Shown: positions 1 through 64,000 of the stretch, one piece after another
Position numbering within the stretch: the first letter of the stretch is position 1
How the letters are laid out: the number at the start of each line of letters is the position of its first letter
Assembly (NCBI GenBank): GCA_963678315.1
Contig: OY782781.1
Location: forward strand, 2,123,845-2,187,844
Source of the DNA: Candidatus Cloacimonadales bacterium
GTDB taxonomy: Bacteria; Cloacimonadota; Cloacimonadia; Cloacimonadales; JAFGVF01
Length of the DNA stretch: 64,000 nucleotides
Direction of reading: 5' to 3'
Notes under the pieces: generated by a model
Told to the model about the DNA's origin: nothing
What the model saw: only the letters and a program-made list of their open reading frames with translations
Databases searched by the model: none
Made by a program: the position numbers and the translations under genes

Positions 1-2463
1 GATAATTACCAAGTTTGGGACAGAAGTAATGATAATATGCTTGCTAGTATGAGAACTGGTGAAACACTAATTACATCTCTTAATCCAGATACTAACTACC
101 ACTTTAAAATTAGAGTTACCGATTATGCTGGTAATACTTCTATGCTTTCTGACGAAGTTGTAGTAGAAACTTCTCCTTACAGAATTTCTAATTTCAAGGC
201 ATATTCTGACGATGGTGCAATCACTATTCAATGGAATGCTCAAAATGAATCTTCTTTATCTATCTATAAGATTCATAGACGTCAAGTTGGTGGAACATGG
301 GAAGGTGTTGAAAATGTTGTAGCAACTAATGAATCAAATAACCATTCATATCAATGGATAGATACAGATGTTACTTACGGCACATATTATGAATATAAAC
401 TTGAAGTCTTCACACAAGTTGGAGAATCTTACCAGTATGACTATACTGTTTCTGCTCATGCTAGTGACTATATTCAACTAATTGTTTCCAACCAAGATGG
501 CACTGTAGCTGATACAGTAGTAATTTCATGTAATGCTGAAGCTTCAAATAGTTATGATTCATATTATGATGTTGTTACTTCAACTTCAGGAAGCGGAGAC
601 TATATTGTTGCAGCTTTATATGAACAATACTGGGATTCTAGTCAAAGATACCTTGAAAAAGAAGTAGATGCTGATATCAATCTTAACGAAGATTATGCTA
701 CATTTGTTTTAGCTGTTAGATCCTCTTTAACTAATGAACAGTTAAATATCACAGTCGGTGATTTTGACGAAAGATCTACAAGAAAGGTTGTTGTAAGAGA
801 ATCTTCTAGTAATATCGCTGATTTAAACAATGATGAGTTAAACTTCCAAGTATCTAATACTTCATTTAAAACTTTCAATGTTTATTACGGTAATCTAAAT
901 CCTACTTTAGTTATGTCTTCAGCTCCAGCTTACAAGATTTATCATCCAAATGAATCTATAAACTTCCAATGGTCTACACAAAACCAATTCTTGGTTGATC
1001 ATTATAGAATAGAATTAATGGGCGATGACTCAACTATTCTAGTTGACGATAACGCAGCTGCCAACACATCATATTATCCTTGGTTTATTCCTGCTGATAC
1101 AAATATTCAAGATGCTAAACTTGTTGTAACAATCTACGCTTTAGATGGTGAAGAGATAACATATATCTCTGACTGGGAATTAGGTGTTTTACCATTAGAG
1201 CTAAATTACTATTTTGATCAAGGATACCAGATGGTTTCTCATGTATGGCAAGATGAAACAGTTAGTGCGAATGATTTATTCGGTGCAGGAAATATGCTTT
1301 ACGAATTTACTTTAGGACAAACTTTCAACCCTACTCTATTCTATAACTTTGGAAAAGGTTACTGGGTTAATTGTCCGGCTGATGTAGAATCAACTATTGA
1401 TGTACCTGTTACAAATGATGAATTCACTGTAGCTCTAAATGCTGGTTGGAACTTATTAGGTAATCCATATCCATCATTTATGGATGTTTCTGGATTTATA
1501 TTCAAGGTAGATGGTGTTGAATACTCAATGGGTGAAATGCTAACAAATGGCTTTATTTCTAGAGGTATCTATGATTTAGACTATAATGGATATCATCTTA
1601 CTGATAGAATTAAACCTATGGAAGCCTTCTTCTTACATAATAATCTTGATTTAAATATAGTTGAGTTAACTTATACACCTTACTATGATCATTATGAACT
1701 TGAACTTATCCCTTCAGAATGGGATATCAATATTGTAGCTAATAATGGTCAAGTGGACAATTTAACTCTTGGTTTTAGCAACTATGCTAGCGATGAATAT
1801 GACATGAATATTGATTTACCAAAAGCTCCTGGTTATCCATTTGATGGTGTAGATCTTTATATTGCTTATCCTGAAGATGATTTAAACTTCATGTATGATA
1901 AAGGCCATGTTGATTATAAATCTCCTATGTTTGCAGAAGAGATGACTTCTAAAAGCTGGATGATTGGACTTAACTGTGAAACTTTAGACAGCGTAGAACT
2001 TCAATACAACGCAATTAATTTCCCAACTAATGAATTATTTACTTATATTCGTTATAATGGTGAATTATATTACTTTGACCAAGAACATAACTTCCAGTTT
2101 GAACCAACAGAAATTGGTGAATATATGCTTGAATTAGTTGTTTCACAAGTGATGTTAAGTAATGATAATGGTTCTGTTGATCCATTCACTACTCAATTCG
2201 ATGTGTATCCTAACCCATTCAATCCTGAAACTTCAATTTCATTTAATATAAAGAATGATTCTAAAGTTGAACTTGATGTCTTTAATATTAAAGGTCAAAA
2301 AGTTAAATCTATCTGTTCAGATCAAATGACTGCTGGAACTCATACTTATGTTTGGAATGGAAGAAACTCTCAAAATAAAGCTACTGCTTCTGGTGTTTAT
2401 TTCATGAGATTAAAAGTTTCTGGTGAAAAAACAAGAGTTAAAAAAGTAATGTTAATGAAATAG
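1..2463 (+). CDS. Secreted multidomain surface protein (5'-partial) with FN3-like repeats and T9SS type-A C-terminal sorting domain
   Basis: Frame 1 is open from base 1 to the first ATG at 37 (DNYQVWDRSNDN, no stop), so the gene probably begins upstream of the window. FN3-like segment NPDTNYHFKIRVTDYAGNTS. The last ~85 aa (YPNPFNPETSISF..VFNIKGQKVKS..WNGRN..ASGVYFMRLK) form the same module that ends ORFs 46131-50753, 50774-51730 and 57582-62033, and fit the T9SS/Por C-terminal sorting domain pattern. Confidence 0.8.
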   Translation, partial: DNYQVWDRSNDNMLASMRTGETLITSLNPDTNYHFKIRVTDYAGNTSMLSDEVVVETSPYRISNFKAYSDDGAITIQWNAQNESSLSIYKIHRRQVGGTWEGVENVVATNESNNHSYQWIDTDVTYGTYYEYKLEVFTQVGESYQYDYTVSAHASDYIQLIVSNQDGTVADTVVISCNAEASNSYDSYYDVVTSTSGSGDYIVAALYEQYWDSSQRYLEKEVDADINLNEDYATFVLAVRSSLTNEQLNITVGDFDERSTRKVVVRESSSNIADLNNDELNFQVSNTSFKTFNVYYGNLNPTLVMSSAPAYKIYHPNESINFQWSTQNQFLVDHYRIELMGDDSTILVDDNAAANTSYYPWFIPADTNIQDAKLVVTIYALDGEEITYISDWELGVLPLELNYYFDQGYQMVSHVWQDETVSANDLFGAGNMLYEFTLGQTFNPTLFYNFGKGYWVNCPADVESTIDVPVTNDEFTVALNAGWNLLGNPYPSFMDVSGFIFKVDGVEYSMGEMLTNGFISRGIYDLDYNGYHLTDRIKPMEAFFLHNNLDLNIVELTYTPYYDHYELELIPSEWDINIVANNGQVDNLTLGFSNYASDEYDMNIDLPKAPGYPFDGVDLYIAYPEDDLNFMYDKGHVDYKSPMFAEEMTSKSWMIGLNCETLDSVELQYNAINFPTNELFTYIRYNGELYYFDQEHNFQFEPTEIGEYMLELVVSQVMLSNDNGSVDPFTTQFDVYPNPFNPETSISFNIKNDSKVELDVFNIKGQKVKSICSDQMTAGTHTYVWNGRNSQNKATASGVYFMRLKVSGEKTRVKKVMLMK

Positions 2464-2487
2464 TTAATAATTACGTAAATAAATTCA

Positions 2488-2520
2488 AAGAGAGCCTGCT
2501 TCAAGTAGGCTCTTTCTTTT
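2488..2520 (+). terminator. Intrinsic terminator after the T9SS-cargo gene
   Basis: Stem AGAGCCT (2491-2497) / AGGCTCT (2507-2513), 9-nt loop, followed by TTCTTTT, 25 nt after the stop codon. Confidence 0.7.
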
Positions 2521-2619
2521 ATGAATAAATTATCTAAAAGATTCATTGTTTTCTTGGATATGTTACTAGCCTCCTGCATTAAATTAGCTTTTTATGCAGA
2601 AGACCCTTAATTCTGAACT

Positions 2620-2658
2620 AAAAAAAAGATAGAAATCCTCTATTAAGAATCTCTATCT
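2620..2658 (-). terminator. Intrinsic terminator of hsp20 (minus strand)
   Basis: On the minus strand, AGATAGA...TCTATCT stem (2652-2658 / 2627-2633) followed by a T8 run (A8 at 2620-2627 on the plus strand), 20 nt downstream of the hsp20 stop. Confidence 0.6.
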
Positions 2659-2678
2659 AATTTGCTTGTTTGTTTTGT

Positions 2679-3068
2679 TTAGCTTATTTTTATTGTTTTG
2701 GGAGAATTATTTATTCTTTTAGGTATAATTAAGTTTAATATCCCGTGAGATAACTTAGCTCTTAAATTCTCTACATCACAAGTTGATGGAATATAAAATG
2801 ACCTGTTAACTTTATTTGATGTAGCTATCTCTTGCATATGTAAAATGTCATTATCATTATATTTCTTTTTAGTAGTCTCAGCTTTTATAGTTAATAAGTT
2901 ATCCTTCACACTAACATTAATCTCTTCTTTAGAAAAGCCAGGTAAATATGACTTAACTAGGAAGCCTTGGTCACTTTCAATTATATCAACAGGAATTTTA
3001 TCATTTGAATGCCATCTGTTATAATTTACTGCTCTATTACTTAATCGTTTAGTATCTTGATTATACAT
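2679..3068 (-). CDS. Small heat-shock protein, Hsp20/alpha-crystallin family
   Basis: 129 aa. Alpha-crystallin domain pattern GFLVKSYLPGFSKEEINVSVKDNLLTIKAE ... RSFYIPSTCDVENLRAKLSHGILNLIIPK. Confidence 0.85.
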   Translation of the reverse strand: MYNQDTKRLSNRAVNYNRWHSNDKIPVDIIESDQGFLVKSYLPGFSKEEINVSVKDNLLTIKAETTKKKYNDNDILHMQEIATSNKVNRSFYIPSTCDVENLRAKLSHGILNLIIPKRINNSPKTIKIS

Positions 3069-3141
3069 ATCAAAAACTCCTTTCTAATCTTAATTTCAAT
3101 TCAATATCTACATACACAGTTAATCATGTCAATAAATATTA

Positions 3142-3168
3142 TTAGCATTCAATGAAAAAGTCTGCTAA
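3142..3168. promoter_or_regulatory. CIRCE-like inverted repeat (possible HrcA operator) upstream of hsp20
   Basis: TTAGCATTC-N9-GTCTGCTAA compared with the CIRCE consensus TTAGCACTC-N9-GAGTGCTAA (3 mismatches, exact 9-nt spacer). Lies 74-100 bp upstream of the hsp20 start. Confidence 0.45.
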
Positions 3169-3228
3169 AAAGAGTTTCATAATGAGCTAATATAAAGTTA
3201 AACAGTCTTTTATGAGAGTAGAAGAATT

Positions 3229-3255
3229 TTAGCAATATTTTGAAGTCTTTGCTAA
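3229..3255. promoter_or_regulatory. Second CIRCE-like inverted repeat in the hsp20/ybaB divergent intergenic region
   Basis: TTAGCAATA-N9-CTTTGCTAA. The arms TTAGCAA/TTGCTAA are perfectly complementary and share the TTAGCA-N15-TGCTAA geometry of the first copy. Confidence 0.35.
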
Positions 3256-3443
3256 TAAAGAATGGATTTATACTCAATCCTTGTCGCATTCTTGAAGTCT
3301 AAACCAAAAAGATATTAATTATAAGCTTTTAAGATATCTCATAAAATTCTGTTAAAAGAATTCATTAATAATTGATTTAGAAAACTGTTGACGTATGTTT
3401 CAAATATATAAAAATTGAAAAAATATTACTTAAGGAGTCCATT

Positions 3444-3764
3444 ATGATGCCAGGTGGAAACATGAAACAATTAATGAAGAAAGCTCAGAAGATGCAAAAA
3501 GACCTATTGAAAGCTCAAGAAGAGATGGAGAATAAGATTTTTGAGTGTACTTCAGGTGGAGGCATGGTTAAAATAGAAATGAATGGTAAGTATGAAGTTA
3601 AGGGAATTAAAATAGATCCAGAAGTAATTGACCCAGATGATGTAGAAATGTTAGAAGACTTGATTCTAGCAGCATTGAAAGATGGATTTGACCAAGTATC
3701 TAAAAATAACGAATCTTCAATGTCTAATATTACTGGTGGCATGAAGATTCCAGGTCTATTCTAA
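3444..3764 (+). CDS. ybaB: Nucleoid-associated protein YbaB/EbfC
   Basis: 106 aa. KQLMKKAQKMQKDLLKAQEEM..GGGMVKIEMNGKYEVKGIKIDPEV..DDVEMLEDLILAA signature. RBS AAGGAG upstream. Followed directly by recR, the conserved bacterial arrangement. Confidence 0.9.
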   Translation: MMPGGNMKQLMKKAQKMQKDLLKAQEEMENKIFECTSGGGMVKIEMNGKYEVKGIKIDPEVIDPDDVEMLEDLILAALKDGFDQVSKNNESSMSNITGGMKIPGLF

Positions 3765-3789
3765 TATAGGGAAGCTTACTTAAAAAACA

Positions 3790-4386
3790 ATGATTAAAAT
3801 TATTGAAGAATTAAAAGATTCTTTGAAGATATTGCCAGGGATTGGGGATAAAACAGCTCAAAAACTGGCTCTTTTCCTTCTTTCAGGTAATAAAGAGTCT
3901 GCTATAACTTTAGGTCAAACAATTATTAGCACAGTAAATAGTGTAGTTAATTGCCCTATCTGTAATATATTAACAGACGTATCTCCTTGCCAATTCTGCT
4001 CTGATACTTCAAGAAATGAAGCTCAATTATGTATTGTAGAAAATACAGCAGATGTTTTTATGATGGAGTCAACTGGCGAATACCATGGCTTTTATTTCAT
4101 ATTAGGCAATCTATTATCCCCCATTGACGGGATAGGTCCTAAAGAGATTTCTATAGATCATTTATTAGATAGAATAAGCAACTTCCCAATTCAAGAAGTA
4201 GTTTTAGCCTTAAGTCCATCAGTTGAAGGTGAAACAACAATCTCCTATATCTCTGATAGACTAAGTGATTGGAATGGTTCAATTACAAGACTTTCTACAG
4301 GATTACCTTTTGGTGGCGATTTGGAGTATTCAAACAAAGTAACAATAGCTAATGCTCTCAAGCACAGATTAAAAGTTAAGGAATAG
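3790..4386 (+). CDS. recR: Recombination protein RecR
   Basis: 198 aa. HhH motif LPGIGDKTAQKLALFLL, C4 zinc finger CPICN..CQFC, and Toprim segment LCIVENTADVFMMESTGEYHGFYFILG. Confidence 0.92.
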   Translation: MIKIIEELKDSLKILPGIGDKTAQKLALFLLSGNKESAITLGQTIISTVNSVVNCPICNILTDVSPCQFCSDTSRNEAQLCIVENTADVFMMESTGEYHGFYFILGNLLSPIDGIGPKEISIDHLLDRISNFPIQEVVLALSPSVEGETTISYISDRLSDWNGSITRLSTGLPFGGDLEYSNKVTIANALKHRLKVKE

Positions 4387-4389
4387 CTG

Positions 4390-5016
4390 ATGTTCACAGG
4401 AATAATCGAAGAAGTTGGCACATTAAAAAGATTAACATCAAAGAATGGAAAGAAATATCTAACTATCGAAGCAAAGATTGTAACAAATGATATAAAGCTA
4501 GGAGATTCTGTAGCTTCTAACGGTATTTGCTTAACAGTAACGGCTTTTGATAAGGATTCTATTACAGTTGAAGTAATGAACGAAACTATTCAAAAAACAA
4601 GTGCCAAAGATTGGACTATCAACAATAAGATTAATCTTGAAAGAGCCTTATTACTGTCTAACCGATTAGATGGTCATATTGTTCAAGGTCATGTAGATAC
4701 TGTTTCCCATATTGCTAGAATTAAGCAAGTTGGAGACACGAAATATATATCAATTGCAGTACCAAGACAATATAGCCATTTGTTAGTTCCCCAAGGATCA
4801 ATAGCCGTTAATGGCATTAGTCTTACAGTTGCAAAGCTCGATGCTTCTACATTTGATGTAGCCCTTATTAGTTTTACAGAAGGTCATACGAACTTAAGCA
4901 ATGCAAATGTTGCAGATAGAGTTAATCTAGAATTTGATATTATTGGAAAATATCTTTATAGATTTTCCCAAACTCCTAAACTCACAAAAGAGTGGTTAGA
5001 TGAAAATAATTTCTAG
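4390..5016 (+). CDS. ribE: Riboflavin synthase (alpha chain)
   Basis: 208 aa. Canonical MFTGIIEEVG start and duplicated lumazine-binding halves (GDSVASNGICLTV / GSIAVNGISLTV). Confidence 0.9.
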   Translation: MFTGIIEEVGTLKRLTSKNGKKYLTIEAKIVTNDIKLGDSVASNGICLTVTAFDKDSITVEVMNETIQKTSAKDWTINNKINLERALLLSNRLDGHIVQGHVDTVSHIARIKQVGDTKYISIAVPRQYSHLLVPQGSIAVNGISLTVAKLDASTFDVALISFTEGHTNLSNANVADRVNLEFDIIGKYLYRFSQTPKLTKEWLDENNF

Positions 5017-6289
5017 ACTAACAATCCTTCTACTAATCATATTATCTATTGCCTGTGGTAAGCAAAAGAATCCAGCAGGTGGACCTGAAGATAAATCACC
5101 ATTGAAAATAGTTTCTATATCACCTGAGAACTACAATTCAATATCAGGCAAAGAAATTGAAATTTTATTCAACAAAAGTTTAGATAGGAAGAGTGTTACT
5201 AACAGCTTTCAATTCTATCCTCCATTAGATAGCTACCAGATTGAAACTTCTACTAGAAGTGTTAAAATCACAATTGAAGATTCTCTTAAAGCCAATCAAA
5301 ATATCTATTTTACTATTCTTGATATTGTAAAAGATACTCGTAATAATACTCTTGAAATGCCGAAAACCTATATTTATAGTAACGGCAAGCTTCAAGATAC
5401 TAAAATTACAGGGATTATTAGATATGAAAAAGAAGAAGATAGTAAGTTAGATAAAGAGCTTATTTTACTAGATGCAGATTCAATCAGTATGTTTTCAAAG
5501 ACATTTAAGAGGTCGTCATTTGATATTGACGGACTTGATAGCAAACAGTATGTTTTAAGATGTTACATAGATAAAACCAATAATGGTAGATATAATATTG
5601 AAAAAGAGCCTTATTATGAAACTCTAGTTGACTCAACAGAAATTAGAAATGTTGAATTATATTTATCTTATGCTGATACTACAAGAGTTTTAGCTAAAAG
5701 TGCAAAAGCAATTTATAACAATCTAGTTGAAATCAAGCTTAGTGAAGTGCCTGAATTTATTGATGATATCGAAATAATATGTTTAAAAGATACAACTAAT
5801 CTCAAAATAGAATTTTCTGATTTAGACCAGGATATACTTAACATTGTAACAACTAATCAAGATACAACTATGTATGAGATTAGACTAAAGGATATCTTTG
5901 ATTCTAATGATAATAAAACAGATTTGACTGTGAAGACTTTTCAAGGCTCTGTAAAAGCTGATACATTAGCTCCTGAGTTATTATCAACTTCACCAAGAAA
6001 TGGTTCATCTGTATATAATTCAAAGCCACAGTTCTCTTTAGTATTCAATGAAATCATTAAAAGTAGTGATTTTGTTTCTAGCCTAAAAGAAATTGAAACA
6101 GGTAGAATTATAGCAACTAAAATTATTAAAGCCAATTCACATAATGTAATAATTGAAGCTCAGAAAGAGTTGAAAAATTACAATAGCTATCTGCTTACAA
6201 TAAGTAGCAAAACTAAGGATTTATCTGGTAATAGACTTATAGATGACGTACTCATATCATTTATGGTTACTTTAAAGAGTGACAGTTAA
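5000..6289 (+). CDS. Lipoprotein with SbsA/Big_5-like Ig repeats, function unknown
   Basis: Signal peptide plus lipobox (LSIAC-G). Segments ISPENYNSISGKEIEILFNKSL and TSPRNGSSVYNSKPQFSLVFNEII resemble Big_5 Ig-like domain starts. Overlaps ribE by 17 nt. Confidence 0.65.
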   Translation: MKIISRLTILLLIILSIACGKQKNPAGGPEDKSPLKIVSISPENYNSISGKEIEILFNKSLDRKSVTNSFQFYPPLDSYQIETSTRSVKITIEDSLKANQNIYFTILDIVKDTRNNTLEMPKTYIYSNGKLQDTKITGIIRYEKEEDSKLDKELILLDADSISMFSKTFKRSSFDIDGLDSKQYVLRCYIDKTNNGRYNIEKEPYYETLVDSTEIRNVELYLSYADTTRVLAKSAKAIYNNLVEIKLSEVPEFIDDIEIICLKDTTNLKIEFSDLDQDILNIVTTNQDTTMYEIRLKDIFDSNDNKTDLTVKTFQGSVKADTLAPELLSTSPRNGSSVYNSKPQFSLVFNEIIKSSDFVSSLKEIETGRIIATKIIKANSHNVIIEAQKELKNYNSYLLTISSKTKDLSGNRLIDDVLISFMVTLKSDS

Positions 6290-6291
6290 GA

Positions 6292-6687
6292 TCAATAAAT
6301 AGTTACGATAACTTTCCTATTTCTAGGACCATCAAATTCACAAAAGAAAACTCCTTGCCATGTTCCAAGAAGTAAACTTGAATTTTCTATAGGGATATTC
6401 AAGGAACATCCAACCAAAGTAGAACTCAAATGAGCATCAGAGTTACCTTCAGAATGCAAGTACTCTCTAAGCTTTGGAGAAAGTTTCCTAAAGGCGAACT
6501 TTAAGTCATTGATAACATTAGGGTCTGCACATTCGTTTATTGTTACTCCAGCAGTAGTGTGGGGTATGAAAATGTTTACCATGCCACATTTAATCTCTTC
6601 TTTAGTAACCAACTCATTAATTTGCTTTGTTATATCTAGAAAATCAATTTCTTTTCTAGATGAAAGAATAAACTCATATCTTTTCAT
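6292..6687 (-). CDS. YjbQ/UPF0047 family protein (secondary thiamine-phosphate synthase-like)
   Basis: 131 aa. IFIPHTTAGVTINE..DP, HSEGNSDAHL, LGTWQGVFFCEFDGPRNR motifs. Start overlaps the helicase stop by 14 nt. Confidence 0.85.
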   Translation of the reverse strand: MKRYEFILSSRKEIDFLDITKQINELVTKEEIKCGMVNIFIPHTTAGVTINECADPNVINDLKFAFRKLSPKLREYLHSEGNSDAHLSSTLVGCSLNIPIENSSLLLGTWQGVFFCEFDGPRNRKVIVTIY

Positions 6688-9016
6688 GTTTCCTCCAATT
6701 TGTTATATTATCCAAAAGATTAGTTTCTTTCCTTATAATATAATCACTTTCCCAAGAAATAGGTAAATACTTTTTGTAGGAAGCATGCAAAAATCTCTTA
6801 TCAACTAGATATAATACACCTTTATCTGTTTCAGTTCTGATTAATCTACCTGCTGATTGGACAATTCTTAGCAGGGCTGGAAACTTAAAAGCATAGTCGA
6901 ATCCACTTTTACCTAAAGCTGAAAAGTATTGTTTTATCAATTCTCTTTCAAAGGAAACCATTGGTAAACTAATACCTACAACAATACAACCAATCAACTG
7001 CTGACCTTGTAAATCAATACCCTCACCGAAAAAGCCACCTGATATAGCAAAAAGAAGCTGATTGTTTGAAATAGAATAAGAATTTAATACAGCTTGCCTT
7101 TCTTCACTTGTCATGCTTGTGCTTTGAATATGTAAATTAGGATTATCATTGTCTTCTTGATAAAAGTCTAGTACACTATTCAAGAACTTGTATGAAGGAA
7201 AGAAGACTATGTAGTTACCCGGATAAGACTTTATTGTTGCCTTAATCCTTAGAGCTATCTCTTGGTAATAGGAGTCCCTATTCTTGTAAGTTGTATCAAT
7301 GATTGAATCATACATAACACACATATTATTCTTATCAAAGGGAGATTCTACTTCTAATAAATAGTTTTCTTTGGACTCCACATTCAACAAATATTCAAAA
7401 TATTCATCAGGCTTTAAGGTTGCAGAAAAAAAGATAGCACTCTTTATTCTACCTGTTTGCTCTGATATAATTGGTTTAGGATTCAAGCAGTATATTCGTA
7501 TGGTTAATCTTTGCTTTTTTTCTACATAAAGAACGAAATGTTCATCTAACAATTCGTATAATCGTACAAAATCATTAAGATAGAAATAGAAGTCTATCAA
7601 TAAGCTTTTTGCTGGGAATGGTTTTCCAGAAGCTAGTTGAGAATCCATGGTCTTTAAGAAATCCCTAATAAGCTTCAACAAATCAGTATTAAGAACTTCT
7701 ATTATATGGTTACCAACCTCAAATGTCTTTTCAATGTCAAGTAAGTACTTGTTAAGATTCTTTAGAGTTTTTTTAATGTTTTCGGGTGAAGACTTTGCTT
7801 CTCTTTTAACAGAAAGTACTTCATTTCTTGATAGTTCTGCTGAGAACATTGCTCGTACTCTTTCTGGTACATTATGAGCTTCATCAAAGAGCAAAGTATA
7901 GTTTTCAGTCACTATCTCAAAGAATCTTTTTAACCTAGCTTTAGGATCATAAAAGTAGTTGCAATCGCATACTATCATATCTGCCCATGAAGATAAGTCT
8001 AAAGCTAACTCAAAGGGACACATCTTTAATTCTAAGGCAATATTCTGTATTACTTCTTTTGTGAAGGTGTTATATTTAAAGAAAAGAGATTTATTATTTC
8101 TGAATTTGGTAAAGTAATCCTTGGCATATTCACATTCGTGATAATCACAAGCTTTTTCAGGATTGAAGCATATTTTTGCTTTAGCCGTTATAAAGACAGT
8201 CTTAAACTTGATATTAGACTTATCAAAAATGTTTATTGTTTCTTTAACTACCTCAGATATGGTACCTTTGTTTGTTATGTAGAATAACTTATCAGTAAGA
8301 CCTGTGGATATTGATTTCAAAGCAGGAAATAGCACAGCTGAAGTCTTACCAATTCCAGTTGGAGCTTCAATTCTTATACAAGCTTCTTTTTCTATTGTCT
8401 TGTAACTAGCAACCATAACCTTTCTTTGCCCTTTCCTCAAATCAGCAAAAGGAAATTTAGCTGTTCCTAAATTAGCATCTCTAGAATCTCTATAGTCTTG
8501 AAGTTTGTTAATCCAAGCAAGGTAGTATTCAGTTATTTCATTATAAAAGCTCTTAAGTTCCTCAAAAGAATGAACATTATCTATAATCAGACTTTGCTCG
8601 TTATCTAAATTATAGTAGGTTAAATGGGTGCAAATGTTGTTTAGTTGATTATCTCTAGAATATAAATAGGCATAGCATATAACTTGAGCTAAGTGATATT
8701 TATTAGGATTATTCTTTAGGCTTGCTAAATCTAAATATGTCGATTTGATTTCTTCAACAATTACTATATCATCATCTTTTACTCTTTCATAGATACCATC
8801 AGCTCTACCCGATATTACAAGCTTAAAGCTTTCTTTACAAATTTCATCAGATAAGAAATATTCTTTATGGTAATTATCTGGTCTAGACTTCTGAAGTTTA
8901 GTATGAATAGAAGTCCCAAGATTAGCTCGGGACTTCCCTAAAAAGGTTGATGATATGTGTCCTTCCAAATAGAAGAAGTTTATAACATCTTTAATCGATA
9001 TCTTATATGTTCTCAT
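6674..9016 (-). CDS. XPD/DinG (Rad3)-family Fe-S DNA helicase with N-terminal PD-(D/E)xK (RecB/Cas4-like) nuclease domain
   Basis: 780 aa. Nuclease motifs GTSIH, ISGRADGI, IVEEIKS, QVICY in the first ~150 aa. Walker A APTGIGKT. Four Cys between Walker A and B (CFNPEKACDYHEC ... MCPFE), as in XPD Fe-S domains. DEAH box LFDEAHN. C-terminal QSAGRLIR motif VI. Confidence 0.8.
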   Translation of the reverse strand: MRTYKISIKDVINFFYLEGHISSTFLGKSRANLGTSIHTKLQKSRPDNYHKEYFLSDEICKESFKLVISGRADGIYERVKDDDIVIVEEIKSTYLDLASLKNNPNKYHLAQVICYAYLYSRDNQLNNICTHLTYYNLDNEQSLIIDNVHSFEELKSFYNEITEYYLAWINKLQDYRDSRDANLGTAKFPFADLRKGQRKVMVASYKTIEKEACIRIEAPTGIGKTSAVLFPALKSISTGLTDKLFYITNKGTISEVVKETINIFDKSNIKFKTVFITAKAKICFNPEKACDYHECEYAKDYFTKFRNNKSLFFKYNTFTKEVIQNIALELKMCPFELALDLSSWADMIVCDCNYFYDPKARLKRFFEIVTENYTLLFDEAHNVPERVRAMFSAELSRNEVLSVKREAKSSPENIKKTLKNLNKYLLDIEKTFEVGNHIIEVLNTDLLKLIRDFLKTMDSQLASGKPFPAKSLLIDFYFYLNDFVRLYELLDEHFVLYVEKKQRLTIRIYCLNPKPIISEQTGRIKSAIFFSATLKPDEYFEYLLNVESKENYLLEVESPFDKNNMCVMYDSIIDTTYKNRDSYYQEIALRIKATIKSYPGNYIVFFPSYKFLNSVLDFYQEDNDNPNLHIQSTSMTSEERQAVLNSYSISNNQLLFAISGGFFGEGIDLQGQQLIGCIVVGISLPMVSFERELIKQYFSALGKSGFDYAFKFPALLRIVQSAGRLIRTETDKGVLYLVDKRFLHASYKKYLPISWESDYIIRKETNLLDNITNWRKHEKI

Positions 9017-9019
9017 TAA

Positions 9020-9739
9020 TTATCTATTGCAATATAGTTCCCATAACTTATTGAAATTATTAGTAAGAGCAGATTGCATTTTTAAATCACAATTAGTAAC
9101 TTCTGGAACATTATTTAGAACAACATAAGGAACTTTTGTTCTCTTGATGTCAATATAATCAGTTTGATCTTTGACAATGTCATGCCAATCAACTTCTTTA
9201 TATAATCTTTCTAGCTTATCATCAGGTAACCCATGTTCTAATATTGAATGTGGCTTATCTGGATTAAATCTTCTTCTATTTTTACGAAGGGATTCTTCAT
9301 AAGGTACATCAACATAGAAGATAGCAGACCTTTTTAAAATAGATGTGCTTAGATGCTTAAAAGCTTTCTCATAACCACCATGTTCACTTCCTCTAGAAAA
9401 CTCTATCAGAAGTGTGTTTTCTTGGTGCAGATTAACGTTTTCAGCAATCATTTTATTGTATTCTATATTGAATCTTTCAATCAAAAGATTCCATTGATAG
9501 TTATGTATAAAGTATCCATCTGTTGTTGAATGTATTCTTCCAACCTTGAGAATATTCTCACGTATATGATCTTCTTCAAACCAAGTCCATAGCATAGGAA
9601 AGTCATCTAATTCAATTAAATTAGCTATCTTATAGTCTTCGATTCTTTCAATAGTATTTCTTCTTTTAAGGAAGTCTATGATTTCAGATTTACCTGAAGC
9701 AGGTCTTCCTAACAAAATTACAATATCAAAATGTTTCAT
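9020..9739 (-). CDS. P-loop NTPase/kinase-like protein, function unknown
   Basis: 239 aa. Walker A GRPASGKSE at residues 11-19. The rest could not be placed in a family by eye. Confidence 0.6.
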   Translation of the reverse strand: MKHFDIVILLGRPASGKSEIIDFLKRRNTIERIEDYKIANLIELDDFPMLWTWFEEDHIRENILKVGRIHSTTDGYFIHNYQWNLLIERFNIEYNKMIAENVNLHQENTLLIEFSRGSEHGGYEKAFKHLSTSILKRSAIFYVDVPYEESLRKNRRRFNPDKPHSILEHGLPDDKLERLYKEVDWHDIVKDQTDYIDIKRTKVPYVVLNNVPEVTNCDLKMQSALTNNFNKLWELYCNR

Positions 9740-9750
9740 TGTACTCCCCT

Positions 9751-11652
9751 TTAATCAGTTAATAGAAGATACTCATCTTCCAGAATAAGTAGCTTATTAG
9801 TAGCTTTATCAATATCATTATCAAGCTCTTCAATAGTTAGCTTTAGTTCTTTTACAAGTTCATGGTCACTATAAGTAGCAGGGTCAGCAAAAAGCTCTTC
9901 AGCTTCTATTTTCTGATTTTCTAAGTCTTCTAAAAGCTCTTCAGTTTCTTCAATCTCATTCATTAGTTTATCTAAAATATAAGGATTAACTTTTTTCTTT
10001 TTATCTTTTGGCTTATTAGTATTCTTAGGCTCTTCATCTTGATTACTGTTAGTTACTTTATCAGAAGTTAAGAAATCATCAAGTACTTTTGACCAATCTT
10101 CTTTTAGGTCTTTAATCTCTTGATCTTTGAACATCCAAAATTTACTAGCTAATTTAGATATAAAGTTTCTGTCATGAGAAACAAATATAATTGTACCATC
10201 ATAAGACTGTAAGGAATCAATTAAATCATCAACCATTAATATATCTAAGTGATTAGTAGGTTCATCAAGAAGTAAAACATTAGGGTTTTGATGGATGAGC
10301 ACAGCTAGATTGAGTCTTGCTTTCTCTCCCCCACTCATGTACTCAATTGCTTTATCAACCTCATCACCTCTAAAACCATACTTTGCTAAATACTTGAGCA
10401 CATAACCAATTGGTTGACCAGGAGCCATAGCCCATATTGTTTCTTTTGGAGTAGAATTTAAATCTAAAGAACTATGGAACTGATCGAAATACCCAAACTG
10501 GATGTTAGCACCAATTTTACATGTACCAGATAATAACTGTTGTTCTTGCATAAGAATTTTAAGCAAAGTTGTTTTGCCACATCCATTCCTTCCAATTATT
10601 GCTATTCTGTCTTGGTAACCAGCTCTAAGATTAATATTTTCAGCTAATATCTTAGAAGAAAAGCCAATTAAGCCTTTCTCAATAGTATAAACATCATTAC
10701 CTGTTCTTTCAGAAGTAGAAAACTTTAAATTCAATCTTTTATCATGAGAAACATCATCAATAATATCTAATTTCTCTAATTGCTTTAACCTAGATCTTGC
10801 TTGAATAGTCTTTTGAGAACCAATGTTCTTTCTAACAAAGTCCATTGTCTTTTCAATGTGCTTCTGTTGTTGTCTGAATGCTTTTGCTTGTTGTTCTTTC
10901 AACAAAGCAGAAGCTTCTTCATAAAAGCTATAATTTCCAGTAAATGATTTAAGCTGTTTATTATCTATTTCAAAGATTTTATTAACAGTTTTATCTAGAA
11001 AGTACTTATCGTGTGAGATAATAATGTAAGGTTTTCCAAGATTAAGGAGGTATCCTTCTAACCAGCTAATCATGTGTAAATCTAGGTGGTTAGTAGGTTC
11101 ATCGAGTAGCAAGACACTATATTCAGACAATAGTATTTTTGCTAGTTCAATTCTTGTGCGTTCTCCCCCACTAAAGTTATTTATTTTTTGATCCCAGACC
11201 TCTTCTTTGAATCCTAAAGAAGTCAAGATTAGTTTGATAGAAGTCTCATAATCGTAACCACCAATGGTAAAAAACTCTTCTTCGAGCTTTGATAGCAGAT
11301 TCAAATTACTTTCACAAGGATCATTTGCCAATTGTTCTCTAACCTTTTGAAGTTGATCTCTCTTATCAAGAAAATCACTTCTACTTACAACAACAGATTC
11401 GTATAGAGTATCTTCAGGATTAAGTGTGTCAACCTGTTTAAGATATGCTATTTTAGTCTTAGATGCAAAACCAACATTACCTTCTGATGGCTCTATCTCT
11501 TGATTAATAACCTTAAGAAGTGTTGTCTTTCCACAACCGTTTCGACCAATTAATCCAATTCGACTATCTAAATCTAGATTAAAGGAAATCTTGTTGAAGA
11601 GGGTTAATCCTCCAAATGACATTCCGACATTCTGAACTTGTATAAGACTCAA
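9751..11652 (-). CDS. ABC-F family ATPase (translation-associated type, no TM domain)
   Basis: 633 aa. Two ABC cassettes (GRNGCGKTTLLK twice; SGGE signatures; LLLDEPTNHLD twice), an inter-domain linker, and a Lys/Glu-rich C-terminal coiled coil. Confidence 0.9.
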   Translation of the reverse strand: MSLIQVQNVGMSFGGLTLFNKISFNLDLDSRIGLIGRNGCGKTTLLKVINQEIEPSEGNVGFASKTKIAYLKQVDTLNPEDTLYESVVVSRSDFLDKRDQLQKVREQLANDPCESNLNLLSKLEEEFFTIGGYDYETSIKLILTSLGFKEEVWDQKINNFSGGERTRIELAKILLSEYSVLLLDEPTNHLDLHMISWLEGYLLNLGKPYIIISHDKYFLDKTVNKIFEIDNKQLKSFTGNYSFYEEASALLKEQQAKAFRQQQKHIEKTMDFVRKNIGSQKTIQARSRLKQLEKLDIIDDVSHDKRLNLKFSTSERTGNDVYTIEKGLIGFSSKILAENINLRAGYQDRIAIIGRNGCGKTTLLKILMQEQQLLSGTCKIGANIQFGYFDQFHSSLDLNSTPKETIWAMAPGQPIGYVLKYLAKYGFRGDEVDKAIEYMSGGEKARLNLAVLIHQNPNVLLLDEPTNHLDILMVDDLIDSLQSYDGTIIFVSHDRNFISKLASKFWMFKDQEIKDLKEDWSKVLDDFLTSDKVTNSNQDEEPKNTNKPKDKKKKVNPYILDKLMNEIEETEELLEDLENQKIEAEELFADPATYSDHELVKELKLTIEELDNDIDKATNKLLILEDEYLLLTD

Positions 11653-11660
11653 TGATTCTC

Positions 11661-12914
11661 CTAATTCGAGTGAATAAGTTGGCCCTTTTTGTATACGGAT
11701 ACAACATTATTTGAACCAAAGTGATAAGGTAGATATTGGTAAGAAGGCATATCTGTTATTAAGAAATCTGCATATTTACCAACTTCAATAGATCCTACTT
11801 TATGACCAATTCCAATAGCATAAGCAGCATTTATTGTAGAAGCAACTATAGCTTCAGCAGGTGTCATTTTCATCTGTAAGCAAGCTAAAGTAATTACAAA
11901 TTGCATATTATCACAATTGCATGAACCTGGGTTAAAGTCTGTCGCTAATGCTACAGAAACACCAGAATCTATCATTAAACGAGCATCAGCATACTTAGAC
12001 ATACCAAGTGAGAAAATAGTTCCTGGTAGTAAAGTAGCAATAACATCAGAATTAGCTAATGCTTTTATGCCATGTTCTTTAGTCGCGCCTAAATGGTCAG
12101 CTGATGTACAAGCCATTTCTACAGCAAGCTCTGCTCCACCAATTGCTTCAATTTCATCAGCATGAATTTTCAACTTAAATCCATAATCTTTAGCACATTG
12201 CATAACTTCTCTTGACTCTTCAATAGAGTAAACATGGCCTTCAGTAAAGATATCACAATAAGTAGCTAAACCTGATTTAGCAACTTCAGGTATCATTTCA
12301 TTTTTCAAGATATCAATATAAGCACGATGATTATCTTTGTATTCAGTTGGAAACTCATGAGCTCCCATGAAAGTGGAAATAATATGTATTTTATTGTCTT
12401 TATTCAATCTATCAATAACTCTTAATTGTTTTAGCTCAGCTTCAGTTTCTAAACCATAACCAGATTTAGCTTCCAATGAAGTAGTTCCGCAAGAAATCAT
12501 TTTTTCTATTCTTTTTTGAGCTAATTCATATAATGTATCTTCATCAGCATCTTTAGTTGTAGTCAATGTAGATCTGATTCCTCCACCTGCTTGTGAAATT
12601 TCTACATAACTCTTTCCTTGCAATCTCATTTCAAACTCATTCTCACGAGTATGAACGAATATCGGGTGTGTGTGCGGGTCAACAAAACCAGGCATTACAA
12701 CTTTGTCATTAGCGTCAATAATCTCTTCAGCTTGATAGTTATCAAGTATATTATCTGTGGTGTCAACAGCGATTATTACACCATCATTTATAGCAAAACC
12801 ACCATCTTCAATAATATGAAGATTGCCCATCTCACTTCCTTTTCTAGCCCTAGCTTCACCTTTCATAGTTAAAAGTTGGTTGGCATTTATAACTATAGTC
12901 TCGACCTTTTGCAT
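11661..12914 (-). CDS. hutI: Imidazolonepropionase (amidohydrolase superfamily)
   Basis: 417 aa. PGFVDPHTHP metal site, KSGYGL and KIHADE segments typical of HutI. No hutH or hutU in the window. Confidence 0.8.
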   Translation of the reverse strand: MQKVETIVINANQLLTMKGEARARKGSEMGNLHIIEDGGFAINDGVIIAVDTTDNILDNYQAEEIIDANDKVVMPGFVDPHTHPIFVHTRENEFEMRLQGKSYVEISQAGGGIRSTLTTTKDADEDTLYELAQKRIEKMISCGTTSLEAKSGYGLETEAELKQLRVIDRLNKDNKIHIISTFMGAHEFPTEYKDNHRAYIDILKNEMIPEVAKSGLATYCDIFTEGHVYSIEESREVMQCAKDYGFKLKIHADEIEAIGGAELAVEMACTSADHLGATKEHGIKALANSDVIATLLPGTIFSLGMSKYADARLMIDSGVSVALATDFNPGSCNCDNMQFVITLACLQMKMTPAEAIVASTINAAYAIGIGHKVGSIEVGKYADFLITDMPSYQYLPYHFGSNNVVSVYKKGQLIHSN

Positions 12915-12922
12915 TAGTTCTC

Positions 12923-13891
12923 CTAAATTAGCATTTCCATAAAACTTTCGATTCTAAGCTTAGTTCTTTCATCTAATGCTCCAGGTTTATCACCCTCAAT
13001 CAAAAGTATTGGTTGCTTTATGTATTTTCTTAAAATTATATTATCTATTTGTCTGTGACAGAATGATTGAGTGTAGCTTATCACAGCATCTATCTGCCTA
13101 TTCTCAAGCTCTTTCTGAATATCTTGAAGCCTAAAGTTGATATCATAGGGATAGGTAAAATCAAGATATTGATCTATGATGTTTTCATGTAAGTATGGCA
13201 TAGAAAACTGTCTTTGTACTTCATTAAAGACTACTCTTCCGCCTAATTCTTCTAATAAGGAATAGATATCAGTATTTATTGGTGGTACACCTAGAAAGGC
13301 TAATCTAACATCATCTTTGCGAGCTTTTCTTTCTTTTACTTCTGATATAAACTTATCTAATTCTTCATCATATTTTCTGTAGTCTGAATTAAAGTCAGAA
13401 GATGAAACTAACCATAAATGATTCTCAAAACCTGATACTTTATTATCTTGGTAGGTTAATTTATCAAGAGTGACTAACTTTTCCCTTATCTTATCCAAGT
13501 CTCGTTTTACATTATTTACTTCATTCATAGTAACATTGTAGTATGAAGCAAAACGATTAATTTCTTTTTCTAGCTCTTCCCTATTTCTTGAATATGGGAA
13601 TGAAAATGAGTTTATTTTAAGCCCATTATCACTAAGAACAGACATCAATGAATGAGTGTTAGAACAGTCTCCCTGAACAACTCCAATTAACTCATCAATA
13701 TGAGTTTCAATAGCTGTAGTATATAAACCTTTAATCCATGCACAAATATTGCGTGGGAATCCATAATTCTCAGCTTCTGAAACTAATCTTTTTGAATCAC
13801 CTGTAACAAAAATATTGTTAAGATCTATGGGAATGTGCCCACTAGCAAATATCACTTCAATTGGAAGTGACGTTGTCATACCTATTTTCAT
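12923..13891 (-). CDS. 2-hydroxyacyl-CoA dehydratase family (HGD-D-like) protein
   Basis: 322 aa. N-terminal SLPIEVIFASGHIPIDL and NICAWIKG, GDCSNTHS Cys-containing segments resemble the HgdB/BcrB-type D-component. No activator or partner subunit is adjacent. Confidence 0.5.
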   Translation of the reverse strand: MKIGMTTSLPIEVIFASGHIPIDLNNIFVTGDSKRLVSEAENYGFPRNICAWIKGLYTTAIETHIDELIGVVQGDCSNTHSLMSVLSDNGLKINSFSFPYSRNREELEKEINRFASYYNVTMNEVNNVKRDLDKIREKLVTLDKLTYQDNKVSGFENHLWLVSSSDFNSDYRKYDEELDKFISEVKERKARKDDVRLAFLGVPPINTDIYSLLEELGGRVVFNEVQRQFSMPYLHENIIDQYLDFTYPYDINFRLQDIQKELENRQIDAVISYTQSFCHRQIDNIILRKYIKQPILLIEGDKPGALDERTKLRIESFMEMLI

Positions 13892-13959
13892 TTAATTTCT
13901 TCTACCTAAATATTTATACTATATTACACTACAAATTCTACACAACTAATGAAACAAAG

Positions 13960-14310
13960 CTATTCAGTTTCTTCAACCTTTACTTCATTTTCATCGGTAT
14001 TATCTTGTTCAACCTTATCACATTCATTGTCTATTTTAACATCTTCTTTAGCTGTACTTTCTTCATTAGCTTTGTCACTTGCCTTTTTGGGAGCTGAATT
14101 GTTATAAGATTGATCAACTTTGAAAGAATCTTTAATTACATTTGATGCTCCGAATAGAGCTTTAAATAGAATGTATATCAAAAGACTTTGCTTATATGTA
14201 ATCTTCTTTAATCCAAAAATATCAGGACAGACATTGTTCCAAACCAATTTCAAGAGTCCAGTCACTGCAAATAAGAAACCTGCTCCTTCTAATCTAATCT
14301 CATTTTTCAT
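13960..14310 (-). CDS. Small hypothetical protein (hydrophobic N-half, acidic tail)
   Basis: 116 aa. RBS AAGGAG 8 nt upstream of the ATG. The competing plus-strand ORFs lack an RBS and are low-complexity. Confidence 0.55.
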   Translation of the reverse strand: MKNEIRLEGAGFLFAVTGLLKLVWNNVCPDIFGLKKITYKQSLLIYILFKALFGASNVIKDSFKVDQSYNNSAPKKASDKANEESTAKEDVKIDNECDKVEQDNTDENEVKVEETE

Positions 14311-14454
14311 TTCAATTACTCCTTTATCTAATTTATGCCATTAAAACAACTATAAATATGTTGGCAACAATTTTCTTATTATAGAATAGCAACTGACTTC
14401 GTCATTACTTGCCTCATTGAAAAAAAGCCACTTTTTCAAGGGGGCAAGTAAGGA

Positions 14455-14600
14455 TGTAGTAGTGAGGAATTAGTAGTGGTGGAGTGTAAGCATCCAAAGG
14501 TCCAATAGCAAGCAAGATGCTTGCGCACAATATAATGATGGAGTGTAAGCATCCACCGATAGGTTGAACAAAGTTCATGCTTACGCAAAGACCATGCTTT
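14455..14600. repeat. Solo, rearranged member of the 134-bp structured repeat family (see 28692-29612)
   Basis: Contains GGAGTGTAAGCATCCA twice. Also has hairpin GCAAGCA-aga-TGCTTGC and hairpin GTAAGCAT-N24-ATGCTTAC with the loop core TAGGTTGAAC. These are the same modules as the tandem units, in a different order. Confidence 0.75.
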
Positions 14601-14875
14601 ATCCAGTAAGGACATTTTAGTCCCGAAGGAACGATATAGATTTTATCTCCGCTCATAAAAATAGAACACTGTTTAGACAGATGAAATGAGTTAGGAGTGA
14701 AGTTAGCAGTGATGAAGTAAACAAAAAGTTATAATTTCTCTGCAAAAATAGATGATTGAGATATTTTAATTGACAGTCTTACTCCTGCCTTCTATTATAG
14801 ATAATACGTAATAAAATATACTATATGAGTTAGAAGTTAGCTAATTTATACTTATAAATAAGAGGAGAATTATTA

Positions 14876-16360
14876 ATGAGCATCAAAAAACTATTGATTT
14901 TTGTAGGACTGATTTTACTTTTAGTAGGGTGTAGTACTAATAAAGTTTCCAACAATCAAAAGATTGAAGAGCCACAAGATGAAAATTTGGAATACTATCT
15001 TTCCATTGCACCTGTATTGGAAGAAATATATAGTGAAGAATTTAATTTTAATTATAAAATGGCTGTACAATATATTATTGTAGAGCCTGATTTAGATAAA
15101 GGAGCTGAATTTATTGATAGAGCTCTTGAATTATATCCTGAACACTTTGGATTGTATATATTATTAGGTAAATTCTACGAAAACTTAGGTGTGCTAGAAT
15201 ATTCTTTTGATTCATATCAGGAAGCATTAAAAATGGCTCCAGATAATACAGAAGAAAAATACTTAAAAGATATTATGTTCAATATGATACTTGTTTCTAG
15301 TGACTTGGATAACCTCTGGAGAACTAAATATTTATTAGGAGAGGCTACAAAATACAAAAATTTCTTCGAAGAATATCCCTTTCTATATATATTGAAAGCA
15401 AAGAACGAATATTACTTTAATGAAGCTGATACTGCCCTGGCTACTTTAGATGAGTTTACTGAAAACAATGAAATTAATCAAGGTGCTTCATATCTTTTAG
15501 CGAAAATTTGGCAAAGCAAGGGTGATTATGTCAAAGCTCTGTTCTTCATAGATAAACATATTGAATTCTATCCTGTTGTTGACTCCTATGTTATTAGAGC
15601 AAATATACTACATGATAAACAGGATTATGAAGCATATATGAATCAATTACATCAAATTTATGAAATGGATGCAACTAATGCCTATGCTCTATACCATTTA
15701 GCTGAAGAATCTTATTATCAAAATGACTTTGAGAATAGTCATAAATACTTTACTGAGTTAATAGCTGTACCAGAAATTGATGACGCATACTTCAATTTCA
15801 GGATTGCTCAATCAAACAGACATTTGCAAAATTTAGAAAAAGCTGAGGAATATATTATACTAGCAGACTCTCTTTATCAGGAGTATGAAAGTAATTTCAA
15901 TGATATTGGTTTCAATTCCTATGATATACAAGTTGAGTATGCAGAACAAGAGTATATAAAAAGTCAATTTACTGAGGCGCAAAAGCATATCCAACCAGTA
16001 ATTGATTATTATCTTAATTTAGATACAGAAGAAATTGTTGATCATTACTCTAACATTGGATGGTATTACTTACTTGCTAGTGAATATGATAAATGTATCG
16101 AGTACAGTGCTTTAGGTTTAAAATATGAACCTAAAAGTAAGAATGCACTAACTAATACTGGCTTATCATATCTTCATAAAGGTGATTTATTAGAAGCAGA
16201 GAAATGGTATTCTAAAGCTATTAGTCTTTATCCAGATATTAGGAGTGACAAGATCATTATCAATGAGTTGTTAGTTGCTGCACATCATACAGGCAACAAG
16301 AAGATTATTGAGGAATTCTTACCTAAATTCTTTGACCCATATGCAAAATCAGAAGAATAG
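14876..16360 (+). CDS. TPR-repeat lipoprotein
   Basis: 494 aa. Signal peptide with lipobox LLVGC. Repeated TPR-like 34-aa helical pairs (e.g. AEFIDRALELYPEH, YQEALKMAPDN, WYSKAISLYPD). Confidence 0.75.
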   Translation: MSIKKLLIFVGLILLLVGCSTNKVSNNQKIEEPQDENLEYYLSIAPVLEEIYSEEFNFNYKMAVQYIIVEPDLDKGAEFIDRALELYPEHFGLYILLGKFYENLGVLEYSFDSYQEALKMAPDNTEEKYLKDIMFNMILVSSDLDNLWRTKYLLGEATKYKNFFEEYPFLYILKAKNEYYFNEADTALATLDEFTENNEINQGASYLLAKIWQSKGDYVKALFFIDKHIEFYPVVDSYVIRANILHDKQDYEAYMNQLHQIYEMDATNAYALYHLAEESYYQNDFENSHKYFTELIAVPEIDDAYFNFRIAQSNRHLQNLEKAEEYIILADSLYQEYESNFNDIGFNSYDIQVEYAEQEYIKSQFTEAQKHIQPVIDYYLNLDTEEIVDHYSNIGWYYLLASEYDKCIEYSALGLKYEPKSKNALTNTGLSYLHKGDLLEAEKWYSKAISLYPDIRSDKIIINELLVAAHHTGNKKIIEEFLPKFFDPYAKSEE

Positions 16361-16506
16361 CTGAAATTTTAATAATCAATATTATTACTTAATCCAATTT
16401 TGTAATGATAAAATTATACATATTAGCTTGAAAAATGAATTGACATCTTTAATCAAATCAAGAATTTGTGAATAAAAATATAAAATATAATAATTAAGGA
16501 GTTAAT

Positions 16507-17754
16507 ATGCCTATATTTAGACCATTTAAAGCTGTTAGACCAGTAGCAGAAAAAGCTAAAGCAATAGCTTCATTACCTTATGATGTGATGGACTCAAACG
16601 AAGCAAGAGAAGAACTTGCAAGAAATCCTCTTAGCTTCATCAAAGTTGAAAAAGCTGAAGTTACATTACCTGAGGGTACAGACCTTTACAGTGAAGCTGT
16701 ATATAACAAAGCTAAAGAAAATTTATATACTTATCTAAAAGATGGTGACATGATTCAAGACGAAAAAGCTGCATTTTATGTGTATCGTCAAATCATGGAT
16801 GGAAGAGTTCAAATTGGTTTAGTTGGTTGTACTGCAACAGAAGACTACATGAACAACTTAATCAAAAAGCATGAGCTTACTAGAGCTGCTAAAGAAGCTG
16901 ATAGAATCAAACATGTTGATACATGTGATGCTCACTCTTCACCTGTATTCTTTACTTATAGACATAGAGAAGATATCGATGCTATAGTTAATAAAGTAAT
17001 TGCTGGCACTCCAGAATATGACTTTGTATCAGATGATGGTATTGCTCATACTTTATGGTTACTTAATGAAGATGCTGATATCGAAGCTATTTCTGCAGCT
17101 TTCAACGATATGAACTACTTATATGTTGCTGATGGTCATCATAGAACTGCTTCTGCTGCAAAAGTAGGTCTTCTTAGAAAAGAAGCAAATCCTAACCACA
17201 CTGGCGAAGAAGAATATAACTTCTTTATGACTGTTATCTTCCCTGATAACCAATTATATATCATGGACTATAACCGTGTAGTTAAAGATTTAAATGGTCA
17301 CTCAACAGAAGAATTCTTCAATTTAATCCAAGAAAAATTTGATTGTGTTGAATTTGATGGTCAAGGTGCGTATTCACCAGAAGCAAGACATGACTTTGGT
17401 ATGTATATCAACAAAAAATGGTATAAGTTAACTGCTAAAGAAGGAACATTCGATCCAGAATCACCAACAAAATCTTTAGACGTTTCTATTCTTCAAGAAA
17501 ACTTATTACACCCTATTCTTGCTATCGGTGATCCAAGAACTGATGAAAGAATTGACTTTATTGGTGGAATCAGAGGTTTATCTGAATTAGAAAAAAGAGT
17601 TGATTCAGGTAGAGAAGTTGTTGCATTTGCTATGTTCCCAACTTCAATTGAAGAGTTAATGAACATTGCTGATGCAGGAGAAATTATGCCTCCAAAATCA
17701 ACATGGTTTGAACCTAAATTACGTTCAGGTATGTTTATTCACTTATTAAAATAA
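16507..17754 (+). CDS. DUF1015 family protein
   Basis: 415 aa. N-terminal PFKAVRP and internal YVADGHHRTASA motif characteristic of DUF1015. RBS AAGGAG. Confidence 0.8.
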   Translation: MPIFRPFKAVRPVAEKAKAIASLPYDVMDSNEAREELARNPLSFIKVEKAEVTLPEGTDLYSEAVYNKAKENLYTYLKDGDMIQDEKAAFYVYRQIMDGRVQIGLVGCTATEDYMNNLIKKHELTRAAKEADRIKHVDTCDAHSSPVFFTYRHREDIDAIVNKVIAGTPEYDFVSDDGIAHTLWLLNEDADIEAISAAFNDMNYLYVADGHHRTASAAKVGLLRKEANPNHTGEEEYNFFMTVIFPDNQLYIMDYNRVVKDLNGHSTEEFFNLIQEKFDCVEFDGQGAYSPEARHDFGMYINKKWYKLTAKEGTFDPESPTKSLDVSILQENLLHPILAIGDPRTDERIDFIGGIRGLSELEKRVDSGREVVAFAMFPTSIEELMNIADAGEIMPPKSTWFEPKLRSGMFIHLLK

Positions 17755-17779
17755 GACTAATATTAAAGTTAAATAAAAG

Positions 17780-17807
17780 AAAGGCTAGTGAATTATCGCT
17801 AGCCTTT
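17780..17807. terminator. Bidirectional terminator hairpin between convergent genes
   Basis: 9-bp stem AAAGGCTAG / CTAGCCTTT with a 10-nt loop. T-rich on the minus-strand side (CTTTTATTT). Sits between the DUF1015 stop and the aminotransferase stop. Confidence 0.65.
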
Positions 17808-17829
17808 AATATATATATAAGGTATAATA

Positions 17830-18900
17830 TTACAGTTCTTTAACGATTATATATAAAGCTCTTTTTAAGTCTTGGTATTCACAAGAATAAGAAATCCTAA
17901 TATAATTAGTCAATCTTTGAGAAAAAGCGACACCTGGAATAACAATTACACCTTTAGTTAACAATTTTTCTGCAAAAAGGTATCCATCTTCACCTATGTT
18001 AATAAAAAGATAAGGAGCACTTGCTGCTTCATAGGATAATCTATTAATTAGCATTTCACTTACTAGCTTAAAGTTAAGTCTAAGCTTAACCCTAAGTTCT
18101 CTTTGGTAAAGTTTACTTTCGCTGTTAAAAGCTTCTTCAATCAATCTTTGCCCTATATAATTTGCACAGGTTGATATGTATTGATGGGATACTGTTATCT
18201 TTTCTGCTAAATCTTGTGGAGCAATTACCCAGCCAATACGCCAACCAGTCATACAGTGTGATTTAGATAAACCTGAAATTACAATGTGCTTATCGGTAAA
18301 ATCTAAGACAGAATATGGATATTCCTTTAAATACAAGTCTCTATATATTTCATCAGAAATAATATAAATATTATTATCATGAGCTAAATCAATAAGCTTC
18401 TTCATAGATTCTTTGTTAATGATTGTACCTGTAGGATTATTAGGGTTATTAATAATTATTGCTTTAGTGTTAGGAGTAATCTTATCCCTTATTCGTTTAA
18501 CATCTATGTCATAATCTCTAAATTCATTCAAACTGTATACTACAGGGCTTGCCCCAAACATCTTGATAATAGACTCGTAAGCAGAAAAACCTGGGTCAGG
18601 TATTAATATCTCATCACCACTGCTGAGTAAAGTCTGCAAGCTTGCATAAAGAGCTTCTTCTGCCCCATTGGTTATAACAACTTGTTCAGCTTTAACATTA
18701 TCGTATTGATTAGCTATTGCACTCCTTGAATTATACAAACCTGCATTTGGAGTGTATTGGATCTTTTCTTCTAAGAGAACTTTAAGAGCTAAAGAATTAA
18801 GATTCTCAGGCATATCATAAGGAAGTTGCCCAAGTCCTAAGTTGATAGCATCCTTAGGAGCTTTATCAAAGATTTCTCGAATAACAGATTTCTTAACCAT
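17830..18900 (-). CDS. Class I/II PLP-dependent aminotransferase (possibly the DAP-pathway aminotransferase)
   Basis: 356 aa. PLP-lysine motif SGLSKSHCMTGWRIGW. Lies immediately downstream of dapD (2-nt gap). Confidence 0.75.
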   Translation of the reverse strand: MVKKSVIREIFDKAPKDAINLGLGQLPYDMPENLNSLALKVLLEEKIQYTPNAGLYNSRSAIANQYDNVKAEQVVITNGAEEALYASLQTLLSSGDEILIPDPGFSAYESIIKMFGASPVVYSLNEFRDYDIDVKRIRDKITPNTKAIIINNPNNPTGTIINKESMKKLIDLAHDNNIYIISDEIYRDLYLKEYPYSVLDFTDKHIVISGLSKSHCMTGWRIGWVIAPQDLAEKITVSHQYISTCANYIGQRLIEEAFNSESKLYQRELRVKLRLNFKLVSEMLINRLSYEAASAPYLFINIGEDGYLFAEKLLTKGVIVIPGVAFSQRLTNYIRISYSCEYQDLKRALYIIVKEL

Positions 18901-18902
18901 AA

Positions 18903-19718
18903 CTACCTCAATAAGGATTCTAATTCTACTGATGCGGAGCTAGAAGCATCACGGTACTTAATGATTATTGGACAATATATTTGAAATTGAGGATTTGATT
19001 TTAAAGGTCTAGAACCAGGAACAACAACTGCATTTTCTGGAACAATAGGAGCACCTTCAGTTTTTAAGAACTCATCTATTGTAGCGTCATAGATAGGAGT
19101 TCCATTAGTTATAATAGTTCCTGGGGCAATTATAGCACCGGATTTGACTAAAACACCTTCGTAGATACCAGTATTTCCGCCGATAAAAGCATTATCTTCG
19201 ATTATTACAGGAGCAGCATTAATTGGTTCAATAACCCCACCAATCATAGCTCCAGCTGATAGATGTACATTCTTGCCTATCTGAGCACAAGAACCAACTA
19301 AGGCATGAGAGTCAACCATGGTTCCTTGATCAACATAAGCTCCAACATTGATATACATTGGAGGCATCATAGTAACACCTTTAGCAACATAGCAACCTGT
19401 TCTAACTGAAGAGCCTCCGGGAACCATACGTATTCCTTGATCAGCAGTAAAAGTTCTTTCAGGATAAGTATTCTTGTCTGTGAAATTCTTATTAGTATAA
19501 GCTGGGACATCTACAATTTCACCCAATTTGAAACCTAGAAGAATTCCTTTTTTTACCCACTCATTAACAACCCATTCACCATTAACCTTTTCAGCAGAAC
19601 GAATCTCTCCGCTATTAAGTTTGCTTATAAATTCAGCAAATGTATCTAACGCTTGATCTTTGTTATAATCTGTTTTAGAAAAATACTCTAATATTCTTTC
19701 TTTAAGCATTTTAAACAC
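18903..19718 (-). CDS. dapD: 2,3,4,5-tetrahydropyridine-2,6-dicarboxylate N-succinyltransferase
   Basis: 271 aa. Left-handed beta-helix hexapeptide repeats ([40 protein letters not shown]...) and a DapD-type N-terminal domain. Confidence 0.85.
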
Positions 19719-20871
19719 CTTTTAGAGCTTCTTCTAATCTGTCCATTGCTTCTATTAGTATAGATTTTGGACAGCCAAAGTTTAATCTCATAAAACCAGT
19801 ACCATTATTACCAAATGTTATGCCTTGATTAAGAGCAAGCCCAGCTTTATTTACACACAATTCTTTTATTTCTTCATCATTAAGACCTGTCTGTCTAAAG
19901 TCAACCCAGGCCAAGAATGTTCCTTCTGGTTTGAGCATTTTAAGCTTAGTAATATTATTGATTCTTTCAACAAGATAATCTGCATTTGCTTCTAGATAGA
20001 CGAGAAGTTCTTCTAACCATGGTTGTCCTTTAGTGTATGCTGAATTAAAAGCAACATTACCTATACTATTTGAACCATAAACATGGATATCAAAGAAGTA
20101 TTTCTTAACCCTTTTGAGAAGTTCTTCATTAGGAACAATCAGTACAGAAGATTGAAGTCCCGCAATATTGAAAGTTTTACTAGGAGCCATTGCTGTAATA
20201 GTAAAGTCAGAGAAATCTTCTAGCATTGAGATAGGTACATGCTTATTTCCCTTATAAATTAAGTCATTATGGATTTCATCTGAGATGAGAATAACATTAT
20301 GTTTCTTACACAAACGTCCAAGCTTGAGAAGTTCTTCTTCTTTCCATACTCTGCCTATTGGATTGTGAGGAGAACAGAATATCATGACTTTAGCATTAGC
20401 TAGCTTCTTATCTAAGTCTTCATAATCCATAGTATAATAACCATCTGTCTCTACAAGCTCATTAATAAGCAACTCTCTATTATGATTACGTACAGCTTCA
20501 CTAAAAGGAGCATAAACTGGTTGTTGGATTACAACTTTATCTCCTTCATTAGTAAGTAATTTTATTAGGAAGTTTATTGCTGGAACAATACCTGGTGACA
20601 TCTGTAGCCATTCTGACTTAATTGACCAATTATGTCTCTGCTCTACATAGTTTATAAAATTAGTAAAATAATCAAAACCTTTGAAGTTATAGCCAAATAT
20701 AGGATGGTCAATTCTTTGCTTGATATCTTCTATAATTTCAGGTGCAGTAGCAAAATCCATATCTGCCACCCAAAGAGCAAGCAGATCATCTCTACCATAC
20801 ATAATTTCCATTGCATCGTATTTAAAACATTTACTAGCTTTTCTGTTATATATCTTATCAAAATTATACAT
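19711..20871 (-). CDS. MalY/PatB-type PLP C-S lyase (cystathionine beta-lyase-like aminotransferase)
   Basis: 386 aa. N-terminal [15 protein letters not shown] and PLP-lysine motif [14 protein letters not shown]. Its start shares one base with the upstream stop (TAATG). Confidence 0.8.
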
Positions 20872-22835
20872 TATTTCTCCAAAGTGTTTATTGCTAATCC
20901 ATATTCAATTCCAAAAGGATTAATTGCTAGTTGTTCAATCCCTAGTAATTTATTCCAAGCTAAAATAGTTGAAATTGATATATATAGTATTTTTTTGTTT
21001 AGTTGGTTATTATCAATATCTGTATAAGTAAGTTCTTCATTACTATACATAATTGACATGAGCATTTTAGAAAGTTCATTTACATTGAAGTTCTGGACTT
21101 CTACTTCATTATAGAAGAAGTCACTATCTTTTAAAATACAATTAATATTCTGATACACTTTACCTATACCACAAGCAAGTTTTACAGTATGGTCTAATAT
21201 ACTGTGTTTTTGTAGTTTAAGTTCTAAATCATCATATATTTCTTTTTGTATATCAAGAAAGTCATCTGATTGCAATTTATTGTAGTAATAAAGAATACCA
21301 GATTGAATACTAATTTTATTTGTTATAGCCCTATTCTTTATTAGACATATTTCAGTGCTTGAACCTCCAATATCTATAGAATAGAGATTGTATTCTTTAG
21401 GCAAACTATTGATTGCTGAAAGACCTCCAAGCTCGGCTTCTAGAGAAGCGTGTATAAGAACAAGTTCTCTTCTCCAGAGCTCTCTAATCTTAGATTGCAC
21501 AAGATAGAAGTTCTTGCATATTCTGCCTATATTTGTAGCAACTGCTTGTAATGGAATATCTAATACTTGGCACAATTTAAACTGCCAATAACATTTCTCT
21601 ATTGCTTTATCAATTGCTTGCTCCGTAAGTAAGTTGTCTTTCAAGCCTTTACCTAAAGCAGTGATAACAATACTTCTTAAGTGTGGTATAACATTATCTC
21701 CATCTAGTGAATAAATCATCAATGTTGAATTGTTTGTACCAAAATCCAATGTTGCCTTTAAGCTAGTGTATCTAGAAAAATAAGTCTTAATCATATCTAA
21801 GGCTATTTCTTCATTAGCAGGCTTAAATCTATCATATATTATCTTCTGTGGTATTTCATTAGGAAGGGTGATATCTAGCTTACCATTTTCAAGTTTGAAA
21901 TGACTTGATTGAGGATAATGTACTAATTCTGATACTAAAGCATCATCTTCTGGAAAATCATCTCTTGTTGCATAACAAAGATATGTTCCGTTGGAAGATA
22001 CTTCGGCTAAGGTACTATATCCAACCTTAGTGATAACTACATCACAGGCGGATATTAGTGTTGAAAAGTCCACATCACGTGCTAGAATTTTAACATTAGA
22101 TCTTACTTCAATATCAGCATTAGTTAAAAAGAAGTATCTATCATCTTGAGTAAGATTATTAAAATAGCTAATATCGGATAGAATCCCTCCAAATGAGATT
22201 AATACTATAATTTTATCTTTAGGAATATTATATGAAGCACATAGCTCTTCTCTAGAATAGTCTTTTATTTTAACAAGATTACCAAACTTAACAGGATTAG
22301 CCAAGACCTTAACACTTTCCGGAATTGAGAATGGTAATATATAAGATTTGTCTAATCTACTATAAATATCTTCAATCTCCTTGAGTATTACTTTAAACTC
22401 ATTATCTTCTTTTACAAGAGGCATTCCTCTATAGTTAAAATGCCAGTCAAAATTTGTTATTGCATATACTGGAATATCAAGTTCATTAGCCGCAATTATT
22501 GGTAAAATAGGGACATCTACGACTGCAAAATCTATCTTTTGTGAAGTCATAAAGTCTTTTTCCTGAGCTACAAAAGCATCTTTATCAGCCCAGAACTCTT
22601 TAAGTACTTTTATAGTTTTATCAACATCCGGACTTTTCCATGTTGTTTGAAACATTCCTGTGTCAGGTTGAATTTCTCTAAATTGAACAAGTCCTGATTC
22701 TTGTGGAAAAAGGAATCTTGGTCTATCTGAACAAATAACACACTCTATCCCGAATTTAATAAATTCATTTACTAATGCTGCTTGCCTACTTGCATGGCCA
22801 AAACCATGGGATGTTACATAAATTGCTACTTTCAT
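20871..22835 (-). CDS. Fusion protein: N-terminal GT-B glycosyltransferase-like domain + C-terminal ASKHA (Ppx/GppA- or sugar-kinase-like) domain
   Basis: 654 aa. The N-terminus MKVAIYVTSHGFGHASRQAAL resembles GT28/MJ1255-type glycosyltransferases. From about residue 360, TLDFGTNNSTLMIY ... IDIGGSSTEICLI look like the phosphate-1/2 motifs of the actin-like ATPase fold. Confidence 0.6.
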   Translation of the reverse strand: MKVAIYVTSHGFGHASRQAALVNEFIKFGIECVICSDRPRFLFPQESGLVQFREIQPDTGMFQTTWKSPDVDKTIKVLKEFWADKDAFVAQEKDFMTSQKIDFAVVDVPILPIIAANELDIPVYAITNFDWHFNYRGMPLVKEDNEFKVILKEIEDIYSRLDKSYILPFSIPESVKVLANPVKFGNLVKIKDYSREELCASYNIPKDKIIVLISFGGILSDISYFNNLTQDDRYFFLTNADIEVRSNVKILARDVDFSTLISACDVVITKVGYSTLAEVSSNGTYLCYATRDDFPEDDALVSELVHYPQSSHFKLENGKLDITLPNEIPQKIIYDRFKPANEEIALDMIKTYFSRYTSLKATLDFGTNNSTLMIYSLDGDNVIPHLRSIVITALGKGLKDNLLTEQAIDKAIEKCYWQFKLCQVLDIPLQAVATNIGRICKNFYLVQSKIRELWRRELVLIHASLEAELGGLSAINSLPKEYNLYSIDIGGSSTEICLIKNRAITNKISIQSGILYYYNKLQSDDFLDIQKEIYDDLELKLQKHSILDHTVKLACGIGKVYQNINCILKDSDFFYNEVEVQNFNVNELSKMLMSIMYSNEELTYTDIDNNQLNKKILYISISTILAWNKLLGIEQLAINPFGIEYGLAINTLEK

Positions 22836-22837
22836 TA

Positions 22838-23740
22838 TTATATCTTCTTTGCTATCTCACATGCTAGTATTACATTATTCTTAATCAATTCAATATTGCT
22901 ATCTAAAGATTTACCTTTAGTAATCTCGTATAACTTGCTGAGTAAGTATGGTGTTATGTCCTTGCCTGTAATTCCATCTCTGTCTGCATCAATTAAAGCT
23001 TCTTTGATAAATGGATCAATTATTTCAGAAGGAATCTCATTCTCAACAGGTATTGGATTTGCTACTAAAATCCCAGAATCAAGGTCTAAAGATTCTTGAG
23101 TTCTGTATATTTCAGCTATTAAATCAACACTATCAACCCTTCTTACAGCTAATTCAGTTTGTCTTGTATAGAAAGCAGGGAAACTCTTTGTTTTATAACC
23201 TAGAACCGGAACATTATAGCTTTCTAGTACTTCTAAAGTCTTTGGTAAATCTAATATTGCTTTAGCCCCTGCTGATACAACAATAACATTGTTTTCTTTT
23301 AATGAAACTAAATCTGCTGATGCATCTAAGCTATTATCGTATCCTCTATGAATACCTCCAATACCACCAGTGGCAAAGACTTTTAACCCTGCCAATTTAG
23401 CAAGTTTAGATGTTGCAGCAACTGTAGTTCCGCCAGTAAGTTTATTAGCCAAGCAGTAAGCAATATCTCTAACAGATACTTTCTCTACCTGGTCATCTTT
23501 AGCAATTTCTTCTAGTATATCTGAGTCTAAACCAATGTGGATTTGTCCATCGTATAAAGCAATAGTTGCAGGAGTTACTCCATTGTCTCTACAGATTTCT
23601 TCTAGCATTTTAGCAGTTTCTACATTTTGTGGGTATGGCATACCGTGTGTGATAACTGTCGATTCTAATACTACAATAGGTAGTCCATCAAAAAGTGCAT
23701 CCTGTACTTCTTCTGAGTAAGTGAAATATTGTGCTATCAT
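22838..23740 (-). CDS. psuG: Pseudouridine-5'-phosphate glycosidase
   Basis: 300 aa. PIVVLESTVITHGMPYPQNVETA and PATIALYDGQIHIGL segments typical of PsuG/YeiN. Confidence 0.88.
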   Translation of the reverse strand: MIAQYFTYSEEVQDALFDGLPIVVLESTVITHGMPYPQNVETAKMLEEICRDNGVTPATIALYDGQIHIGLDSDILEEIAKDDQVEKVSVRDIAYCLANKLTGGTTVAATSKLAKLAGLKVFATGGIGGIHRGYDNSLDASADLVSLKENNVIVVSAGAKAILDLPKTLEVLESYNVPVLGYKTKSFPAFYTRQTELAVRRVDSVDLIAEIYRTQESLDLDSGILVANPIPVENEIPSEIIDPFIKEALIDADRDGITGKDITPYLLSKLYEITKGKSLDSNIELIKNNVILACEIAKKI

Positions 23741-23743
23741 AGT

Positions 23744-26608
23744 CTACTTCCTACTAGTAATTTTCTTATTTGTGAAGATTTCATTGTCAATTAAAGCTCC
23801 CTTATCAACCTCTTCAAGACTTAAACCATTCCATTTAAGAATTACCCATGAATACTGAGTAAAGTTGAATATATTAGAAGGTGAGCCTATACTATTTTCA
23901 TCATTCCATAGCCAGAAAGATACAGACTTATCTCTAGCAAAAGGACTTTCCATATTCATAATTAGAGAATATTCATCTTCATTATAGACTTTTCCTTTTA
24001 CTTCGAAGAAACCTTCATCGAAAGCAAAACCTGGTATCATTCTTTCTGCAAAGAGAGGGAACAATGGGTTTTGAGTGTATTCTCCCATAAAGAGTAAGGA
24101 TTCCTTTCTCCAGTCAACACTGTTGATTGCTTCGATTGGAAACATAGAAAGCTCAACACCATTTTTCTTTAAAGTATTCGGTACAGAGTATATATCTTCA
24201 AAGTTGTCAGCTGATTTTTGAACTAGGCACAGAGGCTTATCTAAAAATGTTCTTCTTAATCTATAATTGTTCTCATAGGCAGATAATCTACGATACAGCT
24301 TATACTCTGGATCTAAAATTACCTCATCAGCTTCAAAAGCAAATTCTAAACTAGTTATTTCTTTATTTATTCTGTGCTGAGCAACAATAAAATTCTCTTC
24401 GTTGATAAGTTTAACATCAAGTACAAAATCTTTTAATTTCTTATTGTTTTGGATAATCTCTACTCTTGTCATACCATCTTTAACTACTGCACTTTTTACT
24501 AGCACATTTATAGGATAAATATCATCAATAAAGTTATTTAAATTAGGTAATTTAGTTAAGGAAGTAAGCTTAGTAAAGAACTCACGTCCTGATAAAGAGT
24601 TATTGTTATCAAGAATTGTATTTAAAGCATTGAAGAAGCCATATTCTCCAGCTTGATCTTTAATATAGTATAAGAGCATAGCTCCAACTTTAAAGCCCAT
24701 TATAGCGTCGAATTTACTTGTAGGAAGTTCAAAGTTGTATAAATCATAAAACTCATCAAGTGGCATAGCTGTAATATCTTCTAAAGCATCTTTTCTCCAC
24801 ATGGGAGCTTCTGGAGCACGATTCTTTTCTAACCAATAATAATTAGAAATAAAGTTTGCTAATATTTCTGTCCAATTACCATCACTCTTATCCCATTGAC
24901 ATCTTGAATTAATCCACATTCTCGCTAAATCATGACCTAGAACACCTGGAGATGTAAATATCTCATTGCTTTTAAATACAGAATTATCAACTAGCAATAC
25001 ATTTTCATAATATTTAAAATCTCTATCTGCTGATTGCACAATGCTTAAATTATCAAAAGCAAAGGGACCAAAATAGCTAGTATAATCGTTAAAATATTGT
25101 TCTACAGCATATTCATATTCATCAATAAGAGCGAATTCATTCTCATAACAGAAGATAGTTACTTTAGTATCTCCATACTGGAATGACTTTGATATATATA
25201 AATCACCTACTATTTTTAAGCTATTAACTTTGTTACTTGGTTTCCATGTATAATAAATTGTATTGTTCTTGAAAGGAGAGATAGTTAAATTACCAGGAGC
25301 AATAAATTTATACTTATTTGGTGCAATAGCTGACACTTCAAAGTTGCTTTTTTCCCCTAATTTAATAAATGGATGCCATTGATATTCATCTAAAGCAATA
25401 TATGTTATTTTGTTTTTAAGGAGAGGGTATTTATAAATATAAACAAGGGTAATATTCTTTACATCCATATTGATTAATAATTTGTTATATTCATCATTTA
25501 AATCAACTATGTCAAACTCAACTTCTTTCTTGTCTACAAGAACTTTAGCCACTGCTATTTCTTTTGATAGGTAGATTGGTGAATCTCCAATATTATCTGA
25601 AAATGTGATTTCATCTGAAGCGTTAAGCAATCCTACATTAGGTTCTGGAATGAAAGATATTTTATGTTTTAAAATAGACAAATCTTTCATATCTTCACCT
25701 TTATCGTCAGAAAATTCTTCAATAAAGAGACTGTCCTGTTTAATTACTATAGTGAAGTCTCCATGGCCTTTATAGGAAGTATGCCATTGGATGTCTTGAT
25801 TATAATCTATATAAATGGGACTAATAATAGTCTTTTTTAAGAGAGGATTAAGATATTGAAGCTTTTCTGGAATACCGTAGCCAAATCTAGAATGGAATGA
25901 ACCATTTATATGAAAGATCTTGCTATTGTGGTGATACTCAAGAAAATCAAATATACTTTCGGCCATAGTATCATCTTTCAGACAGTTTGCCTGAAACATT
26001 CTTTCTATTAGCAATTCTCTAGTCTGTGAATCAAACTCTAGCGTATCCTGGCTCATAAGTTCAGATATAAAATTGCTTTTGTAAAGGTAGTTTATTGCAT
26101 TAGTTTCTCTAGCAAGCAAATTGGATTCATAATCAGGTAAATTTTTAACAGATTCTAAGCCTTCTTTAATTACTTTGGCAACATACTTTCTTGGTAAACT
26201 TGTAGCTATAACTTTGATACTATCATTTTTAGCTATATTTACTAGAGGAGAATAATCTGTAAGATAATTCTTCCATAATCTACTATTTGAGTCTAATTGT
26301 TCAAATGAATATTCACCATATATAAACTTATCTAAGGCATCTTGAGAATCACGTTCAAACATTTCCATAGCTAGTACAAAAGTAGAATCTATCTCTAATA
26401 CTCTTTTAAATGTTTCTTGTTCAATATAATGCTGTAATGAATCACTATGGTTTTCACCGAAGAATACAACATCACTATAAACAATTCTACTAGCGAGTTC
26501 ATCAATAGTAATTTCATTACCCGTTGAGGAATCAAACATTTTGTATTCTTTACTAAATAAGCATAATACCGACATTAAAACAGCAAGTAACACTAAAAAT
26601 CTTTTCAT
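23744..26608 (-). CDS. Secreted ChaN/DUF399 (haem-binding, Tiki-superfamily)-like domain fused to an M1-peptidase-like domain with degenerate zinc motif
   Basis: 954 aa with a signal peptide. N-terminal VVFFGENHSD ... CLKDDTMAESI is paralogous to ORF 26621-27523. The C-terminal GHDLARMW ... WTEILANF aligns to M1 HELAHQW ... WLNEGFA, but as HDxxR instead of HExxH. Confidence 0.6.
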   Translation of the reverse strand: MKRFLVLLAVLMSVLCLFSKEYKMFDSSTGNEITIDELASRIVYSDVVFFGENHSDSLQHYIEQETFKRVLEIDSTFVLAMEMFERDSQDALDKFIYGEYSFEQLDSNSRLWKNYLTDYSPLVNIAKNDSIKVIATSLPRKYVAKVIKEGLESVKNLPDYESNLLARETNAINYLYKSNFISELMSQDTLEFDSQTRELLIERMFQANCLKDDTMAESIFDFLEYHHNSKIFHINGSFHSRFGYGIPEKLQYLNPLLKKTIISPIYIDYNQDIQWHTSYKGHGDFTIVIKQDSLFIEEFSDDKGEDMKDLSILKHKISFIPEPNVGLLNASDEITFSDNIGDSPIYLSKEIAVAKVLVDKKEVEFDIVDLNDEYNKLLINMDVKNITLVYIYKYPLLKNKITYIALDEYQWHPFIKLGEKSNFEVSAIAPNKYKFIAPGNLTISPFKNNTIYYTWKPSNKVNSLKIVGDLYISKSFQYGDTKVTIFCYENEFALIDEYEYAVEQYFNDYTSYFGPFAFDNLSIVQSADRDFKYYENVLLVDNSVFKSNEIFTSPGVLGHDLARMWINSRCQWDKSDGNWTEILANFISNYYWLEKNRAPEAPMWRKDALEDITAMPLDEFYDLYNFELPTSKFDAIMGFKVGAMLLYYIKDQAGEYGFFNALNTILDNNNSLSGREFFTKLTSLTKLPNLNNFIDDIYPINVLVKSAVVKDGMTRVEIIQNNKKLKDFVLDVKLINEENFIVAQHRINKEITSLEFAFEADEVILDPEYKLYRRLSAYENNYRLRRTFLDKPLCLVQKSADNFEDIYSVPNTLKKNGVELSMFPIEAINSVDWRKESLLFMGEYTQNPLFPLFAERMIPGFAFDEGFFEVKGKVYNEDEYSLIMNMESPFARDKSVSFWLWNDENSIGSPSNIFNFTQYSWVILKWNGLSLEEVDKGALIDNEIFTNKKITSRK

Positions 26609-26620
26609 TTACTATTTCCC

Positions 26621-27523
26621 TTACTTCTTTTCTTCTTCTCTTTCTATTATAATGATAAAATCACCTAATGATTTATAGTCATCTTTCCAGATAAGTTCTT
26701 GACCTATCTCCATGGCAACTGGGGCAATTACAGCAACTTTCAAATGGTTGTTTAGCAGTTTTACTTTCTGAGCTGTTCCTAAGTGAGATGTAGAGTGAAA
26801 CTCTCCATTGATATGTAAAACTTTTGCCTTAGGATTTTCTGCTAAATATTCTACTATTGATTCAGCCATTGTATCATCTTTTAAACACTGAGCTTTGTAG
26901 AAATTCAATATCATTTGATCTTTCATTTTCATTCCATGAGTCTTCATTGATTGCATGGTTTCATAGAAATTTACTTTATATTCATCATCTAATACTACAA
27001 GTTTATTAGCAACATACTTCTTTTCATCTTCAGAGATTCTATCCAATGCTTCTTGTCCTTGCATTGCTATAGAAGAAGCATATCTTCTTGGAACGTTTGC
27101 TGCTATCACATCATGTTTATTCTTGATTGCTATCTGTAGAAGTGGTTCATAATCTTCTTTGTGATTAGGCCATAATCTTGCTTTTTCAGAGAAAGTTTTA
27201 TAATCAATTTTACCAGTAATATATTCATCTAGTTCTTGTTGATTGTCTCTCTCAAACATTTCCATAGACAAAGCTAGCTTGTCACAATTCTTACTAAAAG
27301 ATGAATAAATTTCTTCTTCTAAGCTATGCAATAAAACATCATCATGATATTCACCAAAAAAGATAACATCATAATCTTCAAATTGCTCAACAAGAGACTC
27401 AACATCTTCTATCTGTTTACCAGTTTTTGAATCATATATTCTATATTCTAAGCTGTTTACCGAACAGATAGACAATAAAATTACCATTACTACAATTATA
27501 ATATTTGCATTCATATTATTCAC
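26621..27523 (-). CDS. ChaN/DUF399 family secreted protein
   Basis: 300 aa with a signal peptide. VIFFGEYHDD, ALSMEMFERDNQ, CLKDDTMAESI motifs are shared with the N-terminus of ORF 23744-26608. Confidence 0.7.
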   Translation of the reverse strand: MNNMNANIIIVVMVILLSICSVNSLEYRIYDSKTGKQIEDVESLVEQFEDYDVIFFGEYHDDVLLHSLEEEIYSSFSKNCDKLALSMEMFERDNQQELDEYITGKIDYKTFSEKARLWPNHKEDYEPLLQIAIKNKHDVIAANVPRRYASSIAMQGQEALDRISEDEKKYVANKLVVLDDEYKVNFYETMQSMKTHGMKMKDQMILNFYKAQCLKDDTMAESIVEYLAENPKAKVLHINGEFHSTSHLGTAQKVKLLNNHLKVAVIAPVAMEIGQELIWKDDYKSLGDFIIIIEREEEKK

Positions 27524-28118
27524 CTCTTATTTTGTATTCAATTTTATTACTATTTTTCAATTCTTCTAAATAATCTATTAATTCGGAAGAATGATAATCT
27601 TTAATTTTTATAGTTAGTTCTACATTTGCTGAATATTGATAATCAATAATATCTAGTTCAAACTGACCAAGTCTGTGTTCTAAAATATTCTTAAAATCAT
27701 AGCCTAAAGTAACTATGTAATAATTATAATCTACTAATTCTTCAAGGCCATTTAATTCAATACCTTTTTCTACAGTTTCTCGATAGGCATCTATTAAGCC
27801 TCTAATTCCTAATTTAACTCCTCCAAAATATCTAGTAACTACTGCAACAACATTAGTTAGTTCAAAGTGATTTAGAGCATTTAGCATTGGTTTACCTGCA
27901 GTTCCAGAAGGTTCTCCATTATCAGATGAATGAGCGTATTCCCCACCCTTGCCTACTACATAAGCCCAGCAGTTATGATTTGCTGTCTTGTGTTCTTTGC
28001 TAATGTCATGAATAAAGTCTTTAGCTTCTTCTGGACTTTCTATATATTTGAGATAGCAGATAAACCTACTTCTCTGTATCTTATGTTCAAAAACTTCTTC
28101 TTTTGATATTCTATTCAT
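27516..28118 (-). CDS. YigZ/IMPACT (UPF0029) family protein
   Basis: 200 aa. KIQRSRFICYL, HNCWAY, SSDNGEPSGTAGKPML, VVTRYFGGVKLGIRGL signature. Confidence 0.88.
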   Translation of the reverse strand: MNRISKEEVFEHKIQRSRFICYLKYIESPEEAKDFIHDISKEHKTANHNCWAYVVGKGGEYAHSSDNGEPSGTAGKPMLNALNHFELTNVVAVVTRYFGGVKLGIRGLIDAYRETVEKGIELNGLEELVDYNYYIVTLGYDFKNILEHRLGQFELDIIDYQYSANVELTIKIKDYHSSELIDYLEELKNSNKIEYKIRGE

Positions 28119-28274
28119 ATTAGTTATTAAATTTCCTCTTATAACATATATTGATAAGGGGCTAAATTAGTCAATGATTAACACTATAAATTGAACACTG
28201 AATTCTTATGCTTTTGTGATAAATCGCTTTGTTTTGGTTAAATGCTGTAATTATTTAGCAAAAATCCTGTATGT

Positions 28275-28583
28275 CTAAGTCAGCATCTTTTCATTAACTG
28301 ATTGTACTTTGCCTTTGATTCTATTTTGCTTAGAAGCCCTAAAATCTATTTTTATAGTTATTCCTATTCTTTCATATTCTGCACCGAATTTGTAGAATAT
28401 TCTTCTAACAAGGTCCATAACATGGTCATATTTACCTTCTAGTACAGAACCCATTGGTGTTAAAAGGTGCTGAACTTTTTCATCAGCATTTATAACATCA
28501 AGAACTTGAGCTACAAATGGAGATAGGCTAGTTCCTATATCATAAGTTACTACTACTAATTCACATATTATATTTGTATTCAT
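28275..28583 (-). CDS. MTH1187/YkoF-like (UPF0045) thiamine-binding family protein
   Basis: I prefer the internal ATG at 28583 (MNTNIICELVV...; RBS AAGGAAAAG 5-13 nt upstream) over the track start at 28634. LSPFVAQVLDVI..TPMGSVLEGKYDHVMDLV..ITIKIDFR fits the family pattern. Confidence 0.75.
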   Translation of the reverse strand: MNTNIICELVVVTYDIGTSLSPFVAQVLDVINADEKVQHLLTPMGSVLEGKYDHVMDLVRRIFYKFGAEYERIGITIKIDFRASKQNRIKGKVQSVNEKMLT

Positions 28584-28691
28584 TATACTTTTCCTTTTAT
28601 TAATTATAAGGCATTGGTCAAGGTCCTCCTGCATTAAAAGGCTTCTTTATGCAGGGGACGGTTAAGATCTAATAAGCTGATCTTACTAGAA

Positions 28692-29612
28692 GTATTCATC
28701 ACTTAGGTTGAACTCTGTTGATGCTTACGCTAAAGGCTACATCCAAATACAAGCAAGATGCTTGTACACCTAGAAAACTTTCGTAGCCAAGGATGGCTAC
28801 AATCCACACAATCTGATGGAGTGTAAGCATCCACCGTTTAGGTTGAACTCTGTTCATGTTTACGTAAAAGGCTAAACCCAAATAAGCAAGATGCTTATGC
28901 ACCCAGAAAACCTTCGTAGCCAAGGATGGCTACAATCCATTTAATCTGATGGAGTGTAAGCATCCACCGTTTAGGTTGAACTCTGTTCATGTTTACGCTA
29001 AAGGCTACATCCAAATATAAGCAAGATGCTTGTACACCTAGAAAACTTTCGTAGCCAAGGATGGCTACAATCCACACAATCTGATGGAGTGTAAGCATCC
29101 ACCGTTTAGGTTGAACTCTGTTCATGCTTACGCTAAAGGCTACATCCAAATACAAGCAAGATGCTTGCAACCCAAAAGACAATCGTAGCCAAGGATGGCT
29201 ACAATCCATTTAATCTGATGGAGTGTAAGCATCCACCGCTTAGGTTGAACTCTGTTCATGCTTACGCTAAAGGCTACATCCAAATACAAGCAAGATGCTT
29301 GCAACCCAAAAGACAATCGTAGCCAAGGATGGCTACAATCCATTTAATCTGATGGAGTGTAAGCATCCACCGTTTAGCTTGAACTCTGTTCATGCTTACG
29401 CAAAAGGCTACATCCAAATACAAGCAAGATGCTTATGCACCCAGAAAACCTTCGTAGCCAAGGATGGCTACAATCCATTTAATCTGATGGAGTGTAAGCA
29501 TCCACCGCTTAGGTTGAACTCTGTTCATGCTTACGCTAAAGGCTAAATCCAAATACAAGCAAGATGCTTGCAACCCAAAAGACAATCGTAGCCAAGGATG
29601 GCTACAATCCAT
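28692..29612. repeat. Tandem array of ~7 copies of a 134/135-bp non-coding unit containing three conserved hairpins
   Basis: Unit starts (TCTGATGGAG) at 28811, 28945, 29080, 29214, 29348 and 29483, giving periods 134, 135, 134, 134, 135, plus a degenerate first unit from ~28692. Hairpins: GTAAGCAT-N25-ATGCTTAC, CAAGCA-aga-TGCTTG, GTAGCC-aaggat-GGCTAC. The period is not a multiple of 3. Confidence 0.95.
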
Positions 29613-29644
29613 GAAAACAACTTACCAAGCCAAGAATGAGTATA

Positions 29645-29669
29645 CCAGAGTGCGGTTTAGACACTCTGG
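29645..29669 (-). terminator. Hairpin downstream of the oxidoreductase operon (possible terminator)
   Basis: 8-bp stem CCAGAGTG / CACTCTGG, 26 nt after the stop at 29695. On the minus strand it is followed by TATACTCATTCTT, which is only moderately T-rich. Confidence 0.45.
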
Positions 29670-29694
29670 CATTTAACTCTGTATTTAAATATTA

Positions 29695-30846
29695 TTATTT
29701 GAAAGCTTCCATACCTGAGAAGTCTCTGTATAAGCTGAAGCTTTGTAGTATCTTTTCATCATCAGCTGTAGTCTTGTTCATAGCGATTCTAGCTAGAAGT
29801 TCACCTAAACCAGGTCCTAACATGAAACCTTGTCCGCACATACCGACAGCATTAATATAGTTTTTAATTTCTTTGGTTCTGCCAACAATTGGGAAACCAT
29901 CAGGAGTCATAGGATATTGTCCTCTCCAAGTTCTTCTTAGTTTTAAGAATTTAAGTCTTGGGTAAATGCCTAACATTCTTTTTGTTACAAGTGGCAAGAA
30001 TTCTGAAGTTGATAGATTATTCACTCCCACTATTGGAGGATCTGGTGTAATACAGAAGACTACTTGTCCTTCATGGTTTTGGTAGAAGTAATAATTTGCA
30101 GAACCTGGAGCTTTACGCATGTCAATAACCATAGGTTCAAAGAATCTTTGAACAGGTTCAGTAATGCCAGCTTCATGATTATCAGGGAAAACAGGAAGAT
30201 CTAAGTCAATCATTTGACCAAGTTCTCTGGCATTGTTACCTGAAGCATTAATTAACTCATCACATTCATAAGCATCTTTATCGGTAGTGACTTGTTTGAT
30301 TAAATTACCTTCTCTCACAATATCAATTACTTTCTCATTAAAATGGAATTCAGCACCATTCTCTTCTGCTTTGAAATGGAAAGCAGACATAGCTAAAAGA
30401 GGAGAACACGATCCATCTTCCGGACTAAAAGTAGAACCTTTAAGTCCATCCATATTGATACCAGGAACAAGTTCATTATATCTTTCAGGGCTTACCCATT
30501 CGATATTTAATCCCATTTCTTGAAGAGATTTAACCATGTTTTGAAGTTTTTCAGCATCTTGGTCATTCCATGCAGGATATGAGTATCCATTGGATCTCCA
30601 ACCTATATCAAAGTTGTGTTTTTCTTTCCAAGTAGAAAAAATCTCAATTGAACGCTGACAAACAGATAGTTTACCATAATCTGAATGAGTAGCTCTTACG
30701 CCACCAATAGCTTTTTTATTATTAGCTTGTCCTGGACCAGACATTTCATCTAAAACTAGAACCTTCTTACCTTCTTCAGCTAAAAACATAGCAGTAGGAA
30801 CACCCACTGAACCAGCACCAATTATAATTACATCATATCTTTTCAT
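29695..30846 (-). CDS. FAD-dependent oxidoreductase, sarcosine-oxidase-beta / L-proline-dehydrogenase-beta-like (DAO family)
   Basis: Start moved to MKRYDVIIIGAGSVGVP (ATG 30846; RBS AAGGAG overlapping the upstream stop). GxGxxG dinucleotide fold at the N-terminus. DAO-family length (~383 aa). Confidence 0.8.
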   Translation of the reverse strand: MKRYDVIIIGAGSVGVPTAMFLAEEGKKVLVLDEMSGPGQANNKKAIGGVRATHSDYGKLSVCQRSIEIFSTWKEKHNFDIGWRSNGYSYPAWNDQDAEKLQNMVKSLQEMGLNIEWVSPERYNELVPGINMDGLKGSTFSPEDGSCSPLLAMSAFHFKAEENGAEFHFNEKVIDIVREGNLIKQVTTDKDAYECDELINASGNNARELGQMIDLDLPVFPDNHEAGITEPVQRFFEPMVIDMRKAPGSANYYFYQNHEGQVVFCITPDPPIVGVNNLSTSEFLPLVTKRMLGIYPRLKFLKLRRTWRGQYPMTPDGFPIVGRTKEIKNYINAVGMCGQGFMLGPGLGELLARIAMNKTTADDEKILQSFSLYRDFSGMEAFK

Positions 30847-30850
30847 AATG

Positions 30851-32926
30851 CTACTCCTTGTCCTTTCCGGCTGCAAATACTTCTAGTTGTGCTTCAACGA
30901 AAACAGGTCTTTTAGTATTTGGTACAACATGGTCAGTTGGAACACCCTCTTGACGCATGATTTGTTTAATCATAACTTCACAAGTTTTTGCACCACAAGG
31001 GCCCATTCCTGCTCTGGTGATAGCTTTCAATTGATTAAGGTCATATATTCCTTTCTTGATAAGATCACGAACTTCTTTGACAGTTACCCTTTCACATAAA
31101 CAAACCATTCCTTCATCAGATAGGTCTTCAACTATGGCATTGTCTAGAGCTTTGGTTATCTCTAAATCTTGTATTCTAAAAGAAGCTACCTTTTTAGCAA
31201 TCTCTCTATTGGCTTGAACTTTAATTAATTGAGTTCTTTGTTTTGCAAAAGATTGAACTTTTACTACTGGGAATTGACCAAACTCATTACCGTTAATGTC
31301 ATTTAATTTAACTAAAGCACCTTCTTTAATTTCTATGTTTCCTACTTCATAAGGAAGAGTGATAATAGGTTTTTCTTTATCCTTACGGTAATCAACAAGT
31401 GTTATTGCTAGACCTGGACAGATAAGAACGCACTTTCCACAGCCAATACAGTCACTAGTATATCTTGGAGTTCCCATAATACCATCACCGTCTATCTTGA
31501 TAGCGTTAACTGGACAAACAGTTGTACATGGGTTACATGGGATTTCTTGTAAACAATGAATTACAGGGAATATTCCTTCTTCTATATCAGGAGTGTTATA
31601 ATCTTTGATTTTGCCAGGATGTGATTTTAAAATATTAGCTTTATCATACCAGTCCTGAGGAACATCATCAACATTAGCTCCCATAATCTTACATATCTTC
31701 AAACCAGCAATTTTACCATTAAACATTGCAGAAGAAGCTTCAGCTATTTCAAGAGCATCTCCAGCTGCCATAACAGGTAGACCTGCTTCCTGAGCTTCTT
31801 GAGTAAACTCACTTAAAGAATCTAAACCAACAGCCATAAGAATAGTATCACACTCGAAACTCTTTTCAGTACCCTTGATAGCTTGGAATTTATCATCAAC
31901 TTCTATTATAGTAATCCCTTCAACAGTCTCATCACCATTAGCACTTGCAATACTATGAGAAGTGTAAATAGGAACACCTAATCTCTTTAGTTTATCAGCA
32001 TGAACCTTATAACCACCGCATTGTTTTGCAGCTTCAACAAGTCCAACAACATTGATGCCAGCCTGTAAAGCATGGTAACCTGCAATTAGTCCAACATTAC
32101 CACCACCAACAATAAATAACTTTTCGGTAGGTTTAACAAAATCTCTGTTAACTAAAGTCTGAAAAGCACCTGCACCATAAATACCAGCTAAAGTATTACC
32201 ATTGAAACGTAAGAACTTCTCTCTAGCTCCAGCTGCATTTAACACAAATTTAGGACTAACTAATTTATAAACGCCATCCTTTAAAATACCAACCTTCTTA
32301 TCGCTAAATACATATAATACTGTGGAATTTACCCATACCTCAATAGAATCCATTGCCATAACTTCATCAGCTAGGATTTGTCCAATATCATTTCCTCTAG
32401 TACCAGCTCTTGAATCAGCTTGTGAACCGAAGAATTTATGGGTTTGTAAAACTAATTTACCACCTAATTTATCTTTATCATCAATGATTAATGCCTTGAT
32501 ACCCTCTTTGCCCATTTCTATTCCAGCAGAAAGACCAGCAGGTCCACCACCGATAATTAAGACATCAGTTGTTAATTCTTCAATATTAGCTACACTTATA
32601 GTATCATCTGTTTCAGGTAAGCTAGGTAAGCCTTCTGCACTTTCAACAATCATGTTTTCCTTAACAGGTGTCATACATGATTTAACAGGTATACCGTTAG
32701 CTATTACTGTACATTTTGCACATTGTCCATTTGCACAGAATATACCTTGAGCAGTATTGTCTACATGATGATGACCAAAAGCTTTTACTCCATTTGCCAT
32801 TAAGGCTGAAGCAATCATTTCTCCCTTACGAGCTTTAAATAATTGTTTGTTCCAATAAAAATTGATGTACTCATTAGTTTCCGGAACATCTAGGACCGGA
32901 TGTTTTTTTATACGTTTTTCCATCAT
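30851..32926 (-). CDS. Multi-cluster flavoprotein alpha subunit: 2Fe-2S + FAD/NAD(P) pyridine-nucleotide-disulfide oxidoreductase + 2x[4Fe-4S] ferredoxin + BFD-like 2Fe-2S
   Basis: Start preferred at MMEKRIKKHP (32926; RBS GGGAGA). Motifs: CANGQCAKCTV..C (Fer2_4-like), DVLIIGGGPAGLSAG, LFIVGGGNVGLIAG, CNPCTTVCP and CIGCGKCVLICP, and C-terminal CLCERVT..GPCGAKTC (BFD-like). Confidence 0.8.
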   Translation of the reverse strand: MMEKRIKKHPVLDVPETNEYINFYWNKQLFKARKGEMIASALMANGVKAFGHHHVDNTAQGIFCANGQCAKCTVIANGIPVKSCMTPVKENMIVESAEGLPSLPETDDTISVANIEELTTDVLIIGGGPAGLSAGIEMGKEGIKALIIDDKDKLGGKLVLQTHKFFGSQADSRAGTRGNDIGQILADEVMAMDSIEVWVNSTVLYVFSDKKVGILKDGVYKLVSPKFVLNAAGAREKFLRFNGNTLAGIYGAGAFQTLVNRDFVKPTEKLFIVGGGNVGLIAGYHALQAGINVVGLVEAAKQCGGYKVHADKLKRLGVPIYTSHSIASANGDETVEGITIIEVDDKFQAIKGTEKSFECDTILMAVGLDSLSEFTQEAQEAGLPVMAAGDALEIAEASSAMFNGKIAGLKICKIMGANVDDVPQDWYDKANILKSHPGKIKDYNTPDIEEGIFPVIHCLQEIPCNPCTTVCPVNAIKIDGDGIMGTPRYTSDCIGCGKCVLICPGLAITLVDYRKDKEKPIITLPYEVGNIEIKEGALVKLNDINGNEFGQFPVVKVQSFAKQRTQLIKVQANREIAKKVASFRIQDLEITKALDNAIVEDLSDEGMVCLCERVTVKEVRDLIKKGIYDLNQLKAITRAGMGPCGAKTCEVMIKQIMRQEGVPTDHVVPNTKRPVFVEAQLEVFAAGKDKE

Positions 32927-33256
32927 AGTCTCCCAAATTGGATATATTTTTCCAAAATTGTGATTATTTTGAAGAAGTGTCAAGTGGAAAGTAGAAAATT
33001 ATGATTATAAGTTAACAATCTTTAGGATTCGGAGTCTTGATAAAGTCAAGACTCTTTGTTTTAGCTTTATTTTTACAAAAATAAATCGATAATAGATTAG
33101 TTAAAACTTTAGTCGAAGACGTATTGTAATACTTCGAGTGCTAAAGATTTAGCTAAGATATGTCGAATCTAAAAATGCTCGACATTTATGTTAACTAGCT
33201 TGCTATTTTCAACACCATGCCTTTTGTTAAAAGTCTGAGTCATTTTAATATAACAA

Positions 33257-33625
33257 TTATTTTAGTTTTTCGGATAAGGCAATACGATTCCCTTCCGAAT
33301 CCTTAAATTCTGCAACATAACCAAACTCGCCTACTGATGTCTTTGGATAGATTCCCTCTCCACCATTTAAAACAGCCTTCTGTAAAGTCTCATCTATACT
33401 ATCAGTGTTGAAATAAATAAACACTCCAGATAGTGTAGGCTTATAAACATCTCCTTTTACTAGAGCACCTGTAATTCCATCCTCCTTTCTATCAAATGGA
33501 AAGAAGGCCATCTCTAAACCATCAACATTATCAAGAATGAAGTCATAGCCAAAGACTTCTTTATAAAAATGCATGGCTCTTTCTAAATCTAAAACAGGTA
33601 TTTCAAAGTATCTATAAAGTGACAC
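33257..33625 (-). CDS. VOC/glyoxalase-family protein
   Basis: 122 aa with a GTG start. FEIPVLDLERAMHFYKEVFGYDF and a C-terminal FKDSEGNRIAL beta-alpha-beta-beta-beta pattern. Confidence 0.8.
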   Translation of the reverse strand: MSLYRYFEIPVLDLERAMHFYKEVFGYDFILDNVDGLEMAFFPFDRKEDGITGALVKGDVYKPTLSGVFIYFNTDSIDETLQKAVLNGGEGIYPKTSVGEFGYVAEFKDSEGNRIALSEKLK

Positions 33626-33700
33626 CCAACTTTTCCATCTGCAATAACGATGTTCTAATCTTTTAAAGTCTTATTTTTTAGTATCTTGCACCTATTTTAC

Positions 33701-33980
33701 ATCGTTTTTTCAAAATTTCCATTTTAAACGCTTTCGAGGTACATTTCTGCCGTTCAGATTACAGTTTTACAGGAGCTTTGTAGGTGTGGAAATATGGGTG
33801 TCATCTCTAAAGCATTATAGATTAGTAGTTTATGGACTATTTTATTTTAGGGTTGAACTGAAATCGTTTTTTTTCGTTTTTTCAGGGTGAAAAAGCGATT
33901 TCGATGTCTCATTTTAGGTGAAATAGCGTAAAAACGATTTTGAGATTGTGACAGTGTTATTTCCATTTTGCAAAAACGAT
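33701..33980. repeat. Cluster of short direct/inverted repeats at the prophage left end (candidate transposase end-binding sites)
   Basis: ATCGTTTTT at 33701 and 33863, CGTTTTTT at 33875. Inverted AAAAACGAT at 33930 and 33972, AAAAGCGAT at ~33891. ATTTCCATTTT at 33715 and 33959. GTGAAA(A/T)AGCG twice (33887, 33919). Confidence 0.6.
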
Positions 33981-34039
33981 AAAAGTGGTACCTTTTTTTT
34001 TCATATTATCACATCAGATTATTTATCATAATATTTCTA

Positions 34040-34069
34040 TTGACATATCGAATACTAGGGTGCTATATA
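34040..34069 (+). promoter_or_regulatory. Sigma70-like promoter for ORF 34097-34738
   Basis: TTGACA (34040-34045), 18-nt spacer, TATATA (34064-34069). Followed by RBS AAGGAGG and the ATG at 34097. Confidence 0.55.
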
Positions 34070-34096
34070 TCTAATGTATTCACATAAGGAGGTAAT

Positions 34097-34738
34097 ATGA
34101 GTCTACAATCAATTGTTAATGAAATTTATTTACAAGACAGTATCAGAGTTGAAATTGACTTATGGTTAACAGGTCAGTGGTCTTTACAAAGAAAAAGAAA
34201 AAAAGAATCGATTACTTTTAGAAATTTTAAGTATAGAGATCTTTGGCGTGAATCTAATTTAAGTATTGATTCATTGAGATCATTGTTATATAAAAACTTA
34301 ACAAAAGAAGTTAACAATGAAATAAACAAGCCAATCATCGAAGAGGCTAGTGAATACTTAAAAAGTATTTATAGTAAATATACTGATCAATACATTAGAA
34401 ATGAAGTTTTATTCCAGATTTTTAAAAACTATTGCTTTGAAGTTAAAATAACACTTTCTGAAGTTTTGAAATGTTTAACTGATAAGGACTGCAATCTGAT
34501 TCTTTCAAAATTATCTTTTGGAGAAATTAAGGAAGAAAATCAAACAATCATAATGAGTTATAACTTGGTTGAGAATAATGAAATTGTTGATGAGCATATA
34601 TTCACTATCGGTAAACATATATTTACATTGCTTAAAGATAAGTGCAATAAAATTACATTTGATGAATTAGAAAATGAAGACCCTAACGAAGATACTTTAA
34701 AGAGATCAGAAAAATTTTCATGTCATAATGATTATTAA
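34097..34738 (+). CDS. Hypothetical protein at prophage left end (moron-like), no recognisable domain
   Basis: 213 aa with a strong RBS AAGGAGG and its own promoter. Sits between the prophage end repeats and the repressor gene. Confidence 0.7.
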   Translation: MSLQSIVNEIYLQDSIRVEIDLWLTGQWSLQRKRKKESITFRNFKYRDLWRESNLSIDSLRSLLYKNLTKEVNNEINKPIIEEASEYLKSIYSKYTDQYIRNEVLFQIFKNYCFEVKITLSEVLKCLTDKDCNLILSKLSFGEIKEENQTIIMSYNLVENNEIVDEHIFTIGKHIFTLLKDKCNKITFDELENEDPNEDTLKRSEKFSCHNDY

Positions 34739-34831
34739 AACTAATGATCAAAAAACTAAATAACATATCTTAGCTAGGCGTTTAATTCATACAACTAGAG
34801 CTCTAGCTAGGATATTGTTACAAAAATATTA

Positions 34832-35560
34832 TTAAATCACCCTAAACAAGAATACCATCTCACCTAAGATCCTGAAAGTCTCAAGTTCGTACTCTTCTAT
34901 TATTATTACATCAAAATCTGGATTTAAAGGTTTCAGGATAACCCTCTTCTTCTCATTATCGAATTGTAGCTTTTTAAGTGTCACTCCATCTGGAGTCTGA
35001 CAAGCACTAATCTTGCCATCAAGACAAGGAATATCCATACTCTCTTTGATTACGACTATATCCCCATGCATAATTTTAGGCTCCATACTCCTGCCATTAA
35101 TTTTGAGAGCAATATACTTATCCTGGCTGTCTGAAAGATATGCTTTAGGTATCTCAATATATTTTGATGGAGACTCATCATAACATTCTAATGGTTGACC
35201 TGCTGAAATCTCTCCATATATTGGGAGAGTAATATTTCTAGAATCGAATAGATTTAACTTATGTTTAAAAACAGAATTATTACCTGTTAACTCTTCAATG
35301 TTCTTTTTTTGACCTTCTCCATATAGATTGCCATCAGCATCAGCAACAAACATTCCACCTTTGCCAGTTAACAACCAATTTAAGTTCAAACCATAGCATT
35401 CATTTATTCTCGCCATGGCAGATGCCGAAGGTTTACTTGCTTTTTTTCTGTTCACCCAATCAGAAAGATTTCCTGGGGTTACCTCAATAGTTTTAGCAAA
35501 ATCGGATCGCTTTATGTCTAGTGCATTTACGAACATTAACAGCCTATCTTTTATGTCCAT
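34832..35560 (-). CDS. Prophage repressor: HTH (XRE-like) + S24 LexA-like autopeptidase
   Basis: Start preferred at MDIKDRLL (ATG 35560; RBS AGGAGA 5 nt upstream). HTH segment RSDFAKTIEVTPGNLSDWVNRKK. S24 Ser motif GRSMEP and Lys segment GVTLKKL. Confidence 0.88.
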   Translation of the reverse strand: MDIKDRLLMFVNALDIKRSDFAKTIEVTPGNLSDWVNRKKASKPSASAMARINECYGLNLNWLLTGKGGMFVADADGNLYGEGQKKNIEELTGNNSVFKHKLNLFDSRNITLPIYGEISAGQPLECYDESPSKYIEIPKAYLSDSQDKYIALKINGRSMEPKIMHGDIVVIKESMDIPCLDGKISACQTPDGVTLKKLQFDNEKKRVILKPLNPDFDVIIIEEYELETFRILGEMVFLFRVI

Positions 35561-35589
35561 TTCATCTCCTATGTTAAGCACAACTTAAT

Positions 35590-35660
35590 ATTCGCATGTG
35601 TGCATAGTTATGCGAATGACTGAATTCTTTCCTTGACTTCATTCGCATTTATATTATACT
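35590..35660. promoter_or_regulatory. Lysogeny-switch region: palindromic operator plus early promoter
   Basis: ATTCGCAT (35590-35597) -N12- ATGCGAAT (35610-35617). A third ATTCGCAT half-site (35641-35648) lies inside the 16-nt spacer of TTGACT (35633-35638) / TATACT (35655-35660), which faces the Ner-like gene. Confidence 0.65.
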
Positions 35661-35723
35661 AACTTTAAATATACATTCTTTGCAACATTGCGAACAGTGT
35701 CAATAAAAATTTAGGAGGTTCGG

Positions 35724-35966
35724 ATGAGATCACCGTACTATCCAGCTGAAATAAAGTCAGCTATGTCTCTTAAAAGCATTACTATTAGGGAAATGGCTGA
35801 ACAGCTTTTGGTCTCCAGGAGAACTATAGAATATTTTATTAATGAAGGTCGTAGACTAAGACAAGCACAGGTTTTCTTAGAATTACTACAGCCTGAGCTT
35901 CGCGAAATCAGTAAAATCTATCGCAAACACACTAACAAAGATATTATAAGCTCTGAAAAGAGATAG
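35724..35966 (+). CDS. Ner/Cro-like small HTH regulator
   Basis: 80 aa. HTH ITIREMAEQLLVSRRTIEYFIN. First gene of the early operon, divergent from the repressor. RBS AGGAGG. Confidence 0.75.
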   Translation: MRSPYYPAEIKSAMSLKSITIREMAEQLLVSRRTIEYFINEGRRLRQAQVFLELLQPELREISKIYRKHTNKDIISSEKR

Positions 35967-35968
35967 TT

Positions 35969-37987
35969 ATGAGATATAGAGAACTATCAATCGAAGAAAT
36001 ACAAAAATTATTTGTATTAAGTAAAGCAGCTGCATATCGAATGACTAAAGCACATGAATGGGATTTCATCAGCGAGACATTAAAGAAAGGTGGAAGAAAG
36101 AAACTATATTTAGTTCCTGCTGATGCAATACCTGAAGAAGAGGAGCTAGCTAGACTAGTTGAGAACTCTTCCCTACCTGATGATGTAGAGTCAGATTTAG
36201 TCGAGTTTGATAATCCAGTAAATGATTTTGTACCACAAATAGTATTTTCACAACATGAACTTTTAAGAGCTCAGTTAAAAGCTGAACTCTGTGAGAAAAT
36301 ATTATCTGAATATAAAAGACTAGGTGTTAAAAAGCATGCTGTTGATGAAGTGTTAGAAGTTTATAACTCAGGACTGTTATTACCAATATTATTCAAACTT
36401 GAAGGCTCTAGGACAGCACGTTCTATTCGTATGTGGCTTAAAGACTATGAAGATAATGGCAGAGACTATAAAGTTCTGATTCGTTTATCTAAAGCATCAA
36501 GTATTAAGAAAGCAACTCTTAAGGAACAGAACTTTTTACTGGGACTATTGTTAGATGCTAACAAAGTTAAGATTGGCACAGCTATTAGGAAGTTAAAGCA
36601 GTTTAGTAGACTTGGAGCTATTGAATCAGACACAAGTGGAAGAGCTCTTAGACGTTGGTGTGAAGAGTGGCGAGATAGTAACATACAACAGTGGAATATA
36701 CTTCGAATGGGAGAAAAATATTCTAAGGACAACTACATATTTAGCCTTACACGTTCAGATGAACTAAACGTAGGCGATGTATGGGTTGCTGATGGTCATC
36801 AACTAGCCTTTGATATTATTGATCCTGATTCAGGAAAGCCTAAACGTATGATGCTTTTACTATTTTTTGATTGGGCAAGTAGATATCCTGTTGGAGCTTC
36901 ACTTGCTAATACTGAAGACTCAGAGCATATCTTACTAGCATTAAGAAATGGTATCCTGCACTGGAATGGCAGACCTAAGTATGTCTATCTTGATAACGGT
37001 AGAGCTTTTAAATCTAAACTGTTCCATCAAAAATGGGATGAGCATAATCTTGAAGATGAATTCTGTGGAGTATTCCCAAGATTAGATATCAAAGCAGAAT
37101 TTGCTAAAGCCTATAATGCTAGAGCAAAGGTTGTTGAGAGATTCTTTAGAACATTCCAAGAAGATTTTGAACGCTCTATGAATACCTTTAGAGGTGCCAG
37201 TATAGCAGATAAACCTGCCTTCTTAATGAGAAACGAGAAGTGGATAAAAAAGCTCAAAAAACGTGAGCCTGTAACTATTGAAGAAGCCAAGAGTATGATG
37301 TCATTCTATTTTCAAGAGATGTATGGAAAAACACCCCATGGTGGACTTGCAGGTAAAACTCCTCTGGAAGTATTTAGAGCTAGTGAAGTACCTGAAGAGA
37401 GAAAGATTGAAGACTCTGAACTTAACTTCTTAATGTTGAAGATTGAGCAAAGGAAAATTAGAGCCAATGGAGTTCAGCTCTTCAGTATAGTCTATTATCA
37501 TGATTATCTCATGAACTATGTTGGGCAAAAAGTTTCACTACGCTATGATTTAATGGATATGCGATCAGTTTTAGTCTATGATAAAAATGGCAAGATTATA
37601 TGCCAGGCTTTAGCTAAGAAGAGTGTTCATCCATTTGTTAAACTTGCTGAGAATGAACCTTTAGCTAAAAAGCAATGGCTTAAACAACTAGCTCATCAAA
37701 GAAGATTAGAGAAAGATGTTAAAGAAAAATCAGCTCTAATCCAAAAGCAAGTTCAAGAGGCAATTTCAGAGTTTGAACTACCAATTCTTAAAATAACAAA
37801 CAGTGCTTTTAATGATTCAAGCATGTTAACACATAAAGCTACTTTTAATCCAAGCATTGACCTTGATAAAATGGCAGAAAGTACAGCACATATAATTTCA
37901 ACATCACAACAACTACCTATTAAAACAATAGAAGAACGAGGACTTGAGAATCTCGATAAAATGCTTAAACAGATCGGTATAGATTAG
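35969..37987 (+). CDS. MuA-like DDE transposase
   Basis: 672 aa. rve-type core with D275 (VWVADGH), D342 (YLDNGRAF), E390 (KVVERFF); the 67/48 spacing is close to MuA D269/D336/E392. N-terminal HTH-like DNA-binding region. Confidence 0.9.
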   Translation: MRYRELSIEEIQKLFVLSKAAAYRMTKAHEWDFISETLKKGGRKKLYLVPADAIPEEEELARLVENSSLPDDVESDLVEFDNPVNDFVPQIVFSQHELLRAQLKAELCEKILSEYKRLGVKKHAVDEVLEVYNSGLLLPILFKLEGSRTARSIRMWLKDYEDNGRDYKVLIRLSKASSIKKATLKEQNFLLGLLLDANKVKIGTAIRKLKQFSRLGAIESDTSGRALRRWCEEWRDSNIQQWNILRMGEKYSKDNYIFSLTRSDELNVGDVWVADGHQLAFDIIDPDSGKPKRMMLLLFFDWASRYPVGASLANTEDSEHILLALRNGILHWNGRPKYVYLDNGRAFKSKLFHQKWDEHNLEDEFCGVFPRLDIKAEFAKAYNARAKVVERFFRTFQEDFERSMNTFRGASIADKPAFLMRNEKWIKKLKKREPVTIEEAKSMMSFYFQEMYGKTPHGGLAGKTPLEVFRASEVPEERKIEDSELNFLMLKIEQRKIRANGVQLFSIVYYHDYLMNYVGQKVSLRYDLMDMRSVLVYDKNGKIICQALAKKSVHPFVKLAENEPLAKKQWLKQLAHQRRLEKDVKEKSALIQKQVQEAISEFELPILKITNSAFNDSSMLTHKATFNPSIDLDKMAESTAHIISTSQQLPIKTIEERGLENLDKMLKQIGID

Positions 37988-37995
37988 GAGATCAC

Positions 37996-38709
37996 ATGCG
38001 AGAATATACCTTAGCAAAAACCAACAACGTAAAAAAAGGCTACGAGCTTTTTGATTATCTAATTAACAGACCTAAAACTGAAATGGTTGGTCTTGGACTT
38101 ATATATGGTCCTCCAGGACTTGGTAAAAGCAGATTTGCACGCCAGACAGCTATTCAAAACAATTATATATATTTCAGATTAGAAGCTACTATGACAGCTA
38201 AAAGCTTTGCTAGTAGGTTACTTGAACGAATATACTTCCATTTTGGAATGCCTAAGATTGGTATAAAAGGAAGTGCTAACCTAATTTTTCAAAAATGCTT
38301 AGATATTTTGAGAAATATTGATAATACAATCATAATTATAGATGAGATAGATTATGCCTTTAAAGACAAAAAGGTTTTAGGCAGTATTCGTGATATTGTA
38401 GATGAAACATTGTCTATCATTATCCTTGTAGGAATGTCAGATGCTAAAGAGAGTCTACTATCAGCTGATGCTCATTACTTTGATAGATGCAACTTCTTCT
38501 GCCAGTTTAAACCACTTGATGTTAAGGATTTAACACTTTTATGTAAAGTGGCATGCGAAGTTGAAGTAGATGATATAGTTATTAAACATATAGCAAAAAG
38601 AACTAAAGGTAATATCAGGAAGTTTATAAAATCACTCTACTCTTTAGAAAACTTAGCTGAAGCTCAAAATCTTACAATTATAAAACCACAACATTTAAGC
38701 TCATTGTAG
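37996..38709 (+). CDS. MuB-like AAA+ transposition ATPase
   Basis: 237 aa. Walker A GPPGLGKS, Walker B IIIIDEID. Lies immediately downstream of the transposase. Confidence 0.85.
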   Translation: MREYTLAKTNNVKKGYELFDYLINRPKTEMVGLGLIYGPPGLGKSRFARQTAIQNNYIYFRLEATMTAKSFASRLLERIYFHFGMPKIGIKGSANLIFQKCLDILRNIDNTIIIIDEIDYAFKDKKVLGSIRDIVDETLSIIILVGMSDAKESLLSADAHYFDRCNFFCQFKPLDVKDLTLLCKVACEVEVDDIVIKHIAKRTKGNIRKFIKSLYSLENLAEAQNLTIIKPQHLSSL

Positions 38710-38718
38710 TAGGTAACC

Positions 38719-39819
38719 ATGGAAATATCTAATTTTAAGAAAGTAAGAAACTTTATTGAGTATTTTGGTAAGCCATTTACCTGCACAGTTGTTGCAGGTG
38801 AAACTGGTTTAACTAAAGTACAAGCGACCAAAGTATTGGGTAGAATGTTAACTAAAGGAATTATTAAAGCCATTTCTAAAGAAGGAAAATACGCTATCTA
38901 CGTTAAGAATAGCGATTATAAAGAATCAAATCTAGTTAACAGCTACAATTTTGAAATAAAATTTTTAAAGAACATTATCAAGAAATTGAAAAGTGGAGAC
39001 TTCACTAGTGCTAGGCAGATAGCAGAATCCCTTGGTTGTGAGAAGAAACGTTTAACACGTTATTTGGTAGCACTCTGTTCTATTGGAATAGTAGATGTTG
39101 TTGATAGACAATATAAAGTCGTTAAAGACATCGATCTACTTCTAGTTGGAAGTAAGTTTGATAAATTAATTTTAAAGAAACTCAAAGCCAAAAACGTTGA
39201 GTTTGAAGAAGGAGTAATAATGGGAAGAAAGGAGAAGATGCTATATGATGCTAATGGAAGAGAGTACCCAGCAAAGATACTTGATCCTCACATCGTAAAG
39301 AGAGATACAGTCGTTAATCGTCTTATGGGTAAAGCTATAAAACTACATGATAAAATTGAATCTGATAAGATTAAAATGGCTGAAGATATTGATAAGTATT
39401 TAACCCAGACAGCTCAGAAGTATGGAGAAGAGTGGAAAGGTAATGCAGAGTTAGTATCTTTTGATGGTAAGTACAAGGTTGAAATTAGACAAAGAGAGCA
39501 TATTGATTTCAGTGAAAAACTTCAAATAGCTAAACAGAAGATTGATGATTGTTTAAAGCGTTGGAGTGAAGATTCAAATATTAATCTTCAGGCTGTTATC
39601 AAAGAAGCCTTTCAAGTTGATAAGAAAGGAGAGATTGCTAAAAGCAGAATCTTAGGTCTTAGACGCTATAACATCAAAGATAAACAGTGGCAACAAGCAA
39701 TGGATTTAATCGATGAGGCTATCCAGGTAACTTCAACTAAACAGTATATCGCCTTTTATGAAAGAGCAAGCAAGGATAAGTCATTCAAGCTTGTCTCACT
39801 TAATTTTAGTGCATTATAG
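38719..39819 (+). CDS. Two winged-helix domains fused to a DUF3164-like (Mu-like prophage) domain
   Basis: 366 aa. wHTH-like segments GLTKVQATKVLGRMLTKGII and SARQIAESLGCEKKRLTRYLVAL. The C-terminal half (FDGKYKVEI..FSEKLQIAKQKIDDCLKRW..AFQVDKKGEI..ILGLRR) matches my recollection of DUF3164. Confidence 0.6.
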   Translation: MEISNFKKVRNFIEYFGKPFTCTVVAGETGLTKVQATKVLGRMLTKGIIKAISKEGKYAIYVKNSDYKESNLVNSYNFEIKFLKNIIKKLKSGDFTSARQIAESLGCEKKRLTRYLVALCSIGIVDVVDRQYKVVKDIDLLLVGSKFDKLILKKLKAKNVEFEEGVIMGRKEKMLYDANGREYPAKILDPHIVKRDTVVNRLMGKAIKLHDKIESDKIKMAEDIDKYLTQTAQKYGEEWKGNAELVSFDGKYKVEIRQREHIDFSEKLQIAKQKIDDCLKRWSEDSNINLQAVIKEAFQVDKKGEIAKSRILGLRRYNIKDKQWQQAMDLIDEAIQVTSTKQYIAFYERASKDKSFKLVSLNFSAL

Positions 39820-39829
39820 ATAATTTATC

Positions 39830-39881
39830 AGCAAAGTGACTGCTCCTAATCCTGGGAGTGTTTCTCTTTGCTTATTTTTTT
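39830..39881 (+). terminator. Possible early-operon terminator
   Basis: AGCAAAG (39830-39836) ... CTTTGCT (39866-39872) followed by TATTTTTTT. The large 29-nt loop makes it a weak call. Confidence 0.4.
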
Positions 39882-39951
39882 GTGGTAACTGTAGGCATCG
39901 AGGTTTGACGATATCCTCTAGTCTGTTTAGATAGCTCCAGGAGATATAAAT

Positions 39952-40164
39952 ATGGTACAAGTTTTTAATGAGAGCAGATGCTACACTCCAGTTGGAGTAG
40001 CAGAAATATTGAGTGTAGATATAAGTACAATCTACAGATTGATAAGAGACATTGATGATCCTCTTCCTGCATTTAGATTAAAGAATAATGGGCAGTTAAG
40101 AGTTCATGGAAAAGAAATCAACAAATACCTAGAAGATCATAAAGTTGATCCTCTTTACGAATAA
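39952..40164 (+). CDS. Small HTH_17/excisionase-family DNA-binding protein (possible middle/late regulator)
   Basis: 70 aa. YTPVGVAEILSVDISTIYRLIRD..LPAFRL pattern of MerR-like excisionase-family HTH proteins. Confidence 0.65.
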   Translation: MVQVFNESRCYTPVGVAEILSVDISTIYRLIRDIDDPLPAFRLKNNGQLRVHGKEINKYLEDHKVDPLYE

Positions 40165-40169
40165 ATAAA

Positions 40170-40553
40170 ATGACTGAAAGGCAGATTGAGTTAGCAAAGC
40201 GTTTGAGAAAGAAGATAGTTATTTTCGCAAAAAATGATCTCCGAATAACTATGGATGAACTTCATTATCAGATGCAAACTTTAGGATATGGAATATCTTT
40301 AAGAGCACTCAATCTGCCTTCTTTAGTTAACTTAAATCTTATCATCCGAGGAAAGCAAAACCATATCTATGAGAATCTTGATCCTCAAGGTAAGAAGATA
40401 TGGGCACTCTATAAATCATCTAATTGGAGTAAAGACCAGTTGTATGCATTTATAGCTCAGAAATTTAGCAAATCAGGAATCAAATATCTAACCAAAAATG
40501 AAAAAGGAACTTTAATTAAAGTCTTACAATCTTATGAACTCAAGAGAATATAA
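40170..40553 (+). CDS. Mu gp16/GemA-like (DUF1018-like) protein
   Basis: 127 aa. Position and weak C-terminal resemblance (QLYAFIAQKFSKSGIKYLTKNEKGTLIKVLQSY) to DUF1018. Tentative. Confidence 0.4.
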   Translation: MTERQIELAKRLRKKIVIFAKNDLRITMDELHYQMQTLGYGISLRALNLPSLVNLNLIIRGKQNHIYENLDPQGKKIWALYKSSNWSKDQLYAFIAQKFSKSGIKYLTKNEKGTLIKVLQSYELKRI

Positions 40554-40995
40554 AATAAAACGTATATCAGCTAAAAAGCTCTATCTTAAGGGTGAAACTA
40601 ATGCAGTAGCACTTGCTAAGATTTATGATGTTGCCGAAAAGACAGTCAGGAACTGGATTAAGAAAGGTAACTGGGAAGCTGAACATGATGAGATAGCATC
40701 TCTTGAAGACAAGATTAAGATAGCTCTTAAGAAGGCTTTAATTAAAGCTCTAACAGAATATGCGAGAGCACCACAAGACACTGCTCTTCAATCTTTAGTA
40801 TCACTGCTTAGACAGTACAAGAAAGATTTCGAACCTACCAAAGACTTTATCGAATATATGAAAAAGTTCTTAGATTGGCTTGTTGATTATTTCTTAACTA
40901 AAAATGATGATGAAATAGCCAGATCAATTCAAAAAGAAATTTTAGGAGAATCTGGTATTGTAGAATATTTTAGAAAGAGAGCAAGTAGTGGTTAA
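40534..40995 (+). CDS. Mu gp27-like (DUF1804-like) HTH protein, probable small terminase subunit
   Basis: 153 aa. N-terminal HTH (AVALAKIYDVAEKTVRNWIKKGNWE). Lies immediately upstream of, and overlaps, TerL. Confidence 0.5.
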   Translation: MNSREYKIKRISAKKLYLKGETNAVALAKIYDVAEKTVRNWIKKGNWEAEHDEIASLEDKIKIALKKALIKALTEYARAPQDTALQSLVSLLRQYKKDFEPTKDFIEYMKKFLDWLVDYFLTKNDDEIARSIQKEILGESGIVEYFRKRASSG

Positions 40996-42532
40996 GATTA
41001 CTCAAAAAGATTATAAGAACTTTTCGGACATTGCTTCCAAAACTTCCAGTGTGAAACCATTTCAAAATGATACACCTACTAAACAGAAGCAAAGAATAAG
41101 AAAGGCTACTGGTGAAAACTGGTCAGCCTTCTCTTATTTTTGTGTAAGTTATTTTCCTCATATTTTCAAACTAGCATTTGTAGATGCTCATCAGGAGATG
41201 TTTGAGATTACTGAAAAGTATAACGGTGTAACATCTATTACAGGTTTTAGAGGACTAGGTAAGACAGTTCTGATGGGTGTAGTCTACCCTATCTGGAAAA
41301 TTATTAAAGGTGAGAGATATATTATTCACACTGCTGCTGATGCAGATTTAGCAGAAGAGAGAACATCATTTACTTATAATGAGTTAACTCAGAATAAAAG
41401 ACTTCAGCTTGATTTTGATGGGATTATGCCAGTTGATAGAGATGAATCAGATTTCTATCTTCAGAACAAGTGCAGAATAAGAGCTAGAGGTATTAAGCAA
41501 TCTTTTAGAGGAAGTATTAACCCTAGAACCTCTACAAGACCAGGACTAGTTATCTGTGATGATATTGATAAAGAGGAAAACATTGGTAATCAATCCATTG
41601 GTAAGAAGAAGATGGATAAGATTATTCAAGAGATTGGTGGAGCATTGAACCCTTCAGGAGATGGTAAAATAATCTGGCTTGGTAATCTAGTACATCCTAA
41701 TTATGCAATCTGTCAATTCCAACAAGACATCATTGATGAGTTAAAATCAGAGATCAAAGAGTTTAATCCAGAGAATGTCAAACATCTCTATGGCTTGGAA
41801 AAGCGACTCTTGAGATTTCCATTAGAGAATCAAGATGCACAAAGCGTCTGGGAAGAACAATATCCAACTGAAGAATTACCAAAGCTGAAGAAGAAGTTTG
41901 GCTTAACAGGATATCAAAGAGAATTTTTAGGAAAACCAGTAATTGAAGGAAACATGTTCAAGTTCCACTGGTTTATGAAATATACTACTATTCCCAAAAG
42001 ATTTAAAAGAATATGGATGTATGCAGATCCTGCTTGGGGAGAAAAAGGTTGTTACAAGGCTATTATTTCTATTGGTTATGATGGTTATAAGTTCTATGTA
42101 CTCCATATCTGGATTAGGCAGACCGAGAACAGTAAGTTCTTTAGTTACTACTATGATGCCTACTCAGAATTATCCAGGAAGTATGGAGTCAGATTTAGAG
42201 CTGCAATTGAGACTAATTTTGGTCAACACAGGATATTAGCTGATTTTGATAGATGGTGTAAAGAGAACAATCGCCATCCAATATCACATAGAATCAGAAG
42301 AATCAACAATGATAAAAATAAAAATCTTAGAATTGAAAGAACAGATACTACAATCGAAACAGGTAAAGTGCAATTTCCAGATGGTCAAGATACTCCCACT
42401 CTTATAAACCAGTATTTAACATATCCAGATGGTTATGTAGATGGCCCTGATGCCTTAGCTGGCTGTTTAGAGAGATTCCCAGAATATGACACTGGAAAAT
42501 CTAGAGTCAGAGTTAGGAGTTTTTCGTTTTGA
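40988..42532 (+). CDS. Phage terminase large subunit
   Basis: 514 aa with a GTG start. Walker A-like GFRGLGKT, Walker B GLVICDDID, and a C-terminal RNaseH-like nuclease half with conserved acidic residues (YADPAWG..., DGPDALAG). Confidence 0.8.
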   Translation: MVKITQKDYKNFSDIASKTSSVKPFQNDTPTKQKQRIRKATGENWSAFSYFCVSYFPHIFKLAFVDAHQEMFEITEKYNGVTSITGFRGLGKTVLMGVVYPIWKIIKGERYIIHTAADADLAEERTSFTYNELTQNKRLQLDFDGIMPVDRDESDFYLQNKCRIRARGIKQSFRGSINPRTSTRPGLVICDDIDKEENIGNQSIGKKKMDKIIQEIGGALNPSGDGKIIWLGNLVHPNYAICQFQQDIIDELKSEIKEFNPENVKHLYGLEKRLLRFPLENQDAQSVWEEQYPTEELPKLKKKFGLTGYQREFLGKPVIEGNMFKFHWFMKYTTIPKRFKRIWMYADPAWGEKGCYKAIISIGYDGYKFYVLHIWIRQTENSKFFSYYYDAYSELSRKYGVRFRAAIETNFGQHRILADFDRWCKENNRHPISHRIRRINNDKNKNLRIERTDTTIETGKVQFPDGQDTPTLINQYLTYPDGYVDGPDALAGCLERFPEYDTGKSRVRVRSFSF

Positions 42533-43407
42533 CATATTTTGATAAGCTTATTTACCAATACTACCAAGTTTTGAACAACTCCTGGAAGAAGGAAATCAAA
42601 GATTCAGCCAAGCAAGCTCTTCAGATGCTAGCAGATATCCCAAAACATGAAAGAATAAATAAGAGCCATATAGACGACATCTTAAACATAATAGCCTCCA
42701 ACATGGGAGAAGACTTTTCATCGCTTGTACGCACCGATACGAAGGCTTTCATCAAAAGAAACCTCCTATTAGGTCTTAGTGATGCCAAGAAACAAGTGCC
42801 AAATAATATATCGATAGGAATATATGGAATCAGAGAAAACAAATTAGAAACTCTCATCACTAAACAAAATCTCTTCTGGATAGGAAATAAGTATGGCACA
42901 GATATCGAAACCAGATTCAAGAACACACTTAAAGAATCGGTATCTTCAGGATTTACCAAAGAGATGCTTGCTAATAAGCTAAAAGAAGAGTTCAAATCTC
43001 TTGGAGATAAGAATCAACACTACTGGCAAGGTTTAGCTGAGCATACAGCCCTTAGAATACGAGAATTTGGAAGATTAGAAGGATATCATAAAGCAGGAGC
43101 TACAGGCTACAGGCTTGTTGTTGTACTTGATGATAGAACATCAGAGATTTGCAGAGCTTTAGCAAGCCAGGACAAAGTATATCCTGTAGATACTGCTATT
43201 GATACTATGAACCAGCTATTAAGCATAAATACCAATAAACACTCCTTAGACACAGTTAGAGAAATGACTAAGCAGATAGCTCCTTGGGTTTCTGATAAAC
43301 AAATAAAAAGAGACCCAACTGGTAATCCAATTGGAGTCTCTGTAAATTATTCACCTTTCCCGCCATTTCATTGGAGATGTAGGACTACTACTGAAATTGT
43401 TTATTAG
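42529..43407 (+). CDS. Phage head morphogenesis protein, MuF/SPP1 gp7 family
   Basis: 292 aa. C-terminal DDRTSEICRAL ... PPFHWRCRTT motif characteristic of Phage_Mu_F. Overlaps TerL by 4 nt. Confidence 0.8.
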   Translation: MTYFDKLIYQYYQVLNNSWKKEIKDSAKQALQMLADIPKHERINKSHIDDILNIIASNMGEDFSSLVRTDTKAFIKRNLLLGLSDAKKQVPNNISIGIYGIRENKLETLITKQNLFWIGNKYGTDIETRFKNTLKESVSSGFTKEMLANKLKEEFKSLGDKNQHYWQGLAEHTALRIREFGRLEGYHKAGATGYRLVVVLDDRTSEICRALASQDKVYPVDTAIDTMNQLLSINTNKHSLDTVREMTKQIAPWVSDKQIKRDPTGNPIGVSVNYSPFPPFHWRCRTTTEIVY

Positions 43408-43411
43408 CAAA

Positions 43412-44422
43412 CTATCCTTTAGTGCAATATTTTATGTATTCTTCTGTAAAACTATTAGATAGTTCTGTATCTTCATAAATAATATCAAATTGGTTACTTA
43501 AATAAGCTCTACACATTGTTTTAACTTCCCTTTGCCCAGCTATATGAATTACTTTCTGCTCAATTTTCAGATTTAATTTTTTTGCAGTATGACTTTGGGT
43601 ACCAATAATAATTCCTCTGTCAACTTTATCTCTAACAAGAATCTCAATCATCCTTTGTTTTACTTGTTTGGTTACCTCTCTATTGTACCAGTTTTTTATT
43701 TCAACATAAATAGCTTCAGATGTAATTGGATCTTCTAGTATTAAGTCTTTTCCTCCATCTTTACTACTAGGTGTAAGAAAAGTTTTATACCCCAATCCTT
43801 CAAATAATTCTGCAAATAAATGTTCAACATTCCTCCAATCTATTTTTTTAAAAATGTTACCATCTCTAACAAGTTCATGAATTAAAGATTTACAAGCATT
43901 CCTAATTATCATATAATATGGAGATTTGTTTAACTCATCATATTTCTCAATAGTTCTTAATAATCCATTCTCCCATAATCTAATTAGTTGGTCATACACT
44001 ATATGTGCTTTTCGTATAAATAACTCTTGGGGGATCTTTTGAGAAAAATCATCAGGTAAGAAGTTTTCTAACAGAATAGAGTTAAGCCTTAAACTATTTC
44101 TAAGCTTTTTGATTTGCAATGGTAATTTATTCTCATTTTCAACATCTAACATAATAACAGTCACAGGAATATCATGTGAAGTAGCATATTGTAACTCAGT
44201 CTCAACTAAGGTATGCCCCCATGCATCTCTAATTGAAGGTAATTCAGACCCTATTATAAAGCCAAAATGATTGGATAAATCAATCAAAGATTTAACATCT
44301 CGTGATTCTTCTCCATTTTTTTCTAAAACTGTATATCCTAATCTAGTTAAAACTTCTCTAACTATGTCTCGAACAAAAGGTGATAGTCCTGTAAAAGGAC
44401 CTGAAATGAATACATTTTTCAA
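43412..44422 (-). CDS. DUF4062 (TIR/NDT-like) N-terminal domain fused to an Mrr_cat-type PD-(D/E)xK restriction-endonuclease domain
   Basis: 336 aa with a TTG start; RBS AGGAG overlaps the stop of the upstream gene. N-terminus: VFISGPF..REVLTRLGY..FIIG..LVETELQYA..IPVTV. C-terminus: WRNVEHLFAELFEGLGY..SSKDGGKDL..IYVEIKNW..GIIIGT. Confidence 0.7.
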   Translation of the reverse strand: MKNVFISGPFTGLSPFVRDIVREVLTRLGYTVLEKNGEESRDVKSLIDLSNHFGFIIGSELPSIRDAWGHTLVETELQYATSHDIPVTVIMLDVENENKLPLQIKKLRNSLRLNSILLENFLPDDFSQKIPQELFIRKAHIVYDQLIRLWENGLLRTIEKYDELNKSPYYMIIRNACKSLIHELVRDGNIFKKIDWRNVEHLFAELFEGLGYKTFLTPSSKDGGKDLILEDPITSEAIYVEIKNWYNREVTKQVKQRMIEILVRDKVDRGIIIGTQSHTAKKLNLKIEQKVIHIAGQREVKTMCRAYLSNQFDIIYEDTELSNSFTEEYIKYCTKG

Positions 44423-44432
44423 ATATTAACTC

Positions 44433-44918
44433 CTAATTTCTTTTATCTATCATATCTTCAATTTCTGCATCCTGAATTTTATCTCTCGCGAAACTTATTG
44501 GAAATAAACTTAATATCAAACTCCAAATTAATAGTAGAGTCTGTATTGATATGAGTGAAAATAATACACCTCTGAATATTAATTTGTAGGAGAAAAGATT
44601 TTTAAATTGGTAAACTAAAGGACTAAAGACACTAAACAGTAAACTAAAAATTATTATCAATGTAGAATAAAGTAATGGTTTTGATAACCTGTCGAAATTT
44701 TCTACTTTTCGATATTTACCATCATATGCTACTTTTAGTAATTCTGGCTGTATAATTGCAATCCAAGCTCCCATTATACCAAATATTATTGCCGATGTTG
44801 TTCTTAGTGATTCAAGGGTTGCAAATTGATTAGAAACTGGAATTTTCATTCCTAGAAAAAAAGAACAAATTGCGATAAGAGTTATCATAACAATAAAAAT
44901 TAATGTTTTTATTTTCAT
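44433..44918 (-). CDS. Small integral membrane protein, four predicted TM helices
   Basis: 161 aa. Hydrophobic stretches at about 5-24, 41-58, 83-103 and 115-140, with a charged C-terminal tail DKIQDAEIEDMIDKRN. 2-nt gap to the upstream gene. Confidence 0.75.
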   Translation of the reverse strand: MKIKTLIFIVMITLIAICSFFLGMKIPVSNQFATLESLRTTSAIIFGIMGAWIAIIQPELLKVAYDGKYRKVENFDRLSKPLLYSTLIIIFSLLFSVFSPLVYQFKNLFSYKLIFRGVLFSLISIQTLLLIWSLILSLFPISFARDKIQDAEIEDMIDKRN

Positions 44919-44920
44919 TA

Positions 44921-45961
44921 TTAGTCCTCAATTCTTGAAAAGATGATCTTTCTTTTAGCTGTTAGAGCTTCTTTTAGTGAATTAATATCATATAATTCTG
45001 TACTCTTATGAGTAACATCAATATCTAGTTCCCCTTTGACTATACTCTTACTTAACCAGTACGTTTCTCTATCTCCTTCTAAATTGAATCCTATATCGGA
45101 TATTGTACTTTCATCTTTATTTTGCCACATGTTTAAAAGATCATTCACGTTGTTTTCGCTTGGATTGTAATTCGATTCATACTTAAAGTTCAGAACTTTA
45201 TTAGATACCTTATTAATATCGTGAATCCCTGTGAATTTCAGGAAAGATTGAATAACATTTAAATCCTTTTCAATCTGTATATCTAACTTCATCTTAGTAA
45301 TTAGTTTTCTGACATCTGAAAATCTACTCTTTAGTAAATCTAGTTGACCACCCAATAATAGAAGATGAGACTCAAAAAAAGGATAGATAAGTTCATTCTG
45401 TTTGAAATGTTCTAGGTTCTCAATGCTAGGAGTTTTAATCCTAAAATTCTCTATCCTCTTCTCTTTAACAAATTTTGAATGAAATTGTAAAAAACTCTGC
45501 AAATAATGACAAAACTGTCTATTTCCGTTAACAATATGATTAAATCTAACAGTTAAATAAATGTTCTTCGAAGGAAGTATCCAAAAGTAGGTACCATATC
45601 CAGGTACATAACCCTCTTCAAATTTAGTATCTTTCACATCTGCTTGATCAATAGGCTTAGTTGAGTTAATAGCACTAACACTATTATCTGTTGTTGGTGT
45701 TTCATTCCAAGTTGTAAGGAATATATCCCCATACTCATTTTTTGTGATATCTGCACAAAAAGTTCTCATTATGTTTGAATTTTCTTGAGGATTTCCGTAA
45801 GTACAAGTCTCAGCTATGGTTTTATCATTTCTTTTTACCCATTCTATTAAATCATTGAAAATAATATCGCTAGTACCTGATAAAGACCTTTTATCTCCAT
45901 AATGATAATATCCACATTTCTTGATATTAAAGTATCTTAGTTTTGCTTTTTCATTCATCAT
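44921..45961 (-). CDS. Hypothetical 346-aa protein, no recognisable family; first gene of the three-gene cassette
   Basis: RBS AGGAGG 6 nt upstream of the ATG. No P-loop, DxD nucleotidyltransferase, HTH or nuclease motif found by eye. Confidence 0.75.
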   Translation of the reverse strand: MMNEKAKLRYFNIKKCGYYHYGDKRSLSGTSDIIFNDLIEWVKRNDKTIAETCTYGNPQENSNIMRTFCADITKNEYGDIFLTTWNETPTTDNSVSAINSTKPIDQADVKDTKFEEGYVPGYGTYFWILPSKNIYLTVRFNHIVNGNRQFCHYLQSFLQFHSKFVKEKRIENFRIKTPSIENLEHFKQNELIYPFFESHLLLLGGQLDLLKSRFSDVRKLITKMKLDIQIEKDLNVIQSFLKFTGIHDINKVSNKVLNFKYESNYNPSENNVNDLLNMWQNKDESTISDIGFNLEGDRETYWLSKSIVKGELDIDVTHKSTELYDINSLKEALTAKRKIIFSRIED

Positions 45962-46085
45962 TAACCTCCTATTTCATTAGGTACACCTGTAAACCAAGTG
46001 AAGTATATACCTTCAAAACTACATAGCTACTACTTTTAACAAACCTTGCTATAATATTATGCTCAAAATCTTTTTGATTAAAGTT

Positions 46086-46120
46086 GAGCTCTACCATTCA
46101 GTAGAGCTCCTATATTTTTT
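46086..46120. terminator. Strong hairpin between the cassette promoter region and the S8-protease gene end
   Basis: 9-bp stem GAGCTCTAC / GTAGAGCTC (46086-46094 / 46101-46109) with T7 at 46114-46120 on the plus strand. Both neighbouring genes are on the minus strand, so the orientation is ambiguous. Confidence 0.45.
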
Positions 46121-46130
46121 GCTTATGATT

Positions 46131-49100
46131 CTACTTAATTAGCAAACATTTCTTCACAACTGCTTGCTTATTTGATTCAAGTTTATAGAAATACATACCT
46201 GATGCTACTTTTTTATTTTGATTATTATTTCCATTCCATACAATTTGATATTGACCTTTTTCCATGTCACTGTCGAGTAATGTTTTTACCTTTTGTCCTC
46301 TTACATTGTAAATATTTAGTTTAACTCGACTTTTTTGTGGTATGAAATACCTTATATTTGTTGAGGGGTTGAATGGATTAGGATAACAATTATAAAGTAC
46401 TGGTTTTAAAGGAATAACTTGGCTTTGTGTATTCTCTGGATTCCTAAGTGAAGCCAATATTTTTCTTGTATTCATTATATGATCGTTTCTTGAGCGTGGC
46501 ATTAGGCTTGAGTATTTTGTCGTACATTTACCACCACTTTCCAGCCAAGCAGATCCCATATCAATTACAGCAAAACAGGAATCATTATATGTTGGTGGAG
46601 ACTCAATTATACTAGCATAATGATCAATGGCACCTTGGAAATTATAAATTAATCTATTACAAAGTGCTTTAGTGTTTAATAACTCTCTTCTAAAGTCATT
46701 TTGATTTGGATATGATATCAGTTTAGCATCAATCCATTCAATTAAGTCTGGTACTTGATTAGTTTTAGAATGACATACTGTTATACCTTTAAGCACCTGA
46801 AAATCAGCATCTGTTAGAAGAGAATCATTAAGTACTTGGTAGTAATATTGTATTGCCATATCCCAGTTACTATTTATTCTGGCATTCTCAGCTAAATAGA
46901 ATGGCTCATTCATCCCATCCCTACCGGCACTACCATTAGGAGTTGTTAACCAATGATCATAGTTGATGTCTTCATACTGACTAAAGGTGCTCTTTATATC
47001 AGTTTCATTGGTATGTCCCCACCAATTCTGGTCAGCTTTAATCTGACTTTTCATATTTTCTGTTACAATGTTTAATTGACCAGCTTGTATGTTTGTGAAA
47101 TTATTAAATCCTTCATGAAGATAAGGTTGTGATTGTACAGCTAGCAATCCTACACCATTATCAGATATTTTGTTTTCTCCTGTTCCGTTATAGGCAAGAT
47201 AAGGAACTGCACTTTTATAAGAAGCAATCCCAATATCCGAGTTAAGAATTTTGTCATGTCCAAAATCTACAAGGACATCATAAGCTAATATTGAAACTTC
47301 ATTATTATTTAATATGCTGTTTTTTAGGACGTAAGTTCCGTTATCATACATTTCCAAACCTATTTCAGCATTGGATAGATAAGTATTATTCACTATTAAT
47401 GAAGAATTATTAACAGATGATATCCCTAACCAATGATCCTGAATTGTATTTGGGCACATACCTTTAACAACAACAGGATAGAGTTCTGTTCCGTTAAAAT
47501 GAAATTCCCCATTATTATTTATAAAGTTCTTATTCCTAATACGAATTTCGATTCCTGGATTAACCTTAACACCAACTCCTGGATCTATACATATGTTTTT
47601 ATTTATCACCACATCTTGCCTAATATGAATACTTTCATCCACAACACTCGGGATATTATACAGATACTGAGCAGTGTTCCTTTCATTGTTTGAAAATTGA
47701 GTCCATTCATCCATTTCGTCAATATTATTATTCTTTATTGGAATCCTATAAATCTTTGCCTCATTTGTATCCTGATTACCAACCAATACATATAAATCTC
47801 TTATACTTGTAGAAAAAGCTGATCCAATTGCCATTGACTTAATATTAGCAAAGAAGTTTATGTTATAGCTTTGAAGAGGTTCTTCATTAACTTGATATAC
47901 TGAGAGTTCATTGTCTTTTGATAAAACAACATCTTGTATGTTACTTTCTCCAAGATCTGCAAGAAGTGATGGCCTCCTATTCTTATGATAGTATCCACCA
48001 TTTTCAGAGGAATAATCGTTGGTTGTATGATTAATTCTATAGCCTTGTTCAACATCAAGAACTTCTTCTGAGGCTGTTGTTAAGATTTCAATTCCAAAGT
48101 TGTCAGGATAGAAATCTCCTGCAATAATTTTGCCAGGGGTTAAGTCAATATTATCAATTTCATCAATTGGAGATGGAGTATTGTCAACATGAGACCAGAT
48201 TTGAACTGGGTCTTCATCTCCAAAGTCATAACAGTAGGTAGTATAACTAGTAGTCCTCTCGATTCCCGGATGAAAATCTTTTGTAATCCCAAAAAATAGG
48301 CGATTATGATAAACTGGTTCGTCAGGATTAGTAAACTGAGGTTTAACCAAAAGCAAGTTAGTAGAGCGTAAGTTAGTTATTGAATCTATACCTGGGTCAA
48401 TTACCCATTCGATGTCCCCTACATTGACATAATCATCTTTCGAACCACTCACAAAATTACCTTTAAAGATACCTACCCAATTATCACTACCATTATTACT
48501 ACCACTTACGACAGCAGTAAATTCACGGTAAAGAGTTTGATCAACATTTCCAACAGCCATTTCAGAAAGAAAGCGAGAACCATTTATAGTGTAATATTCA
48601 GTTTCAAGATCTGTACTAGGATAATTGTGTTGTGTTATTGTTCCATAAAATCCTGAATCATTATCGTAATCATTTCCATTAACCAGAATATCCATCCTTC
48701 CATTACCAGTCAGGTCATCAACGATAAGCGACTTAACATCTCCTGAAAGTTGGTTACTAAATGTAATTGGATACTGATTAATATCATCTAGATTTGAATC
48801 ATAAGCATACACGGTTACTGCATTGGTCACAAAAACTACTTCAGCATTATCTCCATATATTATATCACCAAAGGCTGGTTTTGTAATTATAGAGTCATTA
48901 ACTATTTCCATAAATAAATGTGAATTACGATATAAACATGCAAAGTATTCAAAGCTATCATTAATTGGCTTCTTCAAACCAAAAGCTAATTCATCAAGAC
49001 CATCATTATTCATATCAAATATTGCAACTTCTGAAGTTAACTGATATGTTGATAGGTCTACTAATTCTTCTAACTTAGGTACACATGGCACCTCAAAATA

Positions 49101-50753
49101 CACGATATCAGTACGTCCCTCATAAAAAAGCTCTAACGAAAATCTAATATTTCTCCCATAAGGAGAGGAGTCAGAAATAATAAAGTCGCTACTAGAATCA
49201 AAGCCAAGAGAGCTAATTGGATTCCATTGCCCATTTCCTTCATCTATATTAATGAAAGGGTCATCGGTTGTAAGATGTCCTACTACAACATCACTACCTG
49301 ATTCCCACCAATTCTTAAGGGATATGCTAAGACGTACTTCATCTTCTCCTGTGGACAAAACTCCATCTCCTGTATCATCAACAGTAACATTATGAAGTCT
49401 ATAGGCAGGATGATTCCCTTCAGTGAGAGCTCGATAAACATTCAAACGCCCTGTTCCCAGAGCACGCATATACATAGAATTTGTATTCATTTGCGTTAGG
49501 TCATCTGCAGTTCCCTTTAACCTTTGGATAATTTGTTCTCGGGTTAGATCTGGGAATGTATCTTTTATCAATGCTACAGCACCAGAAACCATTGGTGCAG
49601 ACATTGATGTTCCATCAGCGTATTCATAATTGCTACTCCATGGATTATATGGTAAATTATGATTAGTAAACTCTTCATTCTGAGGGGTGGTTGAAACTAT
49701 TCCATTGCCAGGTGCACAGATATCAAGCAAGTTCCCGTAGTTTGTATAAGATGCTTTAGCGTCATTGATTCCTGTAGCTCCAACAGAAATAACTCCTGGT
49801 ATATTTGCTGGGAAAGCAATACTGTTTGCACCCTCATTACCAGCAGCAGCTACAAATACGATATTATAATCTTCTAACATTATTGATGAAATTCTATTCC
49901 TTAACGTCTGGTTGATAGCATTAGGCACTCCCCAACTCATATTTACAACTTCTGCTCCATTCCTAAACGCCCAATTTATCCCAATTACAGCGAAACTTGC
50001 ACTTGGTAATATATTGCTCATTCTTACAGGCATCAGCTGGCAACCAGACTCAAGGTTATTCCATCCTCCTGCTACACCTGCTACTCCGAGTGAGTTATTT
50101 GTTGATGCTCCAATAATCCCAGCAACATGAGTACCGTGCCCACTTTTATCTTGTGGTATATTAACATCTTCATCATCGAAATTAAGATATCCTAATACAT
50201 TAAAGCCATGAGCTCCTTGTCCATCATCCCAAAGGTTACTTTCCAAATCAGGATGTATTCCATAATCATTAATACCTAAATCAATACCTGAATCCAGCAC
50301 AGCAACCTTAACATTACCTCCATAAGCTATTTGGTTACTCCATACTTGATTCATGCCTATTTTTTCTAAACCCAAGGATGTTGAATTATATGAGTCATCA
50401 GTGTTTATTCCGAACAACTCTAGTTCATGGTCAGGTTCTGCATATTCAATATTGCTTTCTTTCTCTAAATTGAAAATTACATCTTCAATATCGTACATCT
50501 TATTAAATTCAGCCAGATAGTAAGCCCCTTCATAATCACCTGTTTGGATGGTAAACAATGTGTCCATTTTACTGATTTGATAGTTAGAGGCAATAGTATT
50601 AAACCAAGTTCTATCAGTTATTACTACTCCAGAGTTGTTTCCTGTAACATTGATTAAAACATCACTCTTAAAGAGAATATTTCCTTCTACAAAATTAGCT
50701 GATAAAGTGCTTATAACAATAATTAAAGTGATAAAAACTATTATCTTCTTCAT
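46131..50753 (-). CDS. Giant secreted subtilisin-like (S8) serine protease with FG-GAP/VCBS-like repeats, beta-helix region and T9SS C-terminal sorting domain
   Basis: 1540 aa with a signal peptide. Catalytic triad motifs VAVLDSGID, HGTHVAGIIG, GTSMSAPMVSGAVALI. DMNNDGLDELA and DDLTGNGRMDILV repeats. C-terminal YPNPFNPSTNIRY..VRGQKVKT..ASGMYFYKLE. Confidence 0.88.
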   Translation of the reverse strand: MKKIIVFITLIIVISTLSANFVEGNILFKSDVLINVTGNNSGVVITDRTWFNTIASNYQISKMDTLFTIQTGDYEGAYYLAEFNKMYDIEDVIFNLEKESNIEYAEPDHELELFGINTDDSYNSTSLGLEKIGMNQVWSNQIAYGGNVKVAVLDSGIDLGINDYGIHPDLESNLWDDGQGAHGFNVLGYLNFDDEDVNIPQDKSGHGTHVAGIIGASTNNSLGVAGVAGGWNNLESGCQLMPVRMSNILPSASFAVIGINWAFRNGAEVVNMSWGVPNAINQTLRNRISSIMLEDYNIVFVAAAGNEGANSIAFPANIPGVISVGATGINDAKASYTNYGNLLDICAPGNGIVSTTPQNEEFTNHNLPYNPWSSNYEYADGTSMSAPMVSGAVALIKDTFPDLTREQIIQRLKGTADDLTQMNTNSMYMRALGTGRLNVYRALTEGNHPAYRLHNVTVDDTGDGVLSTGEDEVRLSISLKNWWESGSDVVVGHLTTDDPFINIDEGNGQWNPISSLGFDSSSDFIISDSSPYGRNIRFSLELFYEGRTDIVYFEVPCVPKLEELVDLSTYQLTSEVAIFDMNNDGLDELAFGLKKPINDSFEYFACLYRNSHLFMEIVNDSIITKPAFGDIIYGDNAEVVFVTNAVTVYAYDSNLDDINQYPITFSNQLSGDVKSLIVDDLTGNGRMDILVNGNDYDNDSGFYGTITQHNYPSTDLETEYYTINGSRFLSEMAVGNVDQTLYREFTAVVSGSNNGSDNWVGIFKGNFVSGSKDDYVNVGDIEWVIDPGIDSITNLRSTNLLLVKPQFTNPDEPVYHNRLFFGITKDFHPGIERTTSYTTYCYDFGDEDPVQIWSHVDNTPSPIDEIDNIDLTPGKIIAGDFYPDNFGIEILTTASEEVLDVEQGYRINHTTNDYSSENGGYYHKNRRPSLLADLGESNIQDVVLSKDNELSVYQVNEEPLQSYNINFFANIKSMAIGSAFSTSIRDLYVLVGNQDTNEAKIYRIPIKNNNIDEMDEWTQFSNNERNTAQYLYNIPSVVDESIHIRQDVVINKNICIDPGVGVKVNPGIEIRIRNKNFINNNGEFHFNGTELYPVVVKGMCPNTIQDHWLGISSVNNSSLIVNNTYLSNAEIGLEMYDNGTYVLKNSILNNNEVSILAYDVLVDFGHDKILNSDIGIASYKSAVPYLAYNGTGENKISDNGVGLLAVQSQPYLHEGFNNFTNIQAGQLNIVTENMKSQIKADQNWWGHTNETDIKSTFSQYEDINYDHWLTTPNGSAGRDGMNEPFYLAENARINSNWDMAIQYYYQVLNDSLLTDADFQVLKGITVCHSKTNQVPDLIEWIDAKLISYPNQNDFRRELLNTKALCNRLIYNFQGAIDHYASIIESPPTYNDSCFAVIDMGSAWLESGGKCTTKYSSLMPRSRNDHIMNTRKILASLRNPENTQSQVIPLKPVLYNCYPNPFNPSTNIRYFIPQKSRVKLNIYNVRGQKVKTLLDSDMEKGQYQIVWNGNNNQNKKVASGMYFYKLESNKQAVVKKCLLIK

Positions 50754-50773
50754 TTCTTCCTCCTATTTATTTG

Positions 50774-51730
50774 CTATTTTATAATTGTAATTTTCTTTAC
50801 TTGGCTTCTTTTCCCATCTTTAACCTTGAGAAAGTATATACCTGATGGATAATCTAGATTTTGAATTCGAGAAAGCCCGTTCTTTGTTGATATCTTATTT
50901 TCAGAATAAACTAATCTACCTCTAAGGTCATAAAGAGATAGATTTATATTCTTATCACTTTTTTCCATAAATTCAATATTGAAACTGTTTATACAAGGTT
51001 GTGGATATATCTGTTTGATTAGCTGATTCTGCATAGGTTCAACCTCTTCAGAATTTGACACTGTTTTATGGTAGGTTACGATTAGGTGTGGATCATATGG
51101 AGCAGATGAAGTTGGATTATTTGAATATGAAACATAATCTGCTTCATATAGTCCTATATCATGACCTGGTGGGAATATCAGCCTAAACTGAGAATAACCA
51201 TGCGATTGTTCAATATCGTTAAGATAGCTCTCAGTAATCGGAAATGAGACCCAACCAACAAAAGCACTGTCCTGCAAGATCCCCACATTGGAAGTAAGTG
51301 GGGTAACATCAAAAACGGAAGGAGTTAAAGTCTCAAATTGTATATGATCAATAATAACTGAGTAGGGTTGAGAATAGTAGTGTGGCCATATAAGGTCAAT
51401 ACCATTATCCCAATAGTACTGACATTTAAGGCGTAACATTACACTTGATATAGCGTAATCATTGGGAACTGGTTTAGTCTCAAATGTAATAAACGATCTG
51501 AAATCAAAAATACCTGTTCCAATAAACTGAGCATAACCATAACCAATATCTAAGGTTGATTGATTGGGAAAGTTGTAATAATTCTGATAATCCATACTAT
51601 GGTATATAGTCCCAGTCATAGGATTAGGCTCAGAGTATATTGTATCAACAAGAACTGATTCATATCTATCAGAATATAGCTGTAGAATTATGCTAAATAG
51701 AATTAATAAGATTAAGAGATGTCTCTTCAT
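50774..51730 (-). CDS. Secreted protein of unknown function with T9SS C-terminal sorting domain
   Basis: Start preferred at MKRHLLILL (ATG 51730; RBS GGAGG 6 nt upstream). Signal peptide present. C-terminal IYPQPC..FNIEF..LRGRLV..SGIYFLKVKDG. Confidence 0.75.
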   Translation of the reverse strand: MKRHLLILLILFSIILQLYSDRYESVLVDTIYSEPNPMTGTIYHSMDYQNYYNFPNQSTLDIGYGYAQFIGTGIFDFRSFITFETKPVPNDYAISSVMLRLKCQYYWDNGIDLIWPHYYSQPYSVIIDHIQFETLTPSVFDVTPLTSNVGILQDSAFVGWVSFPITESYLNDIEQSHGYSQFRLIFPPGHDIGLYEADYVSYSNNPTSSAPYDPHLIVTYHKTVSNSEEVEPMQNQLIKQIYPQPCINSFNIEFMEKSDKNINLSLYDLRGRLVYSENKISTKNGLSRIQNLDYPSGIYFLKVKDGKRSQVKKITIIK

Positions 51731-52352
51731 TTTTTCCTCCATTTTAATGTATAAATTATATATAATGTGTGGTTATGAAAAAGCAATATTTATATAATCA
51801 TCATCAAGATTTAATCTGATAATAATCAAGTAATAGTTTATTTCAAAGCTGCTCCTTGAACTTCTTTCAATTTCTAAACTGAGTCACTAATATAATATTT
51901 AGCAAAAACCAATTTGAGAATAATTAGTATTTCACTAATTGTCAATTGCTTTATTTATAATTTATATAAAAGAGGTGTCAGAAAAGTTTTTTTTTATGCT
52001 AAAATGGACAATCTAAGACTGATAATTTCAAGCGATGTTAACATGCATGCCAATAGTTTCTGCCCCAAAAAAAAGATTTAATGCAGAAAATCTCTTATAA
52101 ATAAAGATAATTTGGGTAAAATATATAAAATTAGTGCTTATAAAACCTAGAAATTGTTCAATTTCATCCACAAATATTTCTTAGTTATACATCTTCTCAT
52201 GCATAAGCCATAAACTCTTCACCCACTATTTCAACTATTTTTTTGATATTTTAACTTATTCTGTGTTAACTCTTTGCAACTCGGTTTGCCTTCTGTTAAA
52301 TTTCTGTTTTACATTGCATCATAAATATAAAATAATGATGTAAGGATTTTAA

Positions 52353-52778
52353 ATGAGAATAGATATACATACAGTTTTAAGAGTCTTAAACCTACCTGAA
52401 GATGAAAAGATAGCACAACTTTTAGAAGAACACTCTGAGAGTGCTGTAGGCTGGTTTAGAAAAGTAGCTGAATCCTCAGTACTTGAATCTCTTACAGACT
52501 ATAAGATGTCTTATTCTTTTTTCTTATTATCTCAAGTATTAGACTTTCTAAACCTTAAAACTCTTGGTTCTGGTATTATTAAGACTACGGGTATTGATGC
52601 ACAAGTAACTGAACTTCTTACTGGTAGTGAGATTAGAGCTTATAAAAAGGATTTAGAGATTCGTTCTTTAGAGACTATTTATGATTATCTTACTCCTCTT
52701 GGTATTAAGCGTTTAGATGAACTTAAGTTTGGAAGCAAAGCAGTTAAACACCATAGAACTAGGGCAACTGTAATATGA
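52353..52778 (+). CDS. Phage protein, possibly head-tail connector/adaptor
   Basis: 141 aa. The call rests on size and position; family not confidently recognised. Confidence 0.45.
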   Translation: MRIDIHTVLRVLNLPEDEKIAQLLEEHSESAVGWFRKVAESSVLESLTDYKMSYSFFLLSQVLDFLNLKTLGSGIIKTTGIDAQVTELLTGSEIRAYKKDLEIRSLETIYDYLTPLGIKRLDELKFGSKAVKHHRTRATVI

Positions 52779-53239
52779 GTGTAAATAGTGAAATATTAAA
52801 AGCTATTTATACTTCAATAGAGAGTAAACTACACCTCATAGGTAGTGTTATTGAGGGCAAAGCTAGAAGACTTATACTAGAGAAAGGTATTAAAGATAAA
52901 GGTGATTTCTATCAAAACACAAGCTATGCTGTAAGCTTTAACAGCTCTTCTATTGACCTGGTTGTAGGATCTAATGTACCTCATGAGCAATATGTTCTAG
53001 GTGGTAAAGTTCCCTCCTGGACTCCAATCCAGCCACTTAAAGATTGGGTTGCTCGTAAAGGCTTAGACTGGGTTGATAAGAAGACAGGTGAACAACTTAC
53101 TATTGAGAACATTGCCTATATGATTAGAGGAAAGATAAAACGTGAGGGTGTGCCTGAACGTAATGTCTTTGCAGAGGTTATCCAAAACCAAGAGAAGTGG
53201 ATTTTTAGTCAGTTAGATTCTATTGAGGTAATACTATGA
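52775..53239 (+). CDS. Phage protein, possibly HK97 gp10-like neck/tail-completion protein
   Basis: 154 aa. VGSNVPHEQYVLGGKVPSWTPIQPLKDWV vaguely resembles the gp10-family Y.xxVExGt..P motif. Tentative. Confidence 0.4.
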   Translation: MSVNSEILKAIYTSIESKLHLIGSVIEGKARRLILEKGIKDKGDFYQNTSYAVSFNSSSIDLVVGSNVPHEQYVLGGKVPSWTPIQPLKDWVARKGLDWVDKKTGEQLTIENIAYMIRGKIKREGVPERNVFAEVIQNQEKWIFSQLDSIEVIL

Positions 53240-53610
53240 CCTTTCAAGATAAACGAATCGCTATTGTTAAAGCATTAATTGACACTGGTATTTCCTCTCG
53301 TAACATCGCTTTTTCTAAAGACACTATTCCTAGTTCTTTTCCATCTGCTATTGTAGTATTAGAAGGAGAAAAAGGCTGTAATAAATCTTCTAAGCGATAC
53401 TTAGCATTTGAATATGACATCCAAGTATTTCTAATTACTGATGTTAACAATTCAGATGATCCAGATATAGATATATTAAAACTATCAGATAGATTTAAAT
53501 CTAATTACAGAACAGCTGTTGGGAGTGATATACCTAAGATTGAATTCTACCCAGCAAGAGCTGATGCAGGGCGTAAAGTACGCATAGCCAAGGTTTATAC
53601 GGTGATTTAG
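53236..53610 (+). CDS. Phage protein, unknown (neck/tail-terminator-sized)
   Basis: 124 aa, translationally coupled to both neighbours. Confidence 0.4.
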   Translation: MTFQDKRIAIVKALIDTGISSRNIAFSKDTIPSSFPSAIVVLEGEKGCNKSSKRYLAFEYDIQVFLITDVNNSDDPDIDILKLSDRFKSNYRTAVGSDIPKIEFYPARADAGRKVRIAKVYTVI

Positions 53611-54250
53611 ATGAGAGTTCAAAAGATTGGTGGATTCAATATTGGGATAGTTAGCAGTGAAGATTTGCTTAATAAGAACTACTCGCCTGAGCCTGTTAAC
53701 TTAAATTCTTATAAGTGGGAAGGTAGTAAAAGGCTATCGAAATCTTATGAGAAAAAGAGAATGATAACAGCTCCCTACTCTATGGGTAACTTGCTTAAAC
53801 TCATTGAAAAAGATGAGTACCATTCAGGTTGTATTGCTTCTAAGGTAAACACCTGTCTGATGCAGATAGAAGTTAAGAATAGTAGTTTAAAGAGTTGGTT
53901 TAGTGATGCTCAATATCCAGGTAATGATGACATACTTTTAACTCTTGGAGAACTGCTTAAATACTATCTAGCATGTGGTAATGGCTTTATCATCAAGATG
54001 AGAAGTGCTTCAGGAGATTGGGTTGGCTTAGAAAGACTACTACCAACAGAAGTACAACTAATAGAAAACTATGATGAGTTTGGATTCTTCAAGCCTGATT
54101 TCCTTCATGTTAAAAATGGAACGAAGAGATTCTTTCCTGGAGATGATGTAATTCACTTTAAGAACCCAACTCATAGATCAAATGCTTGGGGTGTCTCTTG
54201 CCTACCTGTGGCTGTTAATATTGAGATTCTAGAACAGATTAAAAGTGTGT
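53611..54250 (+). pseudogene. Truncated phage portal gene (PBSX/P2 gpQ-like), 3' part missing
   Basis: APYSMGNLLKLIEKDEYHSGCIASKVN, ACGNGFIIKMRSASGDWVGLERLLPTEV and VIHFKNPTHRSNAWGVSCLPVAVNIEILEQ follow the order of conserved blocks in P2-Q/PBSX portals. After ~aa 212 the ORF reads into the antisense of the sigma-factor gene (VCLKLIILLNLFSNAFFF) and stops. Confidence 0.5.
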
Positions 54251-54252
54251 GT

Positions 54253-55212
54253 TTAAAACTTATCATTTTGTTGAATCTCTTTAGCAATGCCTTTTTTTTT
54301 CAATTCATCATAACTACCTAATCTTTCGTTATAGGAACCGTTGAAGCTATCTAAGTCTTTTTGCTTAATTTCTGTCTTTAGTTTGCTTTTATCAATTTGT
54401 ACAACTCCTTGAGGCCAGATAGGAAATTCGACTACTTGTATATTGTTTGAACTTGTTATAATGAATTCTATAAAAAAAAAGCTGTGCTTATTACCTTGAT
54501 TAATAAAAACAACTAAAAGACAATAGCTTTGTTCATCAATATACTGTAATTTACATGACTTCATTTCTTTAAATTTAATCTTTGAGAAGTCATTAATTTT
54601 AGCATTTTTTAAATATCGTTTCATAGAAGATAAATCATTATTATTAAGTGAGTTCTTTAGTTTATGTATGAAGTTATTAATCTTAAGTGTAAGGTTAGTA
54701 TAGGGTAATAACTTAAAAAATAGGGTCTTATTATCAATCAGATGATAAAGCTCAATTTCATTAGTATACTTATATATTATTTCTCTGACTTTACTCTCTT
54801 TAAGTTTAAATCTCTGGGCAATTTTAGCTTTTGATTCTTTCTCTATATAGAAATACTCTAATATTCTTCTTTCTCTATCTTTATGTGCAAGAAAAAGATA
54901 TTTACTAAAATCAATCTCAAAATCTATAATTTCACTACTATTTTCTTGATTTTTATTTGAAAAAAAATCAAGTTTATCTTCTTCTACATGAACGGCTAAT
55001 AATCTTTTTTGCTTAGTAAAATAATCATTACATAAGTTAGTAACTACCTTTCTAATCCATCCTTTAGGATTAGCAATCTCTATTACTCTTGAAATCTTTA
55101 CAAGCTTAACCAGACAATCACTTGCAAAATCCTCAGCTAATTCATAATCATTAACTATTTTATAAGCAGTTACCTTTGCAGATTCAAAATACTCTTTAAA
55201 ACTATTAACCAT
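54253..55212 (-). CDS. Sigma-70 family (ECF-like) sigma factor with ~150-aa C-terminal extension
   Basis: 319 aa. Region 2-like ELAEDFASDCLVKLVK..PKGWIRKVVTNLCNDYFTKQKR. Region 4-like RRILEYFYIEKESKAKIAQRFKLKESKVREIIYK. The extension has no recognised domain. Confidence 0.65.
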   Translation of the reverse strand: MVNSFKEYFESAKVTAYKIVNDYELAEDFASDCLVKLVKISRVIEIANPKGWIRKVVTNLCNDYFTKQKRLLAVHVEEDKLDFFSNKNQENSSEIIDFEIDFSKYLFLAHKDRERRILEYFYIEKESKAKIAQRFKLKESKVREIIYKYTNEIELYHLIDNKTLFFKLLPYTNLTLKINNFIHKLKNSLNNNDLSSMKRYLKNAKINDFSKIKFKEMKSCKLQYIDEQSYCLLVVFINQGNKHSFFFIEFIITSSNNIQVVEFPIWPQGVVQIDKSKLKTEIKQKDLDSFNGSYNERLGSYDELKKKGIAKEIQQNDKF

Positions 55213-55304
55213 CGCTAGCCTCTCGTAAAATTTTATGTATCAATCAAATAGAGCAAACTAATAAAAATATTGTTTTTTTTAGAGTCTATGTAACAGGAGG
55301 AGAT

Positions 55305-55502
55305 ATGAAAAAAATAATCTCATTACTGTTAGTGTTAAGTTTTGTCGTGTTGGTATTTGCCAGTCAAGTTAATTATGAACTATATCCAGAAATTACATGG
55401 ATAGAGGTCGGATCTCAAAATTACGAAGTTATTTATGATGACCCAAATGATGATTATATTGCTATAGTTATTAATGGAGAAATATTTATAGTTAAAAAGT
55501 AA
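55305..55502 (+). CDS. Small secreted protein
   Basis: 65 aa. Signal peptide MKKIISLLLVLSFVVLVFA. RBS GGAGGAG. Confidence 0.55.
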   Translation: MKKIISLLLVLSFVVLVFASQVNYELYPEITWIEVGSQNYEVIYDDPNDDYIAIVINGEIFIVKK

Positions 55503-55754
55503 ATGTTGCAGTTATAGTAATCCTTGTATATTAAGGATTTAGTTAGTTACAACAAAACTAGGAGCTAAACAAAAAACAAAAAAAGGAGTAATAAAAAAAT
55601 GCACAAAAGGAATATTTTAATATTGTTTAGTAGTCTGTTTTATCTTCTATCATAGGGCATTGTTATCAATTAGATGGTATAATGCAATAATAACTTTACA
55701 AATTTAGAAGATCTTAAATTACTTTAATAAATAATGAAGAATAAGGAGTATAGT

Positions 55755-56489
55755 ATGAAATTAAGATTAATATTATTGATGTTATTTTATGTTTTAGGTA
55801 CTAATCTATTTTGCGATAATAATGAATCAATACTCAAAAGTGGTAACAAAAAAAAACAGATTGCAGGTTATATTCAATTATTGTCTCAAATACGGTTTGG
55901 TAATGACCTAAAACTTGGAGATCGAGTAGTTTATTGTTATAAAGCAGAAGGTAATAATGATAGTGTTCACTCTTTAGAAATAATGTCAAAAGATGATAAC
56001 AACATGGTTATATTGGAAGAGTTTGATGGCAATAGCGTCTATGTTAGAATGAACAGCAACACTAAAGAGGTCTTAGCTATTTGGGGAACTGATGAATTTG
56101 GTCAAGATCAAGTTTTAAATGTTTTATCAAAAAATGAGTTAACCATCTTCGAAGATGAAATTAGTGAAATGTTTAATGTTGCTGATTCCATTTTGCAAAT
56201 TAATGAAAGTTTTTATTTTGATGCTAACACTGAAATCAAACAAGTCGATCAAAACTCTAGAGTAAATACAATTGATGTAAAAATGGATATTACCAAAACA
56301 AAGATTCCTGAAGAGATATCCCAAGAAGTAATAAAGGAAAACAGGTTAGTTTTATCAAGTGATGTTCCTAAAATGCTACCTTTAATCCCTGTTGCTCTAA
56401 GTAATTATAACAAAAGGGGTCTTCTCAAACAATACGATTATGGATTTGTTGAGAATAACATATTGGAATTGAGGAGCTATCGAAAATGA
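55755..56489 (+). CDS. Secreted protein, unknown function
   Basis: Start preferred at MKLRLILLMLF (ATG 55755; RBS AAGGAG 7 nt upstream). Signal peptide present. 4-nt overlap with the next gene. Confidence 0.65.
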   Translation: MKLRLILLMLFYVLGTNLFCDNNESILKSGNKKKQIAGYIQLLSQIRFGNDLKLGDRVVYCYKAEGNNDSVHSLEIMSKDDNNMVILEEFDGNSVYVRMNSNTKEVLAIWGTDEFGQDQVLNVLSKNELTIFEDEISEMFNVADSILQINESFYFDANTEIKQVDQNSRVNTIDVKMDITKTKIPEEISQEVIKENRLVLSSDVPKMLPLIPVALSNYNKRGLLKQYDYGFVENNILELRSYRK

Positions 56490-57568
56490 AAAGCTTTAAA
56501 ATTATAATAATCGCCTTGTTTATTATTATCATTATATTACTTGCTGGATGTGATTTTAAATTATATAATGACCCCGAAGTTGATGAGGGTGCTTGGAGAG
56601 AGGATTTCATTGCTATAATGAACATTGATGGTTCTGATGTTGAACTTATACAATCACAACATCAGAATTACTTTGCAGGTGCAAGAAGACCTTATTTTGT
56701 GAAAGACTTAGCTGGAAACAGTGAAGAAGAGGTTATTCTCTTAGACTTTCAAGATAAAATAGATATCATGTCGCTTGATGGAGAAAATAGAAGAACTATT
56801 ATTGATTCATTGGGTGGTGTACAATATTTTAATCAAGATAGAACAAAAATGATTCTTCTTCATAATGGTAAGGTTTATCTATCAAGTGTAGATGGATCTA
56901 AAGTTGAAAAAATTTCACTTAGTTCTATTACTCGTGGTTATAATCCATCATTTGCTAAAGATGAAGAGACAATTTTATACAATTATATTGTGAGAAATGA
57001 TACAACTACTACTGAGTTAGGTTTAGTTGAATATAATATTTATACAAACAACTCTCAAGTTATTTTGAACACAGTAGTACAAGAAGATCTTCTATTTAAT
57101 CCAGCATATCAATATCCGAGTAGAATCAATGAAAATGTAATTGTTTATCGGTACGATTATAACAAGTTTGAAAATGAGGAAGTGATCAGTAGTCATGATT
57201 TTAGAGAACATGACTTGGTGACAAATGAAATAGATATTTTGATTGAGGGGTATATAAATCTCAAGTACTCAAATTTGAATGAGTTTGTAACATTTGAGCG
57301 TGGAAATGATAGGAATATATATTTGTTAAACATAGAGACACAATCAACTATATCTTTTGAAACAAGTCTTTATGATATTGAAGATGCAAGTTTCAGCTCT
57401 GATGATCGTTATCTGATGCTAAATGAAACTATCTATGATACACATTTAGATTCTACTTTTATTTTAGAAGACAGTGACTTTTTTGGTAAATATCATAATA
57501 TTTCTAAAACTAGCATGAATTCAGATAACACAAAAATTGTGGGAATTGTAGGTTTCTTACATTACTAA
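56486..57568 (+). CDS. Lipoprotein with TolB/PD40-like beta-propeller repeats
   Basis: 360 aa with lipobox LLAGC. Recurrent DGSDVELI / DGENRRTII / DGSKVEKI / SDDRYLM blade-like motifs. Confidence 0.6.
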   Translation: MKSFKIIIIALFIIIIILLAGCDFKLYNDPEVDEGAWREDFIAIMNIDGSDVELIQSQHQNYFAGARRPYFVKDLAGNSEEEVILLDFQDKIDIMSLDGENRRTIIDSLGGVQYFNQDRTKMILLHNGKVYLSSVDGSKVEKISLSSITRGYNPSFAKDEETILYNYIVRNDTTTTELGLVEYNIYTNNSQVILNTVVQEDLLFNPAYQYPSRINENVIVYRYDYNKFENEEVISSHDFREHDLVTNEIDILIEGYINLKYSNLNEFVTFERGNDRNIYLLNIETQSTISFETSLYDIEDASFSSDDRYLMLNETIYDTHLDSTFILEDSDFFGKYHNISKTSMNSDNTKIVGIVGFLHY

Positions 57569-57581
57569 ACAGGAGGGGAAA

Positions 57582-60500
57582 ATGAAAAATAAGATTTTAA
57601 TTATAATAATAATACTAACATTTATATATAATATTGCAGCTTTTACTACTGAATATCCAGTAGTTGATCCTTTAAGTGCAGAATGGCAAGAAGCAGGATT
57701 GGATGGGGATGTACCTGTTCATCAAGAAGATGTTACTATATCTATATCAGAAATAGAAAATTTCGATTTGAGTGGTATATTAAATGTAGGGCAGGCAGAC
57801 GAGATATACCCTTCTCCAACTAACATTGTTAGACTGTTGTTACCTCCAGGAGAATTCAATCTTACGCAACCAATTGAACTTCAATCTTACATAATTCTAA
57901 AAGGTAATCATCAATTTAGGAGAGATGAGGATAGAGCCCAAAGAACTACTTTAAATTTTAATCTTGGGGATAATAAAAATTGCATTAATGTTGGTAGTAA
58001 TACAGAAACTATGGAGAAAGTTGGTATTGAAGATTTATGGATTGTTAGGCAAGACAATAGTGACTCTGCAAATACTAATACTGGTAATAATATACATTTT
58101 TCACATACTAATAATTGTTGGGTAATAGGTGTTGAAAGCACAACTCCCGTTACAAGTCACATAAGAATGATAGAATCAAATCATAATTATGTCGCCGGAT
58201 GTTACTTTGATAATGCTCATAGACATGGAGATGGAGGACAAGGTTACGGAGCTTTTATCGAGTATAATAGTCACCATATTCTTGTCGAAAACAATATCTT
58301 TAGAAGACTACGACATTCTATGGTAGTTCAGAATGGTGCACATCACAATGTTTTTGGATATAATACTGTAAAAAAATCCGAAAATACTTCAATTGAAGAT
58401 TGGGGTCCAGATGGAGTAGCACCATGGATGGAGAACTTTGCTAAATGGATTATGAGCAGTATTGTACCTGGAGACTATACCGGTGATTTGATATGCCACG
58501 GAGAATCTTCTCAACATTATGGAGGACCTTATGAGGGACCTTATGAAAACTTATTTGAAGGTAATGTCTGTAATTCAATACAAATAGATTCATTCTGGGG
58601 CCAGAACAAAAAACATAACACTTTTTTTAGAAACAAATCCAGTAAATATGGTATTGCTATTTATCCAAAATTGAAGGGATCTTTTGATATACAAGATGAA
58701 TCAGAAAAACAAACAGAGCAGATAACTATTAACAATTATTGTAAATCGAGACAACATTGGACAGACGCTGGACCTCTGTATATGGCAGGAGGAGGGGCTA
58801 CTGCTCTAGGGGCTACACTTTTATCTTTCATTCCAGAGGTTGGTCCCATCTTAGCGTTTGATTTCATTCTTTATGGCCTTAAAACAACAATAGATTATGC
58901 AAATTTTGGATATAAGTTAACTAATGGAAGGGGATTTGATGTAAAGCCTATTGAAAAAAATAATATAGTTAAAAGAATGAATTTTTGGGGTAACTATTAT
59001 ACAAGAACATGGACAGATGATGATTATGGTTCAGATTCTAAAGCTTGGGATGATGAATCATATTATCGAACAGATATACCTGACTTTTGGGCTACAAGTT
59101 TAGAAAGTAGTTGGCCTTATCATCCTAAAAATTCCGATTCAATACCTTCAGAATTTAGATACAATGCCTTTGATAAAAAGACAGTATCAAGATATGATGA
59201 TCCGAGCTATCTTCAAACATATTATATTACTGAAGATACTGAAATCCCATATGATTTGGTTGATGACTTAAGTTCACAAACTGGCAATCTTCATGTCCCA
59301 GAGAATACATTGTTAATAATAGACTCGAGCTCTTCAACTGATGGAATAACTCTAAGTTTTGAACGAAATAGTTTAATGGGAATAAGTGGGGCTGTTATGG
59401 TTAGAGGAACAAGTGATAAGCCTGTTACTTTTACTAATCTTCAACCAACTACTAATGATAATGATAGATGGTATGGAATATATATAGGAAAAGAAGCTAG
59501 AGCAACATTTGATGATTCTTCATTTGAATGGGCAGTTTTTGAAAATGCAAAAGGTTCTAGCGGTTCCTCTGGTGGAGCTTTTAATTTTGATAATAATTTT
59601 TCAAATTTAGACTACACTGTAACTTTCGATAATTGTATCTTTAGGAATAATTTATCTCCAAGTGTTCCTGAATCAACAAATATTAATAATGGTGATGGTG
59701 GTGCTATCTTTATTAAAAACCGTAATGACGATGATATGATACATACTGTCTTTAATAATTGTAGTTTCCTTAATAATAATTCAGCATTTGATGGTGGTGC
59801 TATATACGCTGACGGTGCTCCTCCAATAATTATGAATTGCTATTTTGAAGACAATCAAGCTAGAAGAGGTGGTGCTATATCTATCCTTGGGAATGATGAT
59901 AACAGGGACATTGTAATAGCTGGATCTGTTTTTAATAACAACAGTGCTAATGATAACTATGGTGCTGTATATATAGAACAGAGCAAAACCCATGATTCTT
60001 CAAGTTATAATACTTTCATCCAAAATAATACATTTGTAAATAATACTGCACTTTCGGGTTTTGGTGGCGGAATATCAATGAAAAATGTAAGCAAATCTGT
60101 TTATTTTATTAACAATATCTTTAGAGATAATTATGCTACTAATAGTTCTGCAGTCTATGGTGTTGGACATTCAATATTATATTTATTACATGATAATTTA
60201 GTTAATAATCATGAGGTAGTTTTTGAATCAAATTCGATAGAAGGGTTTAATTTAATAGATAATCCTTCTAATGACTATATCTCATATGCAAGTTATAATG
60301 ATAATTATGTATATTCTTCTATGAATCTAAACTACACTGCCAACAATAATATTTACAGTAATCCTTTAATATACGATAATATTAAAATTGATACTTTTTC
60401 ACCATGCTTTAATAGTGGTTTCTTACCTTCTGAGAATGAAGATGCAACTGTTTTTTGTTCATTACCACATGATATTGCTGGAATGAATAGAATAGCTGGA

Positions 60501-62033
60501 GGATCAATTGATATCGGAGCTTTTGAGTTTAATGAAGTTTATATTGATATAGATACTGAGGAGATAGTATTGGGTAATATAAATCCTGATTCTCCTAGAG
60601 AATTTAAATTCAGAATTATAAACACAAGTGATAACACAACGATATCAAATATTACTATTGATGTATCTGAAGATTTAGGTGATGTACTAGTATTTGACAA
60701 TCATCTAAATGAGCTTACTCCAAACTCCAGTATGACTATCATTGGTAATTTTTATCCTACTAGCATGTATAAAACTTATAATGGATTTATCAGTATTAAA
60801 TCAGATAATATCATGAATACCGATATCTCAATTCCATTCAATGCTAATACTCATATACATTCTGCTTGGAACTGGGTTTCTTTCCCAACCGTAAGTGGAA
60901 GTATGAATAATAATCAACTGTTTGAGACAATTGATCCATATGGGATTAGTATTATGTATAAAAATGATTATGCAACATTAGATAGTAATGGATGGAGTGT
61001 AAATGGGCTTGATACAATCTATAGTTCAGCTTTCTACAAAATTAATATGGTAGATTATTCAAAGCAATATGATATTCCATATAATATGGAAAACACACAG
61101 ACTTCAATTAATTTATATCCAGGTGTAGATAACTGGGTAGGGTATTGGTTGGATGAAAGTAAGAACATGAAAGATGCATTTGGAGATAATTTTGATAAAG
61201 TAACATCTATGAAATCTGAGAAATGGAGTTATGCTCCAATTCCTATCAATCCCAGAAAAGATCTCAATATTACTACACCACCTAGTTGGATAACTCACAC
61301 ATTGCACAAGGGGAGAGGTTATATTGTAAGAGTAAATGAAACTATACAAGGGTTTAGTTGGGAAAATTCAGGAACACAATACTTAATGAAGGGGGCAACA
61401 CCTAAATTAGAACATTATAATTTCAAGACTACAGATGATTATATGGTGATGGACATAATCAATATTGATGATAATATAACAGAAATTGGTGCATTCCAAG
61501 AAGATGTTTGTGTTGGGGCTACTGCTGTTGCTGATAATCAAGCACAACTATTATTATACCCAAGTGCCGCTAAGAGTAATAATCTAGACTTGAGAATCGA
61601 GTATATAAGTGAGAATAAGAGTAATACAGTTGATAATATTTATGTATATGACTTTAAGAGAAATGATTTTGATGCTTCATATAACTTAACCCTCGAAAAA
61701 TCATATTACTTGGTCTCTTTTAATGACCCATATTCTGATAATAATGTAACTACTCCAAAATTAAGGTTATATGGTAATTATCCAAACCCATTTAACCCTG
61801 AGACAAATATAACATTTGATATACAATGTGATTCAAAGGTAAAACTTGAGATCTATAATATCAAAGGTCAGAAGGTAAAAACACTTATTGATAGTAGATT
61901 GTCTGCTGGTAATCACAGTGCAATTTGGAATGGGACAAACTCAAGTAACAAGTCTGTGGCTTCTGGTGTTTACTTCTACAAACTTAAATCGGATGGTAAG
62001 GAGTTAACCAAGAAGATGATTCTTCTAAAATAG
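57582..62033 (+). CDS. Giant secreted right-handed beta-helix / polymorphic-membrane-protein (PMP)-repeat protein with T9SS C-terminal sorting domain
   Basis: 1483 aa with a signal peptide. Beta-helix segments (NNIFRRLRHSMVVQNGAHHNVFGYN). PMP-like GGA[IV] + FxxN repeats (GDGGAIFIKN, FDGGAIYADG, RRGGAISILG, GFGGGISMKN; FRNN, FLNN, FNNN, FVNN). C-terminal YPNPFNPETNITF..IKGQKVKT..ASGVYFYKLK. Confidence 0.85.
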   Translation: MKNKILIIIIILTFIYNIAAFTTEYPVVDPLSAEWQEAGLDGDVPVHQEDVTISISEIENFDLSGILNVGQADEIYPSPTNIVRLLLPPGEFNLTQPIELQSYIILKGNHQFRRDEDRAQRTTLNFNLGDNKNCINVGSNTETMEKVGIEDLWIVRQDNSDSANTNTGNNIHFSHTNNCWVIGVESTTPVTSHIRMIESNHNYVAGCYFDNAHRHGDGGQGYGAFIEYNSHHILVENNIFRRLRHSMVVQNGAHHNVFGYNTVKKSENTSIEDWGPDGVAPWMENFAKWIMSSIVPGDYTGDLICHGESSQHYGGPYEGPYENLFEGNVCNSIQIDSFWGQNKKHNTFFRNKSSKYGIAIYPKLKGSFDIQDESEKQTEQITINNYCKSRQHWTDAGPLYMAGGGATALGATLLSFIPEVGPILAFDFILYGLKTTIDYANFGYKLTNGRGFDVKPIEKNNIVKRMNFWGNYYTRTWTDDDYGSDSKAWDDESYYRTDIPDFWATSLESSWPYHPKNSDSIPSEFRYNAFDKKTVSRYDDPSYLQTYYITEDTEIPYDLVDDLSSQTGNLHVPENTLLIIDSSSSTDGITLSFERNSLMGISGAVMVRGTSDKPVTFTNLQPTTNDNDRWYGIYIGKEARATFDDSSFEWAVFENAKGSSGSSGGAFNFDNNFSNLDYTVTFDNCIFRNNLSPSVPESTNINNGDGGAIFIKNRNDDDMIHTVFNNCSFLNNNSAFDGGAIYADGAPPIIMNCYFEDNQARRGGAISILGNDDNRDIVIAGSVFNNNSANDNYGAVYIEQSKTHDSSSYNTFIQNNTFVNNTALSGFGGGISMKNVSKSVYFINNIFRDNYATNSSAVYGVGHSILYLLHDNLVNNHEVVFESNSIEGFNLIDNPSNDYISYASYNDNYVYSSMNLNYTANNNIYSNPLIYDNIKIDTFSPCFNSGFLPSENEDATVFCSLPHDIAGMNRIAGGSIDIGAFEFNEVYIDIDTEEIVLGNINPDSPREFKFRIINTSDNTTISNITIDVSEDLGDVLVFDNHLNELTPNSSMTIIGNFYPTSMYKTYNGFISIKSDNIMNTDISIPFNANTHIHSAWNWVSFPTVSGSMNNNQLFETIDPYGISIMYKNDYATLDSNGWSVNGLDTIYSSAFYKINMVDYSKQYDIPYNMENTQTSINLYPGVDNWVGYWLDESKNMKDAFGDNFDKVTSMKSEKWSYAPIPINPRKDLNITTPPSWITHTLHKGRGYIVRVNETIQGFSWENSGTQYLMKGATPKLEHYNFKTTDDYMVMDIINIDDNITEIGAFQEDVCVGATAVADNQAQLLLYPSAAKSNNLDLRIEYISENKSNTVDNIYVYDFKRNDFDASYNLTLEKSYYLVSFNDPYSDNNVTTPKLRLYGNYPNPFNPETNITFDIQCDSKVKLEIYNIKGQKVKTLIDSRLSAGNHSAIWNGTNSSNKSVASGVYFYKLKSDGKELTKKMILLK

Positions 62034-62110
62034 TGTCATATGATCTCATGAGCTATAGAGTCCTGTTATAAAGGGTTTTATAAGGAATGATCAAAATGAT
62101 AAAGATACTT

Positions 62111-62145
62111 AAAGGCACAGCATTAGTTGTGCCTTTTATATTATA
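62111..62145 (+). terminator. Intrinsic terminator after the 1483-aa gene
   Basis: 9-bp stem AAAGGCACA / TGTGCCTTT (62111-62119 / 62128-62136) followed by TATATTAT. About 75 nt after the stop. Confidence 0.65.
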
Positions 62146-62493
62146 ATACTATATTGGTGATTGTCCCATATCTATTTTTTCTTCAACAGCGATGTATTAT
62201 CCTTGGAGTTTTATTGGCTCTTGTTTAAGCCTACGAGAAGCATACTGTCTCTAATGATGATCAATAAAGCATTTATTGAACTTATTAATTATAAACAATA
62301 ACTTTAATTACTTATATTACAGGGCTATAATACTTTAACTATTCATATAAAAACTGTTCCTACACTTAAGTTGAAGTTGAACTTGAACCGTTTTATTTGT
62401 TGAAATGTCATTCCCTATAACATTCATCCTAAAGGATTTTACAACTCTGGTGGTGAAACTACAGAGTAGTTAAAAGTATTAAAAGCTACTCTT

Positions 62494-62886
62494 ATGCTCC
62501 ATAATTTAACTATCATTTCAGTGTCTGAAGGAACTATCAAATTAGTCAATAAAGCAGACTCTAACACAAATCTAATTGTGGTTGAAAAGGCTGATGTGAT
62601 AGAGTTTAAACGTAAAAGAATAAATCGTACAGTACCTGATACTTCCATCCTAGATTGTTTAATTGGTGATTTGAAACTCTTGAAAAACATTTTATCAGAT
62701 TCTTACATTGAACTTTTAAGTCAGATTTGGGAGCTAACATCCACTATCGACAATCTTGAGAAGTACACTATCTCACTGTTTGATAGAATACAAATTGAAG
62801 ATAAACAATACAAGGTTACTGAGATTCAACGAGATACAAAAGAAAATGAATACAAATTAAAAGCATGGGAGTTACCTAATGTTTAA
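62494..62886 (+). CDS. Phage protein, unknown
   Basis: 130 aa, coupled to the next ORF. No convincing RBS; the ORF opens only 24 nt upstream, so it may be a 5'-truncated remnant. Confidence 0.45.
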   Translation: MLHNLTIISVSEGTIKLVNKADSNTNLIVVEKADVIEFKRKRINRTVPDTSILDCLIGDLKLLKNILSDSYIELLSQIWELTSTIDNLEKYTISLFDRIQIEDKQYKVTEIQRDTKENEYKLKAWELPNV

Positions 62887-63328
62887 GTTTGATGGTTTTA
62901 GAATCATCTCAATAACTGATGGTATAGTAGATGGTTATGTAGTTCCAGATGCAACAGTTGAGTATCAGCCTGAAATCAAATACAGGATAGAAAAGAAGAA
63001 TGCTTTTGATCCAACTATCATTATTAAAAGAGATCCTTATCATGATGACCAGATTGAATGCGAAGCTATACTATTACCAACTGAATACAACACTCTATGT
63101 AGTCATTTAACAACTGCTGATCAACTATTTATAGAGTTTGATACAGCAAGCCAAACTTTACAATTTCCAGTTACAGTCGATAAACTACCAAAACTTGAAG
63201 ATGAAACCAGATCATTTAAAAGCCAAGTTAAATTCACACTTAGTTCAATCTATACCTCTCTTGAATTCATAGACTTTGATAATGTCTTTGGCTATGGAAA
63301 TGACTGGGGTGAGAACTGGGGATTTTAG
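62879..63328 (+). CDS. Phage protein, unknown (tail/baseplate-associated by position)
   Basis: 149 aa, immediately upstream of the tail-fibre-like gene. Confidence 0.5.
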   Translation: MFKFDGFRIISITDGIVDGYVVPDATVEYQPEIKYRIEKKNAFDPTIIIKRDPYHDDQIECEAILLPTEYNTLCSHLTTADQLFIEFDTASQTLQFPVTVDKLPKLEDETRSFKSQVKFTLSSIYTSLEFIDFDNVFGYGNDWGENWGF

Positions 63329-63337
63329 GAGAAAAAT

Positions 63338-64000
63338 ATGTCAGAAACAAATAACTATAATTTATATAAACCTGCCTCTGGTGAATCAGGATGGGCTCAG
63401 GCACTTAATAGCAACTTTGATATCATAGATACTCAAATTAAATCAGCTCATGATAGTATTTCAAACCATACTAGTTCAGGAAGTAACAAGCACACAGCAT
63501 CACAGATTAGCACAGCTGATGGCTCTAATGTTGAATCTAAACTATCAACACTATTTTCAAGTAAAGCAGACACGAGTCACACTCATGATTATGCAAATTC
63601 AAATCATGCTCATAGTACAGATAGTGTTAAGAATAACCAGGGAACTTCACTTACATCTATCTTAGGGCAGTTAGATTCAAAGGTAGGAAGTATTGAAAAT
63701 ACGCTAAAGTTTCTATCACCAAACCTTGATAAAGTAACAGTATCAGCATTCATAACTAATCAAGCTAGTGGTATTAGAATCATGTGTAGCCTTGTGCCAT
63801 TAATAAACGTACATAATTGGAATATACGTGTTATAAAAGCAGGTAGAACCTTAGCTGAAGCAACTAGTGCTAGTTCTTATATTTTTATACATAAGGATTC
63901 ATTAGAGGGCATATCTGATGGTGAAACTGTTGAAGTAGTTGTTACTGCCTTATCAGGTCAAAGCAGTCAGACAGCAGTTTATAGCCACAAGTTTATGCAT
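63338..64000 (+). CDS. Phage tail-fibre-like protein, 3'-partial (not in supplied ORF track)
   Basis: ATG at 63338 with RBS AGGAGA 7 nt upstream. I translated 221 codons to the window end without a stop. The N-terminus MSETNNYNLYKPASGESGWAQALNSNFDIIDTQI matches the common tail-fibre leader pattern (NY.L.KP..G...W....N.N.D.ID). HxH pairs HTH and HAH. Confidence 0.7.
   Translation, partial: MSETNNYNLYKPASGESGWAQALNSNFDIIDTQIKSAHDSISNHTSSGSNKHTASQISTADGSNVESKLSTLFSSKADTSHTHDYANSNHAHSTDSVKNNQGTSLTSILGQLDSKVGSIENTLKFLSPNLDKVTVSAFITNQASGIRIMCSLVPLINVHNWNIRVIKAGRTLAEATSASSYIFIHKDSLEGISDGETVEVVVTALSGQSSQTAVYSHKFMH

Follow-up and report, generated by a model that had tools for sequence, protein, structure and literature searches.

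The locus

The window, by which we mean the whole 64,000-nucleotide stretch of DNA analyzed here from a Candidatus Cloacimonadales bacterium, carries an array of tandem repeats between an oxidoreductase operon and a gene of the MTH1187 family. As described in the first-pass annotation, the array is bounded on the operon side by a terminator-like hairpin; both neighboring genes are on the minus strand. The features of the locus are as follows:

28275..28583, minus strand: gene of the MTH1187/thiamine-binding family (PF01910), on the downstream side of the array in the direction of transcription
28625..28665, no strand assigned: hairpin CCTCCTGCAT-N14-ATGCAGGGG, separating the array from the MTH1187-family gene
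28681..29612, no strand assigned: tandem array, delimited by TRF and by unit parsing and alignment, and present also in assemblies L110 and L111
29642..29672, minus strand: terminator-like hairpin directly after the oxidoreductase stop codon, bounding the array on one side
29695..30876, minus strand: FAD-dependent oxidoreductase (DAO family), the last gene of its operon, on the upstream side of the array in the direction of transcription

The true start of the MTH1187-family gene is probably the ATG at 28583, not 28634. The hairpin at 29642-29672 is conserved in both L110 and L111, and that at 28625-28665 is a member of a third family of small dispersed hairpins and takes the place of the single inter-gene hairpin of relatives.

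In the window TRF reported a single array, at 28703-29612, with a period of 135, 6.8 head-to-tail copies, 91% matches, and a score of 1486. Parsing of the units yielded a degenerate first unit and six full ones of 130-135 nt, the last being short by 4 nt. This accords with the seven tandem units of 134/135 nt first reported, whose boundaries agree with our independent parsing to within 1 nt:

28681-28811: degenerate first unit (unit parsing)
28812-28944: full unit (this and the following by parsing and alignment)
28945-29079: full unit
29080-29213: full unit
29214-29347: full unit
29348-29482: full unit
29483-29612: full unit

The G+C content of the array is 42%, compared with 32% for the window. 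Open reading frames are found on both strands of the array, and a protein search with the longest of them returned no candidate relatives, consistent with the earlier view that the array is non-coding and its reading frames are artefacts.

Anatomy of the repeat unit

All three of the hairpins proposed from the sequence, H1, H2, and H3, are found in each full unit. One copy of each, with the variable segment that separates the last two, is located as follows:

29086..29136, plus strand: H1 element, one copy (folding, matches to the H1 covariance model R1, k-mer depth)
29151..29169, plus strand: H2 hairpin of unit 4, UACAAGCA-AGA-UGCUUGCA (alignment, pairing)
29167..29184, plus strand: variable A/C-rich segment, 17-19 nt (alignment, scan for terminator-like sites, allele depths)
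29185..29202, plus strand: H3 hairpin of unit 4, GUAGCC-AAGGAU-GGCUAC (alignment)

H1 (GTAAGCAT...ATGCTTAC) makes up the first 50 nt of each unit and is a Y-shaped element, GGAGTGTAAGCATCC...CATGCTTACGC. Its other copies in the array start at 28818, 28951, 29220, 29354, and 29489, and a degenerate copy lies at about 28679-28736. The outer stem, G(U)GUAAGCAU/AUGCUUAC(G)C, is 9-10 bp long and encloses two mini-hairpins, ACC-N4/5-GGU and GAAC-N3-GUUC; the ends of the element, GTGTAAGCAT/ATGCTTACGC, constitute a terminal inverted repeat matching at 9 of 10 positions. H1 folds into the Y as DNA or as RNA, and on either strand. The array type of H1 and the type found at 14.5 kb in the window (discussed later) differ in their loops and keep their stems. 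Further, in one contig variant GCCC-TTTA-GGGC replaces ACCG-TTTA-GGTT in the inner hairpin, a compensatory change (ACC/GGT to GCCC/GGGC). No GTAG/CGTC tag was found on H1 on either strand, the element beginning with GGAGTG and ending with ACGCAAA; H3 does start with GTAG, but as a portion of its stem.

H2 (CAAGCA-aga-TGCTTG) is present, by k-mer depth, in about 11 copies in total, not hundreds. Because its arms resemble the outer stem of H1, it looks like a copy of H1 with the interior deleted. H3 (GTAGCC-aaggat-GGCTAC) has a size of 18-26 nt and a depth about 14 times that of the flanks. The H3 loop also occurs as AAGGAC, AGGGAC, and GGGGAU in other strains or sequencing runs, and all four variants keep the GGA, although a purely selfish element would have no need to. 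The second GGCTAC, which the first-pass annotation suggested could pair with the same GTAGCC to give mutually exclusive folds, is indeed present, but 7 of the 17 units from the three strains have GGCTAA or AGCTAC instead.

The segment between H2 and H3 occurs in the window in the three alleles originally noted. On the minus strand it supplies a U4 tract after H3 in every allele, and the scan found 14 terminator-like sites there against 1.4 expected. A 15-nt box, GGAGTGTAAGCATCC, recurs in each unit as one direct and three inverted copies about 34 nt apart; the inverted copies are degenerate (11-12 of 15 positions) and are sited in the 3' arms of H1, H2, and H3. As the box recurs inverted in these arms, H2 and H3 look like decayed relatives of the arms of H1.

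The array in other strains and in related species

The array also occupies this site in two further assemblies of the species, with four units in L110 (a 3.02-Mb contig) and six in L111, so that the three strains have 4, 6, and 7 units. In both, the order of units is unlike that in the window, and some alleles of the variable segment are recombinant or hybrid. In the public run X1, short-read unitigs break within the array, which might point to an assembly artefact, i.e., a collapsed or expanded repeat. However, three independent assemblies contain the array, two of these having it on contigs of about 3 Mb, and the k-mer depths in X1 fit it: single-copy flanks stand at 44x and the variable segment sums to about 306 (7x), consistent with about seven copies, while its alleles have depths of 138:100:68, near the 3:2:2 of the window. 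On this evidence we exclude an artefact for all practical purposes, in agreement with the first reading of the array as genuine.

In the closest species (about 81% protein identity), the same two genes are separated by about 90 nt with one terminator-like hairpin, and in a marine relative by a gap of 169 nt. We collected 80 loci around oxidoreductase orthologues from other genomes, most of them Cloacimonadota, and nhmmer found the unit in none. Nor does the array lie upstream of the orthologous MTH1187-family genes in loci L028, L030, and L112-L117. The array is therefore a recent insertion, the syntenic site in the nearest species being without it. Its absence there, together with the variation between 4, 6, and 7 copies, is the behavior of a repeat cluster and not that of a conserved regulator or RNA gene.

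H1 is a dispersed, high-copy repeat

A search of the window with find_repeats revealed a related sequence in a divergent intergenic region:

14478..14592, plus strand: second locus of the family (repeat search, R1 matches, depth profile)

It opens with a degenerate H1-like copy (14478-14532), after which comes a full H1 (14540-14589; GGAGTGTAAGCATCCACCGATAGGTTGAACAAAGTTCATGCTTACGCAAA); the period is about 59 nt, and H3 is absent. We placed Logan contigs from three public runs belonging to different studies (X1, X2, and X5) on this locus and summed their k-mer depths over the full H1 and over the flanks:

X1: H1 about 10,000-11,700, flanks 40-44
X2: H1 about 1,000, flanks 3.5-6.3
X5: H1 about 450-490, flanks about 4

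The depth of H1 is thus 110-260 times that of single-copy flanks in the three runs, a copy-number estimate based on summed metagenome depth, which co-occurring related strains or species could inflate. Contigs matching the H1 locus numbered 86-94 per run in X1 and X2 and 44 in X5, and about half of them enter unlike flanks; several contigs of 1-18 kb that contain H1 are at the genome's own depth. Variants within H1 are rare among the contigs.

The H1 part of the array shows the same excess of depth and the same kind of foreign junctions. Outside H1, the unit (H2, variable segment, H3, and linker) has a depth only 7-14 times that of the flanks and matches nine contigs, all explained by the array itself. 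The idea that the unit as a whole is a unique structured RNA is thus not supported, its H1 part being a high-copy dispersed repeat. Contig junctions also revealed other mosaics, namely H1-21 nt-H1, H1-11/14 nt-H3, and H3-10 nt-H3, as well as a second dispersed hairpin family (14404-14460, about 35x), inverted beside H1. The roughly 20-50 distinct flanks, compared with 110-260 copy-equivalents, suggest that many H1 copies sit in arrays.

The window, L118, L119, and L121 together give about 100 kb of sequence from this species and contain two to three loci of the family: the array, the doublet at 14.5 kb, and one degenerate copy, located between convergent genes at 954-1007 of L121 and the only copy in L118, L119, and L121. 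All three of the loci seen directly are intergenic. The first-pass annotation had named, among the findings that would refute it, the unit proving to be a common dispersed MITE with target-site duplications, and this is borne out in part. Dispersal is now evident for H1, but no target-site duplication is visible, either at 14540/14589 or at the ends of the array. The gene tables of L110, L118, L119, and L121 contain no Y1 transposase gene, in an analysis that covered about 100 kb of a chromosome of about 3 Mb.

Searches for related sequences and transcripts

The covariance model of H1, R1, recovers every H1 copy in this species. It found none in the other Cloacimonadota sampled, about 0.8 Mb of sequence from some 45 species, and nhmmer likewise found none in their loci. 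An exact-pattern scan of GTDB representative genomes gave no matches, and scans of JGI metagenomes gave none and then two chance matches in unrelated high-GC or coding DNA. IMG/VR yielded 27 matches to the 15-mer; about 12 of these come from a single conserved coding region in phage, and in no case was the H1 hairpin present. A blastn search of plasmids and phages found no match. The H1 family is lineage-specific, indeed species-specific.

Against Rfam, nothing in the window reached the gathering score, and at E<=10 the best results at both loci were chance matches to eukaryotic miRNA and snoRNA models; the initial statement that the unit belongs to no recognized Rfam family is upheld. None of the runs labeled RNA contains the array sequence. 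Promoter-like matches were not enriched (8 against 4.9 expected), and a scan for the CsrA motif in all loci retrieved, a weak test, found no match.

Folding and covariation

Single units fold better than shuffled sequences on both strands (z about -2.7 to -3.9), and the two strands fold about equally well. The individual substitutions listed in the first-pass annotation are each as given there: the 3' arm of H1 has C to T in units 2 and 3, and the outer pair of H2 is C:G in units 1, 4, 5, and 7, T:G in unit 3, and mismatched (C:A) in unit 6. In unit 2 this pair is T:A, alongside a 2-nt deletion, and the corresponding units of other strains have T:G.

The broader claim, that the substitutions preserve structure, found no support as evidence for a selected fold in a covariation test in which 17 units from the three strains were aligned and five helices evaluated. 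Pairing is found in 94% of the cells, no pair has changed on both sides, and the covariation score is 0.051 compared with a shuffled mean of 0.050. One-sided changes yield G:U on the plus strand at pairs 16:48, 10:54, and 72:90; those at 73:89, 74:88, and 107:124 leave A:C there, corresponding to G:U on the minus strand. Because changes of both types occur, neither strand is clearly favored. Given this mixture, and the deletion in unit 2 with T:G elsewhere, the substitutions demonstrate no selected fold and identify no strand. Selection on structure would also be compatible with the near-identity of the H1 copies and with the single compensatory change seen in the inner hairpin.

Comparison with known repeat systems

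We compared the array with (i) the REPs and BIMEs of Proteobacteria, (ii) BOX elements, (iii) MITEs of the Correia/NEMIS type, and (iv) the repeated-hairpin RNAs CsrB, RsmY, and RsmZ. REPs and BIMEs are mobilized by RAYT transposases, which are IS200/IS605-like Y1 enzymes. They exceed 100 copies per genome, form head-to-tail clusters of a basic module, are species-specific, and show extensive length differences between strains; the filler between their palindromes is cluster-specific, and variant copies stay palindromic (PMC2817692). H1 resembles them as a short, imperfect, high-copy intergenic palindrome (PMC2817692; PMC3733652). The basic module is repeated head to tail 4, 6, and 7 times in three strains, with its box in direct and inverted orientation; a copy number above 100 is indicated by the 110- to 260-fold metagenome depth and by dozens of distinct flanks. 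The segments between palindromes are cluster-specific, the family is species-specific, and palindromy is kept in variants. Unlike REPs, which are simple hairpins of 20-40 bp, H1 is 50 nt long and Y-shaped with two nested mini-hairpins; it has no GTAG/CGTC tag, only H3 beginning with GTAG, and its host is a member of the Cloacimonadota, not of the Proteobacteria. H3, at 18-26 nt, would be of REP size, but its repetition is modest.

In BOX elements, modules are arranged as boxA-boxB(n)-boxC, one of them being tandemly repeated a variable number of times. As described in PMC3049150, those of Streptococcus pneumoniae are small, interspersed, non-coding repeats that are strongly structured when transcribed, and the array shares with them a modular, interspersed nature, a variable number of tandem modules, and a lack of coding capacity. 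However, there is no sequence similarity, the module here is composite and 134 nt long, and no terminal modules equivalent to boxA or boxC were identified in the array. Like the Correia/NEMIS MITEs of Neisseria, H1 is small and non-autonomous, has terminal inverted repeats (9/10), numbers tens to hundreds of copies, lies between genes, and can form hairpins in transcripts, but it is much shorter, no target-site duplication or parent insertion sequence was seen, and tandem amplification is atypical for MITEs.

Because its 50-nt core is highly dispersed, the array looks like a selfish-repeat mosaic of the REP/BIME type and not like a new structured RNA gene. With moderate confidence, we judge it to be a palindromic repeat of REP/MITE-like character that is restricted to one lineage and was amplified as a mosaic module resembling BIMEs; its effects on neighboring transcripts would at most be local. 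Membership in the REP/RAYT family proper is not established; as H1 lacks the tag, is longer, and is branched, we file the array as a new family of small interspersed palindromic repeats that form mosaic tandem clusters.

Alternative explanations

The array may instead act at the DNA level, as a periodic platform for a nucleoid-associated protein, gyrase, or its own transposase, and so affect local supercoiling or domain structure. The regular spacing of about 34 bp between the four boxes of each unit is consistent with this, as are the pairing statistics, with their lack of strand preference, and the binding of IHF, gyrase, and Pol I by BIMEs (PMC2817692). However, the inverted boxes match at only 11-12 of 15 positions and no candidate binding protein is known, and we regard such a role as unlikely. 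It overlaps with the selfish-repeat mosaic more than it competes with it.

Alternatively, the plus strand could encode a long or processed multi-copy regulatory RNA, for example a protein sponge like CsrB or RsmZ. Each unit would present the H3 hexaloop, of the form C-ANGGAU-G, and a second GGA (GAUGGAG), for 13-14 sites in all, and the RNA would end at the hairpin and T-run at 29642-29700. The AAGGAU loop closed by C-G resembles in form a high-affinity CsrA/RsmE site (SELEX consensus RUACARGGAUGU; RsmE-hcnA hairpin), and the loop variants AAGGAC, AGGGAC, and GGGGAU keep its GGA. In addition, the one-sided changes mostly allow G:U pairing on the plus strand, U:G occupies pair 11:53 in every unit, a plus-strand hairpin with a T-rich tail (T8 in L110) lies downstream, and a 10/12 promoter-like match is found on the plus strand at 28560-28589. 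Against these points stand the lack of covariation, the absence of the sequence from every run labeled RNA, promoter-like matches close to expectation, and the weak but negative CsrA-motif scan. The array is also missing in the nearest species and unstable in copy number, and the larger part of the unit's conserved sequence is a dispersed repeat. Although CsrB, RsmY, and RsmZ likewise display GGA in the loops of repeated hairpins, they are conserved single-copy genes of Gammaproteobacteria with defined promoters and terminators, and the array is confined to one species. On balance, we find a regulatory RNA of this kind improbable.

A still less probable reading takes the near-identity of H1 across some 100-250 copies as that of a functional nucleic-acid module, the arrays being expressed and cut into unit-length RNAs that act in trans. 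H1 could signal recognition or processing in RNA, or form a small fold that is catalytic or binds protein, and the action in trans would fall to the GGA loop of H3 and the variable A/C-rich segment, serving as a protein sponge or as seed regions.

We give very little credence to the array being a cis-regulatory leader of the MTH1187-family gene, built of serial riboswitch or attenuator units in which GUAGCC pairs with either of two GGCUAC copies and thereby switches the minus-strand terminator formed by H3 and U4. The downstream gene is on the appropriate (minus) strand, each unit has a hairpin with U4 among the 14 terminator-like sites found there, and each has an alternative stem partner. 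However, that partner is altered in 7 of the 17 units, the number of units ranges from 4 to 7 depending on the strain, and the orthologous genes of the sampled Cloacimonadota, including the four nearest relatives, are without the array. Further, no Rfam aptamer was recognized, and H1, which would have to be the sensor, is dispersed and also occurs in unrelated settings.

Several known architectures were considered and rejected. A hammerhead ribozyme, prompted by CUGAUGG near the start of the unit, was dismissed because there is no GAAA core and no Rfam match. In the case of CRISPR, every unit has the same 84-nt segment between H1 copies, occurring as three alleles, and no cas genes lie within 10 kb. 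The repeats of known type III toxin-antitoxin RNAs have a period of 34-45 nt, whereas the period here is 134 nt, and the neighbors encode a DAO-family oxidoreductase and a PF01910 thiamine-binding family protein. Integron attC sites, LexA boxes, and DnaA boxes were rejected on architecture.

Proposed origin of the array

Under the preferred explanation, a selfish-repeat mosaic, the building block would be the 50-nt H1, a 10-nt terminal inverted repeat around two mini-hairpins. One H1, with two short hairpins (H2 and H3) resembling degenerate relatives of its arms, may have formed the 134-nt basic module, which would then have entered the interval separating the oxidoreductase operon from the MTH1187-family gene, and in this species alone. 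Amplification of the module head to tail would have followed, and later expansion, contraction, and exchange of segments between units. These changes could have come about through unequal recombination or slippage, or through a transposase-driven rolling-circle mechanism such as has been proposed for BIMEs.

The array would be chiefly selfish or neutral DNA, with any function being local. Since each unit forms a stable hairpin followed by U4 on the minus strand, read-through from the oxidoreductase operon would meet a series of structures resembling terminators or 3' stabilizers before reaching the MTH1187-family gene. A local effect on the transcripts of neighboring genes would be plausible.

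Significance

Small interspersed palindromic repeats and their mosaic clusters, such as REP/BIME, BOX, and Correia elements, have been documented mainly in Proteobacteria and Firmicutes. The H1 family breaks short-read assemblies of these digester organisms and can be mistaken for structured non-coding RNA genes, and the length of the array (4, 6, or 7 units) provides a ready strain marker. If H1 modules were in fact expressed and processed, they would represent a new class of multi-copy RNA system in Cloacimonadota, and only in that event would a long-standing question be opened. Read as a repeat cluster, the array would add a clear example from an uncultured phylum of the FCB group, with an unusual Y-shaped unit of 50 nt and copy-number variation at the level of strains.

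Additional hairpin repeats in the window

Two further families of small hairpins were found in addition to the H1 element, the 50-nt Y-shaped palindrome that forms the core of the array unit:

14404-14460, and 16798-16844 of L118 (a sister-strain stretch from another assembly of the same species): second dispersed hairpin repeat
2573-2610 and 28625-28665, and 1343-1382 of L121 (likewise sister strain): third small hairpin family

The second repeat has the make-up CTTACTTGCC..ATTGAAAAA-N7-TTTTTCAA..GGCAAGTAAG, and in the public metagenome run X1 its window copy reached approximately 35 times the k-mer depth of its flanks. One sister-strain copy is flanked by convergent genes, and in some contigs the H1 element is joined to an inverted second repeat. 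G/A/T-rich stretches containing repeated AGTAGTG/GGAGTGA motifs lie on either side of the 14.5-kb H1 doublet (14460-14480 and 14690-14720).

Members of the third family (CTCCTGCA-N14-TGCAGGAG), which are probably terminator-type repeats, are located between convergent genes and immediately 5' of the MTH1187-family gene; the 3' arm of the hairpin overlaps a GGAGG. The 119-aa ORF call for this gene probably begins too early (28584-28634): its orthologs and the database protein start with MNTNIICE, corresponding to the ATG at 28583, and initiation there would leave a 5' region of approximately 40 nt after the hairpin.

Neighboring genes and mobile elements

The genes for MTH1187 and Impact_N are followed downstream by a ChaN pair, an arrangement that the sister strain preserves. 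A Mu-like transposable prophage begins at 34832-38000 and continues onward.

23744-27523: two neighboring ChaN/Cofac_haem_bdg (PF04187) lipoprotein genes, 954 and 300 aa
34832-35581, minus strand: S24/CI-type repressor of the prophage
following the repressor: small Ner-like ORF
35969-37987: MuA-like transposase (rve and Mu-transpos_C domains in the sister-strain copy, L110)
next after the transposase: TniB/MuB-like ATPase

Elsewhere in the chromosome, this species carries a complete-looking BREX defense locus (L119, 1-9619) encoding BrxA, BrxB, BrxC/PglY, the PglX methyltransferase, and PglZ.

What the first reader, a model, noticed from the sequence alone, without database searches (positions are those of the whole stretch)
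43412..45961. Three-gene antisense cassette inside the prophage: orphan 346-aa protein + 4-TM protein + DUF4062(TIR-like)-Mrr nuclease; candidate undescribed anti-phage system
Three co-directional minus-strand genes are packed with 2-nt and 10-nt gaps; the RBS of gene 3 overlaps the stop of gene 2, and gene 3 starts with TTG. The cassette begins 5 nt after the stop of the plus-strand MuF gene, exactly where a Mu-like phage should carry its protease/scaffold and capsid genes. Gene 1 (346 aa) has no motif I can assign: no P-loop, no GS..DxD nucleotidyltransferase signature, no HTH. Gene 2 is a 161-aa protein of four hydrophobic helices with a charged tail. Gene 3 joins a DUF4062-like module (fold related to TIR/nucleoside deoxyribosyltransferase, frequent at the N-termini of STAND/Avs-type defence proteins) to an Mrr_cat-like PD-(D/E)xK nuclease. 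An unknown sensor-sized protein plus a small membrane protein plus a nuclease/TIR-like effector, embedded in a prophage, is the typical grammar of abortive-infection and defence operons. The combination does not match any named system I know (Kiwa, CBASS, Pycsar, Thoeris and Zorya were considered).
Basis: partly seen in the sequence, partly recalled or inferred. Interest (0 to 1): 0.85.

Follow-up and report, generated by a model that had tools for sequence, protein, structure and literature searches.

The report
Known candidate defence pair plus nuclease
The first two genes are a two-gene candidate anti-phage module that is already catalogued (PADLOC PDC-M18, resembling phage lambda RexA/RexB), and the third is a rare, probably separate, defence-type gene that joins a TIR-like (DUF4062-like) domain to an Mrr nuclease, so the cassette is a small defence island and not an undescribed three-gene system.

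Summary
The three minus-strand genes exist as described: 346/345 aa, 161 aa and 336 aa, with 2-nt and 10-nt gaps and a TTG start whose RBS overlaps the preceding stop.

**Genes 1 and 2 are already catalogued.** They match PADLOC PDC-M18A (2e-84) and PDC-M18B (4e-39) over their full length. PDC-M18 is the same as P4-hotspot system 4 ('RexA + 4TM') of Rousset et al. 2022. That system was cloned and gave no validated protection against eight coliphages. The A-B pair is widespread, with 570 clusters at 50% identity. B follows A in 76 of 84 loci. The pair sits next to R-M and Abi genes and inside temperate phages. A confident model of A best matches CENP-N, a fold class that includes RexA and RdgC. 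Direct sequence links to RexA and RexB failed.

**Gene 3 is not part of that system.** It has no homologue in any of the 84 loci. That position holds unrelated defence genes elsewhere. Gene 3 carries an intact Mrr D-ExK nuclease domain and a divergent DUF4062/TIR-like N-terminus. Its Glu74 aligns with the catalytic Glu of the Swarozyc NADase.

**Setting.** The cassette lies at the edge of a truncated Mu-like remnant and has a much younger history than that remnant (dS 0.03-0.08 against 0.8-1.0).

Interest is moderate.

The parts
45962..46130 (-). Upstream intergenic region, presumed to hold the promoter of the cassette. It contains the hairpin at 46086-46109 that ends the upstream S8 peptidase gene, and the RBS AGGAGG at 45970-45965.
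   Evidence: Sequence. Hairpin. The region is 95.9% identical to the sister genome, as conserved as the cassette and unlike the Mu-like genes. No promoter was demonstrated: promoter-like hits were no more frequent than in shuffles.
44921..45961 (-). Gene 1: a PDC-M18A family protein (346 aa, probably 345 aa starting at 45958). It is cytoplasmic and has two domains, and is the putative RexA-like sensor or DNA-binding component.
   Evidence: PADLOC PDC-M18A 2.1e-84 over the full length. No Pfam hit. 570 homologue clusters, all about 340 aa. AlphaFold2 pLDDT 91.8. Best PDB fold hit is CENP-N, E 5e-4. Five phage proteins of 277-322 aa match at E 6e-9 to 3e-5.
44433..44918 (-). Gene 2: a PDC-M18B family protein, 161 aa, with four transmembrane segments and a charged C-terminal tail. 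It is the putative membrane effector.
   Evidence: PADLOC PDC-M18B 3.7e-39. Hydropathy. A homologue lies directly after A in 76 of 84 loci, with gaps of about -14 to +21 nt. Conserved TM2 motif IIFAV.GAW.AI.YPE.
43412..44422 (-). Gene 3: a 336-aa fusion protein with a TTG start, specific to this lineage. It is probably a separate single-gene defence candidate.
   Evidence: The only full-length homologue is the sister-strain copy. All other hits cover the Mrr half only. 0 of 84 M18 loci contain a homologue.
44093..44422 (-). Gene 3 residues 1 to about 110: a divergent DUF4062/TIR-like (NDT superfamily) domain. The candidate catalytic residue is Glu74, in LVETELQYA.
   Evidence: The top PDB sequence hit is KpSwz TIR/DUF4062 (E 0.1, colinear 4-104 against 8-110), and E74 aligns with the catalytic Glu (E97 according to the preprint read). 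Pairwise BLASTP gives 1e-7. The only tblastn hits in 7.3 Gb of plasmids are one DUF4062 and two DUF4406 proteins, E 1-3. Pfam PF13271 was not hit at E<=1.
43580..43849 (-). Gene 3 residues 192-281: an Mrr_cat PD-(D/E)xK nuclease domain with an intact motif, SKDGGKD(226)L ... VE(241)IK(243).
   Evidence: Pfam Mrr_cat 2.4e-15, 57 bits against a cut-off of 21. In the alignment of 28 homologues, S220, K221, D222, G223, G224, K225, D226, E241, K243 and W245 are invariant and all present in gene 3.
43304..43335 (-). Terminator-like hairpin followed by a T-run on the minus strand, about 80 nt past the gene 3 stop and inside the 3' end of the convergent MuF gene. It may be the end of the cassette transcript.
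   Evidence: Consensus scan only (4 sites found against 1.0 expected in shuffles). Not demonstrated.
34832..43407 (.). Neighbouring truncated Mu-like element: S24 repressor (minus strand), MuA, MuB, DUF3164, HTH, TerS, TerL, MuF. No portal, capsid or tail genes follow. This is context and not part of the system.
   Evidence: Pfam and PHROG hits. Synonymous divergence from the sister genome is 0.83-1.0 for MuF and TerL, against 0.03-0.08 for the cassette. Identity jumps at about 43400.

Best explanation
The cassette holds two adjacent defence-type units that are probably transcribed together.

(1) Genes 1 and 2 are a member of the catalogued but functionally unproven two-gene candidate system PDC-M18. 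By analogy with lambda RexAB and P. putida RexABpp, I infer the following. The cytoplasmic A protein has an N-terminal beta-sheet domain, a hinge, an alpha/beta domain and a C-terminal helix. It would sense a phage-induced DNA or protein-DNA intermediate. It would then activate the four-helix membrane protein B, which would permeabilise or depolarise the membrane and abort the infection.

(2) Gene 3 is a lineage-specific single-protein unit. It has a DUF4062/TIR-like domain (candidate NADase, Glu74) fused to an active-looking Mrr PD-(D/E)xK nuclease. I infer that it acts on its own, like the Swarozyc and Evangelion proteins (a DUF4062 core plus a C-terminal auxiliary domain) or like a type IV restriction nuclease.

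Shown here: family membership, A-B linkage, absence of gene 3 from other loci, intact motifs, and defence or phage neighbourhoods. Inferred: sensing, membrane action, NADase and nuclease activity, and any protection at all.
For: - Full-length PADLOC hits for A and B.
- PDC-M18 equals P4-hotspot system 4, annotated 'weak homology to RexA; 4 TM in protein 2'.
- B follows A in 76 of 84 loci from at least seven phyla, often with overlapping stop and start codons.
- The gene downstream of B is variable and often a defence gene: Abi_C, MmeI-type R-M, DUF4238, GmrSD, AAA_13 ATPase, DUF488. Flanking genes are enriched in type I R-M, helicases and integrases.
- A-B pairs occur in temperate phages. In Pseudomonas phage Ps59 the pair is downstream of, and co-oriented with, the repressor. 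In Burkholderia phage phiBt-TXDOH it lies next to attP and the integrase.
- The model of A is confident (pLDDT 91.8). Its best PDB match is CENP-N (E 5e-4). The RexA structure paper places RexA, RdgC, IML3/CENP-L and CHL4/CENP-N in one fold class. The domain order of A is colinear with RexA.
- RexABpp was validated in P. putida with the same architecture.
- Gene 3: plus the DUF4062 NADase literature.
- All three genes are under purifying selection.
Against: - The E. coli PDC-M18 homologue (pFR81) appears only among the 'additional tested systems', not the validated ones, after challenge with eight coliphages.
- None of 131 A proteins hit Pfam RexA. hhalign of the A profile against a RexA profile gives probability 1.2%. 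RexA (8TWQ) and RdgC are not in the top 50 Foldseek hits, and TM-scores to CENP-N are low (0.22).
- B shows no sequence similarity to RexB.
- The 10-nt gap and the RBS overlapping the stop codon link gene 3 tightly to gene 2. All three genes also share one recent history. Functional coupling therefore cannot be excluded.
- The DUF4062 assignment rests on weak scores, and the structure model of gene 3 was unusable (pLDDT 43.5).
Confidence: 0.6

Rival explanations
1. The three genes form one integrated system. The A protein senses infection and drives both the membrane protein and the DUF4062-like/Mrr protein as effectors.
For: - Gaps of 2 nt and 10 nt, an RBS overlapping the preceding stop codon, and no internal terminator.
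- The same arrangement in the sister genome.
- All three genes and the upstream spacer form one high-identity block (96.8-98.6% DNA identity; dS 0.03-0.08).
- A few other M18 loci also carry a tightly spaced third gene: L020 at 10 nt and L055 at 7 nt. Rousset lists an 'occasional' third protein.
Against: - Gene 3 has no homologue in 84 related loci.
- The nearest relative (A 82% identical, B 71%) has an unrelated Abi_C gene in that position.
- The tightly spaced third genes elsewhere are unrelated to each other, and at least DUF4238, GmrSD and MmeI-type R-M enzymes act as stand-alone defence genes.
- The high-identity block also runs about 800 bp into the S8 peptidase gene, so it is not specific to the cassette.
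Confidence: 0.13
2. Genes 1 and 2 are not a defence system. They would be a prophage or mobile-element accessory pair with another role, for example modulating the lysis-lysogeny switch (as RexA also does) or a membrane function. The defence-island association would be incidental.
For: - No protection was validated for the E. coli homologue.
- RexA has a RexB-independent role in the lambda switch (abstract).
- Many neighbours of the pair are housekeeping genes such as GlyRS, RNR and GGDEF/EAL proteins.
Against: - PADLOC lists the pair as a defence candidate.
- The pair occupies the P4 defence hotspot in 169 E. coli loci.
- It is repeatedly adjacent to R-M, Abi, GmrSD and DUF4238 genes.
- A pair with the same architecture was validated in P. 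putida.
Confidence: 0.15
3. Gene 3 is simply a type IV-like (Mrr family) restriction nuclease. Its N-terminal domain would be a non-catalytic sensor or regulatory module, not a NADase.
For: - The Mrr half is the conserved part of a family whose N-termini vary (iREase-like, cold-shock domain, others).
- Weak PADLOC hits to mREase_IV and PDC-S02.
- Pfam DUF4062 was not hit.
Against: - The N-terminus aligns over the whole DUF4062 domain of KpSwz, with the catalytic Glu conserved.
- In the DUF4062 systems described so far, that domain is the effector and the C-terminal region is the sensor.
Confidence: 0.3

Closest known systems
PDC-M18 (PADLOC phage-defence candidate), equal to P4-hotspot system 4 'RexA + 4TM' of Rousset et al. 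2022 (PMC9122126)
   Same: Genes 1 and 2 hit the A and B profiles over their full length. They have the same order, the same tight coupling, the same sizes (about 340 aa and about 170 aa) and four TM segments in B.
   Different: This copy comes from a low-GC genome that is probably Cloacimonadota. It is only 24% identical to the E. coli A protein over the N-terminal half. It carries an extra co-directional gene. The family has no demonstrated phenotype.
Phage lambda RexA/RexB, and RexABpp of P. putida (PMC11077077, PMC12894663)
   Same: A cytoplasmic A gene is followed by a small four-TM B gene. The pair is carried by temperate phages and prophages, in Ps59 downstream of the repressor. A has a colinear two-domain layout and a best fold match in the RdgC/RexA/CENP-L/N class.
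   Different: There is no significant sequence or profile similarity to RexA or RexB. RexA itself was not recovered by Foldseek. A is about 65 residues longer. Here the pair is not next to the repressor.
Swarozyc (KpSwz) and Evangelion (Eva01): single-gene DUF4062 TIR-like NADase defence systems (bioRxiv 10.64898/2026.05.01.722283 and 10.64898/2026.06.25.731849)
   Same: Gene 3 has an N-terminal DUF4062-like domain of the same length, with the VF(I/V)S..F start and the catalytic Glu aligned. A C-terminal auxiliary region follows, in a protein of about 330 aa.
   Different: The Pfam DUF4062 model does not reach E<=1. The auxiliary part is a recognisable, catalytically intact Mrr nuclease, whereas the described AUX regions 'lack recognizable conserved domains'. 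Gene 3 sits in an operon with PDC-M18.
Mrr / type IV methyl-directed restriction endonucleases, and PADLOC PDC-S02
   Same: An Mrr_cat domain with an intact D...ExK motif. Weak hits to mREase_IV and PDC-S02.
   Different: There is no Mrr_N winged-helix DNA-binding domain. The N-terminus is TIR/NDT-like instead. Only two such sequences were found.
Kiwa (KwaA four-TM protein plus KwaB DUF4868)
   Same: A small four-TM protein paired with a cytoplasmic protein of about 300-350 aa.
   Different: The gene order is reversed. Neither protein gives a DUF4868 or Kiwa profile hit. Rousset lists Kiwa as a separate system in the same P4 hotspot.

Membership tests
PDC-M18 (PADLOC) | Protein A matches a PDC-M18A profile | tested here: met
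   PDLC04494 at 2.1e-84, residues 2-342 against profile positions 1-336 of 339. Five further M18A profiles also match.
PDC-M18 (PADLOC) | Protein B matches a PDC-M18B profile | tested here: met
   PDLC04500 at 3.7e-39, residues 1-158 against 1-162 of 174.
PDC-M18 (PADLOC) | A and B are adjacent and co-directional, with A first | tested here: met
   The gap is 2 nt. The same arrangement is found in 76 of 84 related loci.
PDC-M18 (PADLOC) | Anti-phage activity | not testable with these tools
   The E. coli homologue pFR81 is listed only among the 'additional tested systems', not the validated ones.
RexAB (lambda type) | The A protein belongs to the RexA family (Pfam PF15969) | tested here: not met
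   0 of 131 family members hit PF15969 at E<=1. hhalign of A1 against a 24-sequence RexA alignment gives probability 1.2%, E 0.044.
RexAB (lambda type) | The A protein has the RexA/RdgC-type two-domain fold | tested here: inconclusive
   The best PDB hits are CENP-N (E 5e-4, probability 0.93, but TM 0.22). 8TWQ and 2OWL are not in the top 50. The link to RexA rests on the literature and on a colinear domain order.
RexAB (lambda type) | The B protein is a small four-TM membrane protein encoded directly downstream | tested here: met
   Gene 2 has four hydrophobic segments in 161 aa, against four in the 144 aa of RexB. There is no sequence similarity.
RexAB (lambda type) | Exclusion of superinfecting phage through loss of membrane potential | not testable with these tools
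   This needs an experiment.
DUF4062 TIR-like NADase defence proteins (Swarozyc / Evangelion) | Match to the Pfam DUF4062 (PF13271) model | tested here: not met
   No hit at E<=1.
DUF4062 TIR-like NADase defence proteins (Swarozyc / Evangelion) | Sequence similarity to a solved DUF4062 domain, with the catalytic Glu conserved | tested here: inconclusive
   KpSwz is the top hit among 177,635 PDB sequences, but only at E 0.1. Pairwise BLASTP gives 1e-7 with 27% identity over 104 columns. E74 aligns with the catalytic Glu. The structure model was too poor to test the fold.
DUF4062 TIR-like NADase defence proteins (Swarozyc / Evangelion) | A C-terminal auxiliary region in a single polypeptide | tested here: met
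   Residues from about 135 to 336 follow the domain. Here, however, they form an Mrr nuclease.
Mrr-type PD-(D/E)xK restriction nuclease | Mrr_cat domain scoring above the Pfam gathering score | tested here: met
   57.1 bits against a cut-off of 21, E 2.4e-15.
Mrr-type PD-(D/E)xK restriction nuclease | Catalytic D ... (E/Q)xK residues present | tested here: met
   D226, E241 and K243 are invariant in 28 homologues and present in gene 3.
Kiwa | KwaB with DUF4868 and a KwaA profile match | tested here: not met
   Gene 1 has no Pfam hit. PADLOC gives no Kiwa profile among the hits at E<=1 for gene 1 or gene 2.

The most novel reading that the evidence does not exclude
PDC-M18 is a modular platform. 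The RexA-like sensor and the four-TM protein would recruit a variable third effector encoded immediately downstream. In this lineage that effector would be a dual NADase/nuclease protein (DUF4062-like plus Mrr), giving a three-component abortive-infection system with membrane, NAD+ and DNA outputs.
Probability: 0.12. Interest if true: 0.7.

Novelty: new variant of a known kind. Interest (0 to 1): 0.4.

Why it matters
- PDC-M18 is widespread: 570 clusters at 50% identity, in many phyla, and in temperate phages and the P4 hotspot. It still has no proven function.
- Linking its A protein to the RexA/RdgC/CENP-N fold class gives a concrete and testable mechanism. It would also extend the Rex paradigm well beyond enterobacterial lambdoid phages.
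- Gene 3 is a rare natural fusion of two defence modules, a DUF4062-type TIR-like domain and an Mrr nuclease. It could show how the recently described DUF4062 NADases are coupled to DNA sensing or cleavage.
- For annotation, the result shows that this 'orphan' cassette is recognisable with current defence-system profiles.

Tried and rejected
- **Pfam and NCBIfam on gene 1:** nothing found. Pfam on 131 family members also gave no RexA hit.
- **Sequence and profile search of PDB with gene 1 and alignment A1:** only chance hits.
- **hhalign of A1 against lambda RexA and against a RexA alignment:** not significant.
- **hhalign of the B alignment against RexB:** nothing.
- **Foldseek of the A model:** it did not list RexA or RdgC. 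The BFVD hits are unnamed phage proteins.
- **AlphaFold2 of gene 3:** pLDDT 43.5, and the Foldseek search on that model was meaningless.
- **Search for Mu-type terminal inverted repeats to delimit the prophage:** nothing convincing in this AT-rich DNA.
- **Testing whether P. putida RexApp (PP_5643) belongs to PDC-M18A:** The question remains open.
- **The HAD-hydrolase + 3TM system of Rousset:** considered and rejected. It is a different construct (pFR97), and gene 1 has no HAD hit.
- **Kiwa:** rejected.
Full report
**Observation**

The window has three co-directional minus-strand ORFs at 45961..44921 (346 aa), 44918..44433 (161 aa) and 44422..43412 (336 aa, TTG start). They are separated by 2 nt and 10 nt. 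The sequence shows AGGAGG 3 nt before the first ATG of gene 1 and 6 nt before the second. The 345-aa form recorded in the protein collection is therefore the likelier product. The AGGAG for gene 3 overlaps the TAG stop of gene 2 and lies 7 nt before the TTG. The gene 3 stop is 4 nt from the stop of the convergent MuF-like gene. Gene 2 has four hydrophobic segments and a charged tail. The description is correct.

**Genes 1 and 2**

Pfam and NCBIfam find nothing for gene 1. PADLOC profiles match both proteins over their full length: PDC-M18A at 2.1e-84 and PDC-M18B at 3.7e-39.

The Domainator paper equates PDC-M18 with system 4 of the P4-satellite hotspot of Rousset et al. 2022. [quoted passage not shown] It also lists an 'occasional' third protein. 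The system was cloned as pFR81, 'RexA + 4TM'. It appears in Table S2B, 'additional tested systems', and not among the validated ones. Gene 1 is homologous to the E. coli protein (BLASTP 1e-9).

**Distribution and linkage**

An exhaustive phmmer search found 570 clusters at 50% identity with E<=1e-3, and 173 with E<=1e-30. Nearly all of the best 150 are about 340 aa long. A scan of one genome per species returned 80 loci. They come from Pseudomonadota, Desulfobacterota, Cyanobacteria, Bacteroidota, Spirochaetes, Campylobacterota and Bdellovibrionota.

A gene 2 homologue lies directly after A in 76 of 84 loci. The gaps are mostly -14 to +21 nt, and the stop and start codons often overlap. A gene 3 homologue occurs in none of the 84.

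In the closest relative, a Candidatus Cloacimonetes MAG, A is 82% identical and B 71% identical. There the pair sits beside a type I R-M fragment. It is followed by an Abi_C gene and by a 336-aa protein unrelated to gene 3.

Elsewhere the position downstream of B holds an MmeI-type R-M enzyme, DUF488, DUF4238, an AAA_13 ATPase or GmrSD. Among 148 flanking proteins, type I R-M subunits, ResIII and SNF2 helicases, SMC-like ATPases and integrases recur, alongside housekeeping genes.

A-B pairs are also carried by temperate phages. In Pseudomonas phage Ps59 the pair lies downstream of the repressor and in the same orientation. In Burkholderia phage phiBt-TXDOH it lies next to attP and the integrase.

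**Is the pair Rex-like?**

The AlphaFold2 model of gene 1, built from 131 sequences, is confident (pLDDT 91.8, pTM 0.89). It has an N-terminal beta-rich domain, a lower-confidence linker at about residues 167-190, a beta-alpha repeat domain and C-terminal helices.

This order is colinear with RexA. RexA has a globular beta-sheet domain at 1-139, a hinge, a dimerisation domain at 143-234 and a C-terminal helix.

Foldseek against the PDB ranks human CENP-N first (E 5e-4, probability 0.93), but with a low TM-score of 0.22. RexA and RdgC are not in the top 50. The RexA structure paper reports that RexA shares its fold with RdgC, IML3/CENP-L and CHL4/CENP-N. The link is therefore indirect.

Direct tests failed:
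- No member hits Pfam RexA.
- Profile-profile comparison with 24 RexA homologues gives probability 1.2%.
- B has no detectable similarity to RexB.

A RexAB-type pair with the same architecture was shown to defend P. putida through membrane damage. I could not establish whether that pair belongs to PDC-M18. The Rex-like mechanism is my preferred inference, but it is not demonstrated.

**Gene 3**

The C-terminal half is an Mrr_cat nuclease (2.4e-15). The motif residues that are invariant in 28 homologues, including D226, E241 and K243, are all present. These homologues share only the nuclease half and have varied N-termini.

The N-terminal 110 residues have no Pfam hit. Their best match among all PDB sequences is the DUF4062 TIR-like domain of KpSwz (E 0.1). 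The match is colinear over the whole domain, and Glu74 falls on the catalytic Glu.

A pairwise comparison for this pre-stated hypothesis gives E 1e-7. The only three weak tblastn hits in 7.3 Gb of plasmids are one DUF4062 protein and two DUF4406 proteins. From my own knowledge, DUF4406 belongs to the nucleoside deoxyribosyltransferase clan.

Preprints from 2026 show that DUF4062 is a TIR-like NADase. They describe single-gene abortive-infection systems, Swarozyc and Evangelion, built from a DUF4062 core and a C-terminal auxiliary region. Neither preprint's main text mentions an Mrr or any other nuclease.

The structure model of gene 3 was too poor to use. Apart from the sister-strain copy, no protein with this fusion was found.

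**Setting**

Upstream on the plus strand lie an S24 repressor, MuA, MuB, DUF3164, TerS, TerL and a MuF-like gene. No portal, capsid or tail genes follow. The genes after the cassette encode an S8 peptidase and another protein, both with T9SS sorting domains.

A sister genome has the same order. Against it, the Mu-like genes are 75-87% identical in DNA. The three cassette genes are 96.8-98.6% identical, and their upstream spacer is 95.9% identical.

Identity jumps at about 43400, exactly at the MuF/gene 3 junction. It stays high until about 46900, inside the 3' end of the peptidase gene.

Synonymous divergence is 0.03-0.08 for the cassette and 0.83-1.0 for MuF and TerL. dN/dS is 0.18-0.36 for the three cassette genes.

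The three genes therefore share one recent history that differs from that of the Mu remnant. They lie at its truncated edge and are not demonstrably inside a prophage.

**Verdict**

The cassette is a small defence island. It consists of a new member of the catalogued candidate system PDC-M18 and a rare DUF4062-like/Mrr fusion gene that is most likely independent. The claim of an undescribed three-gene system is not supported. What is left to find out is the unproven function of PDC-M18 and the unusual architecture of gene 3.

Noticed in passing
window 53611-54321 (with 52353-53610): A portal-like ORF, preceded by three small co-directional ORFs, is cut off at about residue 211 (near 54243), where homology to the sister genome ends. 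In the sister genome the portal gene is 393 aa. A sigma-70-like gene (54253-55212, minus strand) abuts the break.
   Followed up: partly
window 40988-43407: The TerL-like gene overlaps the start of the MuF-like gene with no portal gene between them. This is unusual for Mu-like or SPP1-like head modules. The element keeps its transposition and packaging genes but has no structural genes, so it is a remnant or possibly a satellite-like element.
   Followed up: partly
window 38719-39819: A single 366-aa ORF joins an HTH/TrmB-like N-terminus to DUF3164. The sister genome has two separate genes here (161 aa and 199 aa). This is a gene fusion, or a frameshift difference between the strains.
   Followed up: no
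window 46131-50753: Compared with the sister genome, the 1540-aa S8 peptidase gene is a mosaic of blocks that are nearly 100% identical and blocks that are 54-84% identical. This suggests repeated recombination within the gene.
   Followed up: partly
window 46269-46386 and 61778-61895: Inverted repeats of 35-57 nt (72-80% complementary) link the 3' ends of two large, oppositely oriented genes for T9SS cargo proteins (1540 aa and 1483 aa). They probably reflect the shared C-terminal sorting domain.
   Followed up: no
L088 (Pseudomonas phage Ps59) 1901-5072: The order is repressor, two small genes, an M18A homologue, then a TM protein. This is the same layout reported for the validated RexABpp locus of P. 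putida prophage P1, where the pair also follows the repressor after two intervening genes. It hints that RexABpp may be a PDC-M18 member.
   Followed up: partly
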